From positions 1 to 64,000 of the IMG/VR virus record IMGVR_UViG_3300009184_000038: a stretch of DNA of 64,000 nucleotides; one strand, 5' to 3'. The DNA comes from a virus. Below the pieces are notes generated by a model, which saw only the letters and a program-made list of their open reading frames with translations, ran no database searches and was not told the DNA's origin. Positions 1-64,000 of this stretch are shown one piece after another (positions within the stretch are counted from its first letter, which is position 1; every line of letters begins with the position of its first letter). A program made the translations under genes and the position numbers.

Positions 1-467
1 AGCAGGCCGATCGCACGCACTTCGCGCTTGCGAATACCTCTCTGACCGTCCGTAGACCACGAGTCTCCACCGTCTCGCTTGATGGCGAAGGCGAAACTTG
101 ATCCGACGACTGTCCTATCCTTCACCCACTCGATAACGTCGCGGCCGATGGAGGTGTTTTCGTTCGGCGTGATCTCATAACGAAGACCATACGGGTCTTT
201 CGTGAGCTTCATCGTGCCGTTTCCGGTTCGGCCAAGGAGCAGATTGCGGTCGTGATTGAACACGCCGATCACATCCGGCCCCTCGGCGAGCACTTCGTCG
301 AACGCATTCTCATGAATCGTCTCGACGAACCCACCCAGGTTGCGACTTTCGGAGTTAAAGACGGCAGCGTAGCCCGCGATCACAGGCTTCCGCTCGCCAT
401 TGCCCGTGTCTCGGTACTCAACCGTAGCGTCCGAGACCGTCGTGCGCCGCTCAATTTCATTGCTCAT
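1..467 (-). CDS. HK97-family prohead protease (3' part runs off the window)
   Basis: Manual translation from ATG at 467: MSNEIERRTT...IAGYAAVFNSESRNLGGFVETIHENAF...FNHDRNLLLGRT...GLRYEI...GSSFAF. These are typical peptidase U35/S78 motifs. ATGA overlap with the upstream gene. Confidence 0.93.
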   Translation of the reverse strand, partial: MSNEIERRTTVSDATVEYRDTGNGERKPVIAGYAAVFNSESRNLGGFVETIHENAFDEVLAEGPDVIGVFNHDRNLLLGRTGNGTMKLTKDPYGLRYEITPNENTSIGRDVIEWVKDRTVVGSSFAFAIKRDGGDSWSTDGQRGIRKREVRAIGL

Positions 468-937
468 GCCGTCACCTGATTCGCGAGGTAGTTTTCCACA
501 CCGATCTGCTCGATAATCTTCCGAATGGCTTCAATGCCGGCCATCGAATCTTCGCTGCCACGGCGAAGCTTCATGAAAATCTTTGCCGTGACTGAGTCGC
601 CAACCGCGATGCACGTCACAAAGCCGGCCCGCTCGACCTCCGCGGCCGTCACGTCGGCGTCGTAGTTCACGTCAAGGATGGATTCAAAGTCGTGCCGGGG
701 CAGTTCGGGCTCGTCGTGCGTCGGCGACGGCTGGACATCGAAGAACTCAAGTCGTTCGGAGAGTTTCTTGATGTGCCCGCGTTCCTCGGCCGCATAGGAC
801 GCCCAGGTCTCGCCCAGCTTCCCGTAGCCCCAGCGGGTCAGGTGAACTGACTGAAGCTCATACATCTCGGCCTGCGAAAAGTGCAGGGCAAGGGAAGCCT
901 GCAATGCGTCGACAACGCCTTCAAGTGGCTGCGGCAT
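464..937 (-). CDS. bfr: Bacterioferritin-like protein with degenerate ferroxidase centre
   Basis: 157 aa. Aligns by eye without gaps to E. coli Bfr: WGYGKL, EERGHIKKLSERLEFF, IEQIGVENYLANQ. Confidence 0.85.
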   Translation of the reverse strand: MPQPLEGVVDALQASLALHFSQAEMYELQSVHLTRWGYGKLGETWASYAAEERGHIKKLSERLEFFDVQPSPTHDEPELPRHDFESILDVNYDADVTAAEVERAGFVTCIAVGDSVTAKIFMKLRRGSEDSMAGIEAIRKIIEQIGVENYLANQVTA

Positions 938-2570
938 CGGTTGTCAGGTGCTTGTCGCACCAGCCTTCTGTGACTGTTTCGTACTTCTGACCGCTGCGAT
1001 GGCACTCAAGCAAGAGTTCCCGCGAGCGGTTCACCCAATCCCCAACAAACTTGTCGATGTCTCGTCCAGTGGCCTCTGCGGCCTCGCGAAGTTCTTCTCG
1101 CATCCGCTGGCTCGTCTGATCGAACCACGTTGCGATCTTCTCGGGCTTGCTGCGGCGCTCGAGAACGCCGTCAGCTTCGACGGCGGCGAGACGGCGAAGG
1201 TTCGTCTTGAACAGCACCTCGGCACCGGCGACCTGTCGGGCATCCTCGGCAGCCGCGGGGGTGTCGGCGGCGGCCGGCTCGGGCGTGTCGGCCACGCCGG
1301 CCGGCGGAGCTGGCGAAGATTCGGTCTGCTTCTGCCCCGTGGGGTTGTCGGCGGTGAACGCCTCGAGCAACTGCATATTTACCTGAATGAACCGCTTCTT
1401 GCCCTGCCCGTCGGGCAGCGGGTTGTAGCCAATCTGCGAGCGAATTTCGTCGATGTCCAAGGCACCGAGGTTCGCCATCTCCCGCAGGAACTGCGAACGC
1501 GCGGCGTAGTCACCGACCATCAAGGCGTTCGTGTCGAACTGGCAGAAATACTGCTTGTCGTCGACTACGAGATCGCGGCGGCACGCCATTTCCCATCGGC
1601 GGCACCACGGGATCAAGCTGAACGTGACGAAGTCGATGGCCGACTGTTCCACAGTCGAGAAACGAACATTCGACAAATCACCGATAAGGTGGCCTGGGAC
1701 GCGGTAGGCACGCGAGACCTCCTCGCATTGGTACCGGCGAGTCTCAACGAGCATAGACGTATCGTTACGCTGCTCGATCTGCTTGCGGTGGAAGCCGAAC
1801 GGCATGACAACGGTTTTGTATGCGTTCATCGGCCCCTGATGGGCGTCGTTCCACTGCTCTCTGAACCGGGCCAGCACCTCTGGCTTGTGGGGCTGGTCGG
1901 TTTCGATGTAAGTGCCGGGCTGTCCGTTGTTCCCGAAGAATGCACCCGAGTGCAGCTCGGTCGCTCGGGCCAGACCGATCGCGTCTCGGGACAGGGTCGT
2001 TGGTACAAAGCCTGTCACCCCGTCTGACGAGAGCCACCGCAAATGAAAAATCTCGTCCTGCCGATACTCAGTGACCTCGATCTTGGGCTGAACCGGCGTC
2101 GTCGGTTCGGTGTAGTAATACCGGAGCTTGCCGTTGGTGAGCCGCTTGACCTCCATCCGCGAAGGATGCAGCGGGATAAGCTCGGTCACGCCGCCCTGCC
2201 GGCCGCCCTTGATGTGAGCGTAGGCGTTGCCCCAGAGCAGGAGCCAGCTTTGCATCAACTCGCGGAACTCGAAGCCCGTCATCCACGAGTTGGGCTGATA
2301 GCAGATGACCTCGTGGAGATGCTGCTCTTCGGCGATTTCCTTGCCGCCGCCGGGTAGGCGGCGGTAGACGTTGAAGGGGAGGCTGGCGATCGACTCCGAC
2401 AGTACGCGAACGCAGGCGAGAACAGCCGTGCATTCCAGGGCCGTCTCGGGCGAGACCGTGACGCCCGATGCCGTGCGTCTGGTATTGGAAATCTCCTCGA
2501 AGATGCGGGACAGATTGCCGCGAAGCTCAATCAGATCGGAGACTTCTTCGTCAATCTTATCCACGTTCAA
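921..2570 (-). CDS. HK97-family portal protein
   Basis: Motifs AVLACVRVLSESIASLP, LLLWGNAY, LIPLHPSRM, EIFHLR, RAYRVPGHLIG, EIRSQIGYNP; lies directly after terL. Confidence 0.96.
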   Translation of the reverse strand: MNVDKIDEEVSDLIELRGNLSRIFEEISNTRRTASGVTVSPETALECTAVLACVRVLSESIASLPFNVYRRLPGGGKEIAEEQHLHEVICYQPNSWMTGFEFRELMQSWLLLWGNAYAHIKGGRQGGVTELIPLHPSRMEVKRLTNGKLRYYYTEPTTPVQPKIEVTEYRQDEIFHLRWLSSDGVTGFVPTTLSRDAIGLARATELHSGAFFGNNGQPGTYIETDQPHKPEVLARFREQWNDAHQGPMNAYKTVVMPFGFHRKQIEQRNDTSMLVETRRYQCEEVSRAYRVPGHLIGDLSNVRFSTVEQSAIDFVTFSLIPWCRRWEMACRRDLVVDDKQYFCQFDTNALMVGDYAARSQFLREMANLGALDIDEIRSQIGYNPLPDGQGKKRFIQVNMQLLEAFTADNPTGQKQTESSPAPPAGVADTPEPAAADTPAAAEDARQVAGAEVLFKTNLRRLAAVEADGVLERRSKPEKIATWFDQTSQRMREELREAAEATGRDIDKFVGDWVNRSRELLLECHRSGQKYETVTEGWCDKHLTTDAAAT

Positions 2571-4069
2571 AGCACCATGAGGGTTGGTTCGTCGGTGTTG
2601 CCGTGGTTCTCGCTGCTGGAGATACCGAGGGCCATGATCAGAGAGACCGCGCCGTCGATGCGGGCCGTCGAGTGTGAGTGTTTTTTAGTAGGCTTTATGT
2701 TCCCGGCATCGTCGATCTTGACTTGAACATTCGACATCTGCCACGCCAGAACGGGGTTGCCAGCGTGTCTCAGCCTTTTGCCGACGACGAGTGTCTCGAG
2801 CAGCTTGCTCGGCGCGCTCATGCTGGCAAAGCCCTGTCCAAACGGCTTAACGTCGATTCCCTCCGCTACCAGTTGCGTCGTCAGATGCACCGCGTTCCAG
2901 CGGTCAATGGCGATGCCGCGAACTACATTCTTCTCGCAAAACGAGAGAATGTAATCTCGGACTGTGTCGTAGCAAGTGATATCACCATCCGTCATTCTAA
3001 CAAAACCAGCGTCCGCCCAGGCTTGATACGGCACTCGGTCTTCCTTCGACCGCTTGTGCGCGTTCTCCTCGGGGATGAAGAAGTGGGCGTGAACGTCATA
3101 CGTTCCATCGGCGTCGGGCCAGACCGCCACGAACGCCGTCGTATCGAATGTGCTGGCGAGGTCAACGCCGCACCAGCATGGCCGCCCTGCCGTCGGCCGC
3201 AGCGGCTCGTTGTTGGCGTCCCAGGCACCATGCCTGATCCACTTGGTTTCGGAACGCTGGAATAAATTCAAATGGAGCGTCTTGAAAACAGTCTCGTCTG
3301 CCGGCGAGTCCTTCGCCTTCTGTGCGAATTGATGGAAATACTCGGGTTTCAGCGTAATTCCGTAGTTCGGATTCGCCTTCTTCCACGTCTCCTCGACGAA
3401 CGGGTCGTCCTCGGGATCGGCGGCGTAGATGCACGGCAGGAACGAGTCGTCCTTCAGAACCCCATCGCGAATCTTCACTGCCCGCTGCCAGTCCTTGTAG
3501 CACGGGCCGTCCATGTCGGTGCCGGCCGTCGTGATGTAGATGGTGAGCGGCTGGCTCCTGGCTCCAGTACCCGTTTCCAATACATCGACCAGCTCGCGGT
3601 CGGGAAAGACGTGATATTCGTCGACCAGCACGCAACTCGGGTTGTAACCGTGTTTCGTGCCGGCCTCGCTGGAGATACAGAGCATCGTCGAGTTCTTTTC
3701 GGGGAACACGATGCTGTTGCGGTATATCTTGCACCGCTTCGCCAGCGATGGGCAGCTTTCGACGAACTGCTTCGCCGCGGTATGGAGCAGCGCCGCCTGA
3801 GAGCGGTCGCCGGCCGCGACGATCACCTCGGCCCCCTCGTCATCGCAGCACAACATGAACAATCCAACCGCTGCGGAAATCGCGGATTTTCCGTTCTTGC
3901 GGGGCAAGGCGAGCAGGCTTGTTCGATATTGGCGAAGACCGTCGGCCTTCTTCGTGTTGAAGAGTTTGTCGAGGTACTCGTCCTGCCAGGGTTGCAGGAC
4001 AAATGGCTGCCCCGCAAAGTCACCTCGACTGTGCTTCAGTAAGCCGATGAAATCGCGGATATCAACCAC
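2567..4069 (-). CDS. terL: Terminase large subunit
   Basis: LQPWQ, Walker A PRKNGKS, Walker B VLVDEYH, ITTAG, nuclease GVDLAS and RIDGAVS. Confidence 0.97.
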   Translation of the reverse strand: MVDIRDFIGLLKHSRGDFAGQPFVLQPWQDEYLDKLFNTKKADGLRQYRTSLLALPRKNGKSAISAAVGLFMLCCDDEGAEVIVAAGDRSQAALLHTAAKQFVESCPSLAKRCKIYRNSIVFPEKNSTMLCISSEAGTKHGYNPSCVLVDEYHVFPDRELVDVLETGTGARSQPLTIYITTAGTDMDGPCYKDWQRAVKIRDGVLKDDSFLPCIYAADPEDDPFVEETWKKANPNYGITLKPEYFHQFAQKAKDSPADETVFKTLHLNLFQRSETKWIRHGAWDANNEPLRPTAGRPCWCGVDLASTFDTTAFVAVWPDADGTYDVHAHFFIPEENAHKRSKEDRVPYQAWADAGFVRMTDGDITCYDTVRDYILSFCEKNVVRGIAIDRWNAVHLTTQLVAEGIDVKPFGQGFASMSAPSKLLETLVVGKRLRHAGNPVLAWQMSNVQVKIDDAGNIKPTKKHSHSTARIDGAVSLIMALGISSSENHGNTDEPTLMVL

Positions 4070-4544
4070 GCTTGGCTAGAAGAGCGTCCATTGGGTCTTG
4101 CACGACCTTCTCGGCGTGATAGCCCATTCGGGTGCGATCGGCTGGCGTCAGGCCGAGGACAGTCTCAAGCTGCCGGAGTTGCTCGTGGCAGTGATTGCTC
4201 TGGGACTGCCACTTGTTCGGGCGGCTGAAGCGGAGGGAGCCGTCGGGTGCCGTCACCTCGACCCACCCCGAGTCCAGCTTGGCAAGCTGCATCTCGGCGT
4301 CTCGCCAGCGATCCCAGATGATCGAGTATCGCGAGATCACTTCGACATCGCTCTCGGCCAGCGTGCCCATCCTTTGGGTGTAGCCGCAGACGAGGCTGAA
4401 CATCTCCCTGGCTGCCGGCCGCATCCATGACGGAGGGGCGGGCAGCGAGGACAAGGGTGTGCCTAACTCCTCGCGGTAGTTGGCTTCCTCGGAGCCTCGC
4501 AGCTTGAGGAGATGCTTCGGCGTTGGTGCTGGGCCGCGTGCCAT
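4062..4544 (-). CDS. terS: Terminase small subunit (P27 family)
   Basis: MARGPAPTPKHL..LRG, PAPPSWM, LGLTPADRTR; immediately upstream of terL. Confidence 0.9.
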   Translation of the reverse strand: MARGPAPTPKHLLKLRGSEEANYREELGTPLSSLPAPPSWMRPAAREMFSLVCGYTQRMGTLAESDVEVISRYSIIWDRWRDAEMQLAKLDSGWVEVTAPDGSLRFSRPNKWQSQSNHCHEQLRQLETVLGLTPADRTRMGYHAEKVVQDPMDALLAKRG

Positions 4545-4546
4545 GC

Positions 4547-5587
4547 CTAAGAGTATTGCACAGTAGGTAAGGGCCCCGCAAAGGAGTCGGATTTCTTGAT
4601 GTTGCACGCCCAGCAGGCGGCCTGGACATTGTCGGGTCTATGGCCTGGGCCGGAGGGGCCGTAAGACAGGGGCACGATGTGGTCGATCGTGGGGCTGCGT
4701 GGGTGCGGAGTCTCGCTGCCATCGATCTTCGTCCATTTGGAGAGCAGCTCACACTGGCATATCTGGCACGTCCAGTTGTCGCGATGAAGTATCGACTTCG
4801 CTGGAAACGATTCGTAGTGGCAGCCGTATTTAATGCACCTACGTTTGTGTCCGCCAGAATTGATTCCGACATTCAGCGGCGTGCATGTGTCGTTACCCCA
4901 CGAGCTGAACCAGACGGCGATCTGCTCGTCAAGCGTAGCTCCAGGCCGGCTCGTCAGCCTAGCGCATGGAAGGCGAAGTCGCCTCGCCTCGAAGGCACAT
5001 TCTCTGGAGCAGTATTTGCCAGCGTTTCGCCCAGATGTGCGCTTTCGGAATGGCTTTTGACAACAGAGGCACTGCCGCCGCTTCGCCCGCCTTTTGGATG
5101 CCTCCGCTCGCTTTCCCTGGGCCTCCGAGATGGCTTTTTCAGCGCAGGGCCGCGAACAGAACAGGCTTCTTGACCGGCCTGGGATAAAGGCTTTGCCGCA
5201 GCACTTGCACGCTTTTTCGGCGAATCGACTGGGGTATCGGCATTTCTCGCTACAGAACATCGAGTTGATTAACCCGACGAAGCTCACGCCGCATCCGCAG
5301 CACGTCCGATCGTGAACCCTCTTCTTCCGCTTCGCTGCACGGCGGCACGCTTCAGAGCAGTACCTTCGCGACCGCCCACTCGCTCGCGAGTCCTGCGGAA
5401 CGCCGGCACCGCAGGAGACGCACGCAACAGTCGCTGGCTTTAGCGGCCTCCCCTCGGCGGCTCGCTGGCAGCGACGAGAACAGTATTTTCTCGGCTTAAC
5501 GCCGAGCGAGGGGGGGAGCGACGACCCGCAAACAACGCAGCATTTGCCATCCTTGGCGTTTTCTCCGGCGTCTCCACGCACCCACAC
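4547..5587 (-). CDS. HNH endonuclease with five N-terminal CxxC...(Y/F)CSxxC zinc-ribbon repeats
   Basis: C-terminal RDNWTCQIC...TIDHIVPLS...H...NVQAACWACN; repeated KYCS/RYCS/FCS motifs. Start codon uncertain. Confidence 0.85.
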   Translation of the reverse strand: MWVRGDAGENAKDGKCCVVCGSSLPPSLGVKPRKYCSRRCQRAAEGRPLKPATVACVSCGAGVPQDSRASGRSRRYCSEACRRAAKRKKRVHDRTCCGCGVSFVGLINSMFCSEKCRYPSRFAEKACKCCGKAFIPGRSRSLFCSRPCAEKAISEAQGKRAEASKRRAKRRQCLCCQKPFRKRTSGRNAGKYCSRECAFEARRLRLPCARLTSRPGATLDEQIAVWFSSWGNDTCTPLNVGINSGGHKRRCIKYGCHYESFPAKSILHRDNWTCQICQCELLSKWTKIDGSETPHPRSPTIDHIVPLSYGPSGPGHRPDNVQAACWACNIKKSDSFAGPLPTVQYS

Positions 5588-5711
5588 AGTCTACCGCACA
5601 AGACATTTTCTCCAAATCGTCGGGCTGCGGAGGCGACCAGCAAAAATAGTACGCCCCCCGGCGTGCCTTCTCCTTAGGACATGCGGTCTGCCCTGCGCCA
5701 CCCCTCGACCG

Positions 5712-5734
5712 GGCACCCCCCATTGGGGGGTGCC
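5712..5734. repeat. Perfect inverted repeat GGCACCCCCC-ATT-GGGGGGTGCC in the candidate genome-end (cos) region
   Basis: Seen directly. Lies between the divergent packaging operon and the plus-strand island. The cos role is inferred from position only. Confidence 0.5.
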
Positions 5735-5817
5735 GCTGACGGGCCACCCCCTGCGCTGTGTCTCCCGCCGAATTCCGTCAAGAATCAAGCAGCGCATGCC
5801 GAATCAATAACCTAGGC

Positions 5818-5845
5818 TTGACGCACACTGTGCGTCTGCTAATAT
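5818..5845 (+). promoter_or_regulatory. Sigma70-like promoter P1 with overlapping palindrome
   Basis: TTGACG-N16-TAATAT with extended -10 TG. Inverted repeat GACGCACA-C-TGTGCGTC at 5820-5836. Shares TAGGCTTGACnCACAC with P2. Confidence 0.75.
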
Positions 5846-5895
5846 CTGTGCATGCGGGCCGCGCGGCCCGCGATCACCAACGAAGAGAGAAGACG

Positions 5896-6729
5896 ATGAA
5901 AACCGCGAATGCCCCTAGCGTCTTAGGTACCTTTTCCAAAGCTATCCCAACTGCGCGAAGCTTGAATTTCGGTCTATCGGGGGGCGCAAACTGTGAAACT
6001 AGTTGTCGCCACCACCCGATTCATTATTCGGGCGCATTGTCGCACGATGGTCAATGCTATGCCTATGTAGTGGAAGGTAGGAACGATAGGGTACAACTCG
6101 CCGACAAGTTGGGCAGGCATGAGACGATGAAAGCCTCCGAAATCGTCGGGATGGCTTTGGTTGAGTTGTCGCGTCTCAAGCTATACGGAAAAGACTTGCC
6201 CCCTTGGTTTCGATTCTCAACCAACGGCGCAATACCGACTAAAGAGGCTGCGCTTGCCGACCGTCGGTTTATTCCACTACTCCGCGAACTACTGAAATTC
6301 TGCGTTGCCAACGCTATGAAAGTACACTTGCCCGTAGAGTCTGCCGAAAAGGCTGCGTTTTATCGCGAAGTTATTGGTGATCTCGTTACCATTCGCGAGT
6401 CTATTCAGACGCACGATATGAATCCCGACACTATCGCCACCCATGCGATACCTTTGGGCGCATCGTCTTTCACCGCTGGTGAAAATGTCGGCAAGGGGCC
6501 GCACAAGCGTAATCGTATCCTAGCCGCCGCCGCCGCCGCCGCCGCCGCATGGGCAATGCGAACGGGTCGAAAAACCATCGTCTGCCCCGCCGTCAGAGTG
6601 TCTTTCCTATCGCGTTACAAAAATGGAAAAACACGCGAAGAGAACATTGCATGGCGTGAACGCGCGAAGTGTGGCCTCTGCCCCGCGTGCGCCTTGCCGA
6701 ATGTTGACGTAGTGTATCCAGCCCATTGA
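5896..6729 (+). CDS. Cys-containing protein, possibly GP88-like
   Basis: NFGLSGGANCETSC...CYA...WFRFSTNG...C-terminal KCGLCPAC; ATG preceded by the island leader motif. Confidence 0.55.
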   Translation: MKTANAPSVLGTFSKAIPTARSLNFGLSGGANCETSCRHHPIHYSGALSHDGQCYAYVVEGRNDRVQLADKLGRHETMKASEIVGMALVELSRLKLYGKDLPPWFRFSTNGAIPTKEAALADRRFIPLLRELLKFCVANAMKVHLPVESAEKAAFYREVIGDLVTIRESIQTHDMNPDTIATHAIPLGASSFTAGENVGKGPHKRNRILAAAAAAAAAWAMRTGRKTIVCPAVRVSFLSRYKNGKTREENIAWRERAKCGLCPACALPNVDVVYPAH

Positions 6730-6766
6730 TTGAACCACCACCACCACCAACGAAGAGGGTAAAGCC

Positions 6767-6988
6767 ATGCGCGAACGGTTCAATGTAGTTTTGTGGGAAA
6801 AGAGAATGCGACAAGCCATCGCCGATAGGAATGGCGATAGGCTTGCAAGCCTCATGTATGAGAACGATAGGAACGGAGTCTTTTCGTATGATGATTCATG
6901 GGCAGAGGGTTGGGAATACACTCGCGAAGAGTGGATTGTAAGTCTGATCGAATGCGCCGAAACCATGCTGTCGGGAATCAATGACTGA
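6767..6988 (+). CDS. Hypothetical acidic protein (paralog of 7022-7276)
   Basis: Leader CACCAACGAAGAGGG; shares RMRxAIA and REWI..LIE motifs with the next gene. Confidence 0.75.
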   Translation: MRERFNVVLWEKRMRQAIADRNGDRLASLMYENDRNGVFSYDDSWAEGWEYTREEWIVSLIECAETMLSGIND

Positions 6989-7021
6989 CTAGGAACCACC
7001 ACCAACGAAGAGGGTAACGCA

Positions 7022-7276
7022 ATGACTAACGAAGAGACCGCAATGATTGAGCGCATTGAGCAGGCGATAGAAGACCGCGACCCGCGTCGCATGCGGGAAG
7101 CTATCGCCGAATGGGACGGCAAGCCCACTATGTCGGCGAAACAGTTTCGCGATACATTCCAAGGCGCGCGCCGCCGCGAATGGATCGACTACTTAATTGA
7201 GGAATGCGAAGAGGTAGTCGGCATGATAAAAACCAACGATGCCGATGACTACTGGGCGACGCGCGGCCGCATTTAA
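7022..7276 (+). CDS. Hypothetical acidic protein (paralog of 6767-6988)
   Basis: Same leader motif; shared peptide motifs. Confidence 0.75.
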   Translation: MTNEETAMIERIEQAIEDRDPRRMREAIAEWDGKPTMSAKQFRDTFQGARRREWIDYLIEECEEVVGMIKTNDADDYWATRGRI

Positions 7277-7289
7277 TTTCATCACCAAC

Positions 7290-7321
7290 GAAGAGGGCAG
7301 GCGCATGCGCCTGCCCTCTTC
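7290..7321. terminator. Perfect 32-bp palindrome, possible terminator or attenuator
   Basis: GAAGAGGGCAGGCGCA|TGCGCCTGCCCTCTTC just after the first island operon; no clear U-tract. Confidence 0.5.
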
Positions 7322-7327
7322 TCCTGC

Positions 7328-7386
7328 GCGGTGGTGTGCGTCTGCTCCTGCCTAGCCGTAGGCGGTGGTGTGCGTCTGCTCCTGCC
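7328..7386 (+). repeat. 25-bp direct repeat, two copies
   Basis: GCGGTGGTGTGCGTCTGCTCCTGCC at 7328 and 7362; core TGTGCGTCTGCT also occurs in promoter P1 (5829-5840). Confidence 0.9.
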
Positions 7387-7802
7387 CCCGACCGTGGCAA
7401 CGAGCACCGCGCCCCCCGAACATGGGAACCAGCGCACCAGGCGAGCACCCCCGAACGTGGCAACGAGCTGCCACCCCCGAACGTGGGAACCAGCAGCCGC
7501 CGGGCGATCACCCCCGAACATGGAAACGCGCGGCCCGGCCGTGGAAACGAGCAGCCCCCGAACGTGGAAACTCGGGGGTATCACGAGCCGGCCGGCCGCC
7601 TTATCGGCCCTCCTGGGGCATCCTATAGCTGCCATTCTGGCGAAAACTGCCCCCGACCGTGGAAACGGTGGCCGACCGTGGAAACGATGCGCAGCCCCCG
7701 ACCATGAAAAAAATTGTCGCCATCGGGGAGGCTCGAGGTTAGCCCCGACCGACGAATTTTCTCACACTACCAACTGTCCAGGCGGCCCCCGACTGTGGAA
7801 AA
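7385..7802 (+). repeat. Non-coding array of about 12 co-oriented degenerate CCCCCGAMCRTGGVAAC repeats
   Basis: Copies near 7385, 7413, 7448, 7474, 7511, 7534, 7555, 7650, 7671, 7695, 7743, 7786. Confidence 0.88.
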
Positions 7803-7834
7803 ACACGCTGAGAAAAGAAAAAAAGATTTTAGGC

Positions 7835-7862
7835 TTGACTCACACCATGCCGACTGTATGCT
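7835..7862 (+). promoter_or_regulatory. Sigma70-like promoter P2 with upstream A-tract
   Basis: TTGACT-N16-TATGCT preceded by AGAAAAGAAAAAAAGATTTT (UP-like); homologous to P1. Confidence 0.75.
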
Positions 7863-7923
7863 TGGGTGATCACGCGGCGACGATTCGCCCGGTTGAACAG
7901 GTGACACGAAAAGGAGACGAGCG

Positions 7924-8409
7924 ATGACGGCAACGGAGACAAGGGTATGGGAAGTGATTCGCGGCTTCGGCCCAATCGATGAGGGGCGTGAAAAGTGTTT
8001 CGACGTTGAACGTCTCAAGCGCAGGTTCACCAGCGAAGCCGATGCTGTGGCATTCGCTGAGTCGCACTACGATGCACGGGTCGGCAAGCTTATGCGGCGC
8101 ATGCCCGACTGGTGGCAATCGTTCTTCGTGATCGTGCGGCCCGCGAAGGCCACCGTGCCGACGGCTGCGGGTCTCGCGCTGGTATTCGACCGTCGCCTGC
8201 GTGACGATATCGGCAGTGATGCCTATGCGGAGGTGATCCGTCGCAATCGCACCCCCGACTATGAGCGGGCCTGCGCATCGCACGACTTCTGCGATGCGAA
8301 CGTGACGATGATCGAAGCCATGATGGAATTCGGCATCACCCCCGACGATGACTTCGGCCATGCCCTGTTCAATGCAGCATGGGATGCATGGCGCGAGAAG
8401 ACGAAGTAA
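7924..8409 (+). CDS. Hypothetical protein
   Basis: RBS AAGGAG; CASHDFCDAN motif. Confidence 0.75.
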   Translation: MTATETRVWEVIRGFGPIDEGREKCFDVERLKRRFTSEADAVAFAESHYDARVGKLMRRMPDWWQSFFVIVRPAKATVPTAAGLALVFDRRLRDDIGSDAYAEVIRRNRTPDYERACASHDFCDANVTMIEAMMEFGITPDDDFGHALFNAAWDAWREKTK

Positions 8410-8464
8410 TTCACCCCCGACCGTAACAACCACCAACGACCACCCCCGAACGGAGAAACGAGAC

Positions 8465-8698
8465 ATGATCACGATGCTTGGACTGGAAACCCGCAGTTAT
8501 ACCTTCAAAGCATTCGGTGCGACCGAAGGCGATGCGCTGCGTGAACTGTGGGCAGCATGGAAGAGGCATGTGAAGCAGTGCAACATCAGTCTGGCCGACT
8601 CATGCTTCCCGACGATTGACCACATGAAACTTGAGGGCATCAGCATCATCAAAATCTACAAGCTGCCCCTCTGCCTGCGGGACGGCGAGACGATCTGA
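8465..8698 (+). CDS. Hypothetical protein
   Basis: ATG follows leader CCCCCGAACGGAGAAACGAG. Confidence 0.7.
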   Translation: MITMLGLETRSYTFKAFGATEGDALRELWAAWKRHVKQCNISLADSCFPTIDHMKLEGISIIKIYKLPLCLRDGETI

Positions 8699-8745
8699 CC
8701 CCCGACCGTAACAACCACCACCACCCCCGAACGGAGAAACGAGCG

Positions 8746-9240
8746 ATGAACGATACGACATGGTATTCGGTTTATGAGCATAAGGATGCGAGCGGATACG
8801 ATTCGGACTATATGCCATTCAACACGAAGGAAGAGGCAATCGCAGACGCGAAGTCTAACCTAGAATTCGCTGGCGGCATCGGCGGCGAGATTTTCGTGAT
8901 CCCCGTGCCGACCGAATGGTACGCATCGCTGCCCGAAGATGCCGAATGGTCTCTGTGGGATGAGATGGAGCGAATCCCTGCCAGTGATTACATCTGGATT
9001 CACTGCGGCATGGAACGGGCAGAAATCCGCGCGGAACACGAAATGCCGCTACCGCAAGAGACCACCGATATCGTGGACGAGATGCTAGACATGGCAGAAA
9101 TCGTCCATGCGGAGATGAGCGAAATGCTGACGAATGCGGCAGACGAGATCACGCGGCTGCGTGAACAGGTCAACGAGACGCATCGCATCATTCATGAGCA
9201 GAATATTGAGATCATCAAGATGATGAGCGCGAAACGGTAA
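8746..9240 (+). CDS. Hypothetical acidic protein with C-terminal coiled coil
   Basis: Same leader; very D/E rich; AADEITRLR motif. Confidence 0.75.
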   Translation: MNDTTWYSVYEHKDASGYDSDYMPFNTKEEAIADAKSNLEFAGGIGGEIFVIPVPTEWYASLPEDAEWSLWDEMERIPASDYIWIHCGMERAEIRAEHEMPLPQETTDIVDEMLDMAEIVHAEMSEMLTNAADEITRLREQVNETHRIIHEQNIEIIKMMSAKR

Positions 9241-9268
9241 CCACCACCCCCGAACGGAGAAACGAGCG

Positions 9269-9424
9269 ATGACGAATCTGACCTTGCAACAGGCCCGCGA
9301 TGCTGTGCGGCGTGAATATCTTCTCGTTGGCCTGGATGCCGACGTGGAGATCGAAGGGTTCGCCGACATGGATGCCGACCAACTCCGCGACGAGATCACC
9401 TACCTTGCCGACTATCAAGGCTAA
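9269..9424 (+). CDS. Small acidic protein (51 aa, not in ORF track)
   Basis: Same leader; MTNLTLQQARDAVRREYLLVGLDADVEIEGFADMDADQLRDEITYLADYQG. Confidence 0.7.
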   Translation: MTNLTLQQARDAVRREYLLVGLDADVEIEGFADMDADQLRDEITYLADYQG

Positions 9425-9497
9425 AGACTACTGTAGACGACTTCAGAACCCCCGACCGACGAAACGATACCACCACCCCCGAACGGAGAAACGAGCG

Positions 9498-10142
9498 ATG
9501 CTGACGAAAGATATCAAACTAGGAATGCAGGCCCGCGTGAAGATTGGCGACCGTCTCGCGGTCGTGACCGTGACCAACAAAGCCAACTACAGCGGCGGCC
9601 GACGGCAGGAATGGTTCTGCCGAACGCACGATACCGGGCGCATGATCACCGCGACGGCTGCGCGGCTGCGGCCCATGCCCGGAACACCAGAGAATGCGGC
9701 GGCGCATGCCCGACGGCTGAAAGCGGCTGAGAAGCGATGCGCGGCGAAGCCGAACGTCTCCACCCCCGAACACACTCCAGTGCTCGTCGCCCCGCAGCCC
9801 GTGCCTGGAGTGTTCGCGGTGGCGAATCCCGCCCGCCCGATTGAACGCATGGCCCGGTTCAATCATGAGGGTATCGCCCGGATTCTGGACGGCATCCATG
9901 TCGGCGCATCGTGGCGGGACGCCTGCCGCGCCGTCTTCAAGGTGGTCGGCAAGGGCGGGAGGCTGCGAGGGATGCCGCTGCCGATGCGGCGTGGGTGCTG
10001 GCAGGCAGTCGCCGAAATCCATGCCGACAACCTCGCGGCGTATCGCGAGGTGATGGGACACAAGCCACTCCCGACCGTGGAAATGATCACGGCTGCGATG
10101 CGTGGAGACGAGGCCGCGCGGCGAGCGGTGCTGGCGAGCTGA
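9498..10142 (+). CDS. Hypothetical basic protein
   Basis: Same leader; N-terminus MLTKDIKLGMQARVKIG...TGRMITATAARLR. Confidence 0.7.
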   Translation: MLTKDIKLGMQARVKIGDRLAVVTVTNKANYSGGRRQEWFCRTHDTGRMITATAARLRPMPGTPENAAAHARRLKAAEKRCAAKPNVSTPEHTPVLVAPQPVPGVFAVANPARPIERMARFNHEGIARILDGIHVGASWRDACRAVFKVVGKGGRLRGMPLPMRRGCWQAVAEIHADNLAAYREVMGHKPLPTVEMITAAMRGDEAARRAVLAS

Positions 10143-10217
10143 TCGAATGCGATACCCCCTGGTGCGTTACCTGGGGGCCGACCGTGGAAACGATAAACCC
10201 GAATAAGGAAACGAGAG

Positions 10218-10676
10218 ATGTACGGAACAGTGAGACTCGAGGCTGGCGGATTTTGTATCGACGATGAGCGTGAAGCGATGGTGCAGGATTTTCTGAACCG
10301 CACCGGCATCACCATGCGGGCGACGTTCGTGGAATACGCTCCATTCTTCGATGATGAAGACAAGCCGCGATGCATCTGGAGAGTGTCGATTCGCCTGGAT
10401 CGTCGCGGATTCTCCGTCCGATTCGGTCAGTCGATCGTCGCCAGCGAACAGGGGCTGCCGCCGACTGCCGCCGATGTTCTCGCCTGCCTGCCGCACAGCG
10501 ACCCCGGCAGTCTTGAGGAGTTCATCGACGAGTATGGCGAGTGCTGCGCCGACGAGATGCCTATGCGGAAGTATCGCCGAATGGAGCGGGCCTGGAAGGA
10601 AACCCGTCGCCAGTGGCGGCAGATCGAACGTGTCTTCGGCAATATCGTCGGCCTTGACGAGCTGGATTCGTTTTAA
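10218..10676 (+). CDS. Hypothetical protein
   Basis: Variant leader AAGGAAACGAG; FGQSI...PTAADVLACL..SDPGSLEEFIDEYG. Confidence 0.75.
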   Translation: MYGTVRLEAGGFCIDDEREAMVQDFLNRTGITMRATFVEYAPFFDDEDKPRCIWRVSIRLDRRGFSVRFGQSIVASEQGLPPTAADVLACLPHSDPGSLEEFIDEYGECCADEMPMRKYRRMERAWKETRRQWRQIERVFGNIVGLDELDSF

Positions 10677-10721
10677 CCCCCGTGCATGAGAACCAATAAC
10701 CCCCGTAGCAGGAAACGAGAA

Positions 10722-10922
10722 ATGAAACCGATGCTCCCCTGGTGGTCGTGTTCAGCAACGATCCTCGAGTTCGATCCCGTCTTTGGAGAATACGTCGATA
10801 ACACCATCGATCATGACACGCGGGCCGCGACTGCGGAGGAGGCTGAAGAGGATGCCCGCGAAACGTGGAGCGATCACGGGTACAACCCCGAGCGAGTAAA
10901 GGTGCGGAGGGTCGAAGGATGA
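10722..10922 (+). CDS. Hypothetical acidic protein
   Basis: Variant leader CCCCCGTAGCAGGAAACGAG. Confidence 0.65.
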   Translation: MKPMLPWWSCSATILEFDPVFGEYVDNTIDHDTRAATAEEAEEDARETWSDHGYNPERVKVRRVEG

Positions 10923-11209
10923 ACGCCTACCAACTCTCCCCCCGCGTGACGCTCCAGCCTGGCGATCGATTCCGCGCGAGCGGCGGCCCCTACTGGAAGT
11001 GCGGCAGCGAAACGATACCGATGGCAGCTCGTGGCTTATTCACGCTCGTTGAGGTGCTCCGCAGGAGGAGCCGGGTCTACCTCCTCGCGGTCGGGCGGGA
11101 GGGCTACTGCCTCCTGCACGTCGAAGGCAGGAGGAAAAACAAGTCGATGCCGAATCTCGTCTGCCGGCCGTATCGGATTCGGCGGGCGGCCAGCCAGAAA
11201 AATCCTTGA
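10919..11209 (+). CDS. Hypothetical basic protein
   Basis: ATGA overlap with the previous gene. Confidence 0.65.
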   Translation: MNAYQLSPRVTLQPGDRFRASGGPYWKCGSETIPMAARGLFTLVEVLRRRSRVYLLAVGREGYCLLHVEGRRKNKSMPNLVCRPYRIRRAASQKNP

Positions 11210-11226
11210 GCCCAACGAAAGACCGC

Positions 11227-11255
11227 TTGACTACTAGCCAATCTTTCTTTAGGAT
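11227..11255 (+). promoter_or_regulatory. Sigma70-like promoter P3 overlapped by a CTACTAG box
   Basis: TTGACT-N17-TAGGAT; GACTACTAGCC at 11229-11239. Confidence 0.6.
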
Positions 11256-11339
11256 TGCCACAGAACGAGACGATACTAGCAGGGGCCGCGGTGGCCCCGA
11301 CCGGCGAAACGAGAAAACCCCGACTAGGAGAACGCGACG

Positions 11340-11609
11340 ATGGGAGCCGTGAAACGATTTTACGAAGACTGTGCCGAGGCAGGCCGATGCCCGCTCTCGA
11401 CGGAGGCTTTCGGATATCTGGACGACCTGGAATGCGAGCGAGATATCGACTGGATCGGCTACTGCGAGCATGACTATGTCGGCCGTGACGGTCGACTGTA
11501 CGTCGAGGAGTGCATCACGATGGAGTCGGCCCGCCGGCTTATTGCCGAGGGGCTGGCGCACCCCGAGATCGTGAATTTCGTGGAGTGTTTCGGAGATATG
11601 TGCGTCTGA
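11340..11609 (+). CDS. Hypothetical acidic protein
   Basis: RBS AGGAG and variant leader. Confidence 0.65.
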   Translation: MGAVKRFYEDCAEAGRCPLSTEAFGYLDDLECERDIDWIGYCEHDYVGRDGRLYVEECITMESARRLIAEGLAHPEIVNFVECFGDMCV

Positions 11610-11800
11610 CGGGATTCCCCGCCGACACGAACGAGTACGAGTTCGTCATTACTTCCAGCCGCATCGTCGGCCAGCTCGTGATGCACGACCATGAGGATGG
11701 CACTGCGGAGTATGACACTCCGTTCACGATGACCCTCGCCGGCCTCCACAACTTCCTGCGGCAGTTGCCGCGCCATGCGAATGCGTTTGCTATCGACTGA
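11600..11800 (+). CDS. Hypothetical protein (GTG start)
   Basis: GGAG RBS upstream; overlaps the previous stop. Confidence 0.5.
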   Translation: MRLTGFPADTNEYEFVITSSRIVGQLVMHDHEDGTAEYDTPFTMTLAGLHNFLRQLPRHANAFAID

Positions 11801-11879
11801 ACCAGACCTAGCACCCGCGCTCGAGGGCCGCCGCCACCCCCGAGCGTGATAACCCCGAGCGGCGAAAGCAGAGGACACG

Positions 11880-12338
11880 ATGAAGACGAAGACCCCAAAG
11901 AAGCGGCTGACCGGCAAGGCCGTTGACCGCGAAATCGATGAAGAGCGAGCCCGCCTGCGGAAGTACCTCGCGAAGCTCACGCTGGAGAAGCCAAGGAGCG
12001 ACGACAGCGGCTATGAGTATCGGCTGCCGCTGACGTTTCGGATGTTCACGATCGTGTATCAGATCGACAAGGCAATGGTCGGCACGCCCGACTACATGGG
12101 CATCGCCGGATGGTGGAGCTACGAATACAAATTCGACCTGCGCGAGGCGACGAATAAGGAGCGGAAGAAGGCGCACGACGCCATCCTTGCCGCCGGCCTT
12201 CCGTTGGACGGCGAAAGCCAGGAGCACGCCCAGATCGTCGCCTGGGCAACGAACAACGGCAGGATGGCTGCCAAGGCAATGGGCGGCAAGTGGTCGCCGT
12301 ACCGTGGCCCCCGACCGGCGAAACGAGGTGCGACATGA
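11880..12338 (+). CDS. Hypothetical protein
   Basis: RBS GAGGA and variant leader. Confidence 0.7.
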   Translation: MKTKTPKKRLTGKAVDREIDEERARLRKYLAKLTLEKPRSDDSGYEYRLPLTFRMFTIVYQIDKAMVGTPDYMGIAGWWSYEYKFDLREATNKERKKAHDAILAAGLPLDGESQEHAQIVAWATNNGRMAAKAMGGKWSPYRGPRPAKRGAT

Positions 12339-12616
12339 AGAAAGACGACCGCGTGATGCGGGACTATGTGATGGGTGGCAACTACGTTGGCACCGTCGCG
12401 ACGATCTGCTCCCTCCGCGAAAACGGGTGGAGCGTCGAAGAGATTGCTGCACAGATGCCGATCATCGGCAAGACTTGTGGCAACGAGGCGATACGGGCAG
12501 CCGGCTTGAACGGTGGGCCTCGAGTTAGTTCGCTCTACGAGCACATGAATCTGTTCGGAGAGCAACTGTGTGAGAGACTGCGTGAACTGCGGACGATGGA
12601 TATTTCCACCAACTAA
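12335..12616 (+). CDS. Hypothetical protein
   Basis: ATGA overlap; leader CCCCGACCGGCGAAACGAGG embedded in the upstream gene. Confidence 0.65.
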   Translation: MKKDDRVMRDYVMGGNYVGTVATICSLRENGWSVEEIAAQMPIIGKTCGNEAIRAAGLNGGPRVSSLYEHMNLFGEQLCERLRELRTMDISTN

Positions 12617-12629
12617 GGAGACCCCGTAC

Positions 12630-12806
12630 ATGAAAAACAGACTCAATCCCTACGAGGCCGGCTGGCTGACATTTCTGGTCAGCTCCGGCATCGCCAGCGA
12701 GGCCGACTGCCGTGCCGCGATGAACCGCGTGGCCCAGGAAGCCCTCGACGAGATCAATCGCCTGCGGGCGAAAAAGAAGGCTGGAAAACGTCGCAAGGAT
12801 CGATAG
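12630..12806 (+). CDS. Hypothetical protein
   Basis: RBS TAAGGAG. Confidence 0.65.
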   Translation: MKNRLNPYEAGWLTFLVSSGIASEADCRAAMNRVAQEALDEINRLRAKKKAGKRRKDR

Positions 12807-12869
12807 GCTACTAGCCGATGGTTTGATTAGCTACTAGGAACGATTTCACCTGAAGAAAGGAGGCTCAGA

Positions 12870-13178
12870 ATGAGCCGTTCAGTGGGCGATTCGGTATGGC
12901 TCTCGACAACGCACGTCGCGTTTGACGGTGAGGCCAGAGCACACATTGTCCCGGCCACCGTGGCTGGCGTGTTTGAGAACATCGTGATGGTCAAGATGCC
13001 GAGCGGTATGGTCACTTCGGCGAGGCAGGGCGTGGATTCGCTCTGCGACAGCGAGGCAGAGGCATGGGCTCTCGCTGCCCGCGAGTTGTCCGAGGCCCGC
13101 GATCGCGTCCAGGCGGCGATCGACAATGCCGTCGCCAAGGCGGCCAGCAGTCGCGTCGGGGAGGCTGTCGCGACATGA
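12870..13178 (+). CDS. Hypothetical protein
   Basis: RBS AAGGAGG. Confidence 0.75.
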   Translation: MSRSVGDSVWLSTTHVAFDGEARAHIVPATVAGVFENIVMVKMPSGMVTSARQGVDSLCDSEAEAWALAARELSEARDRVQAAIDNAVAKAASSRVGEAVAT

Positions 13179-13321
13179 ACCCCCGTGCGTGGAAATGGGT
13201 CATGGATGACCTGATCCGCACCCTCGTGCTCGTCCGACTCGGGCAATTGCTCGGGTCGGAGAGCACGGCGGCGCGGGCCGTCCACGACCTCGTCGAGGCT
13301 GTTTTTTCGATTGTCAGATGA
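13175..13321 (+). CDS. Small hypothetical protein
   Basis: ATGA overlap; GGAGG RBS. Confidence 0.55.
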   Translation: MNPRAWKWVMDDLIRTLVLVRLGQLLGSESTAARAVHDLVEAVFSIVR

Positions 13322-13375
13322 TTGGTATGACGCATAGAATGTCACCCGTACCCCCGAGCATAGAAACTAGAGGAG

Positions 13376-13750
13376 ATGACGATGCTTTACGTTCTAGGCG
13401 ACTCAAGTGAGCCGCGGCAGTTTAGGCGAAAAGATGGCGAGTGGACGCCGAACATCGACGATGCCGAGCATATGACCATCGAAGATGCCATCGACAAGCA
13501 GGCCGAGCTGATCGACGACCCCCGCATCATCAACGTATGCGAGGCACCGCTCATGCACGAGGCGATGTACGCGGACATGGGCCGTCGGTTCGACGAATTG
13601 CAGGAGCGGCTTCGCGAGCACGAAGTGTTCCTCGAGTACGAGATCGGCGAGGGCGACGAGACGACTTGGAAGATCACGTTTGAGCGGGCTGGCGTGGCCC
13701 TCGTTCTCAAGCTGGAAGACCCGAACTCTTTTGAAATGGTGGACGCATGA
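13376..13750 (+). CDS. Hypothetical acidic protein
   Basis: RBS GAGGAG and variant leader. Confidence 0.7.
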   Translation: MTMLYVLGDSSEPRQFRRKDGEWTPNIDDAEHMTIEDAIDKQAELIDDPRIINVCEAPLMHEAMYADMGRRFDELQERLREHEVFLEYEIGEGDETTWKITFERAGVALVLKLEDPNSFEMVDA

Positions 13751-14028
13751 ACGACGAGTTTAAAGACTATCTGACGATCATCCAGACAGCCAAAGCCGTA
13801 GGCTGCTCGCGGCGAACGCTGTACCGAGTCGTTGAGCGGATCGGCACCGACGAGATCGTGACCGTGGCATTCGGCAAGCGGCTCGTCCACAAGTCGAAGG
13901 TTGCCGCCATCAAGGCCGCCTATATGCCCCTGGGGAGTAAGAAGCACTCAATGGCTGCTCGTGCCTGGGGGTCGGCCGGCGGGACGCAGAAGCGAATCAA
14001 TCGCGAGAAGGCAGCCAAGAAAGCCTAG
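13747..14028 (+). CDS. Helix-turn-helix DNA-binding protein (excisionase/HTH_17-like)
   Basis: YLTIIQTAKAVGCSRRTLYR...FGKRLV. Confidence 0.8.
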   Translation: MNDEFKDYLTIIQTAKAVGCSRRTLYRVVERIGTDEIVTVAFGKRLVHKSKVAAIKAAYMPLGSKKHSMAARAWGSAGGTQKRINREKAAKKA

Positions 14029-14312
14029 CTCGAGTCGCGGGCCGTGCGCCGCGCATGGCAGGAGTGGCACGTTGTCCTTAAATTGCTCATGGACTCATCA
14101 CCCCCTTTCGACTTCTCGACGATATGGTCGATGTCGGGGCTGCCGGTGACGAGCAGCCCGCACAACTGGCAGATGCCCATGTCGCGGGCGATCACGGCAA
14201 GCCGGGTGCGCCGCCACGCCGCAGAGCAGTAGCCGCGGGCCGCCGCCGTCGGCCGCTCCTGCCCCCGTGCAGGGGAACGATCAGGACGGTACGTCGGGAT
14301 TCTTTTCGGCAC
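14025..14312 (-). CDS. Small HNH endonuclease (HK97 gp74-like packaging HNH)
   Basis: MPKR...AAARGY...WRRTR...RDMGICQLCG...DIDHIVEKSKGG...NLRTTCHSCH. Confidence 0.9.
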   Translation of the reverse strand: MPKRIPTYRPDRSPARGQERPTAAARGYCSAAWRRTRLAVIARDMGICQLCGLLVTGSPDIDHIVEKSKGGDESMSNLRTTCHSCHARRTARDSS

Positions 14313-14625
14313 GAGCCTGCTCCTGCCAGCCGACCATGAGTACCTGATGGGCCTGCCTGCGCCGCCACCACTCGATGATCGCCTTGACGATCAGTTGGGC
14401 GAGCACGCTGATCAGGATCGCGGCGATGACCGAGCCGTACTGATCGCGAGCCCGTAGGCGTAAACGAGCGGAGAGCACCTCTGCCATGCGGTCGGGCGGC
14501 GCGTCGGTTGGGAACTCCTCGACCGCCCACTCGACGAGCCGGTCGCGGAGGGCGGGGTGAGCCGACAGCCGGATACCGCCTGCGCGGTTGACGTAGGTTT
14601 TCAGCGTTTCGTATTTGGCGGGCAT
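14281..14625 (-). CDS. Membrane protein
   Basis: Hydrophobic segment VIAAILISVLAQLIVKAIIEWW. Confidence 0.65.
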   Translation of the reverse strand: MPAKYETLKTYVNRAGGIRLSAHPALRDRLVEWAVEEFPTDAPPDRMAEVLSARLRLRARDQYGSVIAAILISVLAQLIVKAIIEWWRRRQAHQVLMVGWQEQARAEKNPDVPS

Positions 14626-14879
14626 GTGCCGTCCTTGCATGGAGCGGAGGACGACGTGACTTTGTTGCCCTTACAGACGGGGCATACGGTGCGAACGGTT
14701 CCGTCAGTCAGATAACCAAGGCCGCGGCAATTGCTACAAACACCAGACGGAGCTGGAGCTGGCTTCGCCTGCGACATGAGCGAGTATCTGCCGGCCACCG
14801 CGACGAAAGGTCGGAGGTCTTCGGTGGCGCTCGAGCAGCCGCAGAGCAGGGCGGCGAGCATGAGGATGCACTTATACAT
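14601..14879 (-). CDS. Putative lipoprotein with DnaJ-type CxxCxGxG zinc finger
   Basis: MYKCILMLAALLCGC lipobox-like; CSNCRGLG...CPVCKG. Confidence 0.6.
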   Translation of the reverse strand: MYKCILMLAALLCGCSSATEDLRPFVAVAGRYSLMSQAKPAPAPSGVCSNCRGLGYLTDGTVRTVCPVCKGNKVTSSSAPCKDGTCPPNTKR

Positions 14880-15870
14880 TGCCGGCGGCTCCGTAGGTCG
14901 TGTGCTTGCGACGAGGCCAGCCTGCAACGCTTGAGAGTGCGATGCACTGGCACTTATCGATCGTGTCCGCGAGTGCCCAGAAGCAACCCTCGGGAATGAG
15001 CAGATCGGTGCCGAGCACCTTGCGGCTCCCTGAGTTCCAGCGGCTCCACGAATTGCACCACGCCACCAGGGCCTGACCGTATTTCTTGTGCGTCTCAGGG
15101 CGGTCGTCATATCCGACGAAAGATTGACTGTGAGCCCAGCGGCCAACCTGACGACTTACACCGTCTTCATTTCTTGTGTTCTCGAATCCAAGCGACGAAC
15201 AGTTAAACACGCCGAACCCAGACGCGAGGAAGTCGCGAACTTGGCTTCTGCCGCGAAGGAACGTCGCCGTCCTCGCGACATATTGCTTGCTCTCGCGAAG
15301 CCACGCATCGCCTGGAGGAGTCGCGCCGCCAAGCTTGATTGTCTTCTCGGTGTAGCGAGTCAGATCGATCTTCAACTCTGGATATGGCTTGCGGATCAGG
15401 AAGCCTTTCTCGCAGGCGACCTTCGCGGCTTCAGAACACACCCAGCCGTCCGAATTGAAGCCCCGCCAGGAAAAAAGGCTCTCCGCCGCGATAACTGATT
15501 CGCGAATACCTTCAGGCGGCAACTCAGGAGCACCCTCGAGTCTGCCCGTCACCTCATCGGGTTTGTTGTCGTATATTTCTGCGCTAAGGCTCCCGAGCAA
15601 CGCCCGAGAGCATCCCCATGAGACGCAATCCCCCCAAAGTTGACTTGGCCCCGGCAGGCTCCCAGGAAACACCGCATCAATCGTTCGCCACAGCGTCGAA
15701 AGCCTGCCAGCCCCGGCCTCTTCCAGCCCCCAGTCATACGCGACGTTCGCGCCATTGGGATCGCCACCGTATCTCAACACATAGTCGGCGAACACCTCGT
15801 CCGCACGCGGGTCTTTACGGCAGCCGACAAAGCCGCTCGAGTAAGCAGCCGATGGGTCGAAATCACTCAT
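14872..15870 (-). CDS. Papain-like (C1) cysteine peptidase
   Basis: Q-x-x-GDCVSW (oxyanion Gln and catalytic Cys), WAHSQSFVGYD (His), WCNSWS (Asn). Confidence 0.8.
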   Translation of the reverse strand: MSDFDPSAAYSSGFVGCRKDPRADEVFADYVLRYGGDPNGANVAYDWGLEEAGAGRLSTLWRTIDAVFPGSLPGPSQLWGDCVSWGCSRALLGSLSAEIYDNKPDEVTGRLEGAPELPPEGIRESVIAAESLFSWRGFNSDGWVCSEAAKVACEKGFLIRKPYPELKIDLTRYTEKTIKLGGATPPGDAWLRESKQYVARTATFLRGRSQVRDFLASGFGVFNCSSLGFENTRNEDGVSRQVGRWAHSQSFVGYDDRPETHKKYGQALVAWCNSWSRWNSGSRKVLGTDLLIPEGCFWALADTIDKCQCIALSSVAGWPRRKHTTYGAAGNV

Positions 15871-16357
15871 TGCCGTTCACCCTGAAGGCGTGGGCGAGCA
15901 CGTTGCAGGCGGCGAGCAGCTTCTCGCCAGTGGCCTTGTCGATAGCCTTCACGTCGGCACCGACGGCGTTGAAAAAGACGGAGTCGATCGCCTTGTCAAG
16001 GCCGGGGTACTTGCCCACGTTTTTCTTCTGAATGGCAAGCTGGAGCGAGCCGGCGTGGAACACGGTGAACTTGTCGGTGTCGCCGATGATCGGAGCCGAT
16101 CGCTCGCCGTCCTGCTTCAGCACAAACGCCGTCGCGTCATAGAACGCCGCGAGATACTGCCGGTCGGAGGGCAGCATCTTCGGCAGGATCGCCTTTAGCT
16201 CCGTCGCCCAGGCGAGCTGCTCGGCCGAGGGCTTCGCCGCCACGGCGACGGCCGCGGCCGGCTGCGGAAGCTGCGGCCACGTCACGCTCATGTTGCCGCC
16301 GCGCCACGCGAAAAACAGGATGACAGCAGCCACGATATGCCTCGCTTCGACTTTCAT
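15863..16357 (-). CDS. Secreted or membrane-anchored protein
   Basis: N-terminal hydrophobic stretch IVAAVILFFAW. Confidence 0.7.
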   Translation of the reverse strand: MKVEARHIVAAVILFFAWRGGNMSVTWPQLPQPAAAVAVAAKPSAEQLAWATELKAILPKMLPSDRQYLAAFYDATAFVLKQDGERSAPIIGDTDKFTVFHAGSLQLAIQKKNVGKYPGLDKAIDSVFFNAVGADVKAIDKATGEKLLAACNVLAHAFRVNGNE

Positions 16358-16626
16358 TTGTCGCTCCCCGCCACCAAGGCCAGCGTCAGTGTGTCAATAG
16401 CTGCCCGCTGCGGGCTCTTCTCGTCGCCCAGGAGGCCCGTGCTGTTCAGACGGGTGCGAACCAGGGCAAGGTTGGCAATGGCTTCCTGATAGCTCACAGA
16501 GTCGCCCATCGAGGGCACAGGCACCGCCGGCATCCTGCCCCAGATCGACTTGACCACGGCGACGATCTTGGGCCACGCGAAAACAATCGCCGCGACGATT
16601 GCGGCACCAACTTGCTCGTATGTCAT
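16354..16626 (-). CDS. Small membrane protein (holin candidate)
   Basis: N-terminal transmembrane segment; coupled to neighbours. Confidence 0.6.
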   Translation of the reverse strand: MTYEQVGAAIVAAIVFAWPKIVAVVKSIWGRMPAVPVPSMGDSVSYQEAIANLALVRTRLNSTGLLGDEKSPQRAAIDTLTLALVAGSDK

Positions 16627-16916
16627 TTGATTTCCTGTGCCACGATTGCGAACCAGTTAACGAGGGCAAGACCCTCGGGTGTCTTGATGACGGCCTCGAC
16701 CAGAGTCAGGAGGTCGTTGTCTTTGTCGGTAGGTGTTTTGTCGGCGGCCATCCGAAGGGCGGCGATGATCGCGACGGCCTTCTCGGCTGGCGTCTTCGCT
16801 ACGGCGACGGCCTCAAGCTTCGCTAGCAGGGGAGCCCACTGAGCCAGGAGCGCGATCTTCCCCACGAGTGACAACGCACCGTAAGCATCGCCGAACGTCT
16901 CTTCATTTGCGGCCAT
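16623..16916 (-). CDS. Hypothetical protein
   Basis: Coupled ORF; KTPTDKDNDLL motif. Confidence 0.65.
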   Translation of the reverse strand: MAANEETFGDAYGALSLVGKIALLAQWAPLLAKLEAVAVAKTPAEKAVAIIAALRMAADKTPTDKDNDLLTLVEAVIKTPEGLALVNWFAIVAQEIK

Positions 16917-17088
16917 TGCGATTCCGCTCCAGAAACTCTTGGTAATCCCGGCTAGCCGTCCGACCCTCGCTCGTCAGCTTGCCGCGAGAGTACGGTTGAT
17001 CGCGAACGAAGACCATCAACGGAGTCGAGTCGTTGCCGCGGCGACTCTCGAACTCTCGCTTGTCGATGTCTTCGTCGTCAGTCATCAA
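16903..17088 (-). CDS. Hypothetical protein
   Basis: Coupled ORF. Confidence 0.55.
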   Translation of the reverse strand: MMTDDEDIDKREFESRRGNDSTPLMVFVRDQPYSRGKLTSEGRTASRDYQEFLERNRNGRK

Positions 17089-17279
17089 TCATCACCGTGA
17101 ACCATGAAGTTCACGCCGTCGTAGGCGTCGTCGAATACTGCCCTGGCGAAATCGCGGGCCTCTGACCGGCCGATCTTTCGTCCGAACGTCCAAATCTCGT
17201 CATCGACGATTTCGTCGCCTTTGCTGATCGTCAGCCGCGCTTCCGTCGGAGCTATCACCAGCCGTACTTCTGCCAGCAT
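17085..17279 (-). CDS. Hypothetical protein
   Basis: RBS AAGGAG; coupled ORF. Confidence 0.6.
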   Translation of the reverse strand: MLAEVRLVIAPTEARLTISKGDEIVDDEIWTFGRKIGRSEARDFARAVFDDAYDGVNFMVHGDD

Positions 17280-17553
17280 CGATGATGTCTCCTTTGGTAG
17301 TGTTCATTCTACCAAGACGAAGCTCCCTCTCGGCGGGATGCCAGCCCGCCCGAATCTTCGCGCATTCCAGGCGAATCTGGGCCGGCGTCGGCAGATAGCA
17401 CTCTGGTGCCGTTCGCTCGGGCAAGCATAAAAACGCTGCTGCCGCAGCGAGGTCGTCTGCCGTGAAATCCAGTTCAACGCAGATTTCTTCTGCCGTTGAG
17501 TCGCCCTTCCAGAGCCGTCGCAAACTACGCTTCTGGTTGGCGGTCAATTTCAT
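17200..17553 (-). CDS. HTH protein (GcrA-like N-terminus), paralog of 19870-20205
   Basis: LRRLWK...EEICVEL...PTPAQI...IRAGWHPAERELR. Confidence 0.6.
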   Translation of the reverse strand: MKLTANQKRSLRRLWKGDSTAEEICVELDFTADDLAAAAAFLCLPERTAPECYLPTPAQIRLECAKIRAGWHPAERELRLGRMNTTKGDIIDAGRSTAGDSSDGSAADDQQRRRNRR

Positions 17554-18419
17554 GGCAGGATGGCGATGTACCTCGAGCCGGGGTTCATGAAGAGCTGGTA
17601 GCCGGCCTTCTGCATGGCCTTGTGTAGCGGCACATGCTCACAGTCGCTGCCGTCGTAGACGCCGGCTAGGAACGCCTCTCTGCGGTAGAGGCAGAGGCCG
17701 CCGAACGCGGAGTTCATCGGGATCGGCGGCGAGCCGGCCGGCGGGAGGAGCGCATGGAACCAGTTGTGATCTCGGCGATCCTCCCACCAATTAAGCCTCG
17801 CCGCCCACGCATCGTACCCCGCGATCCCAAAGCCGCCGCCCTCCTGGCGGACGAACAGCGAGTAACTCGCCATCGCCCCCGGCTCACGCCGATGGAAAGA
17901 CTCACCCATCATCTCGCAGAACCAGCCGAGGCTGTTGAGCACGCCGTCGACGCTGAACCCGCCGTGCGGGTCGGTGTCCAGCACCATCACATAGCTCGCG
18001 TCAGCGGCATTTAGCCGTACCCACTCCTGGCAGCGGGCGCGGCATTTTGCCAACCGCTCCGTCCGCTCGGGCTCAAAGCCTCGAGCATCCAGGCCGCCGA
18101 GGGTGTCGTGATCGACGGTCACCCACTGGCGAATGGCGAAGTCGTCGAGCACGGCGGCCGTCTCGTCAGTCGAATCGTTCTCATAAACGTAGTAGACGCA
18201 GTCGCGCCACAACCCCGCCAGCTCGTCGACGAGTCTCAACGTGTTCTTTAAGTGCGGCATCGAGTTGCGGGCGATGCTGACGATCGCCAGCTTGCGGCGG
18301 CGGGCCTCGACGCGGCCGAACTCAACCCGCTCGCGGAAGCCGGCAGCGTATTTCTCGCCGATAGACCAGAAATCCTCTGGCCTGCTGATCTTCATGCCTG
18401 GGCAGTAGGTGAACTTCAC
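17550..18419 (-). CDS. Glycosyltransferase, GT-A fold (CAP59/GT69-like)
   Basis: SIARN, VYENDSTDET, RTERLAKCR, VLDTD (DxD), SAFGGLCLY, DCEH, FMNP. Confidence 0.82.
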   Translation of the reverse strand: MKFTYCPGMKISRPEDFWSIGEKYAAGFRERVEFGRVEARRRKLAIVSIARNSMPHLKNTLRLVDELAGLWRDCVYYVYENDSTDETAAVLDDFAIRQWVTVDHDTLGGLDARGFEPERTERLAKCRARCQEWVRLNAADASYVMVLDTDPHGGFSVDGVLNSLGWFCEMMGESFHRREPGAMASYSLFVRQEGGGFGIAGYDAWAARLNWWEDRRDHNWFHALLPPAGSPPIPMNSAFGGLCLYRREAFLAGVYDGSDCEHVPLHKAMQKAGYQLFMNPGSRYIAILP

Positions 18420-19033
18420 GATATAGCCTTGATCATGGCGGCCTTGCGGTCGGGGAAACACGTCGCGTGGAAGAAGCGACCGCCATCGACCCCACGGGGG
18501 TCGTTGACGTGCGGATTCCACTCATACGGCAACTCAGCCCAGGCTCGGCCCGCCGGCGCCGCGACGGGGGTTGCGTCGGGATCGCCGCCGAGGGCGGCGA
18601 TCAGAGCCGCCTGCTCCCACCAGCAGGCAGATCGGCGAAAGCCGTTGAGCGGCCAGAGGCTCTCAAGCATCTTGGCGGCCTCGGCCCGCACGAGCCATAC
18701 GCCGCAGTTCGGGACGGCTCCGTCTCCGGTGTTGTGTATCACCATCCCCATCGGGGCGGCGGCCGGCAGATCGTCGAGGATATCCTTGTCGTACTCGAAA
18801 ACGGCGACATCGGCGTCCAGCCAGAGCACGGCGTCGTAGCCGCCCCGCAGGAGAGAGACGATCAGTGGTATCTTGCCCCACGAAACGTGCCGACCGATGC
18901 CAGCGAACTGCTGCCCCGACGGGACGAACAGGTCATACCCATGCGTCTGCGCGTACCACGCGAACGTCGGCAGCGACACGTCCAGCAGCTCGGCCATCGG
19001 CCCGAGGCCGAATGTCGTGAGTACCTTCTTCAT
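18416..19033 (-). CDS. Glycosyltransferase (GT34, GMA12/MNN10-like)
   Basis: YAQTHGYDL, SWGKIPLI, WLDAD (DxD), PNCGVWLVR, WWEQAAL. Confidence 0.82.
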   Translation of the reverse strand: MKKVLTTFGLGPMAELLDVSLPTFAWYAQTHGYDLFVPSGQQFAGIGRHVSWGKIPLIVSLLRGGYDAVLWLDADVAVFEYDKDILDDLPAAAPMGMVIHNTGDGAVPNCGVWLVRAEAAKMLESLWPLNGFRRSACWWEQAALIAALGGDPDATPVAAPAGRAWAELPYEWNPHVNDPRGVDGGRFFHATCFPDRKAAMIKAIS

Positions 19034-19548
19034 TTCCACCCCATGAAAAGCACGCGACCTTTACCGTCGGCGTCGGTCGCCGTATGCGAGAACTTCGCCG
19101 CCACCGCGGCCTGCATCTCAGGTGTGAGCTGCTCGTAGTCGTGGATCGCCAGACCGCTCGCGATCTCGGCACACCCGAGGTACTCGAAGAGCGCCGCTGG
19201 CCCGTGAACCGCGTCGTGGAAGATGAAGTCGAACTGCCCCGGCAGGCAGGAGGCCAGGAAGCCGCCGGCACTGGATGCCACAGGATTGATGTTCGTCAGC
19301 CCAAGCGTGGCCCAGTAGACCGTCCGCATGGCCTCCGAGACCGTGTCGCACAGGTCGACGGCGGTGATCGTGCTCCTGGGAGCCGCCCAGGCCATTGCCG
19401 CGGCCGACCTCCCCTCGTGGCTGCCTAGCTCAAGGATACGCCACGCCTGACCTTCGACGGCCTCGCAGAGCATCCGAATGTGCTTGCGGTCTGTCGTCAT
19501 CGGGTGCGAGTCGTCAAGGAAATCGACGAATTCACGCCAGCCTGTCAT
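19030..19548 (-). CDS. Class I SAM-dependent methyltransferase (Methyltransf_24-like)
   Basis: ILELGSHEGRS, ITAVD, FDFIFHDAVH, IHDY. Confidence 0.82.
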   Translation of the reverse strand: MTGWREFVDFLDDSHPMTTDRKHIRMLCEAVEGQAWRILELGSHEGRSAAAMAWAAPRSTITAVDLCDTVSEAMRTVYWATLGLTNINPVASSAGGFLASCLPGQFDFIFHDAVHGPAALFEYLGCAEIASGLAIHDYEQLTPEMQAAVAAKFSHTATDADGKGRVLFMGWK

Positions 19549-19838
19549 TGAAGAGTCTCCAGAAACGCCTTGGCCTCGGCCGCCGAGGTGACGACGGCCA
19601 CAGGGCATCCTGCCGATGCGAGTTCCCGCATCCGGTGATTCTGGATTTTCGTCGGCTCTTCGCCTGGGCGTTTGCACTCGAGCCAGACGGCTCGACCATC
19701 CTTGATCATGAGCACGTCGGGCACGCCCGACATGGTGAATGCGTTCCCGTGGAACTTCGTCACCCAGAAGCCCGAGGCGCGTCCTTGCGCCATAACTTTT
19801 GCAACTATGGTTCGCTCCAGGGGAGCTTTCCGCTGCAT
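19545..19838 (-). CDS. VRR-NUC domain nuclease
   Basis: LERTI, SGVPDVL, WLECKRPG..PTKIQ. Confidence 0.88.
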   Translation of the reverse strand: MQRKAPLERTIVAKVMAQGRASGFWVTKFHGNAFTMSGVPDVLMIKDGRAVWLECKRPGEEPTKIQNHRMRELASAGCPVAVVTSAAEAKAFLETLQ

Positions 19839-19869
19839 TCCTTGATTGTCTTACACGGTGGCTTGACGG

Positions 19870-20205
19870 TCAAGTCGAAAAGACGTACTGCTCGCTGTGG
19901 AAGTAGAAGTGCGGAGCCTCGACAGGCTTGCGTCGGCAGCCGACTCGTCTGGCCTCGCGCTCTGCGGGCGTCCACGTCGCGCGGATGGCGGCGGTCGCTG
20001 CGGCGATCTCTTCCAAAGTCGGGTCGGGCGTCTCAGTGTTCCTGGCTGCGCTGAATCGATGCGGCCGGATGCCCAGCGCGTGCTTGCGGGCGAGGTTGAA
20101 CAAGTGGCCGCGGGTACAGCCGAGTTCAGCACAAATCTGATCGCTCTTCATCTCGCTCTTCCAGAGACGGGCAAGTTGTTTCAGGTCAATCGGCGGGCAG
20201 TGCAT
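19870..20205 (-). CDS. HTH protein (GcrA-like N-terminus)
   Basis: LARLWK...DQICAELGCTR...PDPTLEEI...IRATWTPAEREAR; RBS AAGGAGG. Confidence 0.65.
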   Translation of the reverse strand: MHCPPIDLKQLARLWKSEMKSDQICAELGCTRGHLFNLARKHALGIRPHRFSAARNTETPDPTLEEIAAATAAIRATWTPAEREARRVGCRRKPVEAPHFYFHSEQYVFST

Positions 20206-20304
20206 GAGGTTTCCTCCTTGAAGAATGGGACTACGGTCGAACAATATTCGGGTCGAAGATGTCGCTGGCTGCGACAGGTTCAGCGGACGTGTCGTCATTT
20301 GGGT

Positions 20305-20616
20305 TTATTTGAGCCGCTCCAGCAGCGAGCGGAGCGTGGCGATCACGGTAGCGTCGTTCTCGCCGTGCATTGACGCCTCGATCGCCGCCCGCTCCTCGTC
20401 GGTGAGCGTGAAGTTCAACTCGCAATGCTGCGTCACCGTGCCGCGAACGTGCGGGCACACCGTTTCGCAGCCTTCTACTGCACCATTTCGCAGCCGCTCA
20501 ATCTCGTCGGCCGCTGCCTCAAACAACTCTCCCCCGTGAGCGAGGTGCAGGCCACGCCAGTGGCGAAGCCGAGAGACGATGTCTCCCTCGTAGGCCCGTC
20601 GGTCAATGGTGTTCAT
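20305..20616 (-). CDS. Mosaic paralog family protein
   Basis: DIVSRLR...AADEIERLR...LTDEERAAIE...ATLRSLLERLK. Confidence 0.7.
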   Translation of the reverse strand: MNTIDRRAYEGDIVSRLRHWRGLHLAHGGELFEAAADEIERLRNGAVEGCETVCPHVRGTVTQHCELNFTLTDEERAAIEASMHGENDATVIATLRSLLERLK

Positions 20617-20707
20617 TTCATCCTCTCGAGCAGCCTGCGGAGCGCGGCCGCCTGGCACATCCAGCACCGAGTCCACCGACCGCCGCACCTGTGGCACACG
20701 CCTCGGT

Positions 20708-21112
20708 TCATTTGAGACGCTCCAGCAGCGAGCGGAGCGTGGCGGCGTGATTGCTCCAGTTGTTTGACCACGGGGCGAGGGGGCCGTCGCCAATCTGCGA
20801 GAACCACTCAACCGCCTCCCGCTCGTCTTCTCTGAGCCGCAGCAGCTCAATCTCATCCGCCATCGCAGTCGCATATTTCACGCCGCACCCAGCCTCGTCT
20901 TCGGGCCATGTGGGATTGAGGCCAGCGCGATCCCACGCGGCTTCAATGGCGATCTCGTCTTCAGCCCGCCGTGATGGCAACGCATAGAGCGGGACGACCG
21001 TCCAGCCCCACTCTCTGGCGGCGGCGTCTGCCTGCTCCTTCAGCAAGTAGACCGCAGAGCTTTCGCTGCCATCAGTGGCAACGGCAATCCATGCGGCGGG
21101 TTCTTTGCTCAT
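20708..21112 (-). CDS. Mosaic paralog family protein
   Basis: EPAAW...VVPLY...ADEIELLR..DEREAVE...ATLRSLLERLK. Confidence 0.7.
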   Translation of the reverse strand: MSKEPAAWIAVATDGSESSAVYLLKEQADAAAREWGWTVVPLYALPSRRAEDEIAIEAAWDRAGLNPTWPEDEAGCGVKYATAMADEIELLRLREDEREAVEWFSQIGDGPLAPWSNNWSNHAATLRSLLERLK

Positions 21113-21365
21113 TTCGCACACCTTGCAAAACACGTTTTGGAATCCACAGCTTTGTTGGCCCTTTTTGTTTCTTTCCTCGCGGCGAAAACACTTTTGATGG
21201 CCCAGCGAACAACGGCATAACCCGCACCGGCCCTACGCTATAGCCAGCAATGAAATCGCCCCACCACATGGCTTCTGCTTTTGTCCTGTAGACGTGCGAT
21301 AGGTCAATGGGTGAACGCTTTTCGTCTACAACGCACCATGCAATGGGTTTCCGTCTTACTGCCAT
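21072..21365 (-). CDS. Hypothetical protein
   Basis: KPIAW...VMPLF, related to the N-terminal module of the adjacent gene. Confidence 0.55.
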   Translation of the reverse strand: MAVRRKPIAWCVVDEKRSPIDLSHVYRTKAEAMWWGDFIAGYSVGPVRVMPLFAGPSKVFSPRGKKQKGPTKLWIPKRVLQGVRNEQRTRRMDCRCH

Positions 21366-21383
21366 AGCGTCACTCGTTTGATG

Positions 21384-22106
21384 TCATTTGCGCATACGCG
21401 CCAGAAATGCCTTCAGTGTTGCCGCGACCTCCTCGTACTTGGCATCCGCCGTGAGGCGACTGTAAGCCAATGCAATCGCCTCTCGCTCTGCGTCAGAAAG
21501 AACTCGCGACTCCAGCAATTCGATGTGCCGCGCCAGTCGGTACATCACGCCAGCCGTCTGTCGCGACCACTGATCGAACGTCTTGCAGACGCCTTGCAGA
21601 TTCTCAGCCGCCTGATAAGCGATGCCAGCCATGCCGACGGTGCCCTCGCCATGCACACTACCCTCGCTTGGTGTATCGTCCCGATCCGTATTAGTGTTCG
21701 TGCGTTTTTCGTCGCCTTCATCATATGATGGGCTCTCCCATTCCGGCCGCAGCCTGACGAGCAGCGACCGCATTACGCCGTAGACGCTCATGCTGGCGAT
21801 TCTGCCGTCCTCGACCACACACTCAATCGCATCAATCTCGGCTTCAGAAAGATTGCCGGTGCCCATAGCGGGTAGCGTCACGGGTTTATCAGTCCCGCCG
21901 CATCCGCCCCCATTCCCCAGTGGAACTGAGGATTCAGATGGGTCTGTACGGGCTATCGCTTCCGGCACAGCGTCATGATTTGTTCGCCCCCGCTCGCGGA
22001 TCATGGCGTCGGCCATTTCGTAACACGATTTTGCAATCTGCTCGTAGCCGAGAACGCCCATCCCGCGAGTTAAAGCTGCGGCGGCGAAATAGTCACGGTC
22101 AGTCAT
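21384..22106 (-). CDS. Mosaic paralog family protein
   Basis: MTDRDYFAAAAL...YEMADAMIRER...HDAVPEA...LSDAEREAI...ATLKAFLARMRK. Confidence 0.7.
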   Translation of the reverse strand: MTDRDYFAAAALTRGMGVLGYEQIAKSCYEMADAMIRERGRTNHDAVPEAIARTDPSESSVPLGNGGGCGGTDKPVTLPAMGTGNLSEAEIDAIECVVEDGRIASMSVYGVMRSLLVRLRPEWESPSYDEGDEKRTNTNTDRDDTPSEGSVHGEGTVGMAGIAYQAAENLQGVCKTFDQWSRQTAGVMYRLARHIELLESRVLSDAEREAIALAYSRLTADAKYEEVAATLKAFLARMRK

Positions 22107-22561
22107 TTCAGTCGCTCCAGCAACCCGCAAAGCAGTCTTTTGTATTTTTCGCGGTTGTGGCTCTGAGTCAATCTGGTCAGCGGCTTTCGCAATTCCGCAA
22201 AACACTCAATCGCCTCCCGCTCCTCGTCGGTGAGGGCTGGTGTATTGCCGGTGCGAGGCAGCCCACGTTCGACTGACTCGCTTTGCGCCAGTAAGCTCCG
22301 CTCGGGCTCCCGAGTGCTTTGCTGGACGCACGCTTCCGGCACAGCGTCATGAGCTGGATGGTAGTATACAACGTCGCCAGTAGACAGAACCGCCGTGCGT
22401 GGTTGCGGCGTTGGCGAAGTTCGCTCCCGCTCACGGAGCATGGCGTCGGCCCACTCGTAGGCGCGAGCCGCGAAGCTGGGCATGGCGCATTCAGTTCGGT
22501 CGCCGTCGTCTGCAAGCAGGCCCGTCAACGCCGCTGCGGCAAATATGTCTCGGTCAGTCAT
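22103..22561 (-). CDS. Mosaic paralog family protein
   Basis: MTDRDIFAAAAL...YEWADAMLRER...HDAVPEA...LTDEEREAIE...LLERLK. Confidence 0.7.
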   Translation of the reverse strand: MTDRDIFAAAALTGLLADDGDRTECAMPSFAARAYEWADAMLRERERTSPTPQPRTAVLSTGDVVYYHPAHDAVPEACVQQSTREPERSLLAQSESVERGLPRTGNTPALTDEEREAIECFAELRKPLTRLTQSHNREKYKRLLCGLLERLK

Positions 22562-22878
22562 GTCGGCTCCTCCATCGGCACGAACTGGAGATCAAAGAGC
22601 TTCCCGTCACGATTTCGATAGACCATCTTCGATATCGACTCGTCTCTATTTCGCCACACCGCCATCATCCCCGGCACCACGCCCCACCGATTCGGGTTGT
22701 CTGCGTAGCATCGACAGGCTCTGAAGATGCGGCCGCTGTGCGTGTTAATCAAAAACGACCCGTCAAATCCCGCATACGCTGGCGTGACGCACGGCTCTGA
22801 CTTGGCGGCTGGCTGCGAGGCGACCGCGCCTGCGGCGAATGACGAGAGCCACGAGAAGAAACTGCGGCGATCCATCAC
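22558..22878 (-). CDS. Protein with Tat-like signal peptide
   Basis: MDRRSFFSWLSSFAAGAVA. Confidence 0.65.
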   Translation of the reverse strand: MMDRRSFFSWLSSFAAGAVASQPAAKSEPCVTPAYAGFDGSFLINTHSGRIFRACRCYADNPNRWGVVPGMMAVWRNRDESISKMVYRNRDGKLFDLQFVPMEEPT

Positions 22879-23285
22879 TTCACCTCCGGTGTCGCGCCGC
22901 CAAGAAAATTCATCTTCTTTAACGTCAGCGTGATTGCACTCTCTATTGATTTGCGGTCTTGGTCAGTGAGCATGAATTTGGCTTCAGGTGGCTCGGGCAG
23001 TGGCATCCAGTGCGAAGCACACCACGCTCCGCGCTCGGTAGAGAACCAGCCGCCACGCTTGTTAAATGTGGCTTCGCCAACCTGTCCAGTCATGCCGCCA
23101 CCTTCAAAGCAGGCGATCACACTTTGCCCGTCTTCGGGCAGTTGCTCCGAAACAGGAATCCAGCAGCGTTCTTTTCGCAGCCGCTTGATTTCAACAACAG
23201 CATCTTCCAGAAGCGGCGGCGCGTCTGTGTCCCAGAACGTGTCGTGCCGAAATGACTCCTCTATGCGTTCGACGATGTCAGTCAT
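22875..23285 (-). CDS. DUF551-domain protein
   Basis: WIPVSEQLPE...SHWMPLPEPP. Confidence 0.8.
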   Translation of the reverse strand: MTDIVERIEESFRHDTFWDTDAPPLLEDAVVEIKRLRKERCWIPVSEQLPEDGQSVIACFEGGGMTGQVGEATFNKRGGWFSTERGAWCASHWMPLPEPPEAKFMLTDQDRKSIESAITLTLKKMNFLGGATPEVK

Positions 23286-23614
23286 TCGGCACCTCGTGTT
23301 CCTTGTATGACTCGACTCCTCAGTCTTTCAAGTTCCTCTTCCGCCCTTGCGAGCCTCACCGCCACCGCCCGATACGGATCAGGCTGAAAGCTGTCGCCGG
23401 TTCTCTTGTGGACGAACTCGCCGCAGATGCTGTCTCGCGACGTGCGAGGGTGCTTCCACTCCAAGGCTCCCAGCACCGGGATAGACGGCGGATAGCGGTA
23501 GCACTCGCCGACCTTCTCGTCGCCGTCCACGGCAAACCATCCACAGTTCTCGCAGACTTTGCGGCTCTTGCCCTGCTCGTCGGCGAGCTTCTTGATTTGC
23601 TCGAAGTCTTTCAT
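23282..23614 (-). CDS. Cys-motif hypothetical protein
   Basis: CENCGWF...GECYRYPP...CGEF. Confidence 0.65.
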   Translation of the reverse strand: MKDFEQIKKLADEQGKSRKVCENCGWFAVDGDEKVGECYRYPPSIPVLGALEWKHPRTSRDSICGEFVHKRTGDSFQPDPYRAVAVRLARAEEELERLRSRVIQGTRGAE

Positions 23615-23865
23615 GTCTTTCCCCAGTGAAACATCATGACTCCGATTGCCATGCACGACAGGCCAATAGGCATCGACATGAACAGCCAGACAAACGGCAA
23701 CGCAGCACCGGCACTCAAGTCTTTATCGATCGGACACGCAAGGACGTTGATGATGTACCAATTTAGGTACGGCTGGTTGAGCGTGAAGAGCGGGGCGGGC
23801 CACGCCACCAAGCATGCGCCGAGGCATAGAAGGACGAAGCCGATGAAGGTGGCGAGACTCTTCAT
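23611..23865 (-). CDS. Two-TM membrane protein
   Basis: Two long hydrophobic segments. Confidence 0.6.
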   Translation of the reverse strand: MKSLATFIGFVLLCLGACLVAWPAPLFTLNQPYLNWYIINVLACPIDKDLSAGAALPFVWLFMSMPIGLSCMAIGVMMFHWGKT

Positions 23866-24215
23866 GCCCAAGTCACCGTGATCCTCATGAGTTCGCCCGC
23901 AGTCACAGCGTAGCTCACGTTGATTGGGCGCAGCTTCTTGGTGTATGTCTCGACCATCAAAGTGTCGTCCCCATTCTTGCCGCCGGGGGCGTGAACGTAC
24001 TCGACCTCGCAGTGCATTAGGCCGTCGTAGGTCTGGTGGCATGAGATCGAGGTGACGTGACACTCCTTGAGCATCGAGAGCAGATCGTTCTGCACCGCGA
24101 GCGGCTTAGGCAGTGCCTTGCCAGTCGCGACCTCTGTTCCAGTCGGCAGCTTCACGCCACTGGCGATAGCCGTCGTCACTGCCATCAGCGAACCGAGAAA
24201 GCCTCTGCGATCCAT
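23862..24215 (-). CDS. Protein with Tat-like signal peptide
   Basis: MDRRGFLGSLMAVTTAIASG. Confidence 0.68.
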   Translation of the reverse strand: MDRRGFLGSLMAVTTAIASGVKLPTGTEVATGKALPKPLAVQNDLLSMLKECHVTSISCHQTYDGLMHCEVEYVHAPGGKNGDDTLMVETYTKKLRPINVSYAVTAGELMRITVTWA

Positions 24216-24369
24216 TACTTCACCTTCCCTTTCGGCGCTTTCCAAAACTTAGGGTCGTCGAACTTCTTGAACATCTCTAGCAGCATCGGCCTTTCGATCT
24301 TCTCCCAACACTCCTTCGCGAGCTTTTCGTCGTCGCGGCACCACCAGTACGGGTCGATTGGCTTCTCGC

Positions 24370-24594
24370 TCATCGGCCCTTCTCCATCTCAATGATCCTC
24401 TCATCAAGCGTCTTATTGACATCCCGCAACGCTTCGATCAGCACCCGCTGCTGCTTGTTCTCCTTGACCAACGCATGGAGCCTGTTCTCGCGATGCGCAT
24501 AGGTGCCCCGATGCCGCTCAAGCTCGGCCTGAAGCTCGCGAACGACGCGGCGATTAAAAAGCCAGTCAGTAAGCTGACCAATCATGTAGATCAT
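24370..24594 (-). CDS. Hypothetical coiled-coil protein
   Basis: Coupled ORF. Confidence 0.6.
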   Translation of the reverse strand: MIYMIGQLTDWLFNRRVVRELQAELERHRGTYAHRENRLHALVKENKQQRVLIEALRDVNKTLDERIIEMEKGR

Positions 24595-24800
24595 GTTCGC
24601 TCCCAGGCGTTGACGGTCTCACTGTGACGCATGATCTGTTTGACCCGGTGGCCGTCGATCACCTCGTCCTTCCGGTAGACGTGGATGACGGCCCCAGCGG
24701 CCAGCGGCATCTCGATGCACTCGCGAAGCACGGGGCGGATAGCACCGTCGAGCGGGCCACCGACGAACTCGAGCTGGATGAAGTCTTTCATGGTTCTCAC
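24591..24800 (-). CDS. Hypothetical protein (FxGGPLDG motif)
   Basis: EFVGGPLDG. Confidence 0.6.
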   Translation of the reverse strand: MRTMKDFIQLEFVGGPLDGAIRPVLRECIEMPLAAGAVIHVYRKDEVIDGHRVKQIMRHSETVNAWERT

Positions 24801-24857
24801 TCGCGGGCCGGGGGCGGCGGCAGACGAGAACCGCCGCCCCCAGCGTGGCGAAGACGA

Positions 24858-25187
24858 TCAGTTGCCGCTGTAACGGAGGACGGCGAACCAGCCGCGGCGA
24901 GCCGGCGAGTAGCTCACGCCGCGTTCGACGATGCGGAGGCGGCCTCGGACGGCCTCGGAGTAGAAGCAAGCCGACTTCTCTGCGGCACTCGGGCTGACGG
25001 TCGAGAAACCGATGCCCTCTTTTTGGTTGCCCCTGAGAACTCGGCAATGCCTGAGCAAGCCCGTGCGGGCACAATCATCAGCCGTCTCCTGGGCACTGAC
25101 CACGGTGGTCGTCGTCACGATGACGTTCTCGGCCGAGGCGATTGTGGCGCAGCAGGCCACGGCGAAAGCAAGAAAAAAGGAACGCAT
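24858..25187 (-). CDS. Secreted Cys-containing protein
   Basis: Sec signal MRSFFLAFAVACCATIASA; RBS AAGGAGG. Confidence 0.72.
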   Translation of the reverse strand: MRSFFLAFAVACCATIASAENVIVTTTTVVSAQETADDCARTGLLRHCRVLRGNQKEGIGFSTVSPSAAEKSACFYSEAVRGRLRIVERGVSYSPARRGWFAVLRYSGN

Positions 25188-25255
25188 AGTCAATCCTCCT
25201 TGAAATGAAACGGGACACAAACCGGCAGGCATTGTCTGCAACAGTAGTGTGACTG

Positions 25256-25468
25256 TCAAGACTGATCCAACCCTTCGACGAACTTCCTCATCTCAGTCGC
25301 GTAGACCTCGACCGACTCTGCCAAGAGATAAGAAGCAGTCGCCAGACCGTGAGCATCAACTTGTTGCGCAGCCTTCGCAGTCGCCTTAATAGCCGGAATC
25401 GTCGTAGACAGCATCCTCTCAATGTTCATCATTCGCATAGCGATGAGGATTTTGTCTTCGGGTGTCAC
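25256..25468 (-). CDS. Hypothetical protein
   Basis: Coupled ORF. Confidence 0.55.
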   Translation of the reverse strand: MTPEDKILIAMRMMNIERMLSTTIPAIKATAKAAQQVDAHGLATASYLLAESVEVYATEMRKFVEGLDQS

Positions 25469-25869
25469 TTGCGTGCCTCACGCCACGTCCCGTCTGGCTT
25501 CCGGTCGAAGCTCGCGTAGAGAATCCCCAGGCGGCTGGCGAGCGATACCATCGCCGGCCGGAACACGGCGACGAACTCGTGATCGCGGAACACGCCTTCC
25601 GTCCGCAGGCCGGCGGTGCAGAGCGTAGCCACGCCGCGGCGGCGGTAGGCCGGCGATACGAACGCCTCGAGCGTCGGTATCTCATTCCATGCCTCGCTCC
25701 TGGCCCAGCCAATGATCTCGCCTTGATCCAGGCAGATGGCGATCGTGCCGGTCACGGTGCCGCCGAGCAGTGCCCGCTGGAACTCGCTTTCCGGTCGCGT
25801 CAGGTGGTCGGCGATGAATCGACGCTCTGAGGGTCGCAGAAGGTCGGTCTTGAGAACGAATAGCTCCAT
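25465..25869 (-). CDS. GNAT-family acetyltransferase
   Basis: EIIGWA...FVSPAYRRRGVAT (acetyl-CoA motif A). Confidence 0.82.
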   Translation of the reverse strand: MELFVLKTDLLRPSERRFIADHLTRPESEFQRALLGGTVTGTIAICLDQGEIIGWARSEAWNEIPTLEAFVSPAYRRRGVATLCTAGLRTEGVFRDHEFVAVFRPAMVSLASRLGILYASFDRKPDGTWREARK

Positions 25870-26543
25870 TACTTTTCAAGCTCCCGCAGCACGCCCTCGA
25901 TGATCGGGTGCCTGACAATGTCTGTGCCCTTGAACTCGACGACGCCAACGCCCTTCAGGCCCGACAACCGCTGCATCACGTCGATCAGACGCCGCTCGCT
26001 CCTGGGGAGGTCGGACTGGTCGGCATCGCCCGTGACGATGATCTGGCTGCCCGTACCGAGGCGGGTGAGAAAGAGCTTGAGTTGCCCGAACGTCGAATTC
26101 TGTGCTTCATCAAAAATCATGACAGAACGCGAGAATGTGCGGCCTCGAAGGTATGCGAGAGGCGCGATCTTCACCGCGCCGCTGATGCGGTCGCGGGTAT
26201 GGCCGCGCTTGCCGGCGATCCGCTCGAGCGCGTCGAAAAATGGCACGAGGTACGGGCCGACCTTCTCTTCTGCACTTCCAGGCAAGTAGCCGAGCTGCTC
26301 CGTCGCCACCGACGGTCGTGTGATCACGATGTTCTCCACCTTGCCGTCAACGAGCTGCTGGACGGCGTAACCGCTCGCCAAGTGTGTCTTCCCCGTGCCG
26401 GCTGGGCCGAGCACGAACGTAATCACGCTCCTGCTGATCACCTCGAGCGCGTGAGCCTGGGCCTTCGTGCGTGCGGCGTAGCCCTCCGGCGGCGGCGGCA
26501 GTGCGGGCTTCTTCTTGGATTGGCGTTCGCGCTTTCGGTTCAA
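25869..26543 (-). CDS. phoH: PhoH-family ATPase
   Basis: GPAGTGKT, ITRP, LGYLPG, PLAYLRGRTF, DEAQN, LTRLG, GDADQSD, DIVRHP. Confidence 0.95.
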   Translation of the reverse strand: MNRKRERQSKKKPALPPPPEGYAARTKAQAHALEVISRSVITFVLGPAGTGKTHLASGYAVQQLVDGKVENIVITRPSVATEQLGYLPGSAEEKVGPYLVPFFDALERIAGKRGHTRDRISGAVKIAPLAYLRGRTFSRSVMIFDEAQNSTFGQLKLFLTRLGTGSQIIVTGDADQSDLPRSERRLIDVMQRLSGLKGVGVVEFKGTDIVRHPIIEGVLRELEK

Positions 26544-28966
26544 GTGTTGTCTCCTTTAGTGGCCTTATTAATGCGGTAACCGAGCCAGACCATGCACGGC
26601 ACGGCCATGCTGTTTCCGAGGGCGCGGTAGCGGGGGCCGTCGGCGGCTGGCTTCTTGCGGAAGATGATGTCTGTGTGTCCTGCGGGGAAGCCTTGCAGAT
26701 ACTCGCACTCGGATGGCGTGAGGCGGCGCACTTGCATGGAACTGCGGACGCTGGCGTCTGCGACGAACGTGTCCTGTGAGTCACGGCCACTTCCGAACAC
26801 CCCGCCCTTGCCCTGCGCACCAGCGGAAATCGCATACGCTGGGTCTGGGAATCCAGACGGAGTCGGCAAGCACACATTGACCGCGTCGGCTCGCCCGCCG
26901 CCGCCTGGATTCGTTAGGGAAGGAACGACGCCGTCCTTCATGATCTCCGGCACCTTGACGCCGTCCCGCGAGCGATTGGCGAAAGCCACAGCAACCATGT
27001 GCTTCGGCGGCTCGTGCCGCTCGTCCCAGCCATTCAAGCAAGCAGAAACGGCGGCCTCTTCGTATCGCGGAGCCTCTTCCTTACTGTGCGGGTTCGTCGC
27101 CTTGACGTAGGCGACGGCAGGCTGCGCGATATACGTCTGCTGGTGGCTCCCAGGCTCTGCACTGCACACGCTGGCGACATCAAGAATGCGAACCTCTTCT
27201 CGCTGGTTTTGGGTGAATGCGACGGCGTGCGGCTGACTTGCGTCCATCGTCGGAGAAAGCTCCTCCAGCGGATTGAAAGAGGGGTTCCGCAGTCGAACTC
27301 GTCCCTCCGCATCTGCACTAGGAGTTTTTGCGACCCCCTCTCTCCCGGCGTCACCTCGCAGCCCGTAGGCGACGGCCAACTGGCCGCCAGCGTTTGCGTT
27401 GCCGTCAACGTGCTGCATCGCCCGCATGGTCGGCGACAGCTCTGCGGTAGCATCGCCGCTGTAGTCCTTGGCCGTAAACGCGACGGCAGGCGTGTTGCAC
27501 CGCTGGAGCGGGCCAGTGCCCTCTTCTGTGATGCCCAGGCTATCATTGGCCTTGCCGTAGCCGCCGCCGTTCTGCCAGTTGAATCCCACGGCGTTTGCGG
27601 GCTGCGCGATCACGCATGACGGTCGGCTCGGCCTGTCTTCTCCCTCGGCCCGCAGCGTGCCCGCTATCTCGTCTTTCATCCAGAAACCTTGGCCGCTCTC
27701 CCGCATTGCGTGAGCCTGCGCGGTAGCACAGACAACCGTATCCTGATCGCCCTTGTCCGCATCGGCCGAAAGCGGCGGCGCGATATCTGATGGCTTGCCG
27801 TCCTTGCCTCGCGTGAAATGCGATGGCTTAAAGCAAGTCGCCTCGTCAAAGACACCCCCTGTGGTAACGATCGGCGTTTGGCCTTCGTCCACCGTCGTGT
27901 TCATGCCCTTGTGCATTCGATGCGTCAGCGGGTTGGCGACAGACGGCAAAAATGCGACCGCTGTATGCGTCCTGTCCGTTAAGCCCCCCCCCCTGTGAGC
28001 ACCATCAGAGAGAGTTCCAACAACATTAGGAACGCCGACAACTTCTCTCTCACCAAAAGCCGCAGAACCGCAGCCTTTGAAGTAGTGCGAGTCCAGCGTG
28101 CCTGCACACTGCCCGCTGATCCCCACCGCCGCCGGCCCCCTAGCGACCATGCTGCCAGCCACGCCGTCCTGCGTGATCTGCGGCTTGTACTGAGCATTCA
28201 CTCCTTGGTTGAACATGGCTCGGTCAAGGTAGCACGGCTCACCACCGACTCGAGGGCGTCCTTCAGTGCCGGCGGCAGCTCCTTGCCCCGCTTTGCTGCG
28301 CGACGGAGGATTCCCTCGCACGCTTTCGCGGAGAGAAAGTATCTCGGATGGACAGGCGTCGTCTCCAAGACTTGCGACAAGTTCACAAGGCACGGCAACG
28401 AGAAAGACTCGCCTACGCCTCTGAGCCACCCCAAAGAATTGGGCGTCAAGGATTCGATAACCCACTCGTCGGGTTTCTCCACAAACATAGCCTGCTTTAG
28501 GCCACTTACCTGTTTCAGTTTGAGGGGCTTCATCGCACCCAGCGAGCGCTCCGATGAGGCATCCAAAGGCGTTGTCCTTTGTTGAGAGGAGTCCAGGGAC
28601 ATTTTCGTAAACAGCAATTGCTGGCGGTCTTCCATGACGCTTTCTCACTTCATCTATGTGGTTCAGTAGCCTAACGTAGGCTAGCGTGATATTGCCTCTA
28701 TCATCATCCAGACTCTTGCGGAGACCGGCCACGCTGAACGCCTGACACGGCGGGCCTCCGACGAGGAGGTCGCACTCCGCAAGAATTTCTTCGGGCCATT
28801 CGGCGAACTTCGTCATGTCGCCGAGGTTCGGCACCTGGGGCCAGCGAGCCGCGAGCACGGCAGACGGGAACGCCTCGATCTCGCTGAATGCCAGCGGCGT
28901 CCAGCCAAACCCGTGGAATGCGACAGTGGCGGCCTCAATGCCGGAACAGATGCTGATGTAGTTCAT
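26540..28966 (-). CDS. dcm: C5 DNA cytosine methyltransferase with greatly expanded variable region
   Basis: Motif I ICSGIEA, IV GGPPCQAFS, VI ENVPG, VIII QRRRRVF, C-terminal RRLTPSECEYLQGFP and RYRALGNSMAVP. Confidence 0.93.
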   Translation of the reverse strand: MNYISICSGIEAATVAFHGFGWTPLAFSEIEAFPSAVLAARWPQVPNLGDMTKFAEWPEEILAECDLLVGGPPCQAFSVAGLRKSLDDDRGNITLAYVRLLNHIDEVRKRHGRPPAIAVYENVPGLLSTKDNAFGCLIGALAGCDEAPQTETGKWPKAGYVCGETRRVGYRILDAQFFGVAQRRRRVFLVAVPCELVASLGDDACPSEILSLRESVRGNPPSRSKAGQGAAAGTEGRPRVGGEPCYLDRAMFNQGVNAQYKPQITQDGVAGSMVARGPAAVGISGQCAGTLDSHYFKGCGSAAFGEREVVGVPNVVGTLSDGAHRGGGLTDRTHTAVAFLPSVANPLTHRMHKGMNTTVDEGQTPIVTTGGVFDEATCFKPSHFTRGKDGKPSDIAPPLSADADKGDQDTVVCATAQAHAMRESGQGFWMKDEIAGTLRAEGEDRPSRPSCVIAQPANAVGFNWQNGGGYGKANDSLGITEEGTGPLQRCNTPAVAFTAKDYSGDATAELSPTMRAMQHVDGNANAGGQLAVAYGLRGDAGREGVAKTPSADAEGRVRLRNPSFNPLEELSPTMDASQPHAVAFTQNQREEVRILDVASVCSAEPGSHQQTYIAQPAVAYVKATNPHSKEEAPRYEEAAVSACLNGWDERHEPPKHMVAVAFANRSRDGVKVPEIMKDGVVPSLTNPGGGGRADAVNVCLPTPSGFPDPAYAISAGAQGKGGVFGSGRDSQDTFVADASVRSSMQVRRLTPSECEYLQGFPAGHTDIIFRKKPAADGPRYRALGNSMAVPCMVWLGYRINKATKGDNT
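28198..28635 (-). CDS. Nested alternative-frame gene resembling the M.EcoHK31I beta subunit
   Basis: LSQVLET..VHPRYFLSAKACEGILRRAAKRGKELPPALKDAL in a different frame inside the methyltransferase gene. Confidence 0.78.
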   Translation of the reverse strand: MEDRQQLLFTKMSLDSSQQRTTPLDASSERSLGAMKPLKLKQVSGLKQAMFVEKPDEWVIESLTPNSLGWLRGVGESFSLPCLVNLSQVLETTPVHPRYFLSAKACEGILRRAAKRGKELPPALKDALESVVSRATLTEPCSTKE

Positions 28967-29106
28967 TTCTTCTTTGCCTTTTCCTTGGCGTTTTTGGCGA
29001 TATCAAGAGCGATGGCGACTGCCTGCTTGTGCGGACGACCAGCCTTCATCTCAGTCTTGATGTTCGCGCTGATTGTCTTCGGGCTATACCCCTTTTTGAT
29101 TGGCAT
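28963..29106 (-). CDS. Small basic phage protein (47 aa, not in ORF track)
   Basis: MPIKKGYSPKTISANIKTEMKAGRPHKQAVAIALDIAK...; GGAGG RBS; ATGA overlap with the methyltransferase start. Confidence 0.75.
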   Translation of the reverse strand: MPIKKGYSPKTISANIKTEMKAGRPHKQAVAIALDIAKNAKEKAKKK

Positions 29107-29202
29107 TCTTGCCCTCCACGATGATTCGGAACTCGGAGCACCCGCACTTCGGACATGGCCCGTTGGTTTTCTTTGGCTCGTTGCAGCGATTGCAGAAGCG
29201 GT

Positions 29203-29835
29203 TCATGGGAGTAGCCATTCTTCAAAGCCCCGCCACCCGATCTGAGCAGCCCACTGAACGCTTACGCCGCTAGGGAACTTCAGCCGTCCGTGCTTGTGAA
29301 TCTTGCTGTGACAGTCGGAGCACACTGTCAGGAGATCGGAAAGCTCTTCTCTGAATATGCTTTCGTATGCAACGTGATGGCACTGAATCTCTTCAGAGTC
29401 TCCGCACAGCACACACATCATTGAATCGTGCTCAAACCTTGCCGAACGAACAATCTGCCAATGCGGTGTCATGTAGTAAGCCGAACGCATCTCTGGAGTT
29501 ACTCTTGCAAGCGATGGCTTCTGCCTCGTGTCGGGCATGAAGTAAGGAGAGGCGTGGCTTCCGTCGCCCTTAATCAAAAAACCATGTGCATTTCGCAACT
29601 GCTCAACAACAGGCGCTAGCCTGCTGCCATCGCTCAGTTCGCTTTCGTAGACGCTTTTTTTCAAAAGGTCGCCTGACCTTAGTCGAGCAAGAACGTCGCA
29701 TTGAGCTTCGTCTCGCTGATGAAAGTCACGAGCTGTGTTTTTCAGCTCTTCCGCTGCCTCAAACGGAATGCAGGCAGACAAACACGAATCGATGCTGTTT
29801 TCGTATCCCATAATGCCCCCTGCCTCTGTGGTCAT
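29203..29835 (-). CDS. HNH endonuclease with N-terminal extension
   Basis: YYMTPHWQ...CVLCG...CHHVAY...LLTVCSDCHSKIH. Confidence 0.8.
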   Translation of the reverse strand: MTTEAGGIMGYENSIDSCLSACIPFEAAEELKNTARDFHQRDEAQCDVLARLRSGDLLKKSVYESELSDGSRLAPVVEQLRNAHGFLIKGDGSHASPYFMPDTRQKPSLARVTPEMRSAYYMTPHWQIVRSARFEHDSMMCVLCGDSEEIQCHHVAYESIFREELSDLLTVCSDCHSKIHKHGRLKFPSGVSVQWAAQIGWRGFEEWLLP

Positions 29836-30047
29836 TGCCCTTTCCTCTCCTCAAGCCAGTCAGCCGCCTTCTCAAGCCACGCGGCGACTCTCCGCAGGGC
29901 TTCTGGGTTTTCGCTGTAGTCGGGATCGCCTTCGCACGGCGGGAGCGTGTCGAACATGACATCGACATACGGCGTCGAATGCTCCTCGTCGCGACAGGTC
30001 AGCGAAAACCGCTCGTCGTCGATGTCGATTGGGGACGGTGGTTTCAT
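29832..30047 (-). CDS. Hypothetical protein
   Basis: Coupled ORF. Confidence 0.55.
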   Translation of the reverse strand: MKPPSPIDIDDERFSLTCRDEEHSTPYVDVMFDTLPPCEGDPDYSENPEALRRVAAWLEKAADWLEERKGQ

Positions 30048-30159
30048 TCGTCATCCCCCGTCATGTAGGGAAGCAGGCTGAAGTAAAAAACCGCCCCGAC
30101 GGCCACGAGCAGAGTCGTGACGTTAAGCCAGAGGCTCATGTGTGATTCGATTGGGGTCA

Positions 30160-30402
30160 TCACTCACCTCGCAGATAGCCGAGCCATGTGCGGGCCGGCT
30201 TCCGCAGCTCTTCGACCTCGTCGAGAAGGCTGTTGAGTGCCTTCTCGGCGTTCTCGAGGCGAACGGTCAGGGCCGCGACTGACTTCGTCAACGCGACGGC
30301 CATGCGGTCGGTCGATTCGCCTTCTTCGCGAAGGTCGTGAACCGCCTGGGCGATACCGGCGATCGTCTTTTCAACGCTGCACTCGGGCTTTTTCTTTGCC
30401 AC
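30160..30402 (-). CDS. Hypothetical coiled-coil protein (GTG start)
   Basis: GGAGG RBS upstream. Confidence 0.6.
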   Translation of the reverse strand: MAKKKPECSVEKTIAGIAQAVHDLREEGESTDRMAVALTKSVAALTVRLENAEKALNSLLDEVEELRKPARTWLGYLRGE

Positions 30403-30452
30403 CAGAAATCCTCCGTGAATGAAACAACGAACGAGAACAGAAAGCCGGTCGA

Positions 30453-30641
30453 TCACGACGCGGCCTCCTCCGTTTTCGGAGGGGCGCGGTAGATCAGTTC
30501 CTCGCGGATGATCTTGACGTGCTTGGGTGCGTCGATGACGAGCCTGACCGTCTTGCCTACGACAGACTCGACCGTGATCTCGATGCGAGGCCGATCCAGA
30601 ATGAGCTTCTGGCCGGGGCGACGAGTTAAGCAAAGTGCCAT
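30453..30641 (-). CDS. csrA: Carbon storage regulator CsrA/RsmA homologue
   Basis: LCLTRRPGQKL...IEITV...VRLVIDAPKHVKIIREEL. Confidence 0.9.
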   Translation of the reverse strand: MALCLTRRPGQKLILDRPRIEITVESVVGKTVRLVIDAPKHVKIIREELIYRAPPKTEEAAS

Positions 30642-30674
30642 GTGGGAATCCTTTCCGCTGTGGTGATCAGTAGC

Positions 30675-31151
30675 CTAACGAGTGGTGCCAGTAGCGTCCA
30701 GATGTTTTTTGCACATCTCGCGAACCGTCGGTCGCGGGTGGTTGTCGATTGCCCATTTTAGGTAGTCCAGGCCACGCGGCTGCTTCTCCACCTCTGGTAG
30801 CGTGAGGCCGGCGAACCGACCGTCACGCAGGACGAACTCCTGATCCCTCGGCTTCAAGTGCCCCTTGATCGCTCGCACCCACTGGCCGGTGCCACAGAAG
30901 ACGCACGACACATACCACTCGCCGCCGTCCTCGTAGAGGATGTCGTGGAGTTGGGTGCCGCAGGCGGCGTCTGCGCAGTCGTAGGTGTGATCGATCATGC
31001 CGATTGGCAGGATCGCTCGTGGAGCAATTCCCCCTATATAAATAGGGTCTTTTTTGGGTTTCTCGGGTTCAATTGGATGGGCCGCGGCCGGTTGCGCGCG
31101 GGAGCGTTTTCGGGTCGGCTCATCTGGCGAAATGTCGAATAGCAGGGTCAT
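30675..31151 (-). CDS. Hypothetical protein with zinc ribbon and DUF3820-like C-terminus
   Basis: CADAACG...CVFCG; GRFAGLTLPEV...DYLKW. Confidence 0.6.
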   Translation of the reverse strand: MTLLFDISPDEPTRKRSRAQPAAAHPIEPEKPKKDPIYIGGIAPRAILPIGMIDHTYDCADAACGTQLHDILYEDGGEWYVSCVFCGTGQWVRAIKGHLKPRDQEFVLRDGRFAGLTLPEVEKQPRGLDYLKWAIDNHPRPTVREMCKKHLDATGTTR

Positions 31152-32839
31152 ATGGGCATCTCCATGCGGAACTTCTCTCGGGGGTCGTGGGCCACAATCA
31201 ACTTCTTTCGCGCTCGAGTAACGGCGACGTACTCGATTCGCCGCTCCTCGTCGTGACGGTCTTCGCTGCGTTCCTCGCCTTCGCGGATGCGGCGGCCGAC
31301 GCTGGTCAGGATGATCACGTTGTCGGCCTCCATCCCCTTGGCCGAATGCACCGTCCCGATGCGAATCTTCGGGTTGGCGACGGCTTCGATGCCCCACTGC
31401 TTCGCGGCTCGGCACCATGTCGCCCCGCCGTCGATCAGATCGCCCCAGGTGCCGGCGGCGATCTTCTCGCGGAGGTGGTCGGTGGCCCCGACATCGCCAA
31501 GCTCCTCGGGAAAGAGGGCGTCGTAGCGATCTTTCACGCCCCGGTTCCACTGTGTTTTCGCCCCTCGAATCAGCCACGTCTTCTCGTCGCGGCCGTCGCC
31601 TTTCTTGCTGATTGTCGCACTCGGTAGCAATTCAATGGCCTGTGTCCACTCCTCGGCACTGGCGGGCTGGCCGTTCTGGAGCTTCCACAGGCCCGTCATG
31701 CCAGCATCGCGGTTGTAGGCTCCCTGCTTGGCCTTGATCTTCCGAAACGGAACACCGACATCGTCAAGGATCGTGGCGATCTTGCCGACGTGCCGATTTG
31801 TCCTGGCGATGACCAGCGTCTCATCCTTCGGCGACAGATCGCTCAGATCGTCCTCGAAGTTATCGCTTTCGATGATCTCGCCGTCGTGGTCGGCGGCCTC
31901 GACGCCGCGGTTCCAGTACCCCTTGGTGAGCCTCTGGAGGCAGTCCTCGCCAAGCTGGAGGATCGGCTTCGCACAGCGGTAGCTCTTGGGCATGATCTCC
32001 TGCCGATCGACCTTCCAGCCCATGAAGAACTCGCTCGACGCCCCGGCCCATGAGTAAAGAACCTGAAACGGGTCGCCGACGAGCCACGCCCATCGGCAGG
32101 AGTCGCCGGTCACGAGCCGCCGGCAGGCCATGTCGAGGAGGCGGCTGGCGTCCTGCGCCTCGTCGAAAATCCAGCCGACGACTTCGTTCGGCACCGCGCC
32201 CTCGGGCGTGACCATCTCGGGGCCGGTGGCCGGGTTGTTGGCGACCCCGACGAACCGGGCGAGCATATCGGTGAAGTCGAGTCGGCCGTCCAGACGCTTG
32301 GCCGACTCGTACATCTCGATGCGACGGATCACCTCCTCGGCCGTCGGGCCGTCGGGCTCCCACTCGTAGGCGGCCTCGGCGATCTCGCGCAGGGGGGCGA
32401 CCATGCTCCTCGCCAGCGACCAGTAGTTGAGGGCCGCCGCGGCGATGGGGTCGCCCGTGTAGATGCCGATGCCCCCCTCGGAGTCCTCGTCCACGCAGTA
32501 GGACACGTCGCTGCCGAGGGCTTCGCTGATCCACTTGTCGTCGGCCTTGCTGCCGCCAATGACCTCGCCCTTCTGGATGCCGAGCTGCCGGTAGGCCACG
32601 CTGTGGGCGGTGCGGAACCAGCCGTGCCGCTCGAGTTCCGACTGCTGCATTCCCCAGGCCGCAGCAGCACGCCCAGCAGCCTCGCTGCGGGCCGCCCGCG
32701 TAAAGGACGAGAAACCGATGGCGAACGGATTACCGCCCACCTCCGGCCTCGCCAGAGCCTTCTCGGCGGTGTTGATCATCAGCCTTGTCTTGCCCGTTCC
32801 GGCTGATCCGACCGCCCGAAGAACCTTCAAATCGTCCAT
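31148..32839 (-). CDS. UvrD/Rep-like superfamily 1 helicase
   Basis: GSAGTGKT, SFTRAA, RTAHS, DEAQD, GDPFQ, SYRC, TVHSAKGMEAD, YVAVTRARK. Confidence 0.92.
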   Translation of the reverse strand: MDDLKVLRAVGSAGTGKTRLMINTAEKALARPEVGGNPFAIGFSSFTRAARSEAAGRAAAAWGMQQSELERHGWFRTAHSVAYRQLGIQKGEVIGGSKADDKWISEALGSDVSYCVDEDSEGGIGIYTGDPIAAAALNYWSLARSMVAPLREIAEAAYEWEPDGPTAEEVIRRIEMYESAKRLDGRLDFTDMLARFVGVANNPATGPEMVTPEGAVPNEVVGWIFDEAQDASRLLDMACRRLVTGDSCRWAWLVGDPFQVLYSWAGASSEFFMGWKVDRQEIMPKSYRCAKPILQLGEDCLQRLTKGYWNRGVEAADHDGEIIESDNFEDDLSDLSPKDETLVIARTNRHVGKIATILDDVGVPFRKIKAKQGAYNRDAGMTGLWKLQNGQPASAEEWTQAIELLPSATISKKGDGRDEKTWLIRGAKTQWNRGVKDRYDALFPEELGDVGATDHLREKIAAGTWGDLIDGGATWCRAAKQWGIEAVANPKIRIGTVHSAKGMEADNVIILTSVGRRIREGEERSEDRHDEERRIEYVAVTRARKKLIVAHDPREKFRMEMPI

Positions 32840-32984
32840 TTGATCCTCCTGATCCCCCACTAGCGGGGCGTAAGATGGGTAAACCTAGATTTTCCGTCCA
32901 CAAAAACCGCTTTACGTCTGAACTTTTTGGTGCCTGGACGTGGATTCCCCGGATTTTACGAAATTTCGCGGACACCCTAAGTCC

Positions 32985-34793
32985 TTATCCAGCAATGACT
33001 TCCGACTCAATCCGCAGAATCCGCGTCTCGGCGCGATGTTTTTCACCATTTTCGATGGCCGCCTCCCCCGTATTAAGCGGCAAGTTCTCAGCCCCCCCTT
33101 CGGCCAGTGATTCGATGGCCGCGATCCACTCTGGCGTGAACACGACGTAGCTCCTTTTCGTGGTGCCGAACGTGTGCCGGCCCTCCCTGAAGTCGCGGGC
33201 CTTCATGCGGTCGCAGAGCAGACGCTTAATCCGAATCCGCTCCCCGGCTGCCACGTCGTGGGCTCGTCCGATCTCCTCCCACGTCTTCACCCAGCCCAGC
33301 CACATCTCGCCGGGGGTCACCCATCTGGGCCTGCCCGACCGCTCGGGCTCGGGCTTGTCCTCGCTGGCCGGCTTCGCGCGTGCCAGCGTCTCGAGCAGAT
33401 AGGCAGCCAGCGTGGCATACCGCAGGCTGGACGTGCCGACGTGTACGTCGTCGGTCTTCTGCTTCTCGATGAACAGCTTCTCGAAGAGGCCGGTCAGCTT
33501 CGGCCGCTTGCTGTTGCCGTCCTGGCCTCGCCAGATGGTCTGCCACTCGCCGATGTCGCCGTGCAGGATCACTCGGCGGGTTGACTCGAATATCTTCTTC
33601 GCCACCATCTTCGCCGACTCAAACTCAGCGAACGAGAATGCGATCTCGCCCTTGCATGGCGTGTTCTTCCACTGCGGGACGCACAGGATAATCTCGGCAG
33701 GGTCGGAGCAGATGACGCGAATCTTCCAGTCGCCTGGAGTCCACTCGCCGTCCTTCCAGCCCTCGACCGCAGCCCACTTGAGCCCGTGCATGGCGTAGCC
33801 GCTGACGGGAGCCTGCTGCCGCTTGCCCTCTTCCTCCTCCTGGGCGATCTTGTCGGCGACGGCCGCCAAGCTCTCCTCGGTTTCGGGCATGGAGTCGCCG
33901 CGAGCCTCCATCTTTCGGCGGTACTCGACGCACGAGTAGAAGAGCGTGCGAATCTGGGCCGGCGTCTTCGGCGGCTTGCATCGCCGCTCGTTGACCAGCT
34001 CAATCTCCATGAGCATATCGGCCTGGGCAGCGCCGCTGAGATACCTCGCGTGACTGAACACCTTGCTGGTGACGTAGCTCAAGAGGTGCGGGTGCCTGCC
34101 GCCCTCCTTAATGTCGCCGTGGAGCACGGCCCGCGATGACACGCCGGCCGACTCCCGCGTGCTCATATCAACGTCGTTGACGATCGCCCGCAGGAGCACG
34201 TCGGGCAGCGGGGCGAAGTCAACGTCGTCCATCGACAGACCCGGTTTCCAGCGATACTGCACGCCGCTCCAGTGCCAGCTCGGCGGCAGCACGCTCTGCG
34301 CGTCCAAGTCGCCCGTGCCCAACCGCACCTCCAGGCCACCGGGCTTCACGACCGCGGGGCAGCCGGAGAGGCGATCGTCCCACTTGAACAGCCGGTGCTC
34401 GGAGCGGCCTGAGACGTATGTCGGCGTCTCGATCTCCGTCAGACCCATCGTCTCGGCGTGTGCCTTTGCTTTCTCGTCATCCCACTCCATGTCGATGACG
34501 CCGCTGCGGGGGCCGAGCAGGATGCCGATGTTGAAAGGCTTCCCCGTATCCTTCGCCTCCTCGACCCAGTCGAGCAGCGTGTCTTCGTCGGCAGCGGCTC
34601 GGTCGCCCCACGCCTTGCCTCGCGGGTGCTTGCCGCACTGCATCTGGGCCGCGCCGCCGATCTTGTGATCGGGGTTGCCGCAGGCGCACGACCCGTCGGG
34701 CATGATGCCGTAGTCGCGGACGATCTTGCATCCCTTCGACTGCGCAAGCGCGCCCTCCTTGAACACGGCATCACCATCGAACTCGAAAGCCAC
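32985..34793 (-). CDS. Bifunctional primase-polymerase with PriCT domain
   Basis: CACG...GKHP, NIGILLG..SGVIDMEWD, GRSEHRLF, SVLPPSWH, IKEGGRH...CKPP; RBS AAGGAGG before the GTG. Confidence 0.85.
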   Translation of the reverse strand: MAFEFDGDAVFKEGALAQSKGCKIVRDYGIMPDGSCACGNPDHKIGGAAQMQCGKHPRGKAWGDRAAADEDTLLDWVEEAKDTGKPFNIGILLGPRSGVIDMEWDDEKAKAHAETMGLTEIETPTYVSGRSEHRLFKWDDRLSGCPAVVKPGGLEVRLGTGDLDAQSVLPPSWHWSGVQYRWKPGLSMDDVDFAPLPDVLLRAIVNDVDMSTRESAGVSSRAVLHGDIKEGGRHPHLLSYVTSKVFSHARYLSGAAQADMLMEIELVNERRCKPPKTPAQIRTLFYSCVEYRRKMEARGDSMPETEESLAAVADKIAQEEEEGKRQQAPVSGYAMHGLKWAAVEGWKDGEWTPGDWKIRVICSDPAEIILCVPQWKNTPCKGEIAFSFAEFESAKMVAKKIFESTRRVILHGDIGEWQTIWRGQDGNSKRPKLTGLFEKLFIEKQKTDDVHVGTSSLRYATLAAYLLETLARAKPASEDKPEPERSGRPRWVTPGEMWLGWVKTWEEIGRAHDVAAGERIRIKRLLCDRMKARDFREGRHTFGTTKRSYVVFTPEWIAAIESLAEGGAENLPLNTGEAAIENGEKHRAETRILRIESEVIAG

Positions 34794-34823
34794 GGGAACC
34801 TCCTTGTGTTGTGTGCAAAGAAT

Positions 34824-35006
34824 CCCCCGCGGAGCCGCCACTGCTGACGGCCCCGCGGGGTTTAATGTCGCCATCACAGGCCCGTGAGAGATGCACGGGT
34901 GATCTGCGACGACTTCGCTGGGTTACAAAGCCACGCCAACGCATAGGCTGCCGGCCCGCTGGGACGATGTTGACCGGCGGGTTTCGTCGCCGGCCCGACA
35001 GCGAAG
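34824..35006 (-). ncRNA. Candidate structured RNA leader upstream of Prim-Pol
   Basis: Several nested stems; the 16-bp stem at 34825-34860 is fully paired only on the minus strand (two G-U pairs). Confidence 0.4.
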
Positions 35007-35008
35007 AA

Positions 35009-35791
35009 CTACTCGTCGCCGATGTCGGCAGCGTTCACGGTGGCCCCGGCGGGCGGCGCGCTGAACATCTGCGTCAGGGGCTTGTGGTAGACCGCTTCGG
35101 CCACCGCACCCTGATCCTCACTGATCGTGCCAACTACGCGCGGAACGATCTGCGAGTAGGGCTGACCGCCAGCGTTCTTGATTTTCTGGAGCTTCAGCCC
35201 GATGACGCACTCGTAGAGGAACGACGGCAGCCGCTTCTTGAACGGCAGCCAGTTCGCCAGCGACCCCGGCCCGACGGTCACGAGGATCGGCCACGTCTCA
35301 CCATCGCGAAGGACGGCGAGCACGCGGCTTTCCTTGACCTTCCGCGAACGGCCGCCGCCCTTGCCACTGCCCCATCCGAACTCGGGGCCGGTGGAGAGCG
35401 CCGCCCAGTCGAACTTTTTGTCGCCGATGCGATACCGTTCCAGAGCCTTGGGATCGCAATCACCGAGATCGTCGGAGACGCGGTAGCCGACGATCAGATC
35501 GTGCGTCACGATCACCGGACGCATGTCCGACGGATCATCTTTCGGCCACAGCGTGCCGCGGCGGCCCTCGGCGACGAGAAGACCGACGATCTCCTCGGTC
35601 GTCTCCACGTTGCCTTGGTTGTCAATGCTCCAGACCGTGCCACCTCCGGCCGGCGTGGGAACGCGGATCAAGTCCTGCTCCCTCATCGGCTCGCCCTCCA
35701 GGTTCGCCTGGATGATCCTGGCCTGCCGACTCGTCGGCGACAGCGCGGGGTAATCGATCACCTTCAAACTCGTCGAAATCGCTGTGCTCAT
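35009..35791 (-). CDS. Putative ssDNA-binding/replication protein
   Basis: Position between helicase and primase; acidic C-terminus; IRVPTPAGGG motif. Confidence 0.55.
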   Translation of the reverse strand: MSTAISTSLKVIDYPALSPTSRQARIIQANLEGEPMREQDLIRVPTPAGGGTVWSIDNQGNVETTEEIVGLLVAEGRRGTLWPKDDPSDMRPVIVTHDLIVGYRVSDDLGDCDPKALERYRIGDKKFDWAALSTGPEFGWGSGKGGGRSRKVKESRVLAVLRDGETWPILVTVGPGSLANWLPFKKRLPSFLYECVIGLKLQKIKNAGGQPYSQIVPRVVGTISEDQGAVAEAVYHKPLTQMFSAPPAGATVNAADIGDE

Positions 35792-35861
35792 GGGTTTCTC
35801 CTAGAGCGTTTATCGATCCATCAACCAGCCGCGCGGGCAACGCGCCCGCGCGGCAACTTCA

Positions 35862-36314
35862 TCAGCCGACCGTGACGTGCCGCAGCACAGGCCGGATGTA
35901 CTCGCTCACGAGGCCGGCGAACGCCGTGCCGTCAGCCCAAGGCTCGCGGGCATCCTTTCCCGCGGCTTTGTGCATCTCCTTGAGCACAGACTTCAGTTGG
36001 CTCGTGTTGACGCCAATGAGCTGCTTCTCCATCCCTGCCGCCCGTGCCGCAGCCAACACCGCATCCTTGTTGTCAGCCGTGGCGGAAACGGAGTGATCCC
36101 ACTCCACCCGCCAACTCCGTCCAGCGACTCGAACTCCGTCGAGCCTCCCAGCCGTCATCTCCTCGACGGCGATTTCTGCGAGCGACTCTCGCCGCTTCTT
36201 GAGTTCCTTCACGACCAGCTCGGCCACGTCGATTTCGCGGTCGATCTGGGCGATCTTTTCAAGCGCGCTCGAGAGCGGCGTTGTGTCTTGTCCGGTAGGA
36301 ATTGCAAACGACAT
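35862..36314 (-). CDS. Hypothetical coiled-coil replication-module protein
   Basis: RBS GGAAG; N-terminal coiled coil. Confidence 0.65.
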   Translation of the reverse strand: MSFAIPTGQDTTPLSSALEKIAQIDREIDVAELVVKELKKRRESLAEIAVEEMTAGRLDGVRVAGRSWRVEWDHSVSATADNKDAVLAAARAAGMEKQLIGVNTSQLKSVLKEMHKAAGKDAREPWADGTAFAGLVSEYIRPVLRHVTVG

Positions 36315-37650
36315 CGATGACTTCCTTTCTGTTAGAGAGAGCTTCATACACGCGGCCGTCTGCCGTTGTCTTATTCTGTAGGTAAGCAACTAGGCTGAAA
36401 AACCGCGTGTTTCGTTCCTGCCCAGGCCGATGGAGGCGGGCGATTGCTTGCAGCCACTCGGAGAGCGAGTGGCCGAGACTGTAAAAGATGCCGACGGCGG
36501 CCCTGGTGAGATCAATTCCGATTCCGCCTGACTGAATCTGAGCAACCAGTACGGCGGTCTCACCGGCCTGCCACGCGGCAAGGGAGTCCACTTTACCCGA
36601 CAGCTCGCTCACGGTGCGACCCAGTTGGTTGCAAACGTGCAGGACACTGTCGATATCCGACCGAAACCGGCAGAAGACGACCAGCGGCTCGTTCTCGGGC
36701 ATATCCTCGAGCATCTCCGCGAAGGCGGCCCGCTTCGACGGCGTCTCGTCGATCTGCCGCGCCGCGACGGTATCGTCGAGTCGCATGAAGCCGCTGGTGG
36801 CCTGGAGCATCCGCAGCAGGCCGACCATCGCGTTCGATGGCGTGATGTAGCCGCCATCGACCTCCGCACAGAATTCACTCTCGAGCTGCGTGTAGACTTT
36901 GGCCTCCTTGGCCGTCATCTCCACGGGCACCTCAATGTGATGGATCGGCGGGAGGTCGAGGACATCCTCGCTCTTCCGCTGGAATGTCGTCGCCGCCACG
37001 CGGGCAGCGAACTGCTCGCGGTTTCGCCAGCCGATGACCATGCCGGGGATCGCGGGATTCACCACGGCGTAGGTGGCCTTGAAGAGCGTGTAGGTCGTGC
37101 CGAACGTCGGGCACTCCGGCGATTCGACGGCCCGCCACGTTCCGTAAGCGTCGAGAGGCGACTGAGCCAGGAGCGTGCCGCTCAATCCGATCCGCTTCGC
37201 GGTCGGGTTTTTCTTGCAGAGCTTGGCCGCCCACTTACTGGCCGCGCCAGACGGCGACTTGAGCCTGTGAACCTCGTCCCACACGAGGCATTCCCAGGAC
37301 AGCTTTTCAACTTCCTTGATTCGCCAGAGCGATTCGTAGTTGCCGACAACGATCACGGGCGATGTGTCGGCCATCGCTGCCATCAGCATTCGGCCTTTGT
37401 CGGCCGAGGTGCCGCGGTCAAGCAGGAGCACGCGAATCTCAGGCATCCACATTCCCGCCTGCTTCGCCCAGGCGGGAATCACCGCCTTCGGGCAACCGAC
37501 CAGAATGCGGCGAATGCTGCCAGCGAGCATCATCCGCTTGATTATTTCCAGCGTGGTGCGGGTTTTGCCCGCCCCCATGCCGATCCACAACAGAACGTCG
37601 CGGCGGCCGTCGGCCCAGTCGATCGCTTCCTGCTGATGTACCCAGAGCAT
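36259..37650 (-). CDS. SNF2-like superfamily 2 helicase
   Basis: HQQEA, MGAGKT, NYES, DEVH, LSGT, GGIGIDL, QAIARLHRPGQ. Confidence 0.93.
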   Translation of the reverse strand: MLWVHQQEAIDWADGRRDVLLWIGMGAGKTRTTLEIIKRMMLAGSIRRILVGCPKAVIPAWAKQAGMWMPEIRVLLLDRGTSADKGRMLMAAMADTSPVIVVGNYESLWRIKEVEKLSWECLVWDEVHRLKSPSGAASKWAAKLCKKNPTAKRIGLSGTLLAQSPLDAYGTWRAVESPECPTFGTTYTLFKATYAVVNPAIPGMVIGWRNREQFAARVAATTFQRKSEDVLDLPPIHHIEVPVEMTAKEAKVYTQLESEFCAEVDGGYITPSNAMVGLLRMLQATSGFMRLDDTVAARQIDETPSKRAAFAEMLEDMPENEPLVVFCRFRSDIDSVLHVCNQLGRTVSELSGKVDSLAAWQAGETAVLVAQIQSGGIGIDLTRAAVGIFYSLGHSLSEWLQAIARLHRPGQERNTRFFSLVAYLQNKTTADGRVYEALSNRKEVIDVVCNSYRTRHNAALERA

Positions 37651-37677
37651 CCTGCTGCACTCCTTTGCGTGGGCAGG

Positions 37678-37707
37678 ATAATAGGCTACTAGTCAACGAT
37701 CAGTCAA
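37678..37707 (-). promoter_or_regulatory. Candidate leftward promoter of the replication operon with CTACTAG box
   Basis: Minus strand TTGACT-N18-TATTAT followed by AAGGAG RBS of the helicase; ATAGGCTACTAG at 37681 is identical to 12803. Confidence 0.55.
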
Positions 37708-38252
37708 GCGAGGTTTCGATGCCGCCCTTTTTTCCTGCCTGCCTCTTGGAGACGGCGGGCCAGGGAAGCGTTGGCTTCGCAGGAGGCTCGCGAGAAAATC
37801 CAGCATCGGCTGCGGTTGTTCCTCGTGTTGACGAGGATTCTGGCGACGAGATCGCCTTGCTGTGCTAGTCGAGTCGGAAACGTCCAATGGACGCCCATGA
37901 TCTCGGCAGCCTCGCCTGTGCTGATAGCGTCACCAAACGCAATCTGATTTTTCACCGCCGCGAGGAGCTTGAGCATCGGCGGCCGGAGGTCGATACCCGC
38001 TCGAGGCCGCTTGCCGCTGCCACCCTGCTTGAGTTTCTCGGCGTAGTCTTCCCAATCCTTCTCGCACTCAGCGAGCGAGTACACCGTGAAGACTCGCTCT
38101 GGGTCGCTAACGACCGGGGATGCCAGGGTGCGAGTGGTCAGGAGCCCCTTCTCGGCCATTCGGTGCGGCGTCGTCCAGTGGACGCCTAAAACACACGCCG
38201 CCTCCCAGCTTCCGAGTGCCTGATCGATCTGCTTTGCTTTTGCCTTTGCCAT
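37704..38252 (-). CDS. Regulator with two tandem MerR/excisionase-like HTH domains
   Basis: GSWEAACVLGVHWTTPHRMAEKG and STGEAAEIMGVHWTFPTRLAQQG. Confidence 0.75.
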   Translation of the reverse strand: MAKAKAKQIDQALGSWEAACVLGVHWTTPHRMAEKGLLTTRTLASPVVSDPERVFTVYSLAECEKDWEDYAEKLKQGGSGKRPRAGIDLRPPMLKLLAAVKNQIAFGDAISTGEAAEIMGVHWTFPTRLAQQGDLVARILVNTRNNRSRCWIFSRASCEANASLARRLQEAGRKKGRHRNLA

Positions 38253-38445
38253 CTCTCGGTCTCCTGGCGGGCAAGCCGCCAGAGAAGCATATTCCTCGGG
38301 ATCGCCCAGAAGGACGATTTTGCCCAAACGCCACGGCTCCCCACTTGACGCGAAGTGGAGGATAGGGGATTTTAAGTGGGAACGCCACCCCCGGCGGTCA
38401 ACGGCCAGCAATACGCAGTCCGTCCGAAAAACATGGAGGTTGCCG

Positions 38446-38649
38446 ATGCGGAGGTTCAAGGTGATATGCGAGTGGACGGGAGACGTGAGCATGGATGCTG
38501 ACGAATTGATCGTTTCTGCCGACAGCAAAGAGTCTGCCATCAAGAAAGCGAAAAAGAAATGGAGGTTAAACATCGGCGCGAAATGGCCCGACGCGCGTCT
38601 GGGGAAAGTTTTTATCTTCACGCCGGCAAGGCAGGCAAAGTCGACATAG
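38446..38649 (+). CDS. Small basic hypothetical protein
   Basis: GGAGG RBS; divergent from the double-HTH gene. Confidence 0.6.
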   Translation: MRRFKVICEWTGDVSMDADELIVSADSKESAIKKAKKKWRLNIGAKWPDARLGKVFIFTPARQAKST

Positions 38650-38746
38650 GCCGAACCCACTCGTCCACCGCGCCCCACCAAGGGGGGGCGCGCCCACCTA
38701 GACTTCAAGCATCGGCGTGGTACTCCTTTTGACGGAGAGTCACCCC

Positions 38747-39601
38747 ATGCGATTGCTTCAAGTGCTTCACGATTTCTACGCGCCGCTGACGGGAGTCAGC
38801 GACCGCACGATCACCCTCTACAGCTACACGCTTCGTGCGTGGGGGGAGGTTCTCGGGCGACCGCCTGAGACCACAGATTTAGAAGAGCTGTCGGTCGCGC
38901 GGTTCTTGGCTCACCGTGTTCGCACGATGTCGGCCGCGACGGCCGCGAAGGATAAGGCCCAGGTCACCGCCATCTGGGGGTTCTGCTCGAGGCGTAAAAT
39001 GTGCGAGACGTGGCCTCAGACTCCCAGGATCATCGTGCCCGAGCGGGTGCCGGAGTGCTGGATGACGGACGAGCTTCAGCGAGTGATCGACTCCGCGAGG
39101 CAGGAGCCGTACAGCTACTGCGGCTTCTCTGGCTCGCTGGTGTTCCCCGCGATGCTCCTGACCGCTTACTCGACGGGGGAACGCATCGGCGCGATCATGG
39201 GCCTCAAGTGCCGCGACGTTCGCGGTTGCAGCGTTATCTTCAGAGCGGAGGATCGCAAGGGGCGTCGGCGGGACATTTTCCGCGACATTAGCGTAGCCTG
39301 CGCCGATGCGCTCCTGGCTGTTGCCCGCGGGCCAGAGGATACCGCCATCCCGTGGGATCGGCACCCAACCTACGTCTACAACCGGCTGAAGATCATCCTC
39401 AAACGAGCCGGCCTGCCGCACGGCCGCAAGGACAAGTTCCACAAGGTCAGGAAGACGACCGCCTCCTACTACGAGGCGGCCGGCGGCTCTGCCCAGCGTC
39501 TGCTTGATCACTCGAGCCCAGCGGTCACGAGGAAATACCTAGACCCCAGGATCGTCAGCCCAGGCGTGCCTGCCCCGAGCGTGCTTCCCAAGGTGGTCTA
39601 G
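38747..39601 (+). CDS. int: Tyrosine recombinase/integrase
   Basis: STGERIG (R), KGRR (K), FHKVRKT (HxxR), LLDHS, TRKY (Y). Confidence 0.9.
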   Translation: MRLLQVLHDFYAPLTGVSDRTITLYSYTLRAWGEVLGRPPETTDLEELSVARFLAHRVRTMSAATAAKDKAQVTAIWGFCSRRKMCETWPQTPRIIVPERVPECWMTDELQRVIDSARQEPYSYCGFSGSLVFPAMLLTAYSTGERIGAIMGLKCRDVRGCSVIFRAEDRKGRRRDIFRDISVACADALLAVARGPEDTAIPWDRHPTYVYNRLKIILKRAGLPHGRKDKFHKVRKTTASYYEAAGGSAQRLLDHSSPAVTRKYLDPRIVSPGVPAPSVLPKVV

Positions 39602-39714
39602 GAATCGGAGTTCCACTCATCAGACATATCTCCGATGGTCTCGGCAGCGAACATGAGAGCCTGTGCGACTACGGCTATGGCAATTGCTATGGCTGCTAAT
39701 AGCTTCGATATCAA
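39598..39714 (-). CDS. Small membrane peptide (38 aa, TTG start, not in ORF track)
   Basis: MISKLLAAIAIAIAVVAQALMFAAETIGDMSDEWNSDS; TTGA overlap with the upstream gene. Confidence 0.5.
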   Translation of the reverse strand: MISKLLAAIAIAIAVVAQALMFAAETIGDMSDEWNSDS

Positions 39715-39983
39715 GTTTGAACCCATGTCGCAGTCTTCTCGTCCAGCGTCCATCCTTCGCCGGGGCAGGGCGGCACGAACACGTCAAGCGGCTCGTAGTA
39801 GCGGTAGCCGATTGCGGCGTAAACGCCGCGAATGTTTCCGTTGTAGCTAGTCCGAAGGCACCTCTGCCCACGAACGGCTGCGTAGTGGGACTCCCAGTCG
39901 ACGCCCTCGTTTTCGTCCCGCCCGACGATCACTTCTGTGACTGTGTTCGTGCCATCATTCGAGAGGAATGCGTAGTGTGCCAT
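39711..39983 (-). CDS. Fibre-associated hypothetical protein
   Basis: MAHYAFL...VTEVIVG...RTSYNGNIRGVYAAIGYRY...FVPP..W; follows a Gly-rich fibre gene. Confidence 0.75.
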   Translation of the reverse strand: MAHYAFLSNDGTNTVTEVIVGRDENEGVDWESHYAAVRGQRCLRTSYNGNIRGVYAAIGYRYYEPLDVFVPPCPGEGWTLDEKTATWVQT

Positions 39984-39984
39984 T

Positions 39985-40836
39985 TTAGTTGAACGTCACA
40001 GTGTCGGTGCCAGCCGTGATAGTGAGAGTAGTCAGATTCCCCGTGGTAGACGAGGACGTGGTGAGTCCAGCCCCGACTGTCACTCGCAGCCGAGCGTCGT
40101 ACTGCACAACGACGACGCCGCTGCCGCCGTTGCCCGCAGCGTTATTGCTAGCACTGCCGCCGCCGCCACCGCCGGTATTTGCGCTACCGGCAACGCCGAC
40201 GTTTCCAACTGTGGAGTTGCCGCCGCGACCGCCGCCACCAGCACCGCCAGACGCTAGGTTGCTGGTGTTGTTACTGCCGCCGCCGCCACCACCGCCGTAT
40301 TGCAATCCAGTAATTGCCGAGGTGACACCAGCACCACCAGCACCACCGACGGCCCCAGCAGCGTTTGCGCCGTTGGCAGATGCACCACCACCGCCGCCGT
40401 GACCGCTACTGGCTGTCCCAGCCCCTCCATTGCCGCCGCCGCCAATGCCGATGCCAATAGCTGAAGTGCTTTGTGCGCCACCGCCGCTCGCGCCGGTCAT
40501 GCCGATCCCCATAAGGCTGTTGGCAGTCGTCGCGCCGCGTGTGCCGCCTGCCCCGCCGCCGCTGCTGAGTATCGCGTCAAATCGCGAGGACGAACCACCG
40601 CCTGCGCGAGTGTCCACGGCGGTCGTTCCTGCTCCACCCGCGCCAACTCGCACCGACAGTGGCGTCCCTAGCGTAATCTGCACGGCCTGCTCAATGACGT
40701 TGCCAGCACCGCCACCGCCGCCCTGATGTCCGCCACCACCACCGCCGCCAACAACGAGAACTCGCGCAATCACGCTAACGCCAGAGCGCAGCCGCGAGGC
40801 ACTCACCAGCGACGATGATGCGGCAGCGATTGTCAT
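39985..40836 (-). CDS. Glycine-rich fibre/tail protein
   Basis: LVVGGGGGGG...GGGGAG, ANTGGGGGG, GNGGSGVVVV. Confidence 0.8.
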   Translation of the reverse strand: MTIAAASSSLVSASRLRSGVSVIARVLVVGGGGGGGHQGGGGGAGNVIEQAVQITLGTPLSVRVGAGGAGTTAVDTRAGGGSSSRFDAILSSGGGAGGTRGATTANSLMGIGMTGASGGGAQSTSAIGIGIGGGGNGGAGTASSGHGGGGGASANGANAAGAVGGAGGAGVTSAITGLQYGGGGGGGSNNTSNLASGGAGGGGRGGNSTVGNVGVAGSANTGGGGGGSASNNAAGNGGSGVVVVQYDARLRVTVGAGLTTSSSTTGNLTTLTITAGTDTVTFN

Positions 40837-41162
40837 GTAATCTCGACCCCAAACGCCGAGAACGCCACGTTCGCCGACGCAGCGTAGACCGAGACTACAT
40901 CCGTCGCAGCCAGCGTTATGCCGAGCGTGAGGGTTGCCGTGTCATTCGCAGGAAGTGCAGCGTCATAGGCGAGGTACTGCGAGGTCGCGATCGATGCACC
41001 GGCCGGTCGCACGGCGATCCGGTATGTCGTCGCGCTGCTCGCTGTGTTGCAAACCGTGATGGTCGAGCAGATAGCCTGCGTGGATGATGGCACCGTGTAG
41101 AGGGTCGATAGCGTCGTCGCGGAAGGATTTGATTGCCCAAGAACTTTATGCGTCTGCGGCAT
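40833..41162 (-). CDS. Fibre-associated structural protein
   Basis: KVLGQSNPSATT..TLYTVP...LGITLAATD...FSAFGVEIT. Confidence 0.75.
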   Translation of the reverse strand: MPQTHKVLGQSNPSATTLSTLYTVPSSTQAICSTITVCNTASSATTYRIAVRPAGASIATSQYLAYDAALPANDTATLTLGITLAATDVVSVYAASANVAFSAFGVEIT

Positions 41163-41163
41163 C

Positions 41164-41673
41164 TCAGCCTCCCATCAGCAGAAAAGGATGTATCGGAACG
41201 AAGTCGAGCCGTGCCTGCGAGAGCGTGCCAATTGCGAGATCGGAGGCTGAGATCGCCACAGTCCCAGTGCGGCCCGCCACGCTGACGACATTCGCAGAGA
41301 CAGTGCCGCTAATCACAGACAGACCCGCCCCAACCACCACGCCGCCCAAAGACGAGGTGGTGGCATCTGGCAGCGTGTAGCTTGACGATCCGCCGCCCCC
41401 GCCGGAAACGCCGACTTCAACGTAGACGCCGTCTGTGAATTGATGGAGCCTAGACGTGTTGGAGGCGAGGTACAACACATTCGGCAGACCGACTGCGGGA
41501 AACGAACTCGTGGTTGCGTAGCTGGCAATTGACGAGAACGTCGTCACCACCCCAGCCGCAGAGCGGAAGAACAACCGACCGTCCGCTTGGTTCACGGCGA
41601 GAACGCCATTTCCCAGCGATGCCGGAGTATTTCCGGACGTGTTGCTGTAGAGGTTGCGAACTGTGTTTGCCAC
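41164..41673 (-). CDS. Tail fibre-like protein
   Basis: TPASLGNGVLAVNQADG, FPAVG..NVLY, LPDATTSSLGGV, VVSVAGRTG. Confidence 0.72.
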   Translation of the reverse strand: MANTVRNLYSNTSGNTPASLGNGVLAVNQADGRLFFRSAAGVVTTFSSIASYATTSSFPAVGLPNVLYLASNTSRLHQFTDGVYVEVGVSGGGGGSSSYTLPDATTSSLGGVVVGAGLSVISGTVSANVVSVAGRTGTVAISASDLAIGTLSQARLDFVPIHPFLLMGG

Positions 41674-41675
41674 TG

Positions 41676-42383
41676 TCAGAAGCTTCCTGAATCGATAACA
41701 AGATTGTCGATGGAGCCGCCAGTGATGTTCACGTTGCTCGAACTCTGCTGGCTCATCGAGCCGAGGCCGAGGTTTGTGCGAGCCGTGGCCGCATCGGTCA
41801 AGTCGCTGAGGTTCGAGGCCTTGGCAAGCTTGCCGCCGATGGTTGTCGAGATCGTCGTGGAGAAGCTGGCATCCGAGTTCAAAGCGGAGGCCAGTTCTGC
41901 CAGTGTGTTTAACGCTTCTGGTGCCCCATTCACCAGCGATGACACAGCCGCCGACACGAAAGCCGTCGTGGCGATCTTGGTCGAGTTGTCTCCGGCCGCT
42001 GGAGTCACAGAGGCAGGCATTCCCGTGAACGTCGGAGACGCCAGCGGCGCATAGGTGCTGCTCGCAGAAGACTGCGTGAGATAGGTGCTGCTCGCAGAAG
42101 AGATCGTCAGGTAAGTCGTCGCGGCGTTTGCCGTGGTCAAGTAGTTGGCGAGTTGCGAAGACACGTCAACGGCCGCGACAGCCGAGGTGACATAGCTCTT
42201 GGTTGCGAACACCCCGTCGCCGCCGATGGCGATCACGCTTGTGGCGTTGCCGTCCTGCCCTAGACCCTTGCCATACCAAACCACACCATCGACCTCATTC
42301 ACGGCGACTTCGCCGTTGAGAAGAGTTGCTGGTGCGCCAGCGTTGCCCGATACTCTACGCTTCAGCCTAAGACGATTTGCCAT
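41676..42383 (-). CDS. Tail fibre protein
   Basis: LRLKRR...PATLLNGEVAVN, APLASPTFTG, IATTAFV, APEALNTLAELA, NLSDL..AATARTNLGLG. Confidence 0.82.
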   Translation of the reverse strand: MANRLRLKRRVSGNAGAPATLLNGEVAVNEVDGVVWYGKGLGQDGNATSVIAIGGDGVFATKSYVTSAVAAVDVSSQLANYLTTANAATTYLTISSASSTYLTQSSASSTYAPLASPTFTGMPASVTPAAGDNSTKIATTAFVSAAVSSLVNGAPEALNTLAELASALNSDASFSTTISTTIGGKLAKASNLSDLTDAATARTNLGLGSMSQQSSSNVNITGGSIDNLVIDSGSF

Positions 42384-42392
42384 GATTGACTC

Positions 42393-42680
42393 CTAAAAGT
42401 TTTGTCCATCCAAAATCAGATCGCCTTCTGGCTTGTTGCGCCACTTGCCGTTCGAGTAACGAATCAAGTCTCCTTCCGCGACGTTGTTCAACTGCACGTC
42501 ACTCGCCGCAGACAGGGCATTGCCGGGAGGGCCAATAACACCCTGCGGCCCCTGCGGCCCGATGCCGCCTCCGGCCGTTGCCTCGACGACCGACGAGCCG
42601 ACGCTCGCGGAGATGACGCCGCTGCCACTGACGGTCGCCGTAATCGGCTGCGACGAAACACTCGCTGTGATGCTGCTCAT
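42393..42680 (-). CDS. Short collagen-repeat fibre protein
   Basis: GPQGPQGVIGPPG. Confidence 0.7.
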   Translation of the reverse strand: MSSITASVSSQPITATVSGSGVISASVGSSVVEATAGGGIGPQGPQGVIGPPGNALSAASDVQLNNVAEGDLIRYSNGKWRNKPEGDLILDGQNF

Positions 42681-43000
42681 GCGTAGACCTCCACAGTGCC
42701 GCTCAAAGCCGTTCGCTGCACGCTGCCGGGAGCCGTCCAGTCAAGCTGCCATCCGTATGTGCCAGCCGCGAGCGAGGCGGTCTGCGTGTCGGTGAGACTC
42801 ACAGAGACTTGCCCTGCGGCAGCGTCAGCCAAGGTCGTCGTGAAGGGCATCACGGTCGCTCCTGTGACGAGACTCGTCACGGCGGCTGAGACTGAGTAGG
42901 AAGCCAGCGAGACGTTGAAGTCGATGAGCGTCGAGAAGTCTCCTGACTTCTTGAACGCCAGATTCATTGTGCCCGGTAGCAGGCTGAATGTGTTGCTCAT
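42677..43000 (-). CDS. Fibre adaptor-like protein (paralog of 54940-55305)
   Basis: FSLLPGTMNL...GD...VSLTDTQT...W...RTALSGTV. Confidence 0.7.
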   Translation of the reverse strand: MSNTFSLLPGTMNLAFKKSGDFSTLIDFNVSLASYSVSAAVTSLVTGATVMPFTTTLADAAAGQVSVSLTDTQTASLAAGTYGWQLDWTAPGSVQRTALSGTVEVYA

Positions 43001-43161
43001 TGTGCTGCCTCTTCGATTGCCTCGATATCACGCCGCCGATCAGTCGCCATCCGAACCACCGCTTGAGCCTCTGCGAGGGCTCGTGGCAATACGCTCGCCG
43101 CCCGCCAGAGACAGTAGCTGCCGATGGTTGAGCAGATGAAGAGTTCGAGGATGTTGCGCAT
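42997..43161 (-). CDS. Small hypothetical protein (54 aa, not in ORF track)
   Basis: MRNILELFICSTIGSYCLWRAA...; ATGA overlap downstream. Confidence 0.5.
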   Translation of the reverse strand: MRNILELFICSTIGSYCLWRAASVLPRALAEAQAVVRMATDRRRDIEAIEEAAQ

Positions 43162-43164
43162 GGT

Positions 43165-44340
43165 CTATGAAATCCAGAGCCGGAACTTTCCTTTTGAATT
43201 AGTACTGGAAGCAGTCCAATCCGCTGTTGAACTGTACGAAGTGCCTGTCGTTGAACTCAATTTGATGACATCTCCAGCGGTAACACTTATAGTCCTGCGC
43301 GCTCCGTGTGTGCCGAAAAATGTCTGACTGCCCACAAATGCTGTAGATAGAGTGCCGTTTCGCACATACCTCACCATGTCAGGGATTTCCGAGCCGTCAT
43401 TCTCTCTGCCGCCGAACTCAACTGTAAGAGTGCCAGAAACCCCGCAAGTAAACTGCCAAACACGGTAAGTATTTGCGCCGTATCCCCAACCCCAATCAAT
43501 TCCGTTTGGGGCAGCCGCGTCACTGGTTTGAAGCGGGCTTGCTGCTGTTCCGCTGCCGCTCCATGAGTACGCTGTCCCGACATCAGCGGTGCCGCTAGAG
43601 GGACTGACTGTAAGGCTCGCCGCACTCGGCGTGACGCTGCTGCTCGCCGCCGTGAAGGTGCCAGTACCCGCCGCACTCACGCCCGCAACTCGCACGGTAT
43701 ACGCCGTGCCGTTAGTTAAACCCGTCAGCGTGTAGCTAGTGCCGGTGCTGCCGGTAGACACAGTCTGGGCAGAGCCGCCCGATGGCGTGTATTCGACGGT
43801 GTATCCAGTGATTGCAGAGGTGCCGGGCGCAGACGGTGCCGTCCAAGACAAAGCGATCTGCGCGTTGCCTGCGGTGGCCGCGAGAGATGTGGGTGCATTG
43901 GGTGGAGTTCCAGCGCTAGGCGTGACGCTGCTACTCGCCGCCGTATAAGCACCCGTGCCTACGCCGTTGACCGCCGCCACGCGGAATCGATACGCAGTGC
44001 CGTTCGTCAGCCCCGTGACGGTCGCGCTCGTCGCGGTCGATGCAGCCGCCGAGAACGTCGTCCACGTTGCACCGTTGTCGCTACTAAACTGCTCACGGTA
44101 GTCGGTGATCGGTGCTTGCGCGATCACGCCAGTGGGTGCAGTCCAAGACAGTAAAGCCTGCGCGTTGCCGCCGGTCGCCGTGAGGCCGGTCGGTGCAGGG
44201 GGCAAGAACAAATCCCACCGGGAGTCTGCGGCTCCGGCCGATGCGACGAGTTCCCACGCTGATCCTGTCCACGACCACGTCCTTCCGTTGGCCGCGTATG
44301 TCTGTCCGACTGTCGGAGATGCTGGTGGAGAGAGCGGCAT
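43165..44340 (-). CDS. Fibronectin type III repeat protein (two FN3 domains)
   Basis: PPAPTGL...LSWTAP...TGLTNGTAYRFRVAAVN, twice. Confidence 0.88.
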   Translation of the reverse strand: MPLSPPASPTVGQTYAANGRTWSWTGSAWELVASAGAADSRWDLFLPPAPTGLTATGGNAQALLSWTAPTGVIAQAPITDYREQFSSDNGATWTTFSAAASTATSATVTGLTNGTAYRFRVAAVNGVGTGAYTAASSSVTPSAGTPPNAPTSLAATAGNAQIALSWTAPSAPGTSAITGYTVEYTPSGGSAQTVSTGSTGTSYTLTGLTNGTAYTVRVAGVSAAGTGTFTAASSSVTPSAASLTVSPSSGTADVGTAYSWSGSGTAASPLQTSDAAAPNGIDWGWGYGANTYRVWQFTCGVSGTLTVEFGGRENDGSEIPDMVRYVRNGTLSTAFVGSQTFFGTHGARRTISVTAGDVIKLSSTTGTSYSSTADWTASSTNSKGKFRLWIS

Positions 44341-45710
44341 TAGGCGATACCCCATTTAGTCTTCAAAAACGTGCTGATCTGCCCGATTGCGGTGGACGAA
44401 ATCTGCTGGTCATACAACGCGACCTCGCAGATATAGCCCTTCCACCGCTGGTCGGTTGACTGCGAGCCGAGGTTTGCGTAGCCAATAGTAAAACGGTCGC
44501 TTCCAGATGCGGGCGTCAACGTCCCACCGTCCTCTGAGTAGTATGTCAAGCCTACTGCCGTGCCGTTGACATACATCGCAGACGATGGAAGGTTGCCGCT
44601 AGGTATAGACATAGCTATGACGGCAAACGTGTTGTTGTAGGCCGACGAAGGGCTGAGTTGAGAGAAATATGTATTATTTTGCTGCCATACAAAAAGCGCA
44701 GCGTAGTCGTGCCTTACTTGCCATCTCCAGCCAGTATACAAACCCTGCGTCTTTGCAATCAGCGTGCCATAATTGTTCGCGTCTACTTTGGCGACGATGA
44801 ATATCGTGCCGCCGGTCGATGTCAGGCCCATTCCATCGACGCCGTCAAGGCCGAGTCCGATCAGCCCGCCTCCATCGACGCCGAACTGAAGAACTGAACG
44901 GCCATTCTGGAAAGACGATCGAAGAGTCGGGCCTGTGTAGGCCGCATTGATTGCATCCGCTCGCAGCGTGGCGTGCCGACCGTTCCCCGATCGGTCTTCC
45001 CAGCGTTTCACGACGCTGTCCGCCGACGCGACTGATCCGCCAGAAACCGCCCCATAGAGCGTGCTGGATTCTGAGGCGTCATACCGTGCAAACAGACCAG
45101 AAGTCGTCTGGATGATGTCGCCCGAGGCAGGAGTCACGGCACTGCTCGCAGACGAAAACGCACCCTGCCCGAGGCTGTTCGCTGCGGCCACGCGGAACAC
45201 ATACGCCGTACCGTTGGTCAGACCCGTCACCGTCGCAGTAGTGCTGGTTGAAGTCCCGTCGCTGAAGGTCGTCCACGACGAGCCCGAGTTGCTGCTGAAC
45301 TGAACGACATAGTCCGTAATCGGCACTGCCGAAAGCACGACTGTAGGTGCCGTCCACGAAACGGTCGCTTGTGCGTTGCCGCCTGCCACAGTCACGCTGG
45401 TCGGCGCGGCTGGCGTGAACAATGCTTGAAGCACTGTGTCTGTGCCGTCTCCACCAGCACTACCACCGCTCACGCCCAACTCAAGGTAAGCACCCTGCCA
45501 TTGGTAGGCGCGAGACGTGTCCGTTGCCAGATAAATCACTCCGCTACTCCCCGTCGCGGGGAATGCGAAAACCGTCGCGGCAGCGACTACTCCGCCGCCA
45601 CCGCTCGCGGCGACGAGTTCCCACACATTGTTTCCCGCGTAGCGGTACTCTCGCGAGTTTTGCGTTGACAGTGCCCCAACTGATGGGTTGCTTGGGAAGC
45701 TCAGTGGCAT
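44340..45710 (-). CDS. FN3 plus LamG/concanavalin-like protein
   Basis: FN3 motif; RYDAS...WEDRSGNGRHA...GYICEVALYD...LKTKWGI. Confidence 0.85.
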   Translation of the reverse strand: MPLSFPSNPSVGALSTQNSREYRYAGNNVWELVAASGGGGVVAAATVFAFPATGSSGVIYLATDTSRAYQWQGAYLELGVSGGSAGGDGTDTVLQALFTPAAPTSVTVAGGNAQATVSWTAPTVVLSAVPITDYVVQFSSNSGSSWTTFSDGTSTSTTATVTGLTNGTAYVFRVAAANSLGQGAFSSASSAVTPASGDIIQTTSGLFARYDASESSTLYGAVSGGSVASADSVVKRWEDRSGNGRHATLRADAINAAYTGPTLRSSFQNGRSVLQFGVDGGGLIGLGLDGVDGMGLTSTGGTIFIVAKVDANNYGTLIAKTQGLYTGWRWQVRHDYAALFVWQQNNTYFSQLSPSSAYNNTFAVIAMSIPSGNLPSSAMYVNGTAVGLTYYSEDGGTLTPASGSDRFTIGYANLGSQSTDQRWKGYICEVALYDQQISSTAIGQISTFLKTKWGIA

Positions 45711-45718
45711 GATTACCT

Positions 45719-46015
45719 CTAGTTACCGATCTCGACATAGACGCTGTTCGCTGTGTCCCAGCGAAGCGCACGTCCAAAATCCGTGAGGATATAAATGGTG
45801 TTGCTGGCACCGACAGCAGGCAGAGACCCCGCCACAGCGACCTCGACGATGTTCGCAGAGCCGCCAGAACCGCCGGCACCGACGACGGCTGGCCTGTTAG
45901 CGGCGTTACCCGCGAACAGCTTGTTGTCTGCCGCGTTGTAGGCCAGTTCGCCGTAACTGAGAGTCGGCGTCGAGCCTGCGACGTTCGAGCGTTTTATTTT
46001 GATGATCTTTGGCAT
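45719..46015 (-). CDS. Short fibre-associated protein
   Basis: IKIKRS...PTLSYGELAYN..D.KLF, related to the N-terminus of 41676-42383. Confidence 0.72.
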   Translation of the reverse strand: MPKIIKIKRSNVAGSTPTLSYGELAYNAADNKLFAGNAANRPAVVGAGGSGGSANIVEVAVAGSLPAVGASNTIYILTDFGRALRWDTANSVYVEIGN

Positions 46016-46024
46016 TGTTATGTT

Positions 46025-49000
46025 TTACCATGCCGTAAGGGCAGCAACGAAGTCTGTGCCTGCACTTACGCTTGCCCAATTTATCTGCGGGCCGATCCGA
46101 GTCGGCGACAGCACAACCGAGACCGAGTTTCCACCAATTTGAGCGCTCCTGTTGCTGCCCCAGCCCCACAGCTCGCCTTCTGCCGTGGTCGCGAAGGCGC
46201 ACTCGCCGCTGACGGAAACGCTTGACCAAGTTTTACCGAGTCCGATCTGCGTCGGAATGACTCGGGGGTCGGTCGTCCCGTCGCCAATCCCGTAACTGCC
46301 ACCGCCCCACCCCCAAAGGCCGCCGCCAGATGTGATCGCATATGAAATTGCGTTACGCGACGAACCTCCGACCCAGTCGCTTGATGTTCCGATTCGGACG
46401 GGTGAGGTTCTGGGCGAGATTGTCCCGTCACCGACTGCGCCAGAGGCGTTGTAGCCCCAGCCCCATAGCTGGCCGGTCGTCGTTATGGCAAAAGAATTGT
46501 CGCCTCCAGCAAAAACTTTTGACCAATTCGTTGCCGAACCAATTCTCACAAGGGTTTCTGTAGGGTTAGTCGTTCCGTCACCGACTTGGCCGAAATTGTT
46601 GTATTCGCCGAGACCCCAAAGTTCACCAGCCGAGTTGATTGCGAAGATCGTAAACCCTCCGCAGGCGACAGCAACCCAATTGCTTGCCGACCCTATCCTT
46701 CGAGGGGTATCCGGCGCTCCCTGCAAATCAACTCCCCAAGAATAAAGAGCGCCCCCAGCAATTCCCGCGGAGTGGTAGTCGCCAGCAGAAACAGAAGTCC
46801 AATTTGAGGCCGAACCGACGAAGAATGGGGAGTTCTTGTTATCTCGCGAGCCGAGGCCAAGCTGCCCATAACCGTTGAGCCCCCAGGCCATCAAGCGTCC
46901 AGTTGTTGTGATCGCTAGCGAATGATACCTACCGGCAGCGATACTCGAGAATCGAATTGAGGAAAACGATATCAGCCCCGACGGCGGCGGCGGCGGGACG
47001 ATGTTGTATGTGCCGCTTCCAAGCTGCCCCTGCGCGTTGTTGCCGCCCCATGCCCAGACCTGACCGGATTCGTCGGGTACGGACAGCGGAGCAGGAGCGC
47101 TCGTGAGCGATGTCGAGAACGTGGAGCCCGAGAGGCCAGACGTTGCCGTCACAACAACCCTATACACGTCGCCGTTGTCGCTCGCATATTTCAAGTTATT
47201 CAGAGACAGAGTCGCGGATGCTCTTCCTGGCAAGTCGACGAAGCTTCCAACACCTTTCGTCTGCTTCTGCCACTGATACGAGAGAGCAGAGAAAGGCGAC
47301 GTTGTGGCCGATACGAGAAAAGTAGCTGCACCATACAGAGACGTTTGAATCGTCGGCTGGTATGTGATACTCAGCGACGGGCTGGGGACGTTGAGTGTGG
47401 CTGTTCTGCTGAAAACGGTGGGCGCTCCGCTTGCGGAGATCGCTGCCCGATAAGCGTCTTGATCGTTCACTGACGCAGTGAGTCCTGACAGCGAGAGCGT
47501 CCGACTCGTTGCAGAGGGAATGTCGGCGAACAACGACGATCCAGGCTTCTTAACTTGCCACTGGTAAAAAACGGTCGCGAGATTCGAGGAAGTTGCGTTA
47601 GTTGAGAAAACAGCCGAGCCAGTAAGAGACAAGAAATCTTGAGGCTGCTCTGTGATATTTATGTCCGCTGACGGAACATTCAATACTGCGATCCCGCTCG
47701 TCACGCTGACGCCGGAACCATCTGCTGACGAGACGACGACACAGTATTCGTCGCCATTATCGGCGGCTGGCGTCAGCCCGGTCAGGCTCAAAACGCTGGC
47801 GGTCGCTCCGGCAACGTCAGTAAACGTGCTTGACCCGCCCTCCCGTTTTCTCCACTGATACCGGAGCGAGCCATACGAGATGGTCGCCGTAACAGAAAGG
47901 GCCGCAGTGCCGCTGTAGGTCAATACACTTTTCGGATCGGACAGCACCGTGATGGCCGGCAGTGGCACGGTCAGGGTTGCGGAAAAGCTCGTCGCGCCGA
48001 TCAAGCCGTTTGTACCCGAAATCACAACCCTATAAACGTCGCCGTTGTCTGTGACTGCCGATAGCCCTGACAGGAAGAGGTCGGGCGAATTAGAGCCTGG
48101 AATGTCTATGAAAGGCCCAGCGCCAGACTCTTGTTTTTGCCATTGCCACGCCAGCGATGAAGAGCCGACCGTTCTTGTAAGGACAGAAAATCTCGCCGTC
48201 CCGCTAGAGGCAAAAACAGACGCCGGGTGCGAGATGAACTCAACGTAAGGCGTGGGCAAGACGGTGAGGGTTGCTTCATTGCTATACGCTGCCGCCGCCC
48301 CTCCTGTCGCCGACACTATCACGCTGTAAGCGTCTCCTGTATCAAACACGGGGCTTAAACCCGTCAGGGCAAGCGTAGCGCCCGTCGCGCCGGGCACGTC
48401 TGTGGAAGTCACGCTGCCCGACTCTCGCTTCCGCCATTGGTATGAGAGAGTCGCCCCTCCGGTCACGCTTGCGGCCACAGAGAATGTTGCGGAGCCTCCG
48501 ACGGACGATTGCGAAGACGGCTGACTCGTTATCACGATTACCGGCACCACTGCGAACGACAGCTTCGCTGCTTGGCTAGTGACGGATGCTGCGCCACCTG
48601 TTGCCGAGACGACCACGCGATACCAGTCGCCGTCATCGCTCGCGGACGAGAGCCCCGTTAGCGGCAGGGTTCTGGATGTCGCGCCGGTCACGTCCGAGAA
48701 CGGGCCTGCGCCCGACTCTTGCTTCTGCCACTGATATGACAAAGTGGCCCCGCCGGTCACGGTGGCGGTTGCGGCGAACGTAGCCGCATTGCTAGCCGCC
48801 TGCTGGCTGGTGGGTTGCGAAGTGATTGCGATAACAGGCAAGGAGATCACCGTCAACGACGCCGCCCGCGACGTTACGCTCGCTGCCCCGCCAGTCGCAG
48901 AGACAATGCAGCGGAATTTGTCTCCGTTGTCGCTGGGGGATGCGGGGTAGATCGACAGGCTGGCACTCGTTGCGCCGGATATGCTCCCGCCATTGGATAC

Positions 49001-52000
49001 ATCCACGAAAGCCCCCGCCCCAGACTCCTGCTTTTGCCATTGATATGACAGCACAGAGCCGCCCGTGACTGAAGAAGACACAACCAAAGTCGCCGTGCCC
49101 CCCTCGGCGACCGAAGCGTCCGCGGGGCTGTTGCTCTGAACAGTGATTGCGGGAACAGGAACGCTCAGTGCGGCAGAAAGACTCGTAACCGAGACCGCGC
49201 CGTCTGTTGACGAAAGGACAACCCGGTATACGTCTCCGTTGTCGTTGGCGTAAGTTAGCCCAACCAAGTCGAGGCTCGCACTGGTGGCACCGGAGACAGC
49301 CACGAACGGGCCAGCGCCAGACTCTTGCTTTTGCCACTGATATGAAATTGTCGCACCACCCGTAACGGACGCAGAGACGCCGAAAGTCGCTTCGCCAGAG
49401 ACGTTTGCAGTGCGACTAGACGGTTGTGACACAATGGTGATGACCGGAGAGGCTACGGTGAGCGTAGCCGCACCGCTGGTGACGCTAGTCGCTGCCCCCG
49501 AGGCAGAGGCAACGACCTGATACAAGTCGCCGTTGTTCGTGGCGTTTGTCAGCCCGGTCAGCGCGAGTGTTGAACTCGTGGCTCCTGGTATGTTTGCAAA
49601 GCTACCAACGCCCGCTGCCCGTCGCTGCCACTGATACGAGACCGTTGGGGTGAAGGTGGCTACGGCAGTAGCGGTAAAGGTAGCAGAACCACCCACCGCG
49701 ACTTGGCTTGAGGGCTGCGAAGTAATCGTTATTACTGGAACGGGCACCAGAACAGCCACGGCCGCGCTCGTGACACTCGTTGCTCCACCAGTGGCTGAGA
49801 TTACAACGCGATATAGGTCGCCGTTGTTCAAGGCGTTCGTGAGACCCGACAGCGACAGCGTGTTACTTGTGGCACCGCTTACGGTGACGAAGTCGCTGAC
49901 GCCATAAGCCGATCGCTGCCATTGATAAGAAAGCAGTGCCACTGCCGAAGCAGAGGCCATAACCGAAAAGGATGCTGCACCACCGTTGGCAGTCTGGGGG
50001 GCTGGCTGCTGTACGATGGCGATCACGGGCAGCGGTACGATCAGCGCCGTCGCGTTGCTGGTGACGCTCGCTGCTCCGCCAGTTCCAGAAACCACGACGC
50101 GGTAGGCGTCTCCGTTGTCGTTTTGGTTTGTCAGCCCCGTGAGCGTCAACTGAAACGATGTCTTCCCGGCGATGTCTGCGAAATCGCTTGCCCCATTCTC
50201 GCGTTTCTGCCATTGATATGAGACCGTAACGCCTGCGCTTGCGGCAGCGGAAATATCAAGCAATGCCTGACCGGAAGATGTATTTGTGGTTTCCGGCAAT
50301 CTGCCGACAGTCAGCTTCGGATACACAATCGCGGATTCGCTTGAATATAGAGCGGCTGCACCGCCAGTCGCGGATACAGCTACCCGATAAACATCCGAGT
50401 CGTTGTCTGCCGTCAGGCCGGTCAAGGACAGGGTTGACGATGTCTCGCCGGCAACGGTCGCGAAGTCGCCGACTCCGTACCTCTTTCGCTCCCACTGGTA
50501 TGAAAGCGTTGCGCTTTTCGTGACAGAAGCGACCACGGTAAGCGATGCCACGCCGTTGATCGCGACCCTCGTCGCCGAGGGCTGCTGCGAGATGGTGATG
50601 AAGGGCGCGGGGACGGTAAGGGACACGGCGTTGCTCGTCGTCGTCGTCGCGCCGCCGGTCGCGGACACGACGCAGCGATATCGAGAGCCGTTGTCGGCAG
50701 GGGTTGTGAGGCCCGTGAGGGTCAGCGTTGCGCTCGTGGCAGTTGGTATGTCAGCGTAAACGCTCGACCCAGACGCGGCTCGTTGCCACTGGTAGAAAAT
50801 CGCGGAACCAAGCGTGGCGGTCGCCGTAATCGAAAAAGTGGCTTCTCCAGTCAAGGAGGCGACGGCTGCTGAAGGCTGCGAAGTAATCGCCAGGACAGAC
50901 GAGGGGACGCTCGCTGTGAGTGTCGCAGAAGCACTATTCACCGTGCTGAAGCCAGACTTTGAGAATACAGCGCGGTATCTTGACCCGTTATCGCCAAACA
51001 TCGGCCTAAAAGAGAGCGACGGAGATGTTGCCCCAGCGATAGTTGACCAAGTCGCCCCCGCGTCGAGGGATTTTTGCCATTGGATAGACGGGACTCCAAA
51101 GGGAGTCGTCGCAGACGATGAGAACGTCGCTGATAGCACGCCTCCAAAGTCAATGACAGCAGCCGATCCGTTTAGGATGAATCCGCTGCTCGACTTGGCA
51201 TACTTGATCGCCTTGTTGCCGACGACCTGTCTCTCTGTCGTGAACTGAGGCAGCGAGCTTCCCCTGCTTGTCCAAGTGAGGCCGTCAAGACTGGTGTAGA
51301 AGACTGGCACGCCCGCAGAGCTTCTTCCGTTCGCCATGAAGCCACCGTCGACCGCCGTGATTGTGTCGGCCTGCTGCGCGGCTCCGCCAGATTGGCGAAG
51401 AACCCAATTCAGCCCATCGTTGCTGCTCGCGATTCCAGTCGCCGTCAAGGCTGCATATCTTCCGTCGCGGAACGCTATTCGGCTAATCTCTAAATTAACA
51501 CCGCCGAAGTCCCACGATCCGTCCGGTCGCTGCGCGTAAATTACGCTACCGAAACCGCTTGCCGCTGGCCCTACGATGACGAATCGCCTTCCGTCATGCA
51601 CGGCATGAGTAAGCGTGGAAGCAAAGATGCCCGTTCCTGACGGCGACCCCACGCCAGCGTTCGTTACTTCATAAATCGCATCAAAGTTGGCACCAGTCAG
51701 TAGAATTTTCGATCCGTCGCTTGAAACGCATATCTCTGGAACGGTGGAAGACGTTGTTGCCGATACGGAAGTCCAAGAATTCCCATTGCGCGAGAATAGG
51801 ATGCGGCCTGCGCCTTGGTAAGCAAAGAACCACCCTCCTCCGCTTTCAACGAAATAGAGATCGGAAGTCACCGATGAAGATGACGCAAGAGACGACGTGG
51901 TGCTTGTCCAGTTAATCCCGTCAGTGCTTTTCGCGGAAACGATCGTAGCTGACCTTGGAAGAACCGTTAGATAAACTCCGTTTCCATGCACTACTCGCGA

Positions 52001-54943
52001 CCACACGCCAGCGTGTGGAAGTACATCCAGCCGGGAGGCCCACGTCACGCCGTCGTCACTTGTTGCTAGGTAATCGCCAGCACTCGCGTCGGCTGGCGTT
52101 GCGAACCACTTATCGTTCGCGACCGACACGCTGCTCCAAGACCCCGATGGAAGCGTAAATGTACGAGTCGAGTACGCGGACGAAGCGGCAGTTGTGTTGC
52201 TCGGTTGCTGCGTGACCGTGATTGTGTCCGCAGGCACGGTCAGGGTGGCCGCACTCGACCGAACAGTGCTCCAGCCGCTCTTCTCGAACTTCGCTCTGTA
52301 TCGCTTTCCAGAGTCGCTGCTCGTGAGTCCAGTCAAGTTCAGCGACGAGTTTGTCTGCCCGCTCAAGTCCGAGAAGTTCGCGCCGTCGCTTGAGACTTCC
52401 CACTGAATCGTCGGTGCCCCCGCGGGAGACGTTGCGGCAGACGAAAAGGAGGCAGAGTAGTTCGGCGTCGTGCCAGCAACCGGCTGGCCTGTCTGGCTGG
52501 CTGGCTGCGTCGTCACGCTGATTGGTGCCACGTTCAGCGTGGCCGCATTACTCGTTACGTCAGGGTAGCCGCTTGACGACACGATGCAGCGGTATCGCCG
52601 ACCACTGTTGCCGGTCTCGGTGACCGCACTCAGCGAGAAGCTTGCCGACGTGGCTCCGCTCACACTCGTCCAATTCGTTCCGTCTGGAGACGATTGCCAC
52701 TGGTAGGTCAGGCTCGTCCCAGGGGTCGTGGCAGAGACGGCGAAGCTAGCTGATGTGCCGTTAGTCAGGGACACGCTCTGCGGCTGAGTCACAATCGAGA
52801 TCGCCGCCGCTATCGTCAGCGTGGCCTCGCCGCTCGTGAGCGTGGCCGTCGGAGTCAGCTCGACGGCCACGGCCGGGAACCAACCGCCGACTGCCGAGCC
52901 GCCCGTGCCAGACGAGCCTGTCGAAATCACGACGCGGTACTTGTCGCCGTTGTTGGCGGCGTATGAAAGCGAGTCAAGAGATAGAGTGGCCGACAGCCCA
53001 GTTGCGATGTTCGACCAAGCGCCAACACCACCAGCCTGACGCTGCCACTGATAGAGCAGTTCTGCGCTCTCAGTGGCTGATGCCGTGACGATGAACGTAG
53101 CAGCACCAGCCACTGCCGTCTGATCAGCCGGCTGCACCGAGATCGAGATCGTCGGAGTCGTCCAGTCTTCGATCGCAGCCCGCCGCCACTGGTTCACGTC
53201 GTTGGCGACGTAGACGTAGTCTGAGTCGTAGCTGAGAGCACCGGCCTTTGTGACCGCCGTTGTCGCCGTCGGCGCGGTTGACCAAGCTATCCCGCCAGCC
53301 TCAATCGTGACGGCACCTGTCTTGCCGTTGACGCTCTGGACGGGAGCCGCCGCAGCCGCCCGAGCCGACGTGAAGTAGAGGTTCGTCGTGCCTTCGATCA
53401 CCGCGTCGGTTGAGCCTGGGCTGCTGGCGATTTCGACGTAGGCCGACCCGCTCCATCTGTAGAGCTTGCGAGTGTCGACAGTGACGTAGAGCTTTCCGCT
53501 CTCGCCAGTTATGGAAGCCAGCGCGGAGAATGTTGCCGCTTCGACGATGTCGTCGACATAGCTCGGGAGGAGGCTGCTCGAGATTTTTCCAGAGCCGTCA
53601 AGCGTCACATAGGTGCCAGCCGGCTGCTTTAAGTCCAACGCCGACTGTAATCCGATCACGTCGCTTACGGCGTGCGAATGCGTGGAGGGAGCGAAGGTGG
53701 CTGGCACGCCCGTCAGATTGCCGTAGGCAATCACAGGCACCGGATGGACGTGGTCGGCTCTGGACGCCGTGAGAGCTGAACCACCCCGCGCTACGCCGAG
53801 CGGCTGGGGGGTCTCGTCGGCGAGGTTCGCGGTTCCGTCCGCTCCACGAGGGATGGTGAAGTTCAACGTCACCGTGCCGCCGCTCGCCACCGTGTCGATC
53901 TTCGCAGACGAGCCAGCGGAGCCAGTTGCCACCGTTCCGACTTGTACCGTCGTGAACGGGCCACCCGGCCCCTGCGGCCCCTGCGGGATGACGAACGAAA
54001 TCTGCTGAGACGGAGCTGCGCCCGTGATGGTCACGGCAGCGGTCGTCCCCGTCGTGACTCCTGCAACGCTCAGTGAGTTCGCCGGCCCCGCCGGCCCCAC
54101 GTCTCCCTGCGGCCCTTGGATTCCAGTTGCTCCTTGAGGCAGCACCAGATTCAGCGTCTGCGTCGGTGCCGTGCCGGTGATCGTCGCCGCGGCGTCAGGC
54201 CCAGTGATAACCGTGCCGATCTTGAGCGACGATACCGGCCCCGCCGGCCCCTGCGGCAGCACAAACGAGAGCGACTGAGACGGGGCCGATCCCGTGATAC
54301 TCACGGCTGCCGTGGCACCCGTGGTGACGCTACCAATCGACAGCGAGTTCGATGGGCCAGTTGCTCCTGGCTGAAGCACAAACGAGAGCGACTGAGACGG
54401 TGCCGATCCCGTAATGCTGACGGCCGCCGTCGCGCCTGTGGTGACGCTGCCAATCGACAGCGAGTTCGCTGGCCCCACCGGCCCCTGCGGCAGCACGAAT
54501 GAAAGCGATTGAGACGGAGCTGCCCCCGTGATGCTCACGGCAGCCGTTGTGCCAGTGCTCACGCTACCGATCGACAGCGAGTTCGCCGGCCCCGCCGGCA
54601 GCACAAACGAGAGCGACTGGGACGGTGCCGATCCCGTGATGCTGACGGCCGCTGACGTTCCAGTGCTGACGCTGCCGATCGACAGCGAAGTCGCCGGCCC
54701 CGTCAGGCCAGTGGCCCCGCGAGGCAGCGAGAAATTGAATTTCGCGGCGAATGCCGAGCCGACGTTCGTGACGGTCGCCGTCTGGGTCGCGTCGATCGTC
54801 GTGACCGTTCCAGCCTCGATCGTCGCCGCCGCACCGCCGCCGCCGCCGCCTTGGGCTCCGACATTGACGTTGACCGTGTCGCCGTTACCCACGACGCTGT
54901 TGATGCTCGTCGAGCCGACGACGACAACGCTGATTTCGCTCAT
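46025..54943 (-). CDS. Giant fibre/adhesin: collagen-like repeats, about 17 Ig-like domains, inserted beta-propeller, C-terminal RCC1 propeller
   Basis: 17 (Y/I/W)QW...GAT..L...NGD.YR units; WAWG.N..GQLG RCC1 repeats; GPxGPxG repeats. Confidence 0.9.
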   Translation of the reverse strand: MSEISVVVVGSTSINSVVGNGDTVNVNVGAQGGGGGGAAATIEAGTVTTIDATQTATVTNVGSAFAAKFNFSLPRGATGLTGPATSLSIGSVSTGTSAAVSITGSAPSQSLSFVLPAGPANSLSIGSVSTGTTAAVSITGAAPSQSLSFVLPQGPVGPANSLSIGSVTTGATAAVSITGSAPSQSLSFVLQPGATGPSNSLSIGSVTTGATAAVSITGSAPSQSLSFVLPQGPAGPVSSLKIGTVITGPDAAATITGTAPTQTLNLVLPQGATGIQGPQGDVGPAGPANSLSVAGVTTGTTAAVTITGAAPSQQISFVIPQGPQGPGGPFTTVQVGTVATGSAGSSAKIDTVASGGTVTLNFTIPRGADGTANLADETPQPLGVARGGSALTASRADHVHPVPVIAYGNLTGVPATFAPSTHSHAVSDVIGLQSALDLKQPAGTYVTLDGSGKISSSLLPSYVDDIVEAATFSALASITGESGKLYVTVDTRKLYRWSGSAYVEIASSPGSTDAVIEGTTNLYFTSARAAAAAPVQSVNGKTGAVTIEAGGIAWSTAPTATTAVTKAGALSYDSDYVYVANDVNQWRRAAIEDWTTPTISISVQPADQTAVAGAATFIVTASATESAELLYQWQRQAGGVGAWSNIATGLSATLSLDSLSYAANNGDKYRVVISTGSSGTGGSAVGGWFPAVAVELTPTATLTSGEATLTIAAAISIVTQPQSVSLTNGTSASFAVSATTPGTSLTYQWQSSPDGTNWTSVSGATSASFSLSAVTETGNSGRRYRCIVSSSGYPDVTSNAATLNVAPISVTTQPASQTGQPVAGTTPNYSASFSSAATSPAGAPTIQWEVSSDGANFSDLSGQTNSSLNLTGLTSSDSGKRYRAKFEKSGWSTVRSSAATLTVPADTITVTQQPSNTTAASSAYSTRTFTLPSGSWSSVSVANDKWFATPADASAGDYLATSDDGVTWASRLDVLPHAGVWSRVVHGNGVYLTVLPRSATIVSAKSTDGINWTSTTSSLASSSSVTSDLYFVESGGGWFFAYQGAGRILFSRNGNSWTSVSATTSSTVPEICVSSDGSKILLTGANFDAIYEVTNAGVGSPSGTGIFASTLTHAVHDGRRFVIVGPAASGFGSVIYAQRPDGSWDFGGVNLEISRIAFRDGRYAALTATGIASSNDGLNWVLRQSGGAAQQADTITAVDGGFMANGRSSAGVPVFYTSLDGLTWTSRGSSLPQFTTERQVVGNKAIKYAKSSSGFILNGSAAVIDFGGVLSATFSSSATTPFGVPSIQWQKSLDAGATWSTIAGATSPSLSFRPMFGDNGSRYRAVFSKSGFSTVNSASATLTASVPSSVLAITSQPSAAVASLTGEATFSITATATLGSAIFYQWQRAASGSSVYADIPTATSATLTLTGLTTPADNGSRYRCVVSATGGATTTTSNAVSLTVPAPFITISQQPSATRVAINGVASLTVVASVTKSATLSYQWERKRYGVGDFATVAGETSSTLSLTGLTADNDSDVYRVAVSATGGAAALYSSESAIVYPKLTVGRLPETTNTSSGQALLDISAAASAGVTVSYQWQKRENGASDFADIAGKTSFQLTLTGLTNQNDNGDAYRVVVSGTGGAASVTSNATALIVPLPVIAIVQQPAPQTANGGAASFSVMASASAVALLSYQWQRSAYGVSDFVTVSGATSNTLSLSGLTNALNNGDLYRVVISATGGATSVTSAAVAVLVPVPVITITSQPSSQVAVGGSATFTATAVATFTPTVSYQWQRRAAGVGSFANIPGATSSTLALTGLTNATNNGDLYQVVASASGAATSVTSGAATLTVASPVITIVSQPSSRTANVSGEATFGVSASVTGGATISYQWQKQESGAGPFVAVSGATSASLDLVGLTYANDNGDVYRVVLSSTDGAVSVTSLSAALSVPVPAITVQSNSPADASVAEGGTATLVVSSSVTGGSVLSYQWQKQESGAGAFVDVSNGGSISGATSASLSIYPASPSDNGDKFRCIVSATGGAASVTSRAASLTVISLPVIAITSQPTSQQAASNAATFAATATVTGGATLSYQWQKQESGAGPFSDVTGATSRTLPLTGLSSASDDGDWYRVVVSATGGAASVTSQAAKLSFAVVPVIVITSQPSSQSSVGGSATFSVAASVTGGATLSYQWRKRESGSVTSTDVPGATGATLALTGLSPVFDTGDAYSVIVSATGGAAAAYSNEATLTVLPTPYVEFISHPASVFASSGTARFSVLTRTVGSSSLAWQWQKQESGAGPFIDIPGSNSPDLFLSGLSAVTDNGDVYRVVISGTNGLIGATSFSATLTVPLPAITVLSDPKSVLTYSGTAALSVTATISYGSLRYQWRKREGGSSTFTDVAGATASVLSLTGLTPAADNGDEYCVVVSSADGSGVSVTSGIAVLNVPSADINITEQPQDFLSLTGSAVFSTNATSSNLATVFYQWQVKKPGSSLFADIPSATSRTLSLSGLTASVNDQDAYRAAISASGAPTVFSRTATLNVPSPSLSITYQPTIQTSLYGAATFLVSATTSPFSALSYQWQKQTKGVGSFVDLPGRASATLSLNNLKYASDNGDVYRVVVTATSGLSGSTFSTSLTSAPAPLSVPDESGQVWAWGGNNAQGQLGSGTYNIVPPPPPSGLISFSSIRFSSIAAGRYHSLAITTTGRLMAWGLNGYGQLGLGSRDNKNSPFFVGSASNWTSVSAGDYHSAGIAGGALYSWGVDLQGAPDTPRRIGSASNWVAVACGGFTIFAINSAGELWGLGEYNNFGQVGDGTTNPTETLVRIGSATNWSKVFAGGDNSFAITTTGQLWGWGYNASGAVGDGTISPRTSPVRIGTSSDWVGGSSRNAISYAITSGGGLWGWGGGSYGIGDGTTDPRVIPTQIGLGKTWSSVSVSGECAFATTAEGELWGWGSNRSAQIGGNSVSVVLSPTRIGPQINWASVSAGTDFVAALTAW
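54000..54700 (-). repeat. Tandem ~100-110 bp coding repeats (about 6 copies)
   Basis: GPANSLSIGSVxTGxTAAVSITGxAPSQSLSFVLP units, conserved at DNA level. Confidence 0.88.
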
Positions 54944-55305
54944 GGGGCCACCGCCGTGACGCTGCCGCTAATGATTGTTCGGGTGATCTCGCCGGGGGCA
55001 ATCCAGCGGAGATACCAGCGGTATGTCTGCGTCGGCGACAGCAGCTTGGTCTGCGCCTCAGAGAGTCCGATCACCATCGACCCCGTCGTCGGGTCTGGTA
55101 TGCCGATGGTCGGCTGCGTGATCGTAGTGCCGACGCCGCTCAAGGAGCCAGCGCCACCGCCCTCAGTGGTCGTGTCGCTTTGATAGATGTAGCTTTCCCA
55201 GGAATAGCCTGAAACATTCCGCTGGAGCGAAATGGAAATATTCCATTCATCTCCGCGAACCGCTCGCAAATTTAATTCACCTGGGAGCAGCGTGAAATCA
55301 GGCAA
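54940..55305 (-). CDS. Fibre adaptor-like protein (paralog of 42677-43000)
   Basis: FTLLPGELNL..VRGD...IGLSEAQT...W...RTIISGSV. Confidence 0.72.
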   Translation of the reverse strand: MPDFTLLPGELNLRAVRGDEWNISISLQRNVSGYSWESYIYQSDTTTEGGGAGSLSGVGTTITQPTIGIPDPTTGSMVIGLSEAQTKLLSPTQTYRWYLRWIAPGEITRTIISGSVTAVAP

Positions 55306-55313
55306 TTTTCACC

Positions 55314-55622
55314 TCAGTTCGTGGCCGATTCGCCAAACTGGCCCGACTTCTTAACAACCGCCTGCTTGATCTCTCGCTGGTCGGTCGCAATCGCCTGGAG
55401 GGTTTCCGCCTGCTTGAACTGGGTCTTGCCGATCTCGTCCAGAGTCTCTCGAGTTGAGTCCAGAAACTCGGTGTGAGACTTCACAATTGGCACTACAACC
55501 GTGCCGTGGAGCGTCACCGCGGCCTCTCGCATGAACCAGATGGCGACGGCCAAGAGGACAAGGGGCACTCCGAAACGCTCGGCCACGCGGAACGCGGCCT
55601 CCACGAAAGATTCGCTGCTCAT
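55314..55622 (-). CDS. Single-TM membrane protein (holin-like)
   Basis: ERFGVPLVLLAVAIWF followed by a coiled coil. Confidence 0.6.
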   Translation of the reverse strand: MSSESFVEAAFRVAERFGVPLVLLAVAIWFMREAAVTLHGTVVVPIVKSHTEFLDSTRETLDEIGKTQFKQAETLQAIATDQREIKQAVVKKSGQFGESATN

Positions 55623-55663
55623 CTGCGACTCCGCGACGACGAAAGATAGGCCGGTAGCCTATT

Positions 55664-56206
55664 CTAAATTGTAGCAGCGAAGAGCTGGCGTCTGAGGTCA
55701 TCCAGAGAGCCGGAGTTGTCGATGGTTCTGGCGATCATGTGGTCGCTCACCCCCGCCTCGCTCTGGTGGGCAGCGGCCTCGTCGGCAAGGCACCGCCAGC
55801 CCGGTCGGGCTACCCGCCACACCTCGCCGCCCGCGTCGATGACTGCCTGGGCCTCGTTGTCGAACCGCACGTCGGTGATGACGACGCCGCGCCCGACGGC
55901 CATCTCAGGCTTTGCTCGTTCCATCGTGATGCGAATCCAGATTTCTGGATGAATGGTGCCGCGCCCCCACTCGGTGCCGAGCGTCTGGAGCATCTGCCTG
56001 GGCGACTTTCCGAGCCACGGGATGATGGCCTCTTTCACGTCGCGATCCTTGAGTCTGGCGATCGGCAGACCAGTAATTGTCGAAAGACACTCGTAGAGCG
56101 GGTCGGCGAATGCCATCTGCACGAGCGCGCCGCCGTCGGAATCCAGAAGGAATTCTGCCACAGTGTTCTTTCCTGCCCCAGCCGGCCCGCAGAGTCCAAT
56201 CAGCAT
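55664..56206 (-). CDS. Deoxynucleoside monophosphate kinase
   Basis: IGLCGPAGAGKNT, FADPL, PRQMLQTLGTEWGR, ITDVRFDNE, HQSE. Confidence 0.92.
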   Translation of the reverse strand: MLIGLCGPAGAGKNTVAEFLLDSDGGALVQMAFADPLYECLSTITGLPIARLKDRDVKEAIIPWLGKSPRQMLQTLGTEWGRGTIHPEIWIRITMERAKPEMAVGRGVVITDVRFDNEAQAVIDAGGEVWRVARPGWRCLADEAAAHQSEAGVSDHMIARTIDNSGSLDDLRRQLFAATI

Positions 56207-56679
56207 GAGAAATCCCTCCCGTCGAAACGAACCGTGACCCCCACCGTGTCTGCCAAGAGTCTCTGGCTCACGCACGCCTCGGCCAGAATCTTTTCAGCAA
56301 GCTCCACCTTGAGCAGCCATCGCCCAGGCGTGGCGTTGCGGAGGGCGATCAGGCCGACGACTTCCTTGATGCCCGCCATGACGATCGCCCTGGCACAGTC
56401 AGTGCAGGCGAACCAGGGGCAGTAGAGTGTCCCGCCGGCCGTCGCCGCACCCGCCGCGGCGGCCTTGTAGATCGCCGCCCTCTCGGCGTGCTCAATGAAG
56501 TCGTACTTGAACGGCCGCTCGAGCCGGTGCGAGGGGCGGGCCACCCCAGGCGGGACGCAGTTGGCGGCGTAGACGGTCTGGCGGCTCGTCACGAGCACGG
56601 CCCCGTTCTGAGTGTCTTTGTCGTGAGAGTGCTGGACGGCATAGCGGCAGGCTTCTCGGAGGTAGTCGATGTCGGTCAT
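56200..56679 (-). CDS. dCMP deaminase
   Basis: HAERAAI...PWFACTDCARAIVMAGIKEVV zinc-binding motif. Confidence 0.88.
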   Translation of the reverse strand: MTDIDYLREACRYAVQHSHDKDTQNGAVLVTSRQTVYAANCVPPGVARPSHRLERPFKYDFIEHAERAAIYKAAAAGAATAGGTLYCPWFACTDCARAIVMAGIKEVVGLIALRNATPGRWLLKVELAEKILAEACVSQRLLADTVGVTVRFDGRDFSC

Positions 56680-57851
56680 TTTGTCGGCCCCGCGACGTGC
56701 ATGGCGGTGAGGCCACCCTCGGGGAGGTAGATGAAGGTTTCCATGCCTCGCCGAGAGCCCAGGTAGCCACTGGCCGCGTGCCACTCGTCGGCAGGGGCGA
56801 TGCTGGGGGCAGTCCGCAGGGTTACAGAGTCCTCTGATGCGATCATCTTCTCGGCGGCCTGCCCGTGCAGATGGCCCGTGTGGTATTCCCGATACCAGCA
56901 CTCAGCCCACTGCTTCGATGCCTCGATCGCCATCAGTGCTGGAAGTCGCTTTCGTGCGCGATCCCCGTGTGTTGCACCCAGTAGCGTCCCGCCCCATGAG
57001 ACGTACTGCCGGCGGGTGTAGTCATTCGACACCGCCACTCGCTCATCGTTGCGGAACCGCTCGCACAGGATTCGGCGAAACGCGGTCGACAGCATTTCGT
57101 CGTGATTGCCTGGAACGACGAGCACGTCGGTCTGAGCTGTTCGAGAAGCACGCTCGACAACCCCGATCAGAGCGCTGCACCCCGTGTTCCAGACTTTCTG
57201 AATTCGCCCGTCGTTGTCCTGGGGAGTCCCTGCCGTCGTCGCTCCCGCTGGGCCGTCGGAGTTGAAGAGGTCGCCGAGGAACAGGATCGTCCGTTTCGCT
57301 GGCTTGTAGGAGTCGCCGATGTCGATTAGCTCGTCCGTTGTTTCTCGGATGATCGTCTCGGCGATGTTCACGTCGAAGTCAGAATCACCAGTCGATTTTG
57401 ACCAGCAGTACCTACCAATATGGGCATCCGCGATTACCAGAACTTGCCAGAGGTCGCCTCGATCTTTCTTCTTGATTGCTTTCTGCTTCGTCCTGGGCAG
57501 ATTGGCACCCGCGATCATCGCCTCGACAGCTTCTCTGATACCTGGGCCAGCCTTGGGCTTGAGACGCACCCACACGCGGTGCAGCTCGGTCACGGTCGGC
57601 TCGCCATCGTCGCCGGCCGTCGCGACTTCCCATTTGGTCGCTTCAGATGCAGCTACATCGTAGGCCCGCATATCAGCTTCGATGTGCTGAAGGAGGTCTT
57701 CGACCGTCTTGATTCGCCGGCTCGTCGAACGCGCCTCGAGCACGTCGCCCTCGCGCCGCTGCGATACTTGTTCCGCGTCGGCGGCCGGCTTCGGCGTGGC
57801 GGCGGCTGCCGCGGCCGAGAGGATGTCGCCTGTCAGCCCTGCGTCAGCCAT
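56676..57851 (-). CDS. Calcineurin-like metallophosphoesterase
   Basis: ADAHIG, GDLFN, PGNHD, HGD, GHLH. Confidence 0.88.
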   Translation of the reverse strand: MADAGLTGDILSAAAAAATPKPAADAEQVSQRREGDVLEARSTSRRIKTVEDLLQHIEADMRAYDVAASEATKWEVATAGDDGEPTVTELHRVWVRLKPKAGPGIREAVEAMIAGANLPRTKQKAIKKKDRGDLWQVLVIADAHIGRYCWSKSTGDSDFDVNIAETIIRETTDELIDIGDSYKPAKRTILFLGDLFNSDGPAGATTAGTPQDNDGRIQKVWNTGCSALIGVVERASRTAQTDVLVVPGNHDEMLSTAFRRILCERFRNDERVAVSNDYTRRQYVSWGGTLLGATHGDRARKRLPALMAIEASKQWAECWYREYHTGHLHGQAAEKMIASEDSVTLRTAPSIAPADEWHAASGYLGSRRGMETFIYLPEGGLTAMHVAGPTK

Positions 57852-58078
57852 CTTTGCACCTGTCGCCATTTGGAGGGTGTGTAACCGCGTGCCGTGAGCT
57901 TCTCGACGATCGTCTTCGCCATCTGGCTGGCCGAGACGCCGGTCGAGCCGGAGGTCTTTCGCCACTGATCACGCACCGCCAGAACGGCGTCTTGATGCTC
58001 GCTTGACAGACCTTGGAACCAGCTTTGGTTTGCTGGCGACGGCTTTGCGCTTTCCAGAATCTCCGCTGCCAAGTCCAT
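57833..58078 (-). CDS. Hypothetical protein
   Basis: RBS AAGGAG; overlaps the phosphoesterase start. Confidence 0.6.
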   Translation of the reverse strand: MDLAAEILESAKPSPANQSWFQGLSSEHQDAVLAVRDQWRKTSGSTGVSASQMAKTIVEKLTARGYTPSKWRQVQRWLTQG

Positions 58079-58219
58079 CCGGCTTCTCCTTGAGGTGAAT
58101 CCACCCGTCGTCGTCTGGAATGCCGCCCCCCTCGACCTGTTCGTCGTCGTCATCGGAGAAGACGAAGTCTTTTGGTGGTTTCGGCATGGCCTACAGTCTC
58201 TCTTAGTAGTCTGTGGGGG

Positions 58220-58681
58220 TCAATGCTGGTTCTTGCGTGCATTCTTGATAGCACGATTTACTAGGAATCTGCCAGCAGCGTCCAGAAACGGCAGGCCGCG
58301 TTTTTCCGCCTGGACTCTAAGGTGAGCCACGATCTCGTCCATGCGAAGCTCGCATTCATCGCAGCCCCAGGCGTTCATCTGATGCGCCATCGCATTGCAG
58401 GGGCATGTGTCGGTTGCTGTGATTCTAAAAGGCCACCCCGCCAGGAGCTTTTTCAGCTCCGCGCCTGGGCCGTTCGCCATCCTGACCAGCTCGCTGAAGT
58501 CGCTTTCCTTGGGCGACAACCTTGAGCTAAGAGGGAATGCGGCGTGGCTCGTATCTATCGTCCACAGGTCTCCGTCTTGCGACACAACGCACGGCATAAC
58601 CTCGTCAAGAGAGTAGCCGCGCTCCTCGCAGCGGGATTCAAGGTGCATTCTGTGACATTTGACTATGGCAGGGGATTGCAT
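58220..58681 (-). CDS. Cys-containing tail-associated protein
   Basis: GPGAELKKLL...CPCN...MNAWG... Confidence 0.7.
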   Translation of the reverse strand: MQSPAIVKCHRMHLESRCEERGYSLDEVMPCVVSQDGDLWTIDTSHAAFPLSSRLSPKESDFSELVRMANGPGAELKKLLAGWPFRITATDTCPCNAMAHQMNAWGCDECELRMDEIVAHLRVQAEKRGLPFLDAAGRFLVNRAIKNARKNQH

Positions 58682-58905
58682 GGGTTTGGTGCGCAAGGCA
58701 CTCCTTGTCCTAAAAATACTTCGCCGCTTCCGCTGCAAGCGCACGGCCTGGTTTGCCTGCAAATGACCCTGTTGCTACAGCACGCGCCAGACTGACCGCA
58801 CTTGCCTTCGCATTCCTGCTGGGTTGAATACCGCGAGCCATCGGTTTTGCCGTGAATGACGCTGCCACCACCGATCGGTAATTCGTCCGCTTTATAGCAA
58901 GGCAT
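58663..58905 (-). CDS. Small Cys-rich protein (GACC motif)
   Basis: MPCY...GACC...C..C...FLGQGVPCAPNPC. Confidence 0.7.
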   Translation of the reverse strand: MPCYKADELPIGGGSVIHGKTDGSRYSTQQECEGKCGQSGACCSNRVICRQTRPCACSGSGEVFLGQGVPCAPNPCNPLP

Positions 58906-58922
58906 TTTATGGTATCCAGTAA

Positions 58923-59486
58923 CTATTTGCTGATGGTTACGTCAACGCAGGCGTAAACGCTCCACTGCCTGCCAGCGCCAGTTACTTTTATTGCAGAGCC
59001 ATTTCGGAGTAGCTCAAAGGCCGCCCGAATATCAAACCGCCGCCCTACGTTGGAACAAATGTCATAATCACCCAAGAAGACGCCCTCCATGCTCATGTCG
59101 CCGCCGGAAAAAAAGAACCAGTAGAATGTGCCCAGCGTTGGCGGCCAGCGGCCAGCGGTCATCCTGATGCTGACGCCCTGGGAGTAACTGTAGTTCACGC
59201 AGTTGCCAGCAATTGCGCCTTCAATCAATCGATTTGTTCTCGGCTCAAGTCGCTTGAACGGCCCGTATACGTCTTGCTTCAGGGAGTAAGACCCTTCAAT
59301 GGTGGCAAATCGAAAAAGGTCTGGCGGTGCGTACAGTCTTCCGCCTGAGAATTCACCGCCAACGTCATTTTGATCGCAATAACGAAGATTACTGAACGCG
59401 AGTGTAATAGAGCTGGGTGGTGTACTACCGTTTGGACAACAACAGTCAACACATAGCCAGCCGGGGTCGCAGCAAGGACACGCCAT
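58923..59486 (-). CDS. Protein with Cys-rich N-terminus
   Basis: MACPCCDPGWLCVDCCCP. Confidence 0.7.
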   Translation of the reverse strand: MACPCCDPGWLCVDCCCPNGSTPPSSITLAFSNLRYCDQNDVGGEFSGGRLYAPPDLFRFATIEGSYSLKQDVYGPFKRLEPRTNRLIEGAIAGNCVNYSYSQGVSIRMTAGRWPPTLGTFYWFFFSGGDMSMEGVFLGDYDICSNVGRRFDIRAAFELLRNGSAIKVTGAGRQWSVYACVDVTISK

Positions 59487-59487
59487 G

Positions 59488-60393
59488 TCAAATCTCCAGA
59501 GATATGAAGGTGGCCGTGTAAGTTCCTGTCATTATCGTTGCGGTCTCCGTTTTGGCCGAGGCCAGAATCGTCGCGGATTGCGTGTTCGCCAGCGACACGA
59601 TCGTCGCGGTCTGCAACGCCCCCGCAGTCCTGAAAGTCGTCGTCGTGGGGTCGTTGGCGACCTTGAACGTCGTCGTCTGCGGGTTGTTGGCGACCTTGAA
59701 CGTCGTCGTCTGCGGGTCGTTTGCCGTCTTGATTTTTGTCCTAGCGGTATTGACTGTGATGCTACAGTTAGAGGTATTTAGATAGGCGCTGACGCTTGCA
59801 ATAATATCGACCTCGGAAACAGACGACACATACGTTAGGGACTTCTCTGTGACCGAACTGACGTGCGTGAGTGACAACTCCGTGATCGAACTGACGTGCG
59901 TTATCGTCCTTTCCTCACCTGCGCCAGCGAAGTTTATGGTCTTAGTATCTGCGGAGCTAATGAATGTTATTGTTTGTGGATTAGCCGCGCCTATGTAAGT
60001 GATGTCCCGCGTGGCCGTTGCCATGATCGCCGTCTTCGACGACATCTGGAACGAGACGAGATACCACTGGGTGCCGTCTTTGGCGATGTTGACGATGCGG
60101 CTGGTCGCAGTGCTCTGCGGAGACGGCAGGCTGACGAGCTTGTTCAGGACGCTGACGGTGTTTGGCGTGCTGGTGATGCCGTAGAACTTCACGCTCTTGG
60201 AGGAATCGATGGGCCATGCGCCGGTGGCCGTGCAGACGCGGAAGACTTTTGGCGAAAAGCTAGTGCCGCCGTCTTCCAGCGCAGTCGGAATGCGGCTTAT
60301 CGGCCCACCGAAAGGGATGGACTCCACCTTCGCGATCGTGCTTTTCAGCTTCTCGCGGAGACTCTCTCCGATAAGGTATTTGCCGTCAGGCAT
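59488..60393 (-). CDS. Tail protein with two mirrored blocks of 11-aa repeats
   Basis: 33-bp tandem repeats at about 59620-59730 and 59820-59900. Confidence 0.72.
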   Translation of the reverse strand: MPDGKYLIGESLREKLKSTIAKVESIPFGGPISRIPTALEDGGTSFSPKVFRVCTATGAWPIDSSKSVKFYGITSTPNTVSVLNKLVSLPSPQSTATSRIVNIAKDGTQWYLVSFQMSSKTAIMATATRDITYIGAANPQTITFISSADTKTINFAGAGEERTITHVSSITELSLTHVSSVTEKSLTYVSSVSEVDIIASVSAYLNTSNCSITVNTARTKIKTANDPQTTTFKVANNPQTTTFKVANDPTTTTFRTAGALQTATIVSLANTQSATILASAKTETATIMTGTYTATFISLEI

Positions 60394-61487
60394 TAGGAGA
60401 ACCACCGAATGCCGAAGTTGGAGAAGTTGCTTCCGAACGCCATCTCTGGCTGGATGCAGATGCGGTTGATCAAAACCTTCTGGGATATCGGAAATGCTCG
60501 CGTGTTCCGCGGGGTGCCGTCGTCATTGAGCGCCACGGGCTGCGCGGATGGCCTCTGAGTCCATCCGCCTTGGCTTGCGGGAACCGTAACCATCGCCCTT
60601 GTTCTTTTGGTTTGAGTTCCAAAAGCGTATGTTTGTGGAGTTCCTTCACTGTTAAGCTGAACTTTTCCGCTCTCGTCATGCTGAAGAGTCAGGGATTCGA
60701 TGTCAACTTGATCTGGAGACGACAGGCCGTAGTTAATGATATTAAACCCAGTCTGCGGCACGGCCATGTCCCATCCGATTGCCTGAAAACCATCTCGCGT
60801 GATCGTCCAGTGCGCTCGCACGGCAAAGCAGAATGTCACCTTGAACCCGCGAAACGTCGTGTCGCCGAACTGCTCGACCACGGCGCTCGAGGAAATACTT
60901 TGCAGCATACAGCAGTGAATCCCGACTGAGAGATTGCTGAAGTTGAATGCGTCACTGTTCACATAGCCGCAGTAGGCGAGCAACTGGCTCATGTCGCTAT
61001 AGGAATACTGGTCGATGTTGATGTTCACGACCGGCTCAAGCCGCGTCACGCCGTCAACGAGATCGCCGACTGGGTTGACCGCTGGAATCCATGAGCCAGA
61101 CACGCCGCCCGACACAGGCGCTCCGCCCCACGCTGCGATCTCTGTCAGCGACGTAGTCATCGAATAGAGCGCGGGCCGCTGAGTCGGTGGTTGCCGCCCG
61201 GGGTCTGTGCCGCCGATGCCTGCGGTCGTCCGATATTGAGCCGTGACGATCCGCACCATGCGGCTCTCGCCGTCTGCCTTGACATCCAGGCTGACGCACG
61301 GGATCGGGTTAGCCGACCCAAGCGGGTCGCCGATGTTGACGCCGACGGCCTGCGAGATGATGAACGCCTCGTCTGGCGAGTTAAGGAGAATCTTCCACGT
61401 TCGCGTTGCCTGATCGGCCAGCGAGCCGCCTTCCGCGCTGCGGCTGAAGGATTTGCCCTGCGCGAGTTCGGTAACCATCTTGGGCAT
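60393..61487 (-). CDS. Tail protein downstream of the tape measure gene
   Basis: Position; coupled to the tape measure gene. Confidence 0.65.
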   Translation of the reverse strand: MPKMVTELAQGKSFSRSAEGGSLADQATRTWKILLNSPDEAFIISQAVGVNIGDPLGSANPIPCVSLDVKADGESRMVRIVTAQYRTTAGIGGTDPGRQPPTQRPALYSMTTSLTEIAAWGGAPVSGGVSGSWIPAVNPVGDLVDGVTRLEPVVNINIDQYSYSDMSQLLAYCGYVNSDAFNFSNLSVGIHCCMLQSISSSAVVEQFGDTTFRGFKVTFCFAVRAHWTITRDGFQAIGWDMAVPQTGFNIINYGLSSPDQVDIESLTLQHDESGKVQLNSEGTPQTYAFGTQTKRTRAMVTVPASQGGWTQRPSAQPVALNDDGTPRNTRAFPISQKVLINRICIQPEMAFGSNFSNFGIRWFS

Positions 61488-64000
61488 TAGAGGAGGACTC
61501 CTGGGTTGTTGGCCTTGAGGTCGTTCCTAATGTCCTCAAGGTATCCCGACTGCTTCTTCAGCTCTGCCAAATTCACGTCCTTCGCCGAGTCGTCGCCTCG
61601 AATGAGGCGAGTGAGTTCGCTGGCACCCTGGCTCGTGGATACGTCGGAGACGTTGAGGGCAGCTCGGGACGGGCCTTGGAGCATGGCGGTCTGCCGCTCG
61701 TCTTGGAATCCCTTGAGCATGGGGGCGACGGATTCCATCTGATTTCGGAATGCTTGTCGGAGGAACTTGTTCGGGTCTTCGCCGGCCGCTCTCATTTGGG
61801 CGGCGCGTTCGTTGATGTCGGCCCCTGCGCCTTCGGTGTATTCCTTGCGGAACCGCTCGCGGTCGGTCAGGCCGAGGTCGCGCCCGCGGAGGGCGCGGTC
61901 TCGTTGGTTCTGGGCGATCCGCTCGTCGTCGATGGCCTTTCGTTCGTCGCGGGTGCCGGCGTCTATGGCACCCTCGTTCTCGCCGCGCATCCTGCGGTTC
62001 TCTTCCTGAATGCGATCTCTCTCTGCTATCTCTAGGCCGGTTAGCCCCCCCTTGGCCTCCTTTTCGGCTAGATCAGCCAAACGCCTGTCATTCGCCGCGA
62101 TCGATCTGTTGTTAGCCGCGACGGCCGGGTCTTTATCAATCTCTTTTCGCCGATTGTCCAGATTGTCCTGCAACTCCTGGGCGCGCTGGCGGTCGCTGCG
62201 GAGCCGTGCATCGGCCTCGTCTCGCTCGCGTCGGTTCTTCTCGTTGGGGTTATTGATGTACCGCTGCTCGGCCTCTGCCGCCTGCCGCTCGCTGTCGGCG
62301 ATGATTTGATTCGTGGCATCCATGCGCCGCTTGAAAGTCGGGTCTTCGGCGGCTCGCTGACGACCCTTTTCAAGCTCCTTCTCGCGAGCCAAGATGCCGT
62401 TGTTGATGGCGTCAAGCTGCTTGCGTTCGGCCTCCGTCAGCCGGGTGGTTATCATTTCACGCTGCCGGATCAGCTCGATCTCTCGCTTTGTCGCGGCATC
62501 CAGCTCCGCGCTCTCTGCCTGATTGAGACCGCCGCCGATCCTGTCTTTTGCCTCAAGTTCTTGACGGCGTTGATTAATCTCCTCGAGTTCGCGGTTGACC
62601 GGCCGCATAAACGGGCTCTGCCGAATCGCGCGACGACGATTGTCCACGTCTGCCTGGGCGATTCCGACCGCTGCTCGGTCGTTGATCAACCGCTCCTCTG
62701 CCGCGTCCCGTGCCTCGCGGCCGCCGGCACGCAGTGGGTTCTCCTCGAACGCCCGCTGCGCTGCATCCGCGCCCTGCTCGGATCGCTGCAACGCCGAATC
62801 GCCGATTTTGCGAATGCGGGTCAGTGCGGCCTCGATGCCAGCGGCGGCCTCGGCCAAGGCGGCGGCGGCCTCGGAGGCTTTCTGGGAAAGCTCAAGGCTA
62901 GCTCCAGCGGCGCTGCTTGCGGCCTCTGCGGCTCTCAGGTCTGCTTCGGCCTTTTCGACGGCAGCGTCGGCAGCCGCTGTGTCGCCGCCGGCATCCATAA
63001 CTTTTTGCAGCTCTGCCCTGGCGTCCCTAAGTTGCTGCTGCCTATCACCGACGCTTGCTGCGCTCCTCTCCACGTTCCGGCGTGCCACAAGCTCTGCGTC
63101 GGCCGCCGCGCGGCCTCTCGCGATTAGGCCCGCGCGTTCGTTCCTGAACCGCTCGTTGCCCTCGAGCGATGCCGTCGCTTGAGTGAGCCGCTCGCCGCCC
63201 ATCGACCGACCAAGACGCACTTCCCTGGCTCTTGATTCCGTTTCGGCCTGCTTGATGCGGACTGCGGCAACTTGCTTCTCGGCGTCCTTCGCCAAGGCTT
63301 CTCGCTGCGCTGGATCGCTCGTCTCTGCCGCCATCTCAACCGACCGCGCGAGTTTTGCATTCGCTTCCGTCAAGTCTGAGGCAAGCGAGTCAAGCTCTTG
63401 CTGGAACCTTGCAGCCCCTGGGACGCCGCGGCTAATCGCGTCGGCAACATCTTCTTGAGACTCGCGAATGAATCGCGCGGCCTCTTCTGACGCAGACGCA
63501 ACCTTCAGGGCCATGTCGTCAATGGCCTTCTGGAACGGCGATTCAAGCTGGTCTAGGAGCGACTGGAGTCTGCGAACGGTCTCGCCGAAGCCGTACTCTC
63601 CCCTGTCGGCCTGCGGCTGCAACTGGCCGATAAGTTTCTCAATGACATCTCGCTGCGACGAATACGAGTCATCGACCCCTGCCGTCATTTCTCTAGCGCG
63701 GCGCTCTCGCTCTTCTTGAGGAACGGCCTCGCGGCCGGTCGTTGTTCTACGAGTCTGTGGGATGTTCCTAAGAACTTCCTGAAACAACACTTCGCGAAGC
63801 TGGCCCGCTCCGTTTATCTCGCCCGTACCAGACCTTACGCCGATATTCGGGGCGGCGGGAAGCTGCGGCGGACGGTTCGCAAGAACCCTCGGCAAATCCC
63901 GGTTGATTGCCTCGGCCTGTTGAATTCGCCGCGACAGGCCGATGCGAACCCCTTGGTCTGTTTCTGTCTCAAGCTGCTTCCTGTCTCGGGATATGTTCGC
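61487..64000 (-). CDS. Tape measure protein, C-terminal part (start beyond the window)
   Basis: Over 800 aa of A/E/R-rich helical sequence directly upstream of the tail genes. Confidence 0.8.
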   Translation of the reverse strand, partial: ANISRDRKQLETETDQGVRIGLSRRIQQAEAINRDLPRVLANRPPQLPAAPNIGVRSGTGEINGAGQLREVLFQEVLRNIPQTRRTTTGREAVPQEERERRAREMTAGVDDSYSSQRDVIEKLIGQLQPQADRGEYGFGETVRRLQSLLDQLESPFQKAIDDMALKVASASEEAARFIRESQEDVADAISRGVPGAARFQQELDSLASDLTEANAKLARSVEMAAETSDPAQREALAKDAEKQVAAVRIKQAETESRAREVRLGRSMGGERLTQATASLEGNERFRNERAGLIARGRAAADAELVARRNVERSAASVGDRQQQLRDARAELQKVMDAGGDTAAADAAVEKAEADLRAAEAASSAAGASLELSQKASEAAAALAEAAAGIEAALTRIRKIGDSALQRSEQGADAAQRAFEENPLRAGGREARDAAEERLINDRAAVGIAQADVDNRRRAIRQSPFMRPVNRELEEINQRRQELEAKDRIGGGLNQAESAELDAATKREIELIRQREMITTRLTEAERKQLDAINNGILAREKELEKGRQRAAEDPTFKRRMDATNQIIADSERQAAEAEQRYINNPNEKNRRERDEADARLRSDRQRAQELQDNLDNRRKEIDKDPAVAANNRSIAANDRRLADLAEKEAKGGLTGLEIAERDRIQEENRRMRGENEGAIDAGTRDERKAIDDERIAQNQRDRALRGRDLGLTDRERFRKEYTEGAGADINERAAQMRAAGEDPNKFLRQAFRNQMESVAPMLKGFQDERQTAMLQGPSRAALNVSDVSTSQGASELTRLIRGDDSAKDVNLAELKKQSGYLEDIRNDLKANNPGVLL

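Follow-up and report, generated by a model that had tools for sequence, protein, structure and literature searches.

Background

The L chain of vertebrate ferritin lacks a ferroxidase centre, keeps the fold and the assembly surfaces, and co-assembles with active subunits. Specialised subunits also occur naturally among the bacterioferritins (Bfr), such as Shewanella SoBfr1 (PDB 9iig) and Magnetospirillum Bfr1, which still build cages (PMC12120770, PMC6529640). Haem-free Bfr subunits carry Lys at position 52, and mixed Bfr subunits can co-assemble in vivo when co-expressed (PMC12120770). In E. coli Bfr, the B-pore has been shown to be one of the principal paths taken by iron (PMC4319037). Genes of the ferritin superfamily are also carried by viruses, including virus-encoded bfr described as an auxiliary metabolic gene (PMC10904782), and Dps and Mn-catalase of 'Gratiaviridae' and Lactobacillus phages (PMC8008677), all of them described as host-like and catalytically intact. 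Such phage genes are usually filed as host-derived metabolic helpers. In encapsulin systems (EncFtn, IMEF, Mycobacterium BfrB with Enc), the gene of a ferritin-fold cargo protein and the gene of an HK97-fold shell lie in one operon.

Here we describe a bacterioferritin-like (Bfr-like) gene in the head operon of a tailed, uncultured phage of approximately 74.5 kb, belonging to a clade that is almost only viral. Similar to Bfr (TIGR00754; E. coli 1bcf, P. aeruginosa BfrB 3is7, Blastochloris 4am2), the protein has the same length, a five-helix subunit and a predicted two-fold dimer, and retains Y25, W35, E51, H54, E94, E128 and the helix E motif G-x-x-NYL (Bfr numbering). Unlike Bfr, the phage family has His for E18, Arg for M52, Ser for E127, and Ser, Ala or Gly for H130, and thus neither the haem ligand nor a complete di-iron site; it also differs in its variable H46, in Arg at the B-pore position D34, in a WPRHD motif at 79-83, and in its restriction to phages. 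The haem-free hetero-Bfr subunits SoBfr1 and Magnetospirillum Bfr1 likewise have a basic residue for Met52 (Lys in SoBfr1, Arg in the phage family) that fills the haem pocket across the dimer, but they keep the ferroxidase centre and specialise in it, whereas the phage family lost half of it. Compared with the ferritin L chain, the putative ferroxidase-less subunit with retained fold and assembly surfaces is similar and the superfamily branch is different; nothing in the phage protein pointed to nucleation residues or to a partner subunit.

Like the viral bfr, Dps and Mn-catalase genes, the gene is a phage-carried member of the ferritin superfamily under purifying selection. Unlike them, it belongs to a distinct, phage-restricted clade whose metal site has been remodelled in a single uniform manner, lies mostly in the head-assembly operon, and occurs as divergent alleles in otherwise identical phages. 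The arrangement resembles that of encapsulin cargo in joining a ferritin-fold gene and an HK97-fold shell gene in one operon; it differs in that no cargo-loading peptide is present, the gene is also found away from capsid genes, and the shell is the capsid of a true phage, accompanied by a portal, a protease and a terminase. A literature search found no publication on a remodelled phage-only Bfr family. New here are the cassette exchange against near-constant head proteins and the several genomic contexts.

Genome features and head operon

The window analysed here comprises the first 64,000 bases of one virus record of 74,545 bp (G000), with a G+C content of 60.7%. Its minus strand encodes, in this order, an HNH endonuclease, the small and large terminase subunits, the portal protein, the Bfr-like ORF and the S78 prohead protease (Table 1). 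At the opposite contig end, the 396-aa frame is followed by an HK97-family capsid protein (PF05065), a connector, head-completion and tail-completion proteins, and a 1674-aa tape measure. In comparison with a 91%-identical relative (L006), the contig ends (window 1-3; G000 74543-74545) adjoin with 5 nt missing. Since the frame reads through the contig junction, the protease is predicted to be a single ORF of approximately 554 aa. Judged by these abutting ends and by the protease ORF that crosses them, the record represents a circularly permuted genome that is complete in essence.

The earlier note had described the Bfr-like gene as overlapping both the portal stop and the protease start. Both overlaps are present, with 17 nt shared with the portal ORF (921-937) and 4 nt, ATGA, shared between the Bfr-like stop and the protease start (464-467). 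Both ends of the gene lie inside neighbouring genes, and there is no space in this window for a promoter or terminator of its own.

Table 1. Coordinates of the features discussed in the text; positions are those of the window unless G000 is given.
Feature	Position	Strand	Remarks
S78 prohead protease, N-terminal domain	3..467	(-)	ORF runs past contig start
Protease remainder	G000 73353-74543 (= L001:13353-14543)	(-)	396-aa open frame; beyond window end
Bfr-like gene	464..937	(-)	157 aa; ATG start
Portal protein	921..2570	(-)	549 aa; Pfam PF04860
Large terminase subunit	2567..4069	(-)	PF03354 and PF20441
Small terminase subunit	4062..4607	(-)	PF05119
HNH endonuclease	4547-5587	(-)	346 aa; upstream of small terminase
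UvrD-like helicase	31148-32860	(-)	Replication block
Prim-Pol	32985-34877	(-)	Replication block
SNF2 helicase	36259-37650	(-)	Replication block
Portal 3' end			91-94% nt identity to L077 and L049
Bfr-like 5' end	902..937	(-)	First 12 codons; conserved
Bfr-like core	516..901	(-)	57% nt identity to L077 and L049
Bfr-like 3' end	464..515	(-)	Last 17 codons; helix E, ...IEQIGxxNYLANQV; 94% nt identity
Protease 5' end			86-88% nt identity to L077 and L049

Bacterioferritin homology and predicted fold

The Pfam Ferritin profile (PF00210) matched residues 10-142 of the Bfr-like protein with E=8.7e-10 and 39.1 bits, above the cut-off of 24.5. The NCBIfam bacterioferritin equivalog TIGR00754 matched over the full length with 31.2 bits, far under its cut-off of 125.55. 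With phmmer, at least 45 solved bacterioferritins were matched, the best being 4am2 (E=3e-8, residues 8-153 against 7-152). The gap-free alignment to Bfr at an offset of +1, which the earlier note had drawn by eye, was reproduced with the solved bacterioferritins. Searches of PHROGs with the Bfr-like protein found no family, and the PADLOC search gave no match.

An AlphaFold2 model built with 71 family sequences reached a pLDDT of 97 and presents the A-E helix pattern of Bfr, with helices at 8-35, 39-65, 84-111, 115-145 and 147-152, that is, a four-helix bundle and the short C-terminal helix E. Only 7 residues precede helix A, and 5 extend beyond helix E. The top Foldseek matches of the model were bacterioferritins only (TM 0.92-0.95, rmsd 1.1-1.8 Å, 155-157 columns). 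The assignment to the ferritin family, for which a profile search had been proposed, is thus backed both by the PF00210 match above threshold and by the Bfr fold of the model.

Metal and haem sites

At the offset of +1, the di-iron positions of Bfr read E18 to H19, E51 to E52, H54 to H55, E94 to D95, E127 to S128 and H130 to S131, and the haem axial ligand M52 reads R53, exactly as the earlier note had listed them. Three of the canonical six ferroxidase ligands are kept (E52, H55 and E/D95), one Glu is replaced by His, and two ligands are replaced by Ser. An alignment of 121 family sequences shows no variation at H19, Y26, W36, E51, E52, H55 and S128. E129 occurs in 97% of them, position 95 alternates between E and D, and position 131 between S, A and G. 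R53 is found in 113 of the 121 members (93%), and Met never occurs at position 53. The gene had been called degenerate; with the altered residues conserved across the family, the site is better described as remodelled and not as eroding. The ligands, the loss of Met52 and the equivalog score rule out a canonical Bfr.

What remains is a His2-carboxylate2 set (H19, E52, H55, E/D95) beside the conserved Tyr26, with small residues at the former positions of the bridging Glu127 and of His130. From established Bfr chemistry, the canonical di-iron centre would not be able to form, and from the residues we infer a loss of ferroxidase activity and of haem binding. The remodelled site could bind one metal ion. 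Ferroxidase sites of Dps use a similar His2/carboxylate2 ligand set, so that iron oxidation may not be lost and some iron chemistry at the remodelled site may still occur. Other positions have changed as well in the phage family: H46, a site on the inner surface, varies, an invariant Arg (R35) stands at the position of the B-pore residue Asp34 of BfrB (Asn in E. coli), and the WPRHD motif at 79-83 is new and conserved.

Predicted dimer and cage

The homodimer model gave an ipSAE of 0.56, compared with 0.00 for the best of three controls, a score that may reflect memory of solved Bfr dimers; 20 out of 30 proteins solved as one-chain pairs attain the mark applied to ipSAE, against 1 out of 23 whose structures are single chains. 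Agreement of contacts between runs was at least 96%, and the pLDDT of the partner was at least 92. The interface in the model is the canonical two-fold, which in Bfr runs through helices A and B and the BC loop. The invariant residues R35, E64, D67 and R81 form pairs between the two subunits, and R53 occupies the haem pocket. Because Bfr dimers are already solved, the model is to be read as a likeness and not as proof of the dimer.

Helix E matters only in the 24-mer, and it is the best-conserved segment of the family. This strong conservation suggests that cages may still form.

Distribution, origin and selection

A search of 5.8 billion proteins yielded 129 clusters of the family, with 48-94% identity, all metagenomic and all of 145-178 aa. 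In a profile search of 1.84 billion representatives, 33 clusters were found at E <= 1e-30, and bacterioferritins with the canonical E-E-M-H-E-E-E-H pattern start at approximately E 1e-22. Approximately 45 clusters (at 50% identity) possess the signature H-E-x-H-E-S/T-E, mostly together with WPRHD at 79-83. Only in a few distant members is the N-terminus extended, by 16-55 aa in which no known domain is recognised. Longer fused forms were not found at E <= 1e-10, which is weak evidence.

In a tree of 128 Bfr-like representatives, the 35 rows of the H-type group with 10 further-altered ones on the same side of a branch marked 99*, and the H-versus-E signature needs a single change. By this tree, the phage family branched once from bacterioferritin.

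The family is carried by 236 IMG/VR contigs. Among 185,579 prokaryotic species genomes (one for each species), there were only two carriers, both short MAG contigs that are terminase-portal-Bfr-protease fragments, i.e. head modules; the other matches in the species genomes have at most 35% identity, nearly all at most 31%, and resemble ordinary cellular Bfr. No family member was detected among INPHARED/GenBank phages, where the only match was a 24%-identical ferritin-like protein of a gut phage. Close pairs have dN/dS values of 0.04-0.16 (Nei-Gojobori). The gene is under purifying selection and is restricted to viruses almost entirely.

Genomic contexts

The order terminase, portal, Bfr-like, protease and capsid was found in 68 of the 80 nearest viral loci and in both MAG contigs, as far as the contigs reach, and in three further loci of a later scan, giving approximately 71 viral loci; these counts refer to the loci most similar to the seeds and are not an unbiased sample. 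The seed P0136 matched no viral locus. The proteases of these loci have approximately 560 aa, with an S78 domain followed by a C-terminal part as at the contig end of this record. The same portal-protease slot is occupied in L152/L153, an S78 lineage that is only distantly related (E 1e-48 for the portal, E 1e-4 for the capsid), and also in an unrelated head type with 52% G+C (L136), in which the genes overlap at their ends and encode a terminase of the gpA type, a portal of the lambda family (PF05136), the Bfr-like protein and a 745-aa ClpP-type protease. In L137, the Bfr-like gene is flanked by those of a gpA terminase and a lambda-type portal. The position between portal and protease, which the earlier note had suggested for a synteny survey, is thus kept in approximately 70 contigs of this kind and in two further types of head module.

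Approximately 22 loci lie outside head modules. Sixteen loci carry the gene in a replication module of the order Prim-Pol, UvrD helicase, X, DNA methylase and GP88, and in five the gene stands beside weak tyrosine-integrase matches, in one of them with an AAA_24 gene. A sixth candidate of the integrase type, L140, resembles one of these five, whose neighbours were scanned. A relative with the replication module (G002, 96 kb, 98% complete) possesses a related set of terminase, portal, protease and capsid genes without a Bfr-like gene inside, and its Bfr-like gene is located approximately 60 kb from the head genes. Occurring in varied contexts and swapped between backbones, the gene is a moron in this sense.

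Allele exchange

Four related contigs (L077, L049, L062 and L063) encode a terminase, portal and protease N-domain that are 94-98% identical to those of this phage, as are their capsid proteins where the contig reaches the capsid. Their Bfr-like protein is only 52-54% identical to that of this phage. At the nucleotide level, the divergence begins and ends within the Bfr-like gene (Table 1). From this pattern, the core is an exchanged cassette, and the conserved 3' end encoding helix E is likely a recombination arm.

The copies in head modules fall into two types across a branch marked 98* in the protein tree, and each allele type is found on backbones whose portals are 54% to 98% identical to that of this phage. 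Fixed differences between the allele types are limited to six positions. The other differences are spread evenly over helices A-D, while helix E and both termini are conserved; a single variable face was considered and dropped on account of this even spread. With a variable core flanked by conserved ends and near-identical neighbours, the alignments indicate that divergent alleles move between phages by recombination in the conserved gene ends, each allele being under purifying selection.

Cysteine motif of the prohead protease

The C-terminal part of the protease, of approximately 396 aa, contains two related stretches (AAKRGL...W...GGD) and the motif C-x2-C-x10-C-x14-C. This four-cysteine module has a weak match to Pfam HiPIP (E 0.011, 16.4 bits, below the cut-off of 22), and the motif is kept in most of the related proteases. 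In G002, a 2417-aa open frame (L158:4032-11282 (+)) has the portal at its N-terminus, fused to a long polyprotein, and the four-cysteine motif follows the portal domain at residue ~536; this polyprotein is followed by a 556-aa protease with the domains in another order. An obligatory link between the Bfr-like protein and the cysteine module was dropped, as the gene occurs without the motif in L014-L017, L065, L069, L071-L076, L136 and L152/L153.

Putative function

We tentatively favour the reading that the Bfr-like protein is a haem-less, self-associating, metal-binding accessory protein and not an obligatory part of the head. Its subunit fold is that of Bfr throughout, down to the short fifth helix, and the dimer interface on the two-fold axis appears to be retained. 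The protein would associate with itself as Bfr does, most likely into dimers and probably into cages. Each subunit would probably bind at most one metal ion, and a canonical O2-driven di-iron ferroxidase cycle would not be expected. The gene would be a self-contained accessory gene passed between phages as a cassette, and in this phage the protein would be made late and in quantity, as suggested by its translation together with portal and protease. It may serve to buffer or withhold iron or another metal, or to feed into host Bfr cages, during the assembly of progeny. The multiple contexts, the exchange of the cassette against constant head proteins and the lack of a terminal extension all suggest a protein that works alone and is not a fitted head part. 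However, the use of the portal-protease slot in three head-module types and of the terminase-portal position in a fourth is more than random insertion would give, and such a repeated head position favours a role linked to the head. Furthermore, a search among the phage ORFs for an iron-dependent enzyme (e.g. ribonucleotide reductase) that could profit from iron mobilisation found no obvious candidate.

A role in the head itself, with Bfr-like dimers or cages recruited to the prohead as cargo or internal protein, or acting as an assembly factor at the portal/protease step, is possible but rather unlikely. It is kept alive by the recurrence of the gene between portal and protease in head modules of unrelated types, where stop and start codons overlap (this lineage, L152/L153 and L136), by the slot between the gpA-type terminase and the lambda-type portal in L137, and by the four-cysteine module of the adjacent protease, which must enter the prohead together with the protease. 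The ferritin cargo of HK97-fold encapsulins offers a parallel, which the earlier note had also drawn. However, the Bfr-like protein has no leader and no C-terminal tail, and the lack of a terminal extension beyond the ferritin fold rules out an encapsulin-type cargo with a loading peptide. No fused forms were seen among longer proteins at E <= 1e-10 (weak evidence), approximately 22 loci lie outside head modules, the 52-54% identical alleles serve nearly identical head proteins, and a stable 24-mer would presumably be unable to exit via the tail. The reading as a virion component or encapsulin-like cargo is thus weakened by the replication and integrase contexts, the missing loading peptide and the divergent alleles beside near-identical heads. 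A more specific form, in which the Bfr-like protein and the HiPIP-like module are co-loaded in the prohead and would give an iron/redox compartment inside a true viral capsid as a counterpart of encapsulin-ferritin, appears improbable. We also consider it doubtful that the phage dimers enter host Bfr cages, dilute the ferroxidase and haem sites and disturb iron storage or release in favour of the phage, as the earlier note had suggested for a poison subunit. The retained dimer interface and helix E would permit this, homo- and hetero-Bfr subunits do co-assemble on co-expression (PMC12120770), and the rapid replacement of alleles between otherwise identical phages would fit differing host partners. 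However, the salt-bridge residues R35, E64, D67 and R81 of the interface are phage-specific and unlike those of cellular Bfr, the change from D34 to R35 at the B-pore is a further difference, late co-expression with head genes is an odd timing for a host take-over, and here, too, a phage enzyme that requires iron was not seen.

A new activity apart from iron storage, either a mononuclear metalloenzyme centre (His/Glu/His/Glu and Tyr) or a host-interaction or anti-defence factor on a ferritin scaffold, has only a slight chance in our estimation. The altered site residues are strictly invariant, and genes for host interaction typically show this pattern, in which the locus stays fixed and the allele is hypervariable between phages that are nearly identical. 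Nevertheless, PADLOC and PHROGs gave no match, and the retained helix E and dimer interface point to a cage-type protein. We know of no ferritin-fold anti-defence protein and of no mononuclear enzyme with such a ligand pattern. The missing canonical ligands and haem Met, together with the low NCBIfam score, would also be expected of a functionless moron decaying from a host bfr gene, which the earlier note had named as the case that would undo its proposal. The dN/dS values, the intact frames, the invariance of the substituted residues across sequences that are only approximately 48% identical, the hundreds of viral contigs with the gene and the high pLDDT of the model make this hardly credible, and selection and conservation rule out a decaying pseudogene.

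The family is a concrete protein for expression and testing. If cages form, they would be a natural haem-less cage without a full di-iron site, of interest for the ferritin mechanism and for the engineering of nanocages. Should the protein affect iron storage by the host or be taken into capsids, it would represent a new phage way of metal handling and would be relevant to how phage capsids and encapsulins are linked in evolution.

Other predicted genes

The HNH endonuclease upstream of the small terminase has, in its N-terminal half, many repeat units of the form C-x2-C...C-S-x2-C, which are kept in related contigs. Between the capsid and head-tail connector genes, a 242-aa ORF (L001:10580-11308 (-); G000 70580-71308) has a weak match to glycosyltransferase family 2 (E 1.7e-4, under the cut-off). 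A probable tail fibre or adhesin of giant size (2972 aa; 46025-54943 (-)) is encoded downstream of the tape measure. It contains immunoglobulin domains, carries RCC1 repeats at its C-terminus, and is followed by two fibronectin-type-III proteins (43165-45710).

The window also harbours a replication and modification block at 26540-37650 (-), which includes an 808-aa C5 cytosine methylase and is of the same kind as the blocks that house the Bfr-like gene in other phages. A 157-aa ORF after the helicase (30160-30633 (-)) was considered as a second Bfr-like copy and rejected. Pfam matches among 50 smaller ORFs of the window are to PhoH, HNH (two ORFs), DUF551, GNAT, methyltransferases (two) and, weakly, a phage integrase (E 4.5e-6).

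Follow-up and report, generated by a model that had tools for sequence, protein, structure and literature searches.

What function is served by a short word that recurs, always in one orientation, throughout a plus-strand gene island of an uncultured freshwater phage? An earlier note on the window (the whole stretch of DNA analysed, 64,000 nucleotides of a 74,545-bp genome) had described such an island in an otherwise minus-strand genome, with repeats at its gene starts that it called leader A, leader B and degenerate copies. These repeats were all found where the note had placed them. Some details have to be amended: the island had been started at 5760/5875, but its first gene begins at 5896, and the rest of the genome is mostly but not wholly on the minus strand, a plus-strand ORF being present outside the island at 38717-39601. 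This ORF matches Phage_integrase. To the earlier picture we add junctions with two copies, an array by the promoter P2, the recurrence in relatives and a winged-helix gene. The island genes, promoters, hairpins and word copies given below all lie on the plus strand.

The core word, CCCCGA-n-CG-nn-GAAAC, was found in 25 copies when both strands of the whole 74,545-bp genome were scanned at up to three mismatches (substitutions). All 25 are on the plus strand, as had been observed for orientation, and within the 5.8-14 kb island; the same scan gave no copy on either strand elsewhere, so that the motif is not, as the earlier note had considered, equally frequent outside the island. At no more than one mismatch the window holds 16 matches against 0.5 expected, all plus-strand and between 7386 and 13367. 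The full 18-nt layout comprises CCCCGA, one free base, CG, two free bases and GAAAC, then usually GA, and with the free positions (7, 10 and 11) the copies next to start codons spell the ribosome site. The same core positions are conserved in four contexts, namely in the array, after stop codons (distal copies), before start codons (proximal copies) and over the ATG. The two conserved blocks lie about one helical turn apart, a bipartite pattern typical of double-stranded DNA recognition. In five complete relatives 13-33 copies each were counted, on a single strand and within about 10 kb, and 11-12 core positions are kept in phages with TerL 59-98% identical while flanks and genes change. The earlier view that conservation extends beyond a Shine-Dalgarno sequence is thus borne out, since the word is oriented, confined to the island and kept across these relatives.

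The first operon of the island uses leader A, which is without the core word. It is headed by P1, a sigma-70-like promoter (5818-5845; consensus scan, 9/12 with TG extension) that is conserved in L096, the closest relative holding the island (about 80% nucleotide identity), and a hairpin with an 8-bp stem (5853-5872; -18.9 kcal/mol, z = -2.2) is predicted at the 5' end of its transcript. The leader A 13-mer occurs exactly four times (5875, 6745, 7000 and 7283; expected 0.18), starting 21-22 nt 5' of ATGs at 5896, 6767, 7022 and 7305. The first three copies (5875-7012) precede the genes 5896-6729, a GP88/DUF7227-like Atlas lead, 6767-6988 and 7022-7276. The four copies are exact, as had been reported, but the fourth is not a gene leader, since it forms the 5' arm of a 14-bp terminator-like hairpin ending the P1 operon (7283-7321; -34 kcal/mol, z = -5.6) and heads an ORF of only 16 codons. 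Two copies of a 25-bp direct repeat, read from the sequence, follow at 7328-7386; in relatives this place is taken by tandem repeats that are longer and unrelated.

Downstream of this strong hairpin and directly upstream of P2 lies a non-coding array of about 10-12 co-oriented core-word copies (7386-7715), with irregular spacing of 19-45 nt and periods of 63, 26 and 21 in TRF. P2 itself, the main sigma-70-like promoter of the island (7835-7862), was located by consensus scan, has an A-rich tract before it and is conserved across relatives. Upstream of it, a 22-bp element, the P2 box (7759-7780), is present in most relatives and stands at a fixed distance from the -35 in 12 islands, and a single core-word copy (7787-7806) starts 46-48 nt upstream of the -35, as one does in 8 of 12 P2 regions. 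Another copy, at about +12, starts 47-51 nt past the start of the -35, likewise in 8 of 12, with its 5' half inside a conserved 8-10-bp hairpin. The first gene after P2 (7924-8409; 161 aa, PHROG 21393, no assigned function) lacks the core word in its leader and is not present in L096.

From there on, most gene junctions hold a pair of copies, the first close behind the stop codon of the preceding gene and the second at the ribosome site. The leader B junctions (8415-9496) carry distal copies at 8415, 8700 and 9450 and proximal copies at 8444, 8725, 9248 and 9477, so that leader B is indeed seen before the ATGs of the genes 8465-8698, 8746-9240, 9269-9424 and 9498-10142; these leaders are unstructured in RNA folding. 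The stretch 8412-8464, which had been called an A/B hybrid, does have two B-type copies with the initial 9-10 nt of leader A between them. One core-word copy (10069-10087) lies inside the 3' end of gene 9498-10142. The pairs 10176/10197 and 10677/10701 (10176-10720) precede genes 10218-10676 and 10722-10922 and, past a sigma-70-like promoter, P3 (11227-11255; consensus scan), the copies 11295/11318, 11838/11853 and 12309 (11295-12327) precede genes 11340-11609, 11880-12338 and 12335-12616. A small gene (13175-13321) has a copy at its start (13181-13199), kept at this place in G001-G003, and is followed by the promoter P4 (13311-13340), a copy (13352-13370), a ribosome site and gene 13376-13750, whose true start may lie a few codons downstream of 13376; the P4 layout is the same in G002. 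Degenerate copies are therefore seen before 10218, 10722, 11340, 11880, 12335 and 13376, as had been read. The term start-associated describes many copies well, but not those after stops, over the ATG, upstream of a promoter or in gene-free arrays.

Among the 21 island products no informative Pfam or PHROG match was found except an HTH, which lends no support to the earlier reading as a host-takeover or anti-defence array, and the label early would rest on position, gene orientation and host-type promoters. Two products are of interest as possible readers of the word. The last gene (13747-14028) encodes a predicted winged-helix DNA-binding protein of 93 aa with weak Pfam HTH matches and is shared more widely than any other island gene, being present in 19 of 23 island stretches. 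Its AF2 model (pLDDT 85.5) has RacA, BldC, TraN, Xis, RdfS and pSK1 Par as best Foldseek matches, all weak (E = 0.02-0.3), which points to a small MerR/Xis/BldC-like winged helix. BldC, Xis and pSK1 Par bind arrays of direct repeats. The other product, a 58-aa helical protein with an Arg/Lys-rich tail (12630-12806), was recovered by clustering in 18 of 23 island stretches and had no family match.

At least 17 metagenomic contigs of related phages show the same word, array and promoter layout, with island gene content that varies and a junction word that stays; the fixed gene content considered earlier was thus not seen. Relative to L096, three indels begin or finish in leaders, which supports a cassette-like island layout, and at one of these junctions the first five codons of the deleted gene are fused to the next leader. 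Homology break-points fall within 20 nt of a copy in 39% of cases, against 19% for random positions, an enrichment that may be due partly to ordinary gene-boundary mosaicism and to alignment extension through the repeat. Together, the indels and the break-points agree with the earlier proposal that the repeats could provide homology for gene gain, loss and shuffling.

We consider it most likely, from the sequence, that the word is a protein-binding site, and give tentative preference to the reading in which its copies are oriented DNA sites bound by the winged-helix regulator that the island itself encodes, acting as operators at P2 and as stoperator-like roadblocks at the junctions. Here we infer the binder, DNA as the target, repression and its timing. 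Host RNA polymerase would start at the strong sigma-70-type promoters P2, P3 and P4 and transcribe about 20 small genes, and the product of 13747-14028, probably the reader of the asymmetric 18-nt site, would accumulate during operon expression because its gene is the last of the island. It would load cooperatively on the array by P2, on the fixed sites some 47 nt before the -35 and near +12, and would also bind one or two co-oriented sites in every short junction, thereby shutting the island down by blocking initiation and, in an orientation-dependent, stoperator-like manner, elongation. The sites might fill the junctions because these are only 30-60 nt long; the free middle bases of the start-proximal copy may have been adapted to double as ribosome-binding site, and short homology for gene gain, loss and conversion would be a side effect of the shared word.

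Several observations speak for DNA sites of this kind. Copies stand where P2 does not transcribe, in the array and 46-48 nt upstream of the -35, and the word is without RNA structure: compared with shuffled sequences, the array RNA shows no better fold (z = +0.18) and the leaders have less structure (mean z = +0.91, n = 147), upstream-arm pairing of the word is not commoner than in controls, and the variable positions show no covariation. The buried 5' half of the +12 copy would be hidden from a reader of single-stranded RNA. Moreover, the most shared island gene encodes a winged helix, a paralogue of which starts 10-40 nt after the array in G001, G003 and L110, and the Cluster A stoperators offer a precedent by analogy (PMC9283540). 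Against it stand the very common occurrence of winged-helix domains together with the weak Foldseek matches of the model, a protein-word link that consists in co-occurrence within one clade without negative cases, and the almost equally widespread 58-aa protein. No word copy overlaps the -35 and -10 hexamers, and the P2 regions of this genome, of L096 and of G002 are without the +12 copy. Common descent, not selection, may account for the fixed distances around P2, and transcription of the arrays could come about by read-through or start at a promoter that escaped notice and serves the paralogue gene. The tie to start codons and the open leaders also fit a role in RNA.

Such a role is the main rival, which we regard as rather unlikely: the word would be a leader signal acting in the mRNA beside each ribosome-binding site, similar to the start-associated sequence (SAS) documented in actinophages of Clusters K and EF. 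The word might offer an unstructured platform, for standby or as an enhancer, or it might be an operator at which a translational repressor or activator recognises its sequence, the candidates for such a factor being the 58-aa protein with its arginine-rich tail and a host factor; in both cases the early cistrons would be co-regulated after transcription. All copies are indeed in the sense strand, an ATG-led ORF lies within 70 nt of 71% of copies (41% of random positions), with sharp modes at 8 and 21-23 nt, proximal copies are merged with the ribosome site, genes that overlap their predecessor, such as 10919-11209, carry no word, and the leaders are significantly unstructured. However, the P2 transcript includes neither the array nor the copy about 47 nt upstream, both of which lie behind the strong hairpin, half of the word at P2 is locked in a hairpin, and the word keeps no fixed distance to the start codon but stands before the ribosome site, over it or, in some relatives, astride the ATG. 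Bipartite conservation with free middle bases fits this role poorly as well, complementarity to Pirellulales 16S rRNA (8 nt) is not better than for shuffled words (mean 8.4), and no RNA-binding protein was identified.

It is improbable that the word lacks a reader of its own and serves as an adaptor for recombination or merely results from descent, the leaders being an expression module copied by duplication and illegitimate or short-homology recombination and the arrays remnants of deleted cassettes. The indels, the fused codons and the break-points just described would be expected then, as would the irregular array spacing and the fourfold copying of leader A; the four proximal leader B copies, identical in this genome and different among themselves in L096, suggest gene conversion. 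Yet the core positions are kept down to about 60% TerL identity, array position, P2 box and flanking sites are conserved, some arrays are perfect recent tandems (five exact copies in G001), and copy flanks are usually nearer to copies of other genomes than to those of the same genome, which argues against general within-genome homogenisation. A CsrA/CsrB-like circuit, in which the array would be a sponge RNA for a phage CsrA and the leader copies its mRNA targets, appears very improbable. A csrA homologue outside the island (30492-30635, minus strand; PF02599 at 54 bits) is encoded by this phage and by all five complete relatives, many units contain GGA, and two sites per leader resemble dual-site binding by CsrA. 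But this homologue is poorly supported as the reader: GGA occurs in only about 55% of copies and outside the conserved positions, most distal copies lack it and in proximal ones it is the ribosome site itself, the array RNA fold offers no series of GGA-presenting hairpins, an Rfam search found nothing, and the array stands behind the terminator-like hairpin. Hardly credible, finally, is a promoter or start signal for a phage-specific transcription system, as in T7-type or halovirus HF2 intergenic repeat promoters; a conserved oriented word upstream of most genes and precedents in the literature (PMC8707807) speak for it, but the word ends 2-5 nt before the start codon or overlaps it, which leaves no room for a transcript leader with a ribosome site. 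The units are already headed by host-type promoters, no two-element promoter agrees with the tandem spacing of 15-29 nt, and no RNA polymerase or sigma factor was found among the large proteins scanned.

The reading as oriented DNA sites can be set beside known systems. P2 Cox, 186 Apl, Streptomyces BldC and pSK1 Par are small winged-helix or Xis-type regulators that bind direct-repeat arrays. Judging by the Foldseek matches, the protein of 13747-14028 would share their fold class and size (about 70-100 aa), a likeness at the level of fold, not of sequence homology; their co-oriented repeats lie by promoters, similar to the array-then-gene layout in G001, G003 and L110, but they use few short boxes at one or two loci, not every operon junction. 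The promoter-early stem-loop (PeSL) cassettes of T4-type hyperplastic regions have an early promoter and a stem-loop in each unit. Like the island, they consist of repeated regulatory units around small swappable early genes, with the break-points of relatives at the repeats, whereas the island junctions carry neither promoter nor stem-loop.

The Cluster A stoperators lie in short gaps between genes; they are asymmetric, oriented sites at which transcription is stopped in one orientation only (PMC9283540). As with the stoperators and operators read by L5 gp71 and the TipsytheTRex repressor, there are more than 20 asymmetric copies per genome here, in short intergenic gaps and near a promoter, and oriented in line with transcription; the reader, a small phage HTH protein, is known for Cluster A and proposed here. 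In contrast to Cluster A, the word is unrelated and longer (16-19 nt versus 13), confined to one 8-kb island instead of genome-wide, often doubled at junctions and also arranged in tandem arrays, and as its reader we propose a MerR/Xis-like winged helix in place of a two-domain repressor of the gp71 type; for the word, binding and orientation dependence are predictions. SAS and extended SAS (ESAS) of Cluster K mycobacteriophages and Cluster EF Microbacterium phages (PMC3203893, PMC7302621, PMC11373665) are likewise asymmetric words at starts of non-structural genes, in one orientation and conserved past the Shine-Dalgarno sequence, which stay while the downstream gene families differ and whose function, like that of the word, is unknown. 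However, SAS has 13 nt, contains the ribosome site and keeps a fixed 3-9 nt from the start, and ESAS are inverted repeats carrying promoters, whereas the word is bipartite, has no inverted repeat, varies in distance, may overlap the ATG and also stands after stop codons and in gene-free arrays by a promoter.

This phage and its relatives thus carry one strictly oriented 18-base word between almost all of their small, putatively early genes. As a phage control signal it is of a kind that is known though as yet unexplained, here in a new spelling.

The small plus-strand genes between about 5.8 and 14 kb of the window (the island) are separated by an oriented repeat of 18 nt, the core word, which is a real, conserved and clade-wide punctuation signal of phage early genes. 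According to the position matrix, the word is spelled CCCCGA-n-CG-nn-GAAAC, usually followed by GA. With at most one mismatch it is matched 16 times in the window, against 0.5 expected, always on the plus strand and between 7386 and 13367. With up to three substitutions, all 25 matches in the whole genome are plus-strand and fall within the island, so that the copies are restricted to 11% of the genome and are not genome-wide. The earlier note, whose coordinates were all verified, had described a single orientation; this count bears it out and shows a restriction to the non-structural region, and the six complete genomes are alike in carrying all copies on the coding strand.

The source virus record is 74,545 bp long and rated complete by CheckV, the window being its bases 1-64000. 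It represents a tailed phage with an Ig-repeat virion protein of 2972 aa. The minus strand carries the portal (921-2570), large terminase (2567-4069), small terminase (4062-4607), HNH endonuclease (4547-5587) and virion genes together with most other long ORFs, and the plus strand carries about 21 short genes at 5896-14028. The genes for the HNH endonuclease, small terminase and large terminase are consecutive (4062-5587 for the first two, minus strand), as is usual in cos-type, HK97-like packaging modules; near the divergent region 5588-5800 there may be a cos site. Within the minus-strand block, the plus-strand ORF 38717-39601 matches Phage_integrase (27.6 bits, barely over the cut-off), and the phage could therefore be temperate or carry an Xer-like recombinase. 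The public DNA runs containing the stretch are freshwater metagenomes, none of the runs listed as containing it being of RNA, and a megablast search of the island against public phage records gave no match. Neither Pfam nor PHROG gave an informative match for the island products, except for that of the last gene, a small HTH protein, and a 58-aa protein (12630..12806) found nothing in the ESM Atlas. The first island gene (5896-6729), in which (GCC)8.7 at 6523-6548 gives a poly-Ala tract, encodes a Cys-rich protein of 277 aa; Pfam and PHROGs were empty for this protein, and its neighbours in the ESM Atlas are GP88/DUF7227 clusters of phage proteins (score 0.95). Two relatives, G002 and G003, have a Cys-rich gene at the matching position, the likeness being judged by reading the sequence only.

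Copies of the core word are found at gene junctions, on both sides of P2 (7835..7862), the main sigma-70-like promoter of the island, and after the promoter-like site P4. At most junctions they are paired, 15-29 nt apart: the distal copy often begins directly after the upstream stop codon, and the proximal copy ends 2-5 nt before the ATG. Measured on 121 copies, the distances to the following ORF start have modes at 8 and 21-23 nt plus a broad distal class. In proximal copies, the word start lies 21-23 nt (mode) and the word end 2-4 nt from the start codon, and the ribosome site is contained in the word; the remaining copies lie across the ATG, before a separate ribosome site, behind stop codons or in arrays. 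In the relatives, too, the word sometimes straddles the start codon or just precedes a separate ribosome site. The start association proposed earlier thus applies to the proximal copies, but not to those that follow stop codons, overlap the ATG or form a gene-free array; the pairing, the variable position and this array had been missed. The array (7386-7806, plus strand) consists of about 12 core-word copies between a terminator-like hairpin and P2. Promoter-like sites number only four for about 20 genes, P1, P3 and P4 heading the remaining units; promoter hexamers are absent from the core-word junctions, where what stands upstream is another direct copy and no inverted repeat. A different 13-mer, leader A, has four exact matches. 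The fourth had been counted as a gene leader; the match is indeed exact, but it supplies the 5' arm of a hairpin of 14 bp (-34 kcal/mol, z = -5.6), with which the first operon ends, and is no gene leader.

Relatives were retrieved by TerL (80 loci), and further ones by scanning viral contigs for the exact word and then counting copies loosely. The five complete relatives contain 13-33 core-word copies each, on one strand and within about 10 kb, and 17 more contigs contain 5-35 co-oriented copies. In this clade of at least 17 metagenomic relatives the cargo genes vary and the punctuation stays, the word lying between nearly all island genes despite the differing gene content. Gene maps reveal a shared backbone of the array, a P2 box, P2, variable small genes and, in last position, the HTH gene. 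The P2 box (7759-7780) is a 22-bp element reading TTCTCAC, four bases, CCAA, one base, TGTCCA, and is conserved ahead of the main early promoter in 12 islands; no candidate binder was found for it. The order of the P2 region is conserved as well, with the array followed by the box, a core-word copy, an A-rich tract, the promoter and a downstream copy. The upstream copy begins 46-48 nt before the P2 -35 element in 8 of 12 regions; the downstream one begins 47-51 nt past the start of this element, likewise in 8 of 12, and part of it lies in a conserved 5' hairpin. G003 has a second P2 box before its first operon.

Directly upstream of the array, after the hairpin of the first operon, a tandem repeat occupies the same place in every relative (7328-7386 in this phage; L090:1-280, L091:1500-1930, L096:6640-6775 and L110:2620-2850; in L092, on the minus strand, 11240-11470 and 12920-13010). 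The repeat units are unrelated between phages in both length and sequence (25 bp x2, 60 bp x4.7, 31 bp x14, 12/19 bp x10, 47 bp x6, 8 bp x13 and about 65 bp x3.5). Many contigs of relatives stop 1.6-1.8 kb upstream of TerL, and a physical genome end at the island was considered; since these stops fall inside long tandem repeats, they are probably assembly breaks and no terminus. Between the array and the P2 region, G002 and G003 carry an opposite-strand gene of about 75-85 aa (L091:2150-2372; L092:10805-11060), which is the sole reverse-oriented island gene and has no core word in its own sense. In bacterial genomes, an exact 16-mer scan yielded about 120 single matches, close to a rough chance estimate for a collection of that size. 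Contig L124 (JAUMAF010000042.1, 9.8 kb), binned in a Pirellulales MAG, contains 22 co-oriented core-word copies and island genes; this binning gives a weak hint of a host in Planctomycetota, and a binning artefact is also possible.

The idea that the island behaves as a set of cassettes was examined with L096, the closest relative holding the island (about 80% nucleotide identity). L096 has an additional gene after P1 with leader-like sequence on both sides, and it is without genes 6767 and 7022 and also without 7924 and 8465, where codons 1-5 of 7924 remain, fused to the next leader. When all island pairs are compared, a core-word copy stands no more than 20 nt away from 39% of homology break-points, compared with 19% of random positions. 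The cassette idea is therefore partly supported, the indels of L096 being bounded by leaders, but part of the break-point enrichment may be ordinary gene-boundary mosaicism. The four copies of leader B, a leader of the core-word type, are identical in this genome and mutually different in L096, which suggests local gene conversion; a general homogenisation of core-word flanks within genomes was not seen.

The positions conserved in the core do not differ between array, distal, proximal and ATG-overlapping copies, and the middle bases are free, proximal copies using them to spell the ribosome site; this points to one reader that would touch two blocks about one helical turn apart. Because copies outside the P2 transcript hold fixed positions around the promoter, the pattern points to a word read in DNA. 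The tie to start codons and the open leaders would fit a role in RNA equally well, so that the DNA case is no proof. An RNA-level leader function, the main rival, appears rather unlikely to us. Several results speak against an RNA structure or pairing with rRNA: an Rfam scan of 5500-14500 (E <= 1) found nothing, the array folds no better than shuffles (z = +0.18), the junction leaders have less structure than shuffles, covariation was absent at the tested positions A9 and C16, and the best complementarity to Pirellulales 16S rRNA (8 nt, shuffle mean 8.4) is at chance level, a weak test with this rRNA as a stand-in for that of the host. Tethering to rRNA was rejected on this result; with the same stand-in, leader A reaches 10 nt, equalled or beaten by 15 of 200 shuffles. 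An RNA hairpin in or beside the word was likewise rejected, pairing with an upstream arm being no commoner than in shuffled pairings (the P2 5' hairpin excepted), as was an ECF-type or two-element promoter, for which the copies are wrongly spaced and the ATG comes too soon after the word.

A CsrA homologue is encoded at 30492-30635 on the minus strand (PF02599, 54 bits) and is conserved in all five complete relatives. In the CsrA-CsrB/RsmZ circuit, GGA is a feature of each unit and mostly sits in a hairpin loop; here the protein is present too, but GGA occurs in only about 55% of core-word copies and is no conserved feature of the word, and there is neither an Rfam match nor excess folding of the array. 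The reading of the array as a CsrA sponge is therefore weak, and a sponge RNA was rejected on the fold.

Of all island genes, the last (13747-14028), encoding a winged-helix protein of 93 aa, is shared most widely. The closest structural matches of its AlphaFold model (pLDDT 85.5) are RacA, BldC, TraN, Xis, RdfS and pSK1 Par, all of them weak (E = 0.02-0.3); the RacA/BldC/Xis-type fold class includes binders of direct-repeat arrays. When PDB sequences were searched with the HTH profile, only E > 0.1 was obtained. The family is small and metagenomic (119 clusters), and in G001, G003 and L110 a paralogous subfamily starts 10-40 nt downstream of the array; one array-adjacent paralogue is L090:403-684. 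Tentatively, and with a little less than even confidence, we regard the core-word copies as oriented binding sites for this candidate regulator. It is quite improbable that a single sequence-specific factor reads the word in two roles, silencing the early genes at about 15 junctions while the array acts as a decoy or reservoir that times the silencing. Such a decoy could work as DNA or as read-through RNA, and would mean that the early region of a phage uses CsrB-like titration logic with a new pair of protein and word.

Among known systems, Cluster A stoperators resemble the core word in copy number (25 here), in the asymmetric site, in the location in short intergenic gaps and promoters, and in a site orientation that tracks the direction of transcription. 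Stoperators are bound by the phage immunity repressor, elongation being blocked in one orientation only, and are distributed genome-wide, whereas the repressor here would be the candidate winged-helix protein. The SAS and ESAS of Clusters K and EF (start-associated and extended start-associated sequences) share the start association, the single orientation and the confinement to the non-structural genes. However, SAS lie at a fixed 3-9 nt upstream of the start codon and include the ribosome site, as do only the proximal copies here, and ESAS add a 15-17-bp imperfect inverted repeat and a promoter just upstream of the SAS, neither of which is present at these junctions. In PeSL cassettes every unit has an early promoter and a stem-loop, whereas the junctions here have neither and their leaders are unstructured. 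IncN CUP elements, which stand ahead of leading-region genes, are repeats of several hundred bp that contain regulator sites as well as a promoter; the likeness to the promoterless core word of 16-19 nt is one of layout only.

Oriented words at early-gene junctions are thus found in several phage groups (SAS, stoperators, PeSL), a mechanism being known for stoperators alone. In the system described here, a single short word can be paired cleanly with a single small protein that is a candidate DNA binder, and a site array is already built in, as are fixed sites on both sides of a strong promoter. Since the core word marks this gene set, it also provides a search handle for harvesting early, probably host-directed genes of uncultured freshwater phages from metagenomes. 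If the stoperator-like reading is true, orientation-dependent transcription roadblocks would extend beyond mycobacteriophages; the reading with two roles, if true, would make this the first roadblock system of the stoperator type outside actinophages, the phages concerned possibly being those of Planctomycetota.

Follow-up and report, generated by a model that had tools for sequence, protein, structure and literature searches.

A multimerized 16-nt tag beside the promoter of a hypervariable phage gene island: a candidate DNA control array

Results

A tandem array of a tag that precedes the genes of a phage island

The stretch of viral DNA analyzed here (hereinafter the window) is the initial 64 kb of an IMG/VR viral record that is 74.5 kb long and was judged complete. 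At 7386–7802 it contains a non-coding array of a 16-nt tag, and comparison across the phage family shows this array to be the stacked (multimerized) form of the same tag that stands before nearly every gene of the adjacent island of small genes. Judging from the sequence and its genomic setting, we tentatively favor the array as a DNA control site of the island that works in a stoperator-like fashion and is read by a winged-helix protein encoded within the island. A previous sequence-only reading of the region had instead proposed a CsrB-like RNA sponge for a phage-encoded CsrA, with a DNA site (iterons or an injection/packaging signal) as its fallback.

Using a repeat finder in conjunction with fuzzy matching and reading of the sequence, we recovered 12 units, all on the + strand, with starts at 7386, 7414, 7449, 7475, 7512, 7533, 7556, 7651, 7670, 7696, 7743, and 7787; the repeat finder by itself returned 11 copies of a 14-nt core, and the degenerate units were added by the other two procedures. 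The earlier count of about 12 co-oriented repeats is accordingly borne out. A pattern allowing at most two mismatches matched 24 times in the 64-kb window, always on the + strand and only from 7387 to 13367, as against 1.8 matches expected (maximum 7) in the shuffled window.

The array is part of a composite region with a defined order of elements. On its left lies a 32-bp perfect palindrome (7290–7321; 16+16 nt, 100% complementary) that closes the upstream + strand genes and is composed of the Shine-Dalgarno (SD) box of a second leader family (‘leader A’), which serves the genes upstream of the island, plus the inverted copy of that box. It is possibly a terminator or insulator, and it is not conserved in the close relative L054. 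It is followed by two identical 25-nt direct repeats with a 34-bp period (block 1; 7328–7386, + strand; detected by the repeat finder), the position of which is occupied by a different, genome-specific tandem-repeat block in each of four relatives (G001, G002, G004, and G009). The first sub-array (7386–7571, +) consists of seven 16-nt units with start-to-start distances of 28, 35, 26, 37, 21, and 23 nt, and is separated by a central spacer devoid of units (7573–7645, +; nearly identical in L054 and recognizable in L053) from the second (7651–7758, +), which holds the units at 7651, 7670, and 7696 along with the degenerate unit at 7743. Inside the sub-arrays, the spacers between the units are irregular (3–21 nt). 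A conserved box of the form TTCTCACA-N8-TGTCCA (7759–7780, +), also found in G001, G004, G006, L026, and L097, then intervenes between the array and the promoter. The last, promoter-proximal unit (7787–7802, +) ends the array 32 nt upstream of the −35 hexamer; comparably, a unit or its GAAAC half lies 24–32 nt upstream of the −35 in G002, G006, and G009. To its right are an A-rich UP-like tract and the promoter P2 (together 7806–7862, +; −35 at 7835–7840, −10 at 7857–7862), a family-conserved sigma70-like element (TTGACT-16-TATGCT, 7835–7862) with an extended −10 in the relatives. Both flanks described in the sequence-only reading, the palindrome on the left and the sigma70-like promoter on the right, are hence confirmed. 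Promoter prediction found none between the palindrome and the array. The array region is the only large non-coding region, and combines two kinds of tandem repeats with the A-rich tract.

That the array holds no credible gene also stands: a 117-aa minus-strand ORF at 7282–7635 was rejected as a gene on account of having neither a Pfam match nor a homologue in five related genomes, and the frame is disrupted in L054 by indels of 2 nt and 1 nt. L054, the only further close relative found for footprinting, retains the array itself, with insertions and deletions of whole units and a nearly unchanged central spacer of ~75 nt. Protein-coding repeats were likewise rejected, as the unit spacings are not multiples of three.

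The tag is conserved while the genes behind it turn over

In the window, the portal, large and small terminase, and an HNH nuclease are encoded on the minus strand at 0.9–5.6 kb; + strand genes span 5758–14028, and from 14 kb onward nearly all the remaining genes are again on the minus strand. The island (7924–14028, +) comprises ~16 small genes with one to three units at every junction (21 PWM sites between 8416 and 13353), and is closed by a second small HNH gene (14025–14312). It is placed between the two HNH genes and the terminase genes, with the replication genes more than 17 kb from the array. No close relative was found among cultured phages.

A PWM refined on six complete genomes, with no position fixed, defined the tag as a 16-nt element with the consensus CCCCGAMCGTGGAAAC and the form CCCCG-N6-GAAAC. 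Its information is bipartite: CCCCG (positions 0–4) and GAAAC (positions 11–15) carry 0.9–1.9 bits each, positions 5–6 and 9–10 carry 0.3–0.7 bits, and the flanking positions almost none. Exact matches to the 16-mer were found in 45 stretches of the viral contig collection, as a rule in several clustered copies and always on one strand per contig, and these contigs belong to a single phage family, the complete genomes having terminases 74–96% identical to that of the window. The strand bias is pronounced: 226 PWM sites on the island strand versus 4 on the opposite strand in the six complete genomes, 29 versus 0 in a seventh (G023), and, for two contigs belonging to a Pirellulales MAG, 31 and 24 versus 0. 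Within any one genome, the sites fall in a single 6–15-kb island of small co-oriented genes and nowhere else. The genes of these islands (called in the relatives by simple ORF and GC3 rules) are almost wholly non-homologous between genomes whose core genes are 75–100% identical; the tag has thus been maintained while the genes underlying it have turned over.

The order of the parts is common to all seven complete genomes: a tandem-repeat block that is different in each genome, the array of units, in some cases a small gene, the promoter-proximal unit, the A-rich tract with a TTGAC-type promoter, and the island. The TTCTCACA...TGTCCA box precedes the promoter-proximal unit in most of them. Arrays are tight and range from 3 to 12 units, with one per genome when defined as at least four sites with gaps of at most 40 nt; in G002 this definition caught a degenerate distal cluster, and the syntenic promoter-side array (3+3 units) was found by inspection. 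The kinship of the array with the gene leaders, noted earlier in the window, extends family-wide, with the same tag in front of the island genes; conversely, the suggestion that the array might be a set of decayed empty cassettes is unlikely given the presence of exactly one array per genome at a syntenic site.

GGA content, structure, and conservation do not support a CsrA sponge

Binding by CsrA depends on GGA, usually within a hairpin loop. Under the sponge hypothesis, the array would be transcribed, and its GGA motifs, displayed in the loops of small hairpins, would sequester the CsrA of the phage or of the host. The phage CsrA invoked by it is real (30453–30641, − strand; Pfam PF02599, E-value 4.7 × 10–15), and when aligned to Escherichia coli CsrA it retains the LTRR motif and the arginine of the REE motif; from its sequence, it looks fully functional. 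CsrA was recovered in 16 of the 22 motif-bearing records, including all the complete records with multiple sites, and the complete motif records lacking it hold only single chance matches. In a second set, all five larger contigs with any chance of holding CsrA do so. For 20 further relatives, this co-occurrence was uninformative, as their fragmentary contigs do not reach the island end. Against these points, the co-occurrence derives from a single lineage, and csrA lies 15–25 kb from the island on the opposite strand and is not linked to it.

The claimed tally of about nine GGA is exact for 7386–7802, and 8 of the 12 units in the window contain the triplet, but composition alone predicts 8.1 (mononucleotide) to 9.7 (first-order Markov) occurrences in these 417 nt (p=0.41–0.65), and the density of about 2.2 per 100 nt does not differ from that of the island's coding sequence (2.0). 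Family-wide, GGA occupies the canonical position in just 52% of the array units and 41% of the upstream junction units, and GGCGA, which lacks it, is the second commonest core; the conserved positions of the unit are CCCCG and AAC rather than GGA. As to the mini-hairpin proposed in the sequence-only reading, five units can form the full 3-bp stem, but only three of these (7533, 7651, and 7670) have a GGAA loop, the other two bearing a GGCA loop without GGA. A fully canonical stem occurs in only 33 of 179 unique units. Positions 8 and 9 vary while their pairing partners are invariant (A8 with C15 42 times; G or A at position 9 with A14 82 times), so that no compensatory change is seen. Searches of Rfam returned no CsrB, CsrC, or Rsm match at E≤10, with all matches far below the gathering scores; the array is no more structured than its shuffles (z=0.18), and no predicted promoter or terminator frames it as a discrete RNA. 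With no GGA enrichment, covariation, Rfam match, or excess fold, the CsrB-like sponge is not supported, and we regard it as highly improbable. The case cautions against taking any repeat that has a few GGA and lies beside a phage csrA for a sponge.

A candidate reader: the winged-helix protein of the island

The final island gene (13747–14028, +) codes for a 93-aa winged helix-turn-helix (HTH) protein, Xis/BldC/RacA-like, which is our candidate for the reader of the tag. It shows weak matches to HTH models in Pfam. Foldseek searches with an AlphaFold (AF2) model (pLDDT 81.6) matched RacA, BldC, the Pukovnik Xis, the excisionase RdfS, pSK1 Par, and TraN with probabilities up to 0.99, albeit with weak E-values (0.07–0.4). 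Two family members match a PHROG of recombination directionality factors, and the neighbors in a protein atlas are clusters of the HTH_17/AlpA type. This is a narrow family of 236 clusters out of 1.84 billion representatives, and it has extra C-terminal helices with a conserved YYPxGS...WG..GG tail. Several proteins with the Xis/BldC-like fold bind direct DNA repeats in arrays that often precede the gene of the protein itself; in the filaments of Xis or BldC, the repeats are stepped at ~10 bp and the subunits make protein-protein contacts.

The gene is homologous to a small gene located directly after the array in G004, G009, and L041. In all six complete genomes, one or both paralogues of the family lie close to the distal island end, and the family also occurs in G023. 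Among loci of at least 8 kb with at least four sites, 23 of 27 encode a member on the motif strand, as against none of the seven loci with chance single matches, although co-occurrence within this one phage lineage cannot separate function from shared descent. The four loci without it are L018, L021, L033, and L054, and in three of these (L018, L033, and L054) the island extends beyond the fetched stretch or the end of the contig. The array-adjacent version of the family (typified by an MKIETDEW sequence) was rejected as a universal reader, being absent from the window, G001, and G006, whereas the broader family is universal. Searches with single distant members of the HTH family found no independent lineage combining it with the tag.

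The island was also found on two contigs of one Pirellulales MAG and one contig of a second. Host assignment on this basis was nonetheless rejected, as 301 genomes of this order hold only terminases at most 46% identical; 400 other genomes of the same phylum had no HTH homologue.

Discussion

A DNA control array or an RNA operator

The mechanism that we favor, while keeping it provisional, can be laid out as follows. The winged-helix protein encoded at 13747–14028 would bind the tag on DNA. Initiation would be controlled through the dense array, serving as a high-occupancy site immediately before the strong host-type promoter P2, and the junction copies, one to three in each case, would block or modulate elongation in the direction of transcription after the manner of stoperators. 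The predicted outcome is feedback shut-off, or silencing in a prophage, of an island whose gene content can change freely. Action at the DNA level is favored by the location of the array upstream of a conserved promoter, by the lack of a predicted promoter between the palindrome and the array, by a minus-strand gene that separates the array from the promoter in G001, and by the pairing of a bipartite asymmetric site with a linked predicted DNA-binding protein, for which the stoperators provide a precedent. The split of the information into halves about one helical turn apart would fit a monomer reading an asymmetric site. Of the alternatives kept in reserve by the sequence-only reading, a protein-binding array is hence the one that we retain, in the form of an operator or stoperator; iterons or a packaging signal are not favored.

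Certain features weigh against this assignment. The link between the HTH protein and the tag rests on their co-occurrence within one phage lineage, and the Foldseek E-values cited above are weak. The distances between neighboring units peak family-wide at 15, 21, 23, and 25 nt, which are not helically phased and are wider than the ~10-bp steps of Xis and BldC. Further, the center of the tag is in exact register with translational signals, for which an RNA reader is the more natural explanation. It is an SD core (GAGGA or GGAG) in 55 sites, placed 4–10 nt upstream of an ATG by our classifier (5 nt in the consensus leader of the window), and in 17 sites, mostly from G002, a central RTG is the actual start codon with the GAAAC half providing codons 2–3. 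This register could instead reflect economy in short intergenic gaps. For units of the array, as for the upstream one at a junction, the center is mostly GTGGA or GGCGA, which is neither an SD nor a start.

These observations bring in a translational operator at the RNA level, wherein a sequence-specific RNA-binding factor would clamp the tag in the mRNA at its CCCCG and GAAAC flanks and thereby occlude the central SD or AUG, with the array serving as a 5′ leader or decoy RNA that buffers or times the repression. An analogue is the T4 protein RegA, which shuts off early mRNAs. The strict sense-strand orientation of the tags and the constraint that they impose on the first two codons in G002 fit such an operator; paired units 21–29 nt apart would suit a dimeric RNA binder, and an array as unstructured as its shuffles would suit a single-stranded binding platform. 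Units lie 8–70 nt upstream of a credible start in 63% of cases, compared to 22% of random island positions, with distance peaks at +8, +20–29, and +30–49; however, this association does not discriminate DNA from RNA, since in a compact genome any intergenic site is near the next start. The last array unit ends 7–8 nt before the start codon of the HTH gene in G004, G009, and L041, making it the ribosome-binding region of that gene in the first two; consequently, the array is probably in part within mRNA in these three. Yet an RNA-level role is at odds with the location of the array, which precedes the conserved promoter and has no predicted promoter to drive it in the window, and with the intervening minus-strand gene of G001. 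CsrA is a family-conserved RNA-binding regulator with canonical binding residues but could serve only the GGA-containing subset of tags, and no candidate reader fits the CCCCG...GAAAC specificity. We therefore prefer DNA bound by the winged-helix protein, itself a tentative choice, to the RNA operator or decoy, which we hold to be unlikely.

Cassette junctions, origins, and other readings

The near-complete turnover of island genes between persistent junctions raises a further alternative, namely that the tags are cis-only linkers: a shared initiation and junction module without a dedicated reader, across which recombination swaps cassettes, the array being a by-product or a landing pad. In G009, the TerL and CsrA are respectively 96% and 100% identical to those of the window, yet the island is shared only in parts, and 7 of 17 ends of homology blocks fall within 25 nt of a unit, as against 15% of random positions. 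This statistic is confounded by the location of the units at gene boundaries and by the non-independence of the ends. A separate leader family upstream of the island (leader A) would accord with this reading. However, recombination would need contiguous identity rather than bipartite conservation around a free center; deletion between direct repeats leaves one copy and not 4–12, and a single syntenic array per genome is left unexplained. We consider linkers of this type improbable, though less so than the composite scheme that follows.

In that scheme, the tag, array, promoter, and Xis-like protein would together form an addressable cassette island, with the reader shutting off early genes and the tags doubling as crossover points. 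We rate it as a long shot. If true, any gene placed between two tags would come under early expression followed by shut-off through a single reader, rendering the island a phage counterpart of an integron-like expression platform with a different chemistry; related phages would exchange accessory genes by crossing over preferentially at the tags, for which the array would provide a landing pad. Likewise, should the island hold host-takeover or anti-defense genes, the tag would be a practical marker for such genes in metagenomic phages.

An origin of replication, a centromere, or a packaging/injection signal, in which an initiator, a Par-like protein, or a terminase would recognize the array along with the repeat block and the A-rich tract, finds some encouragement in the status of the region as the sole large non-coding stretch with two kinds of tandem repeats, in the placement of the island between HNH and terminase genes, and in the resemblance of the HTH fold to the centromere binders RacA and pSK1 Par. 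The array also lies within 2.5 kb of a contig end in five of the seven complete genomes, but contig breaks near tandem repeats are expected from assemblers, and the two ‘terminal repeats’ (32 and 127 bp) look like assembly overlap and not physical ends. With respect to iterons, the A-rich tract is present, the spacing in the window is irregular and unphased (19–95 nt), and the replication genes are distant as noted above. Such a function would, moreover, leave unexplained the one to three sense-oriented copies at almost every gene start, and we deem it very unlikely.

Several other candidates were rejected. The tag is not a promoter of the adjacent gene, since it encloses the SD or AUG. That it serves a single-subunit phage RNA polymerase as promoter was discounted in the absence of a PF00940 match in the genome, a weak argument given that the control genomes also had none. 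An ECF- or sigma54-type promoter across neighboring units would require spacings that are not maintained, and would give a transcript devoid of the SD. A CRISPR or VIPR guide array is at variance with the 16-nt units, the irregular spacers, and the lack of a Cas-like gene among the annotated proteins. Neither Chi-like sites nor attP arm sites fit the geometry or the start association.

Comparison with known systems

The array resembles CsrB and RsmX/Y/Z in being non-coding, repeat-rich, irregularly spaced, and accompanied by CsrA in the same genome, but differs from them in having no GGA enrichment, conserved GGA-loop hairpins, or Rfam match, and in that its conserved residues lie outside GGA. 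A different parallel is offered by the promoter-early stem-loop (PeSL) cassettes of T4-type phages, in which a host-type promoter and a stem-loop flank small hypervariable early genes and have been proposed to aid their shuffling. Both are conserved regulatory modules at the junctions of small hypervariable early genes; unlike PeSL, the tag contains an SD or AUG and is not a promoter, and a separate sigma70-like promoter heads the island. The candidate reader shares its predicted fold with BldC, the lambda and Pukovnik Xis proteins, pSK1 Par, and RacA, and as with small MerR/Xis-like binders, the array lies upstream of the HTH gene in G004, G009, and L041. In contrast to the ~10-bp step of such binders, however, the tag is stepped at 21–28 bp, and the C-terminal helices with the YYPxGS...WG..GG tail were not found in BldC, Xis, Par, or RacA.

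The stoperators of Cluster A mycobacteriophages are asymmetric sites bound by a monomer with two DNA-binding modules (L5 gp71), which silences both initiation and elongation, and their orientation dependence is documented (PMC9283540). The tags are comparable in being many asymmetric sites (13–16 bp) that are located in short intergenic gaps with an orientation following transcription. They differ in being confined to one island rather than distributed genome-wide and in forming a tandem array of 4–12 units, which stoperators do not have. No homologue of the Cluster A repressor was found, the candidate reader having an Xis/BldC-like fold instead.

The start-associated sequences (SAS/ESAS) of Cluster K mycobacteriophages were described in 2011, the SAS having the consensus GGGATAGGAGCCC (Pope et al. 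2011, PMC3203893; survey PMC12699233), and as of 2025 neither a reader nor a mechanism is reported for them (PMC3203893; PMC12699233). Like the SAS, the tag is a short asymmetric repeat that contains an SD core a few bases before starts, keeps one orientation, has conserved flanks unable to pair with 16S rRNA, and is restricted to the non-structural region, where the genes that it precedes are unrelated. By the features that typify the SAS, we found 55 SD-bearing units, 63% of the units before starts, a 226 versus 4 strand bias, and confinement to the island. The tag differs in its consensus and in belonging to an unrelated phage lineage; it also occurs without an SD or with an AUG in its center, and has a cis-linked winged-helix gene. 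On these grounds of sequence, it is an analogue and not a member of the Cluster K SAS. A tandem array upstream of a promoter, present here, is not mentioned for the SAS in PMC3203893 or PMC12699233, and a full-text literature search for the tag motif gave no match; the array beside a promoter and the linked Xis-like gene are additions that we did not find described.

The lineage bearing the tag offers a cleaner case for asking who reads start-associated sequences, and whether as DNA or RNA, because it combines a bipartite specific tag, one syntenic array by a strong promoter, complete gene turnover, and a co-traveling HTH protein. By analogy, the tag may work like the SAS, the stoperators, or both, while belonging to neither group, as its sequence, phage lineage, and candidate protein differ from theirs.

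Conserved and fast-evolving elements around the array

The array of co-oriented 16-nt units (tags) is embedded in further elements that differ in their conservation. Directly upstream of it, every genome carries a second tandem-repeat block (window 7328-7386; in the complete related phage genomes, G001 1555-1940, G004 1-270, G009 about 21790-22020 and, in reverse-complement coordinates, G002 2210-2480), whose sequence and period (34-68 bp) are genome-specific; across genomes, its position is fixed while its sequence evolves fast. When the window is compared with the related locus L054, a 75-nt unit-free spacer that splits the array (window 7573-7645) shows stronger conservation than some of the units; this spacer is still recognizable in a second locus, L053. 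Between the array and the promoter lies a conserved box, TTCTCACA-N8-TGTCCA (window 7759-7780), which is retained in the same place in most relatives. Its first half has one mismatch to a DnaA-box-like 9-mer, and because this deviation is consistent, the box is probably a site for something other than DnaA. Upstream of the array, the plus-strand genes possess another conserved leader, ACCAACGAAGAGGG, distinct from the tag; this leader and the associated palindrome occupy window 6998-7012, 7022-7036, 7281-7297 and 7290-7321, with the 32-bp palindrome comprising the SD box of the leader and an inverted copy of the same box.

Tags in related islands, their candidate reader and a possible host

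In the island of small genes of G002 (L195-L198; 2668-10951, reverse-complement coordinates), most genes have their start codon within the tag (…CCCCGACC-ATG-GNA-AC…), and accordingly their products begin with Met-Glu/Ala/Gly-Thr; here, protein N-termini are shaped by a nucleic-acid constraint. At many gene junctions of the G004 and G009 islands, a GC-rich hairpin (…GGCACGTTGCCGGC…) immediately precedes the upstream unit; it is largely missing from the window's own junctions. The Xis/BldC-like HTH family, the candidate reader of the tag, includes long proteins of up to 1166 aa with 5-7 tandem domain copies (P0017, P0056, P0070), which could read a repeat array with a single chain. Among contigs of bacterial genomes, multiple tags were recovered only in short contigs binned to two Pirellulales MAGs (L061/L295 and L294 in one, L097 in the other), a weak hint of the host that 300-400 further genomes from this group did not bear out.

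Position of the island relative to the packaging genes

The plus-strand genes of the window are bracketed by two minus-strand HNH nuclease genes (4547-5587 and a small one at 14025-14312), and the ends of the linear contigs G002, G004 and G023 directly adjoin the small terminase gene. In cos phages, the packaging HNH adjoins the terminase; the window's small HNH occupies that position, and the island therefore appears to have been inserted between the HNH and the terminase.
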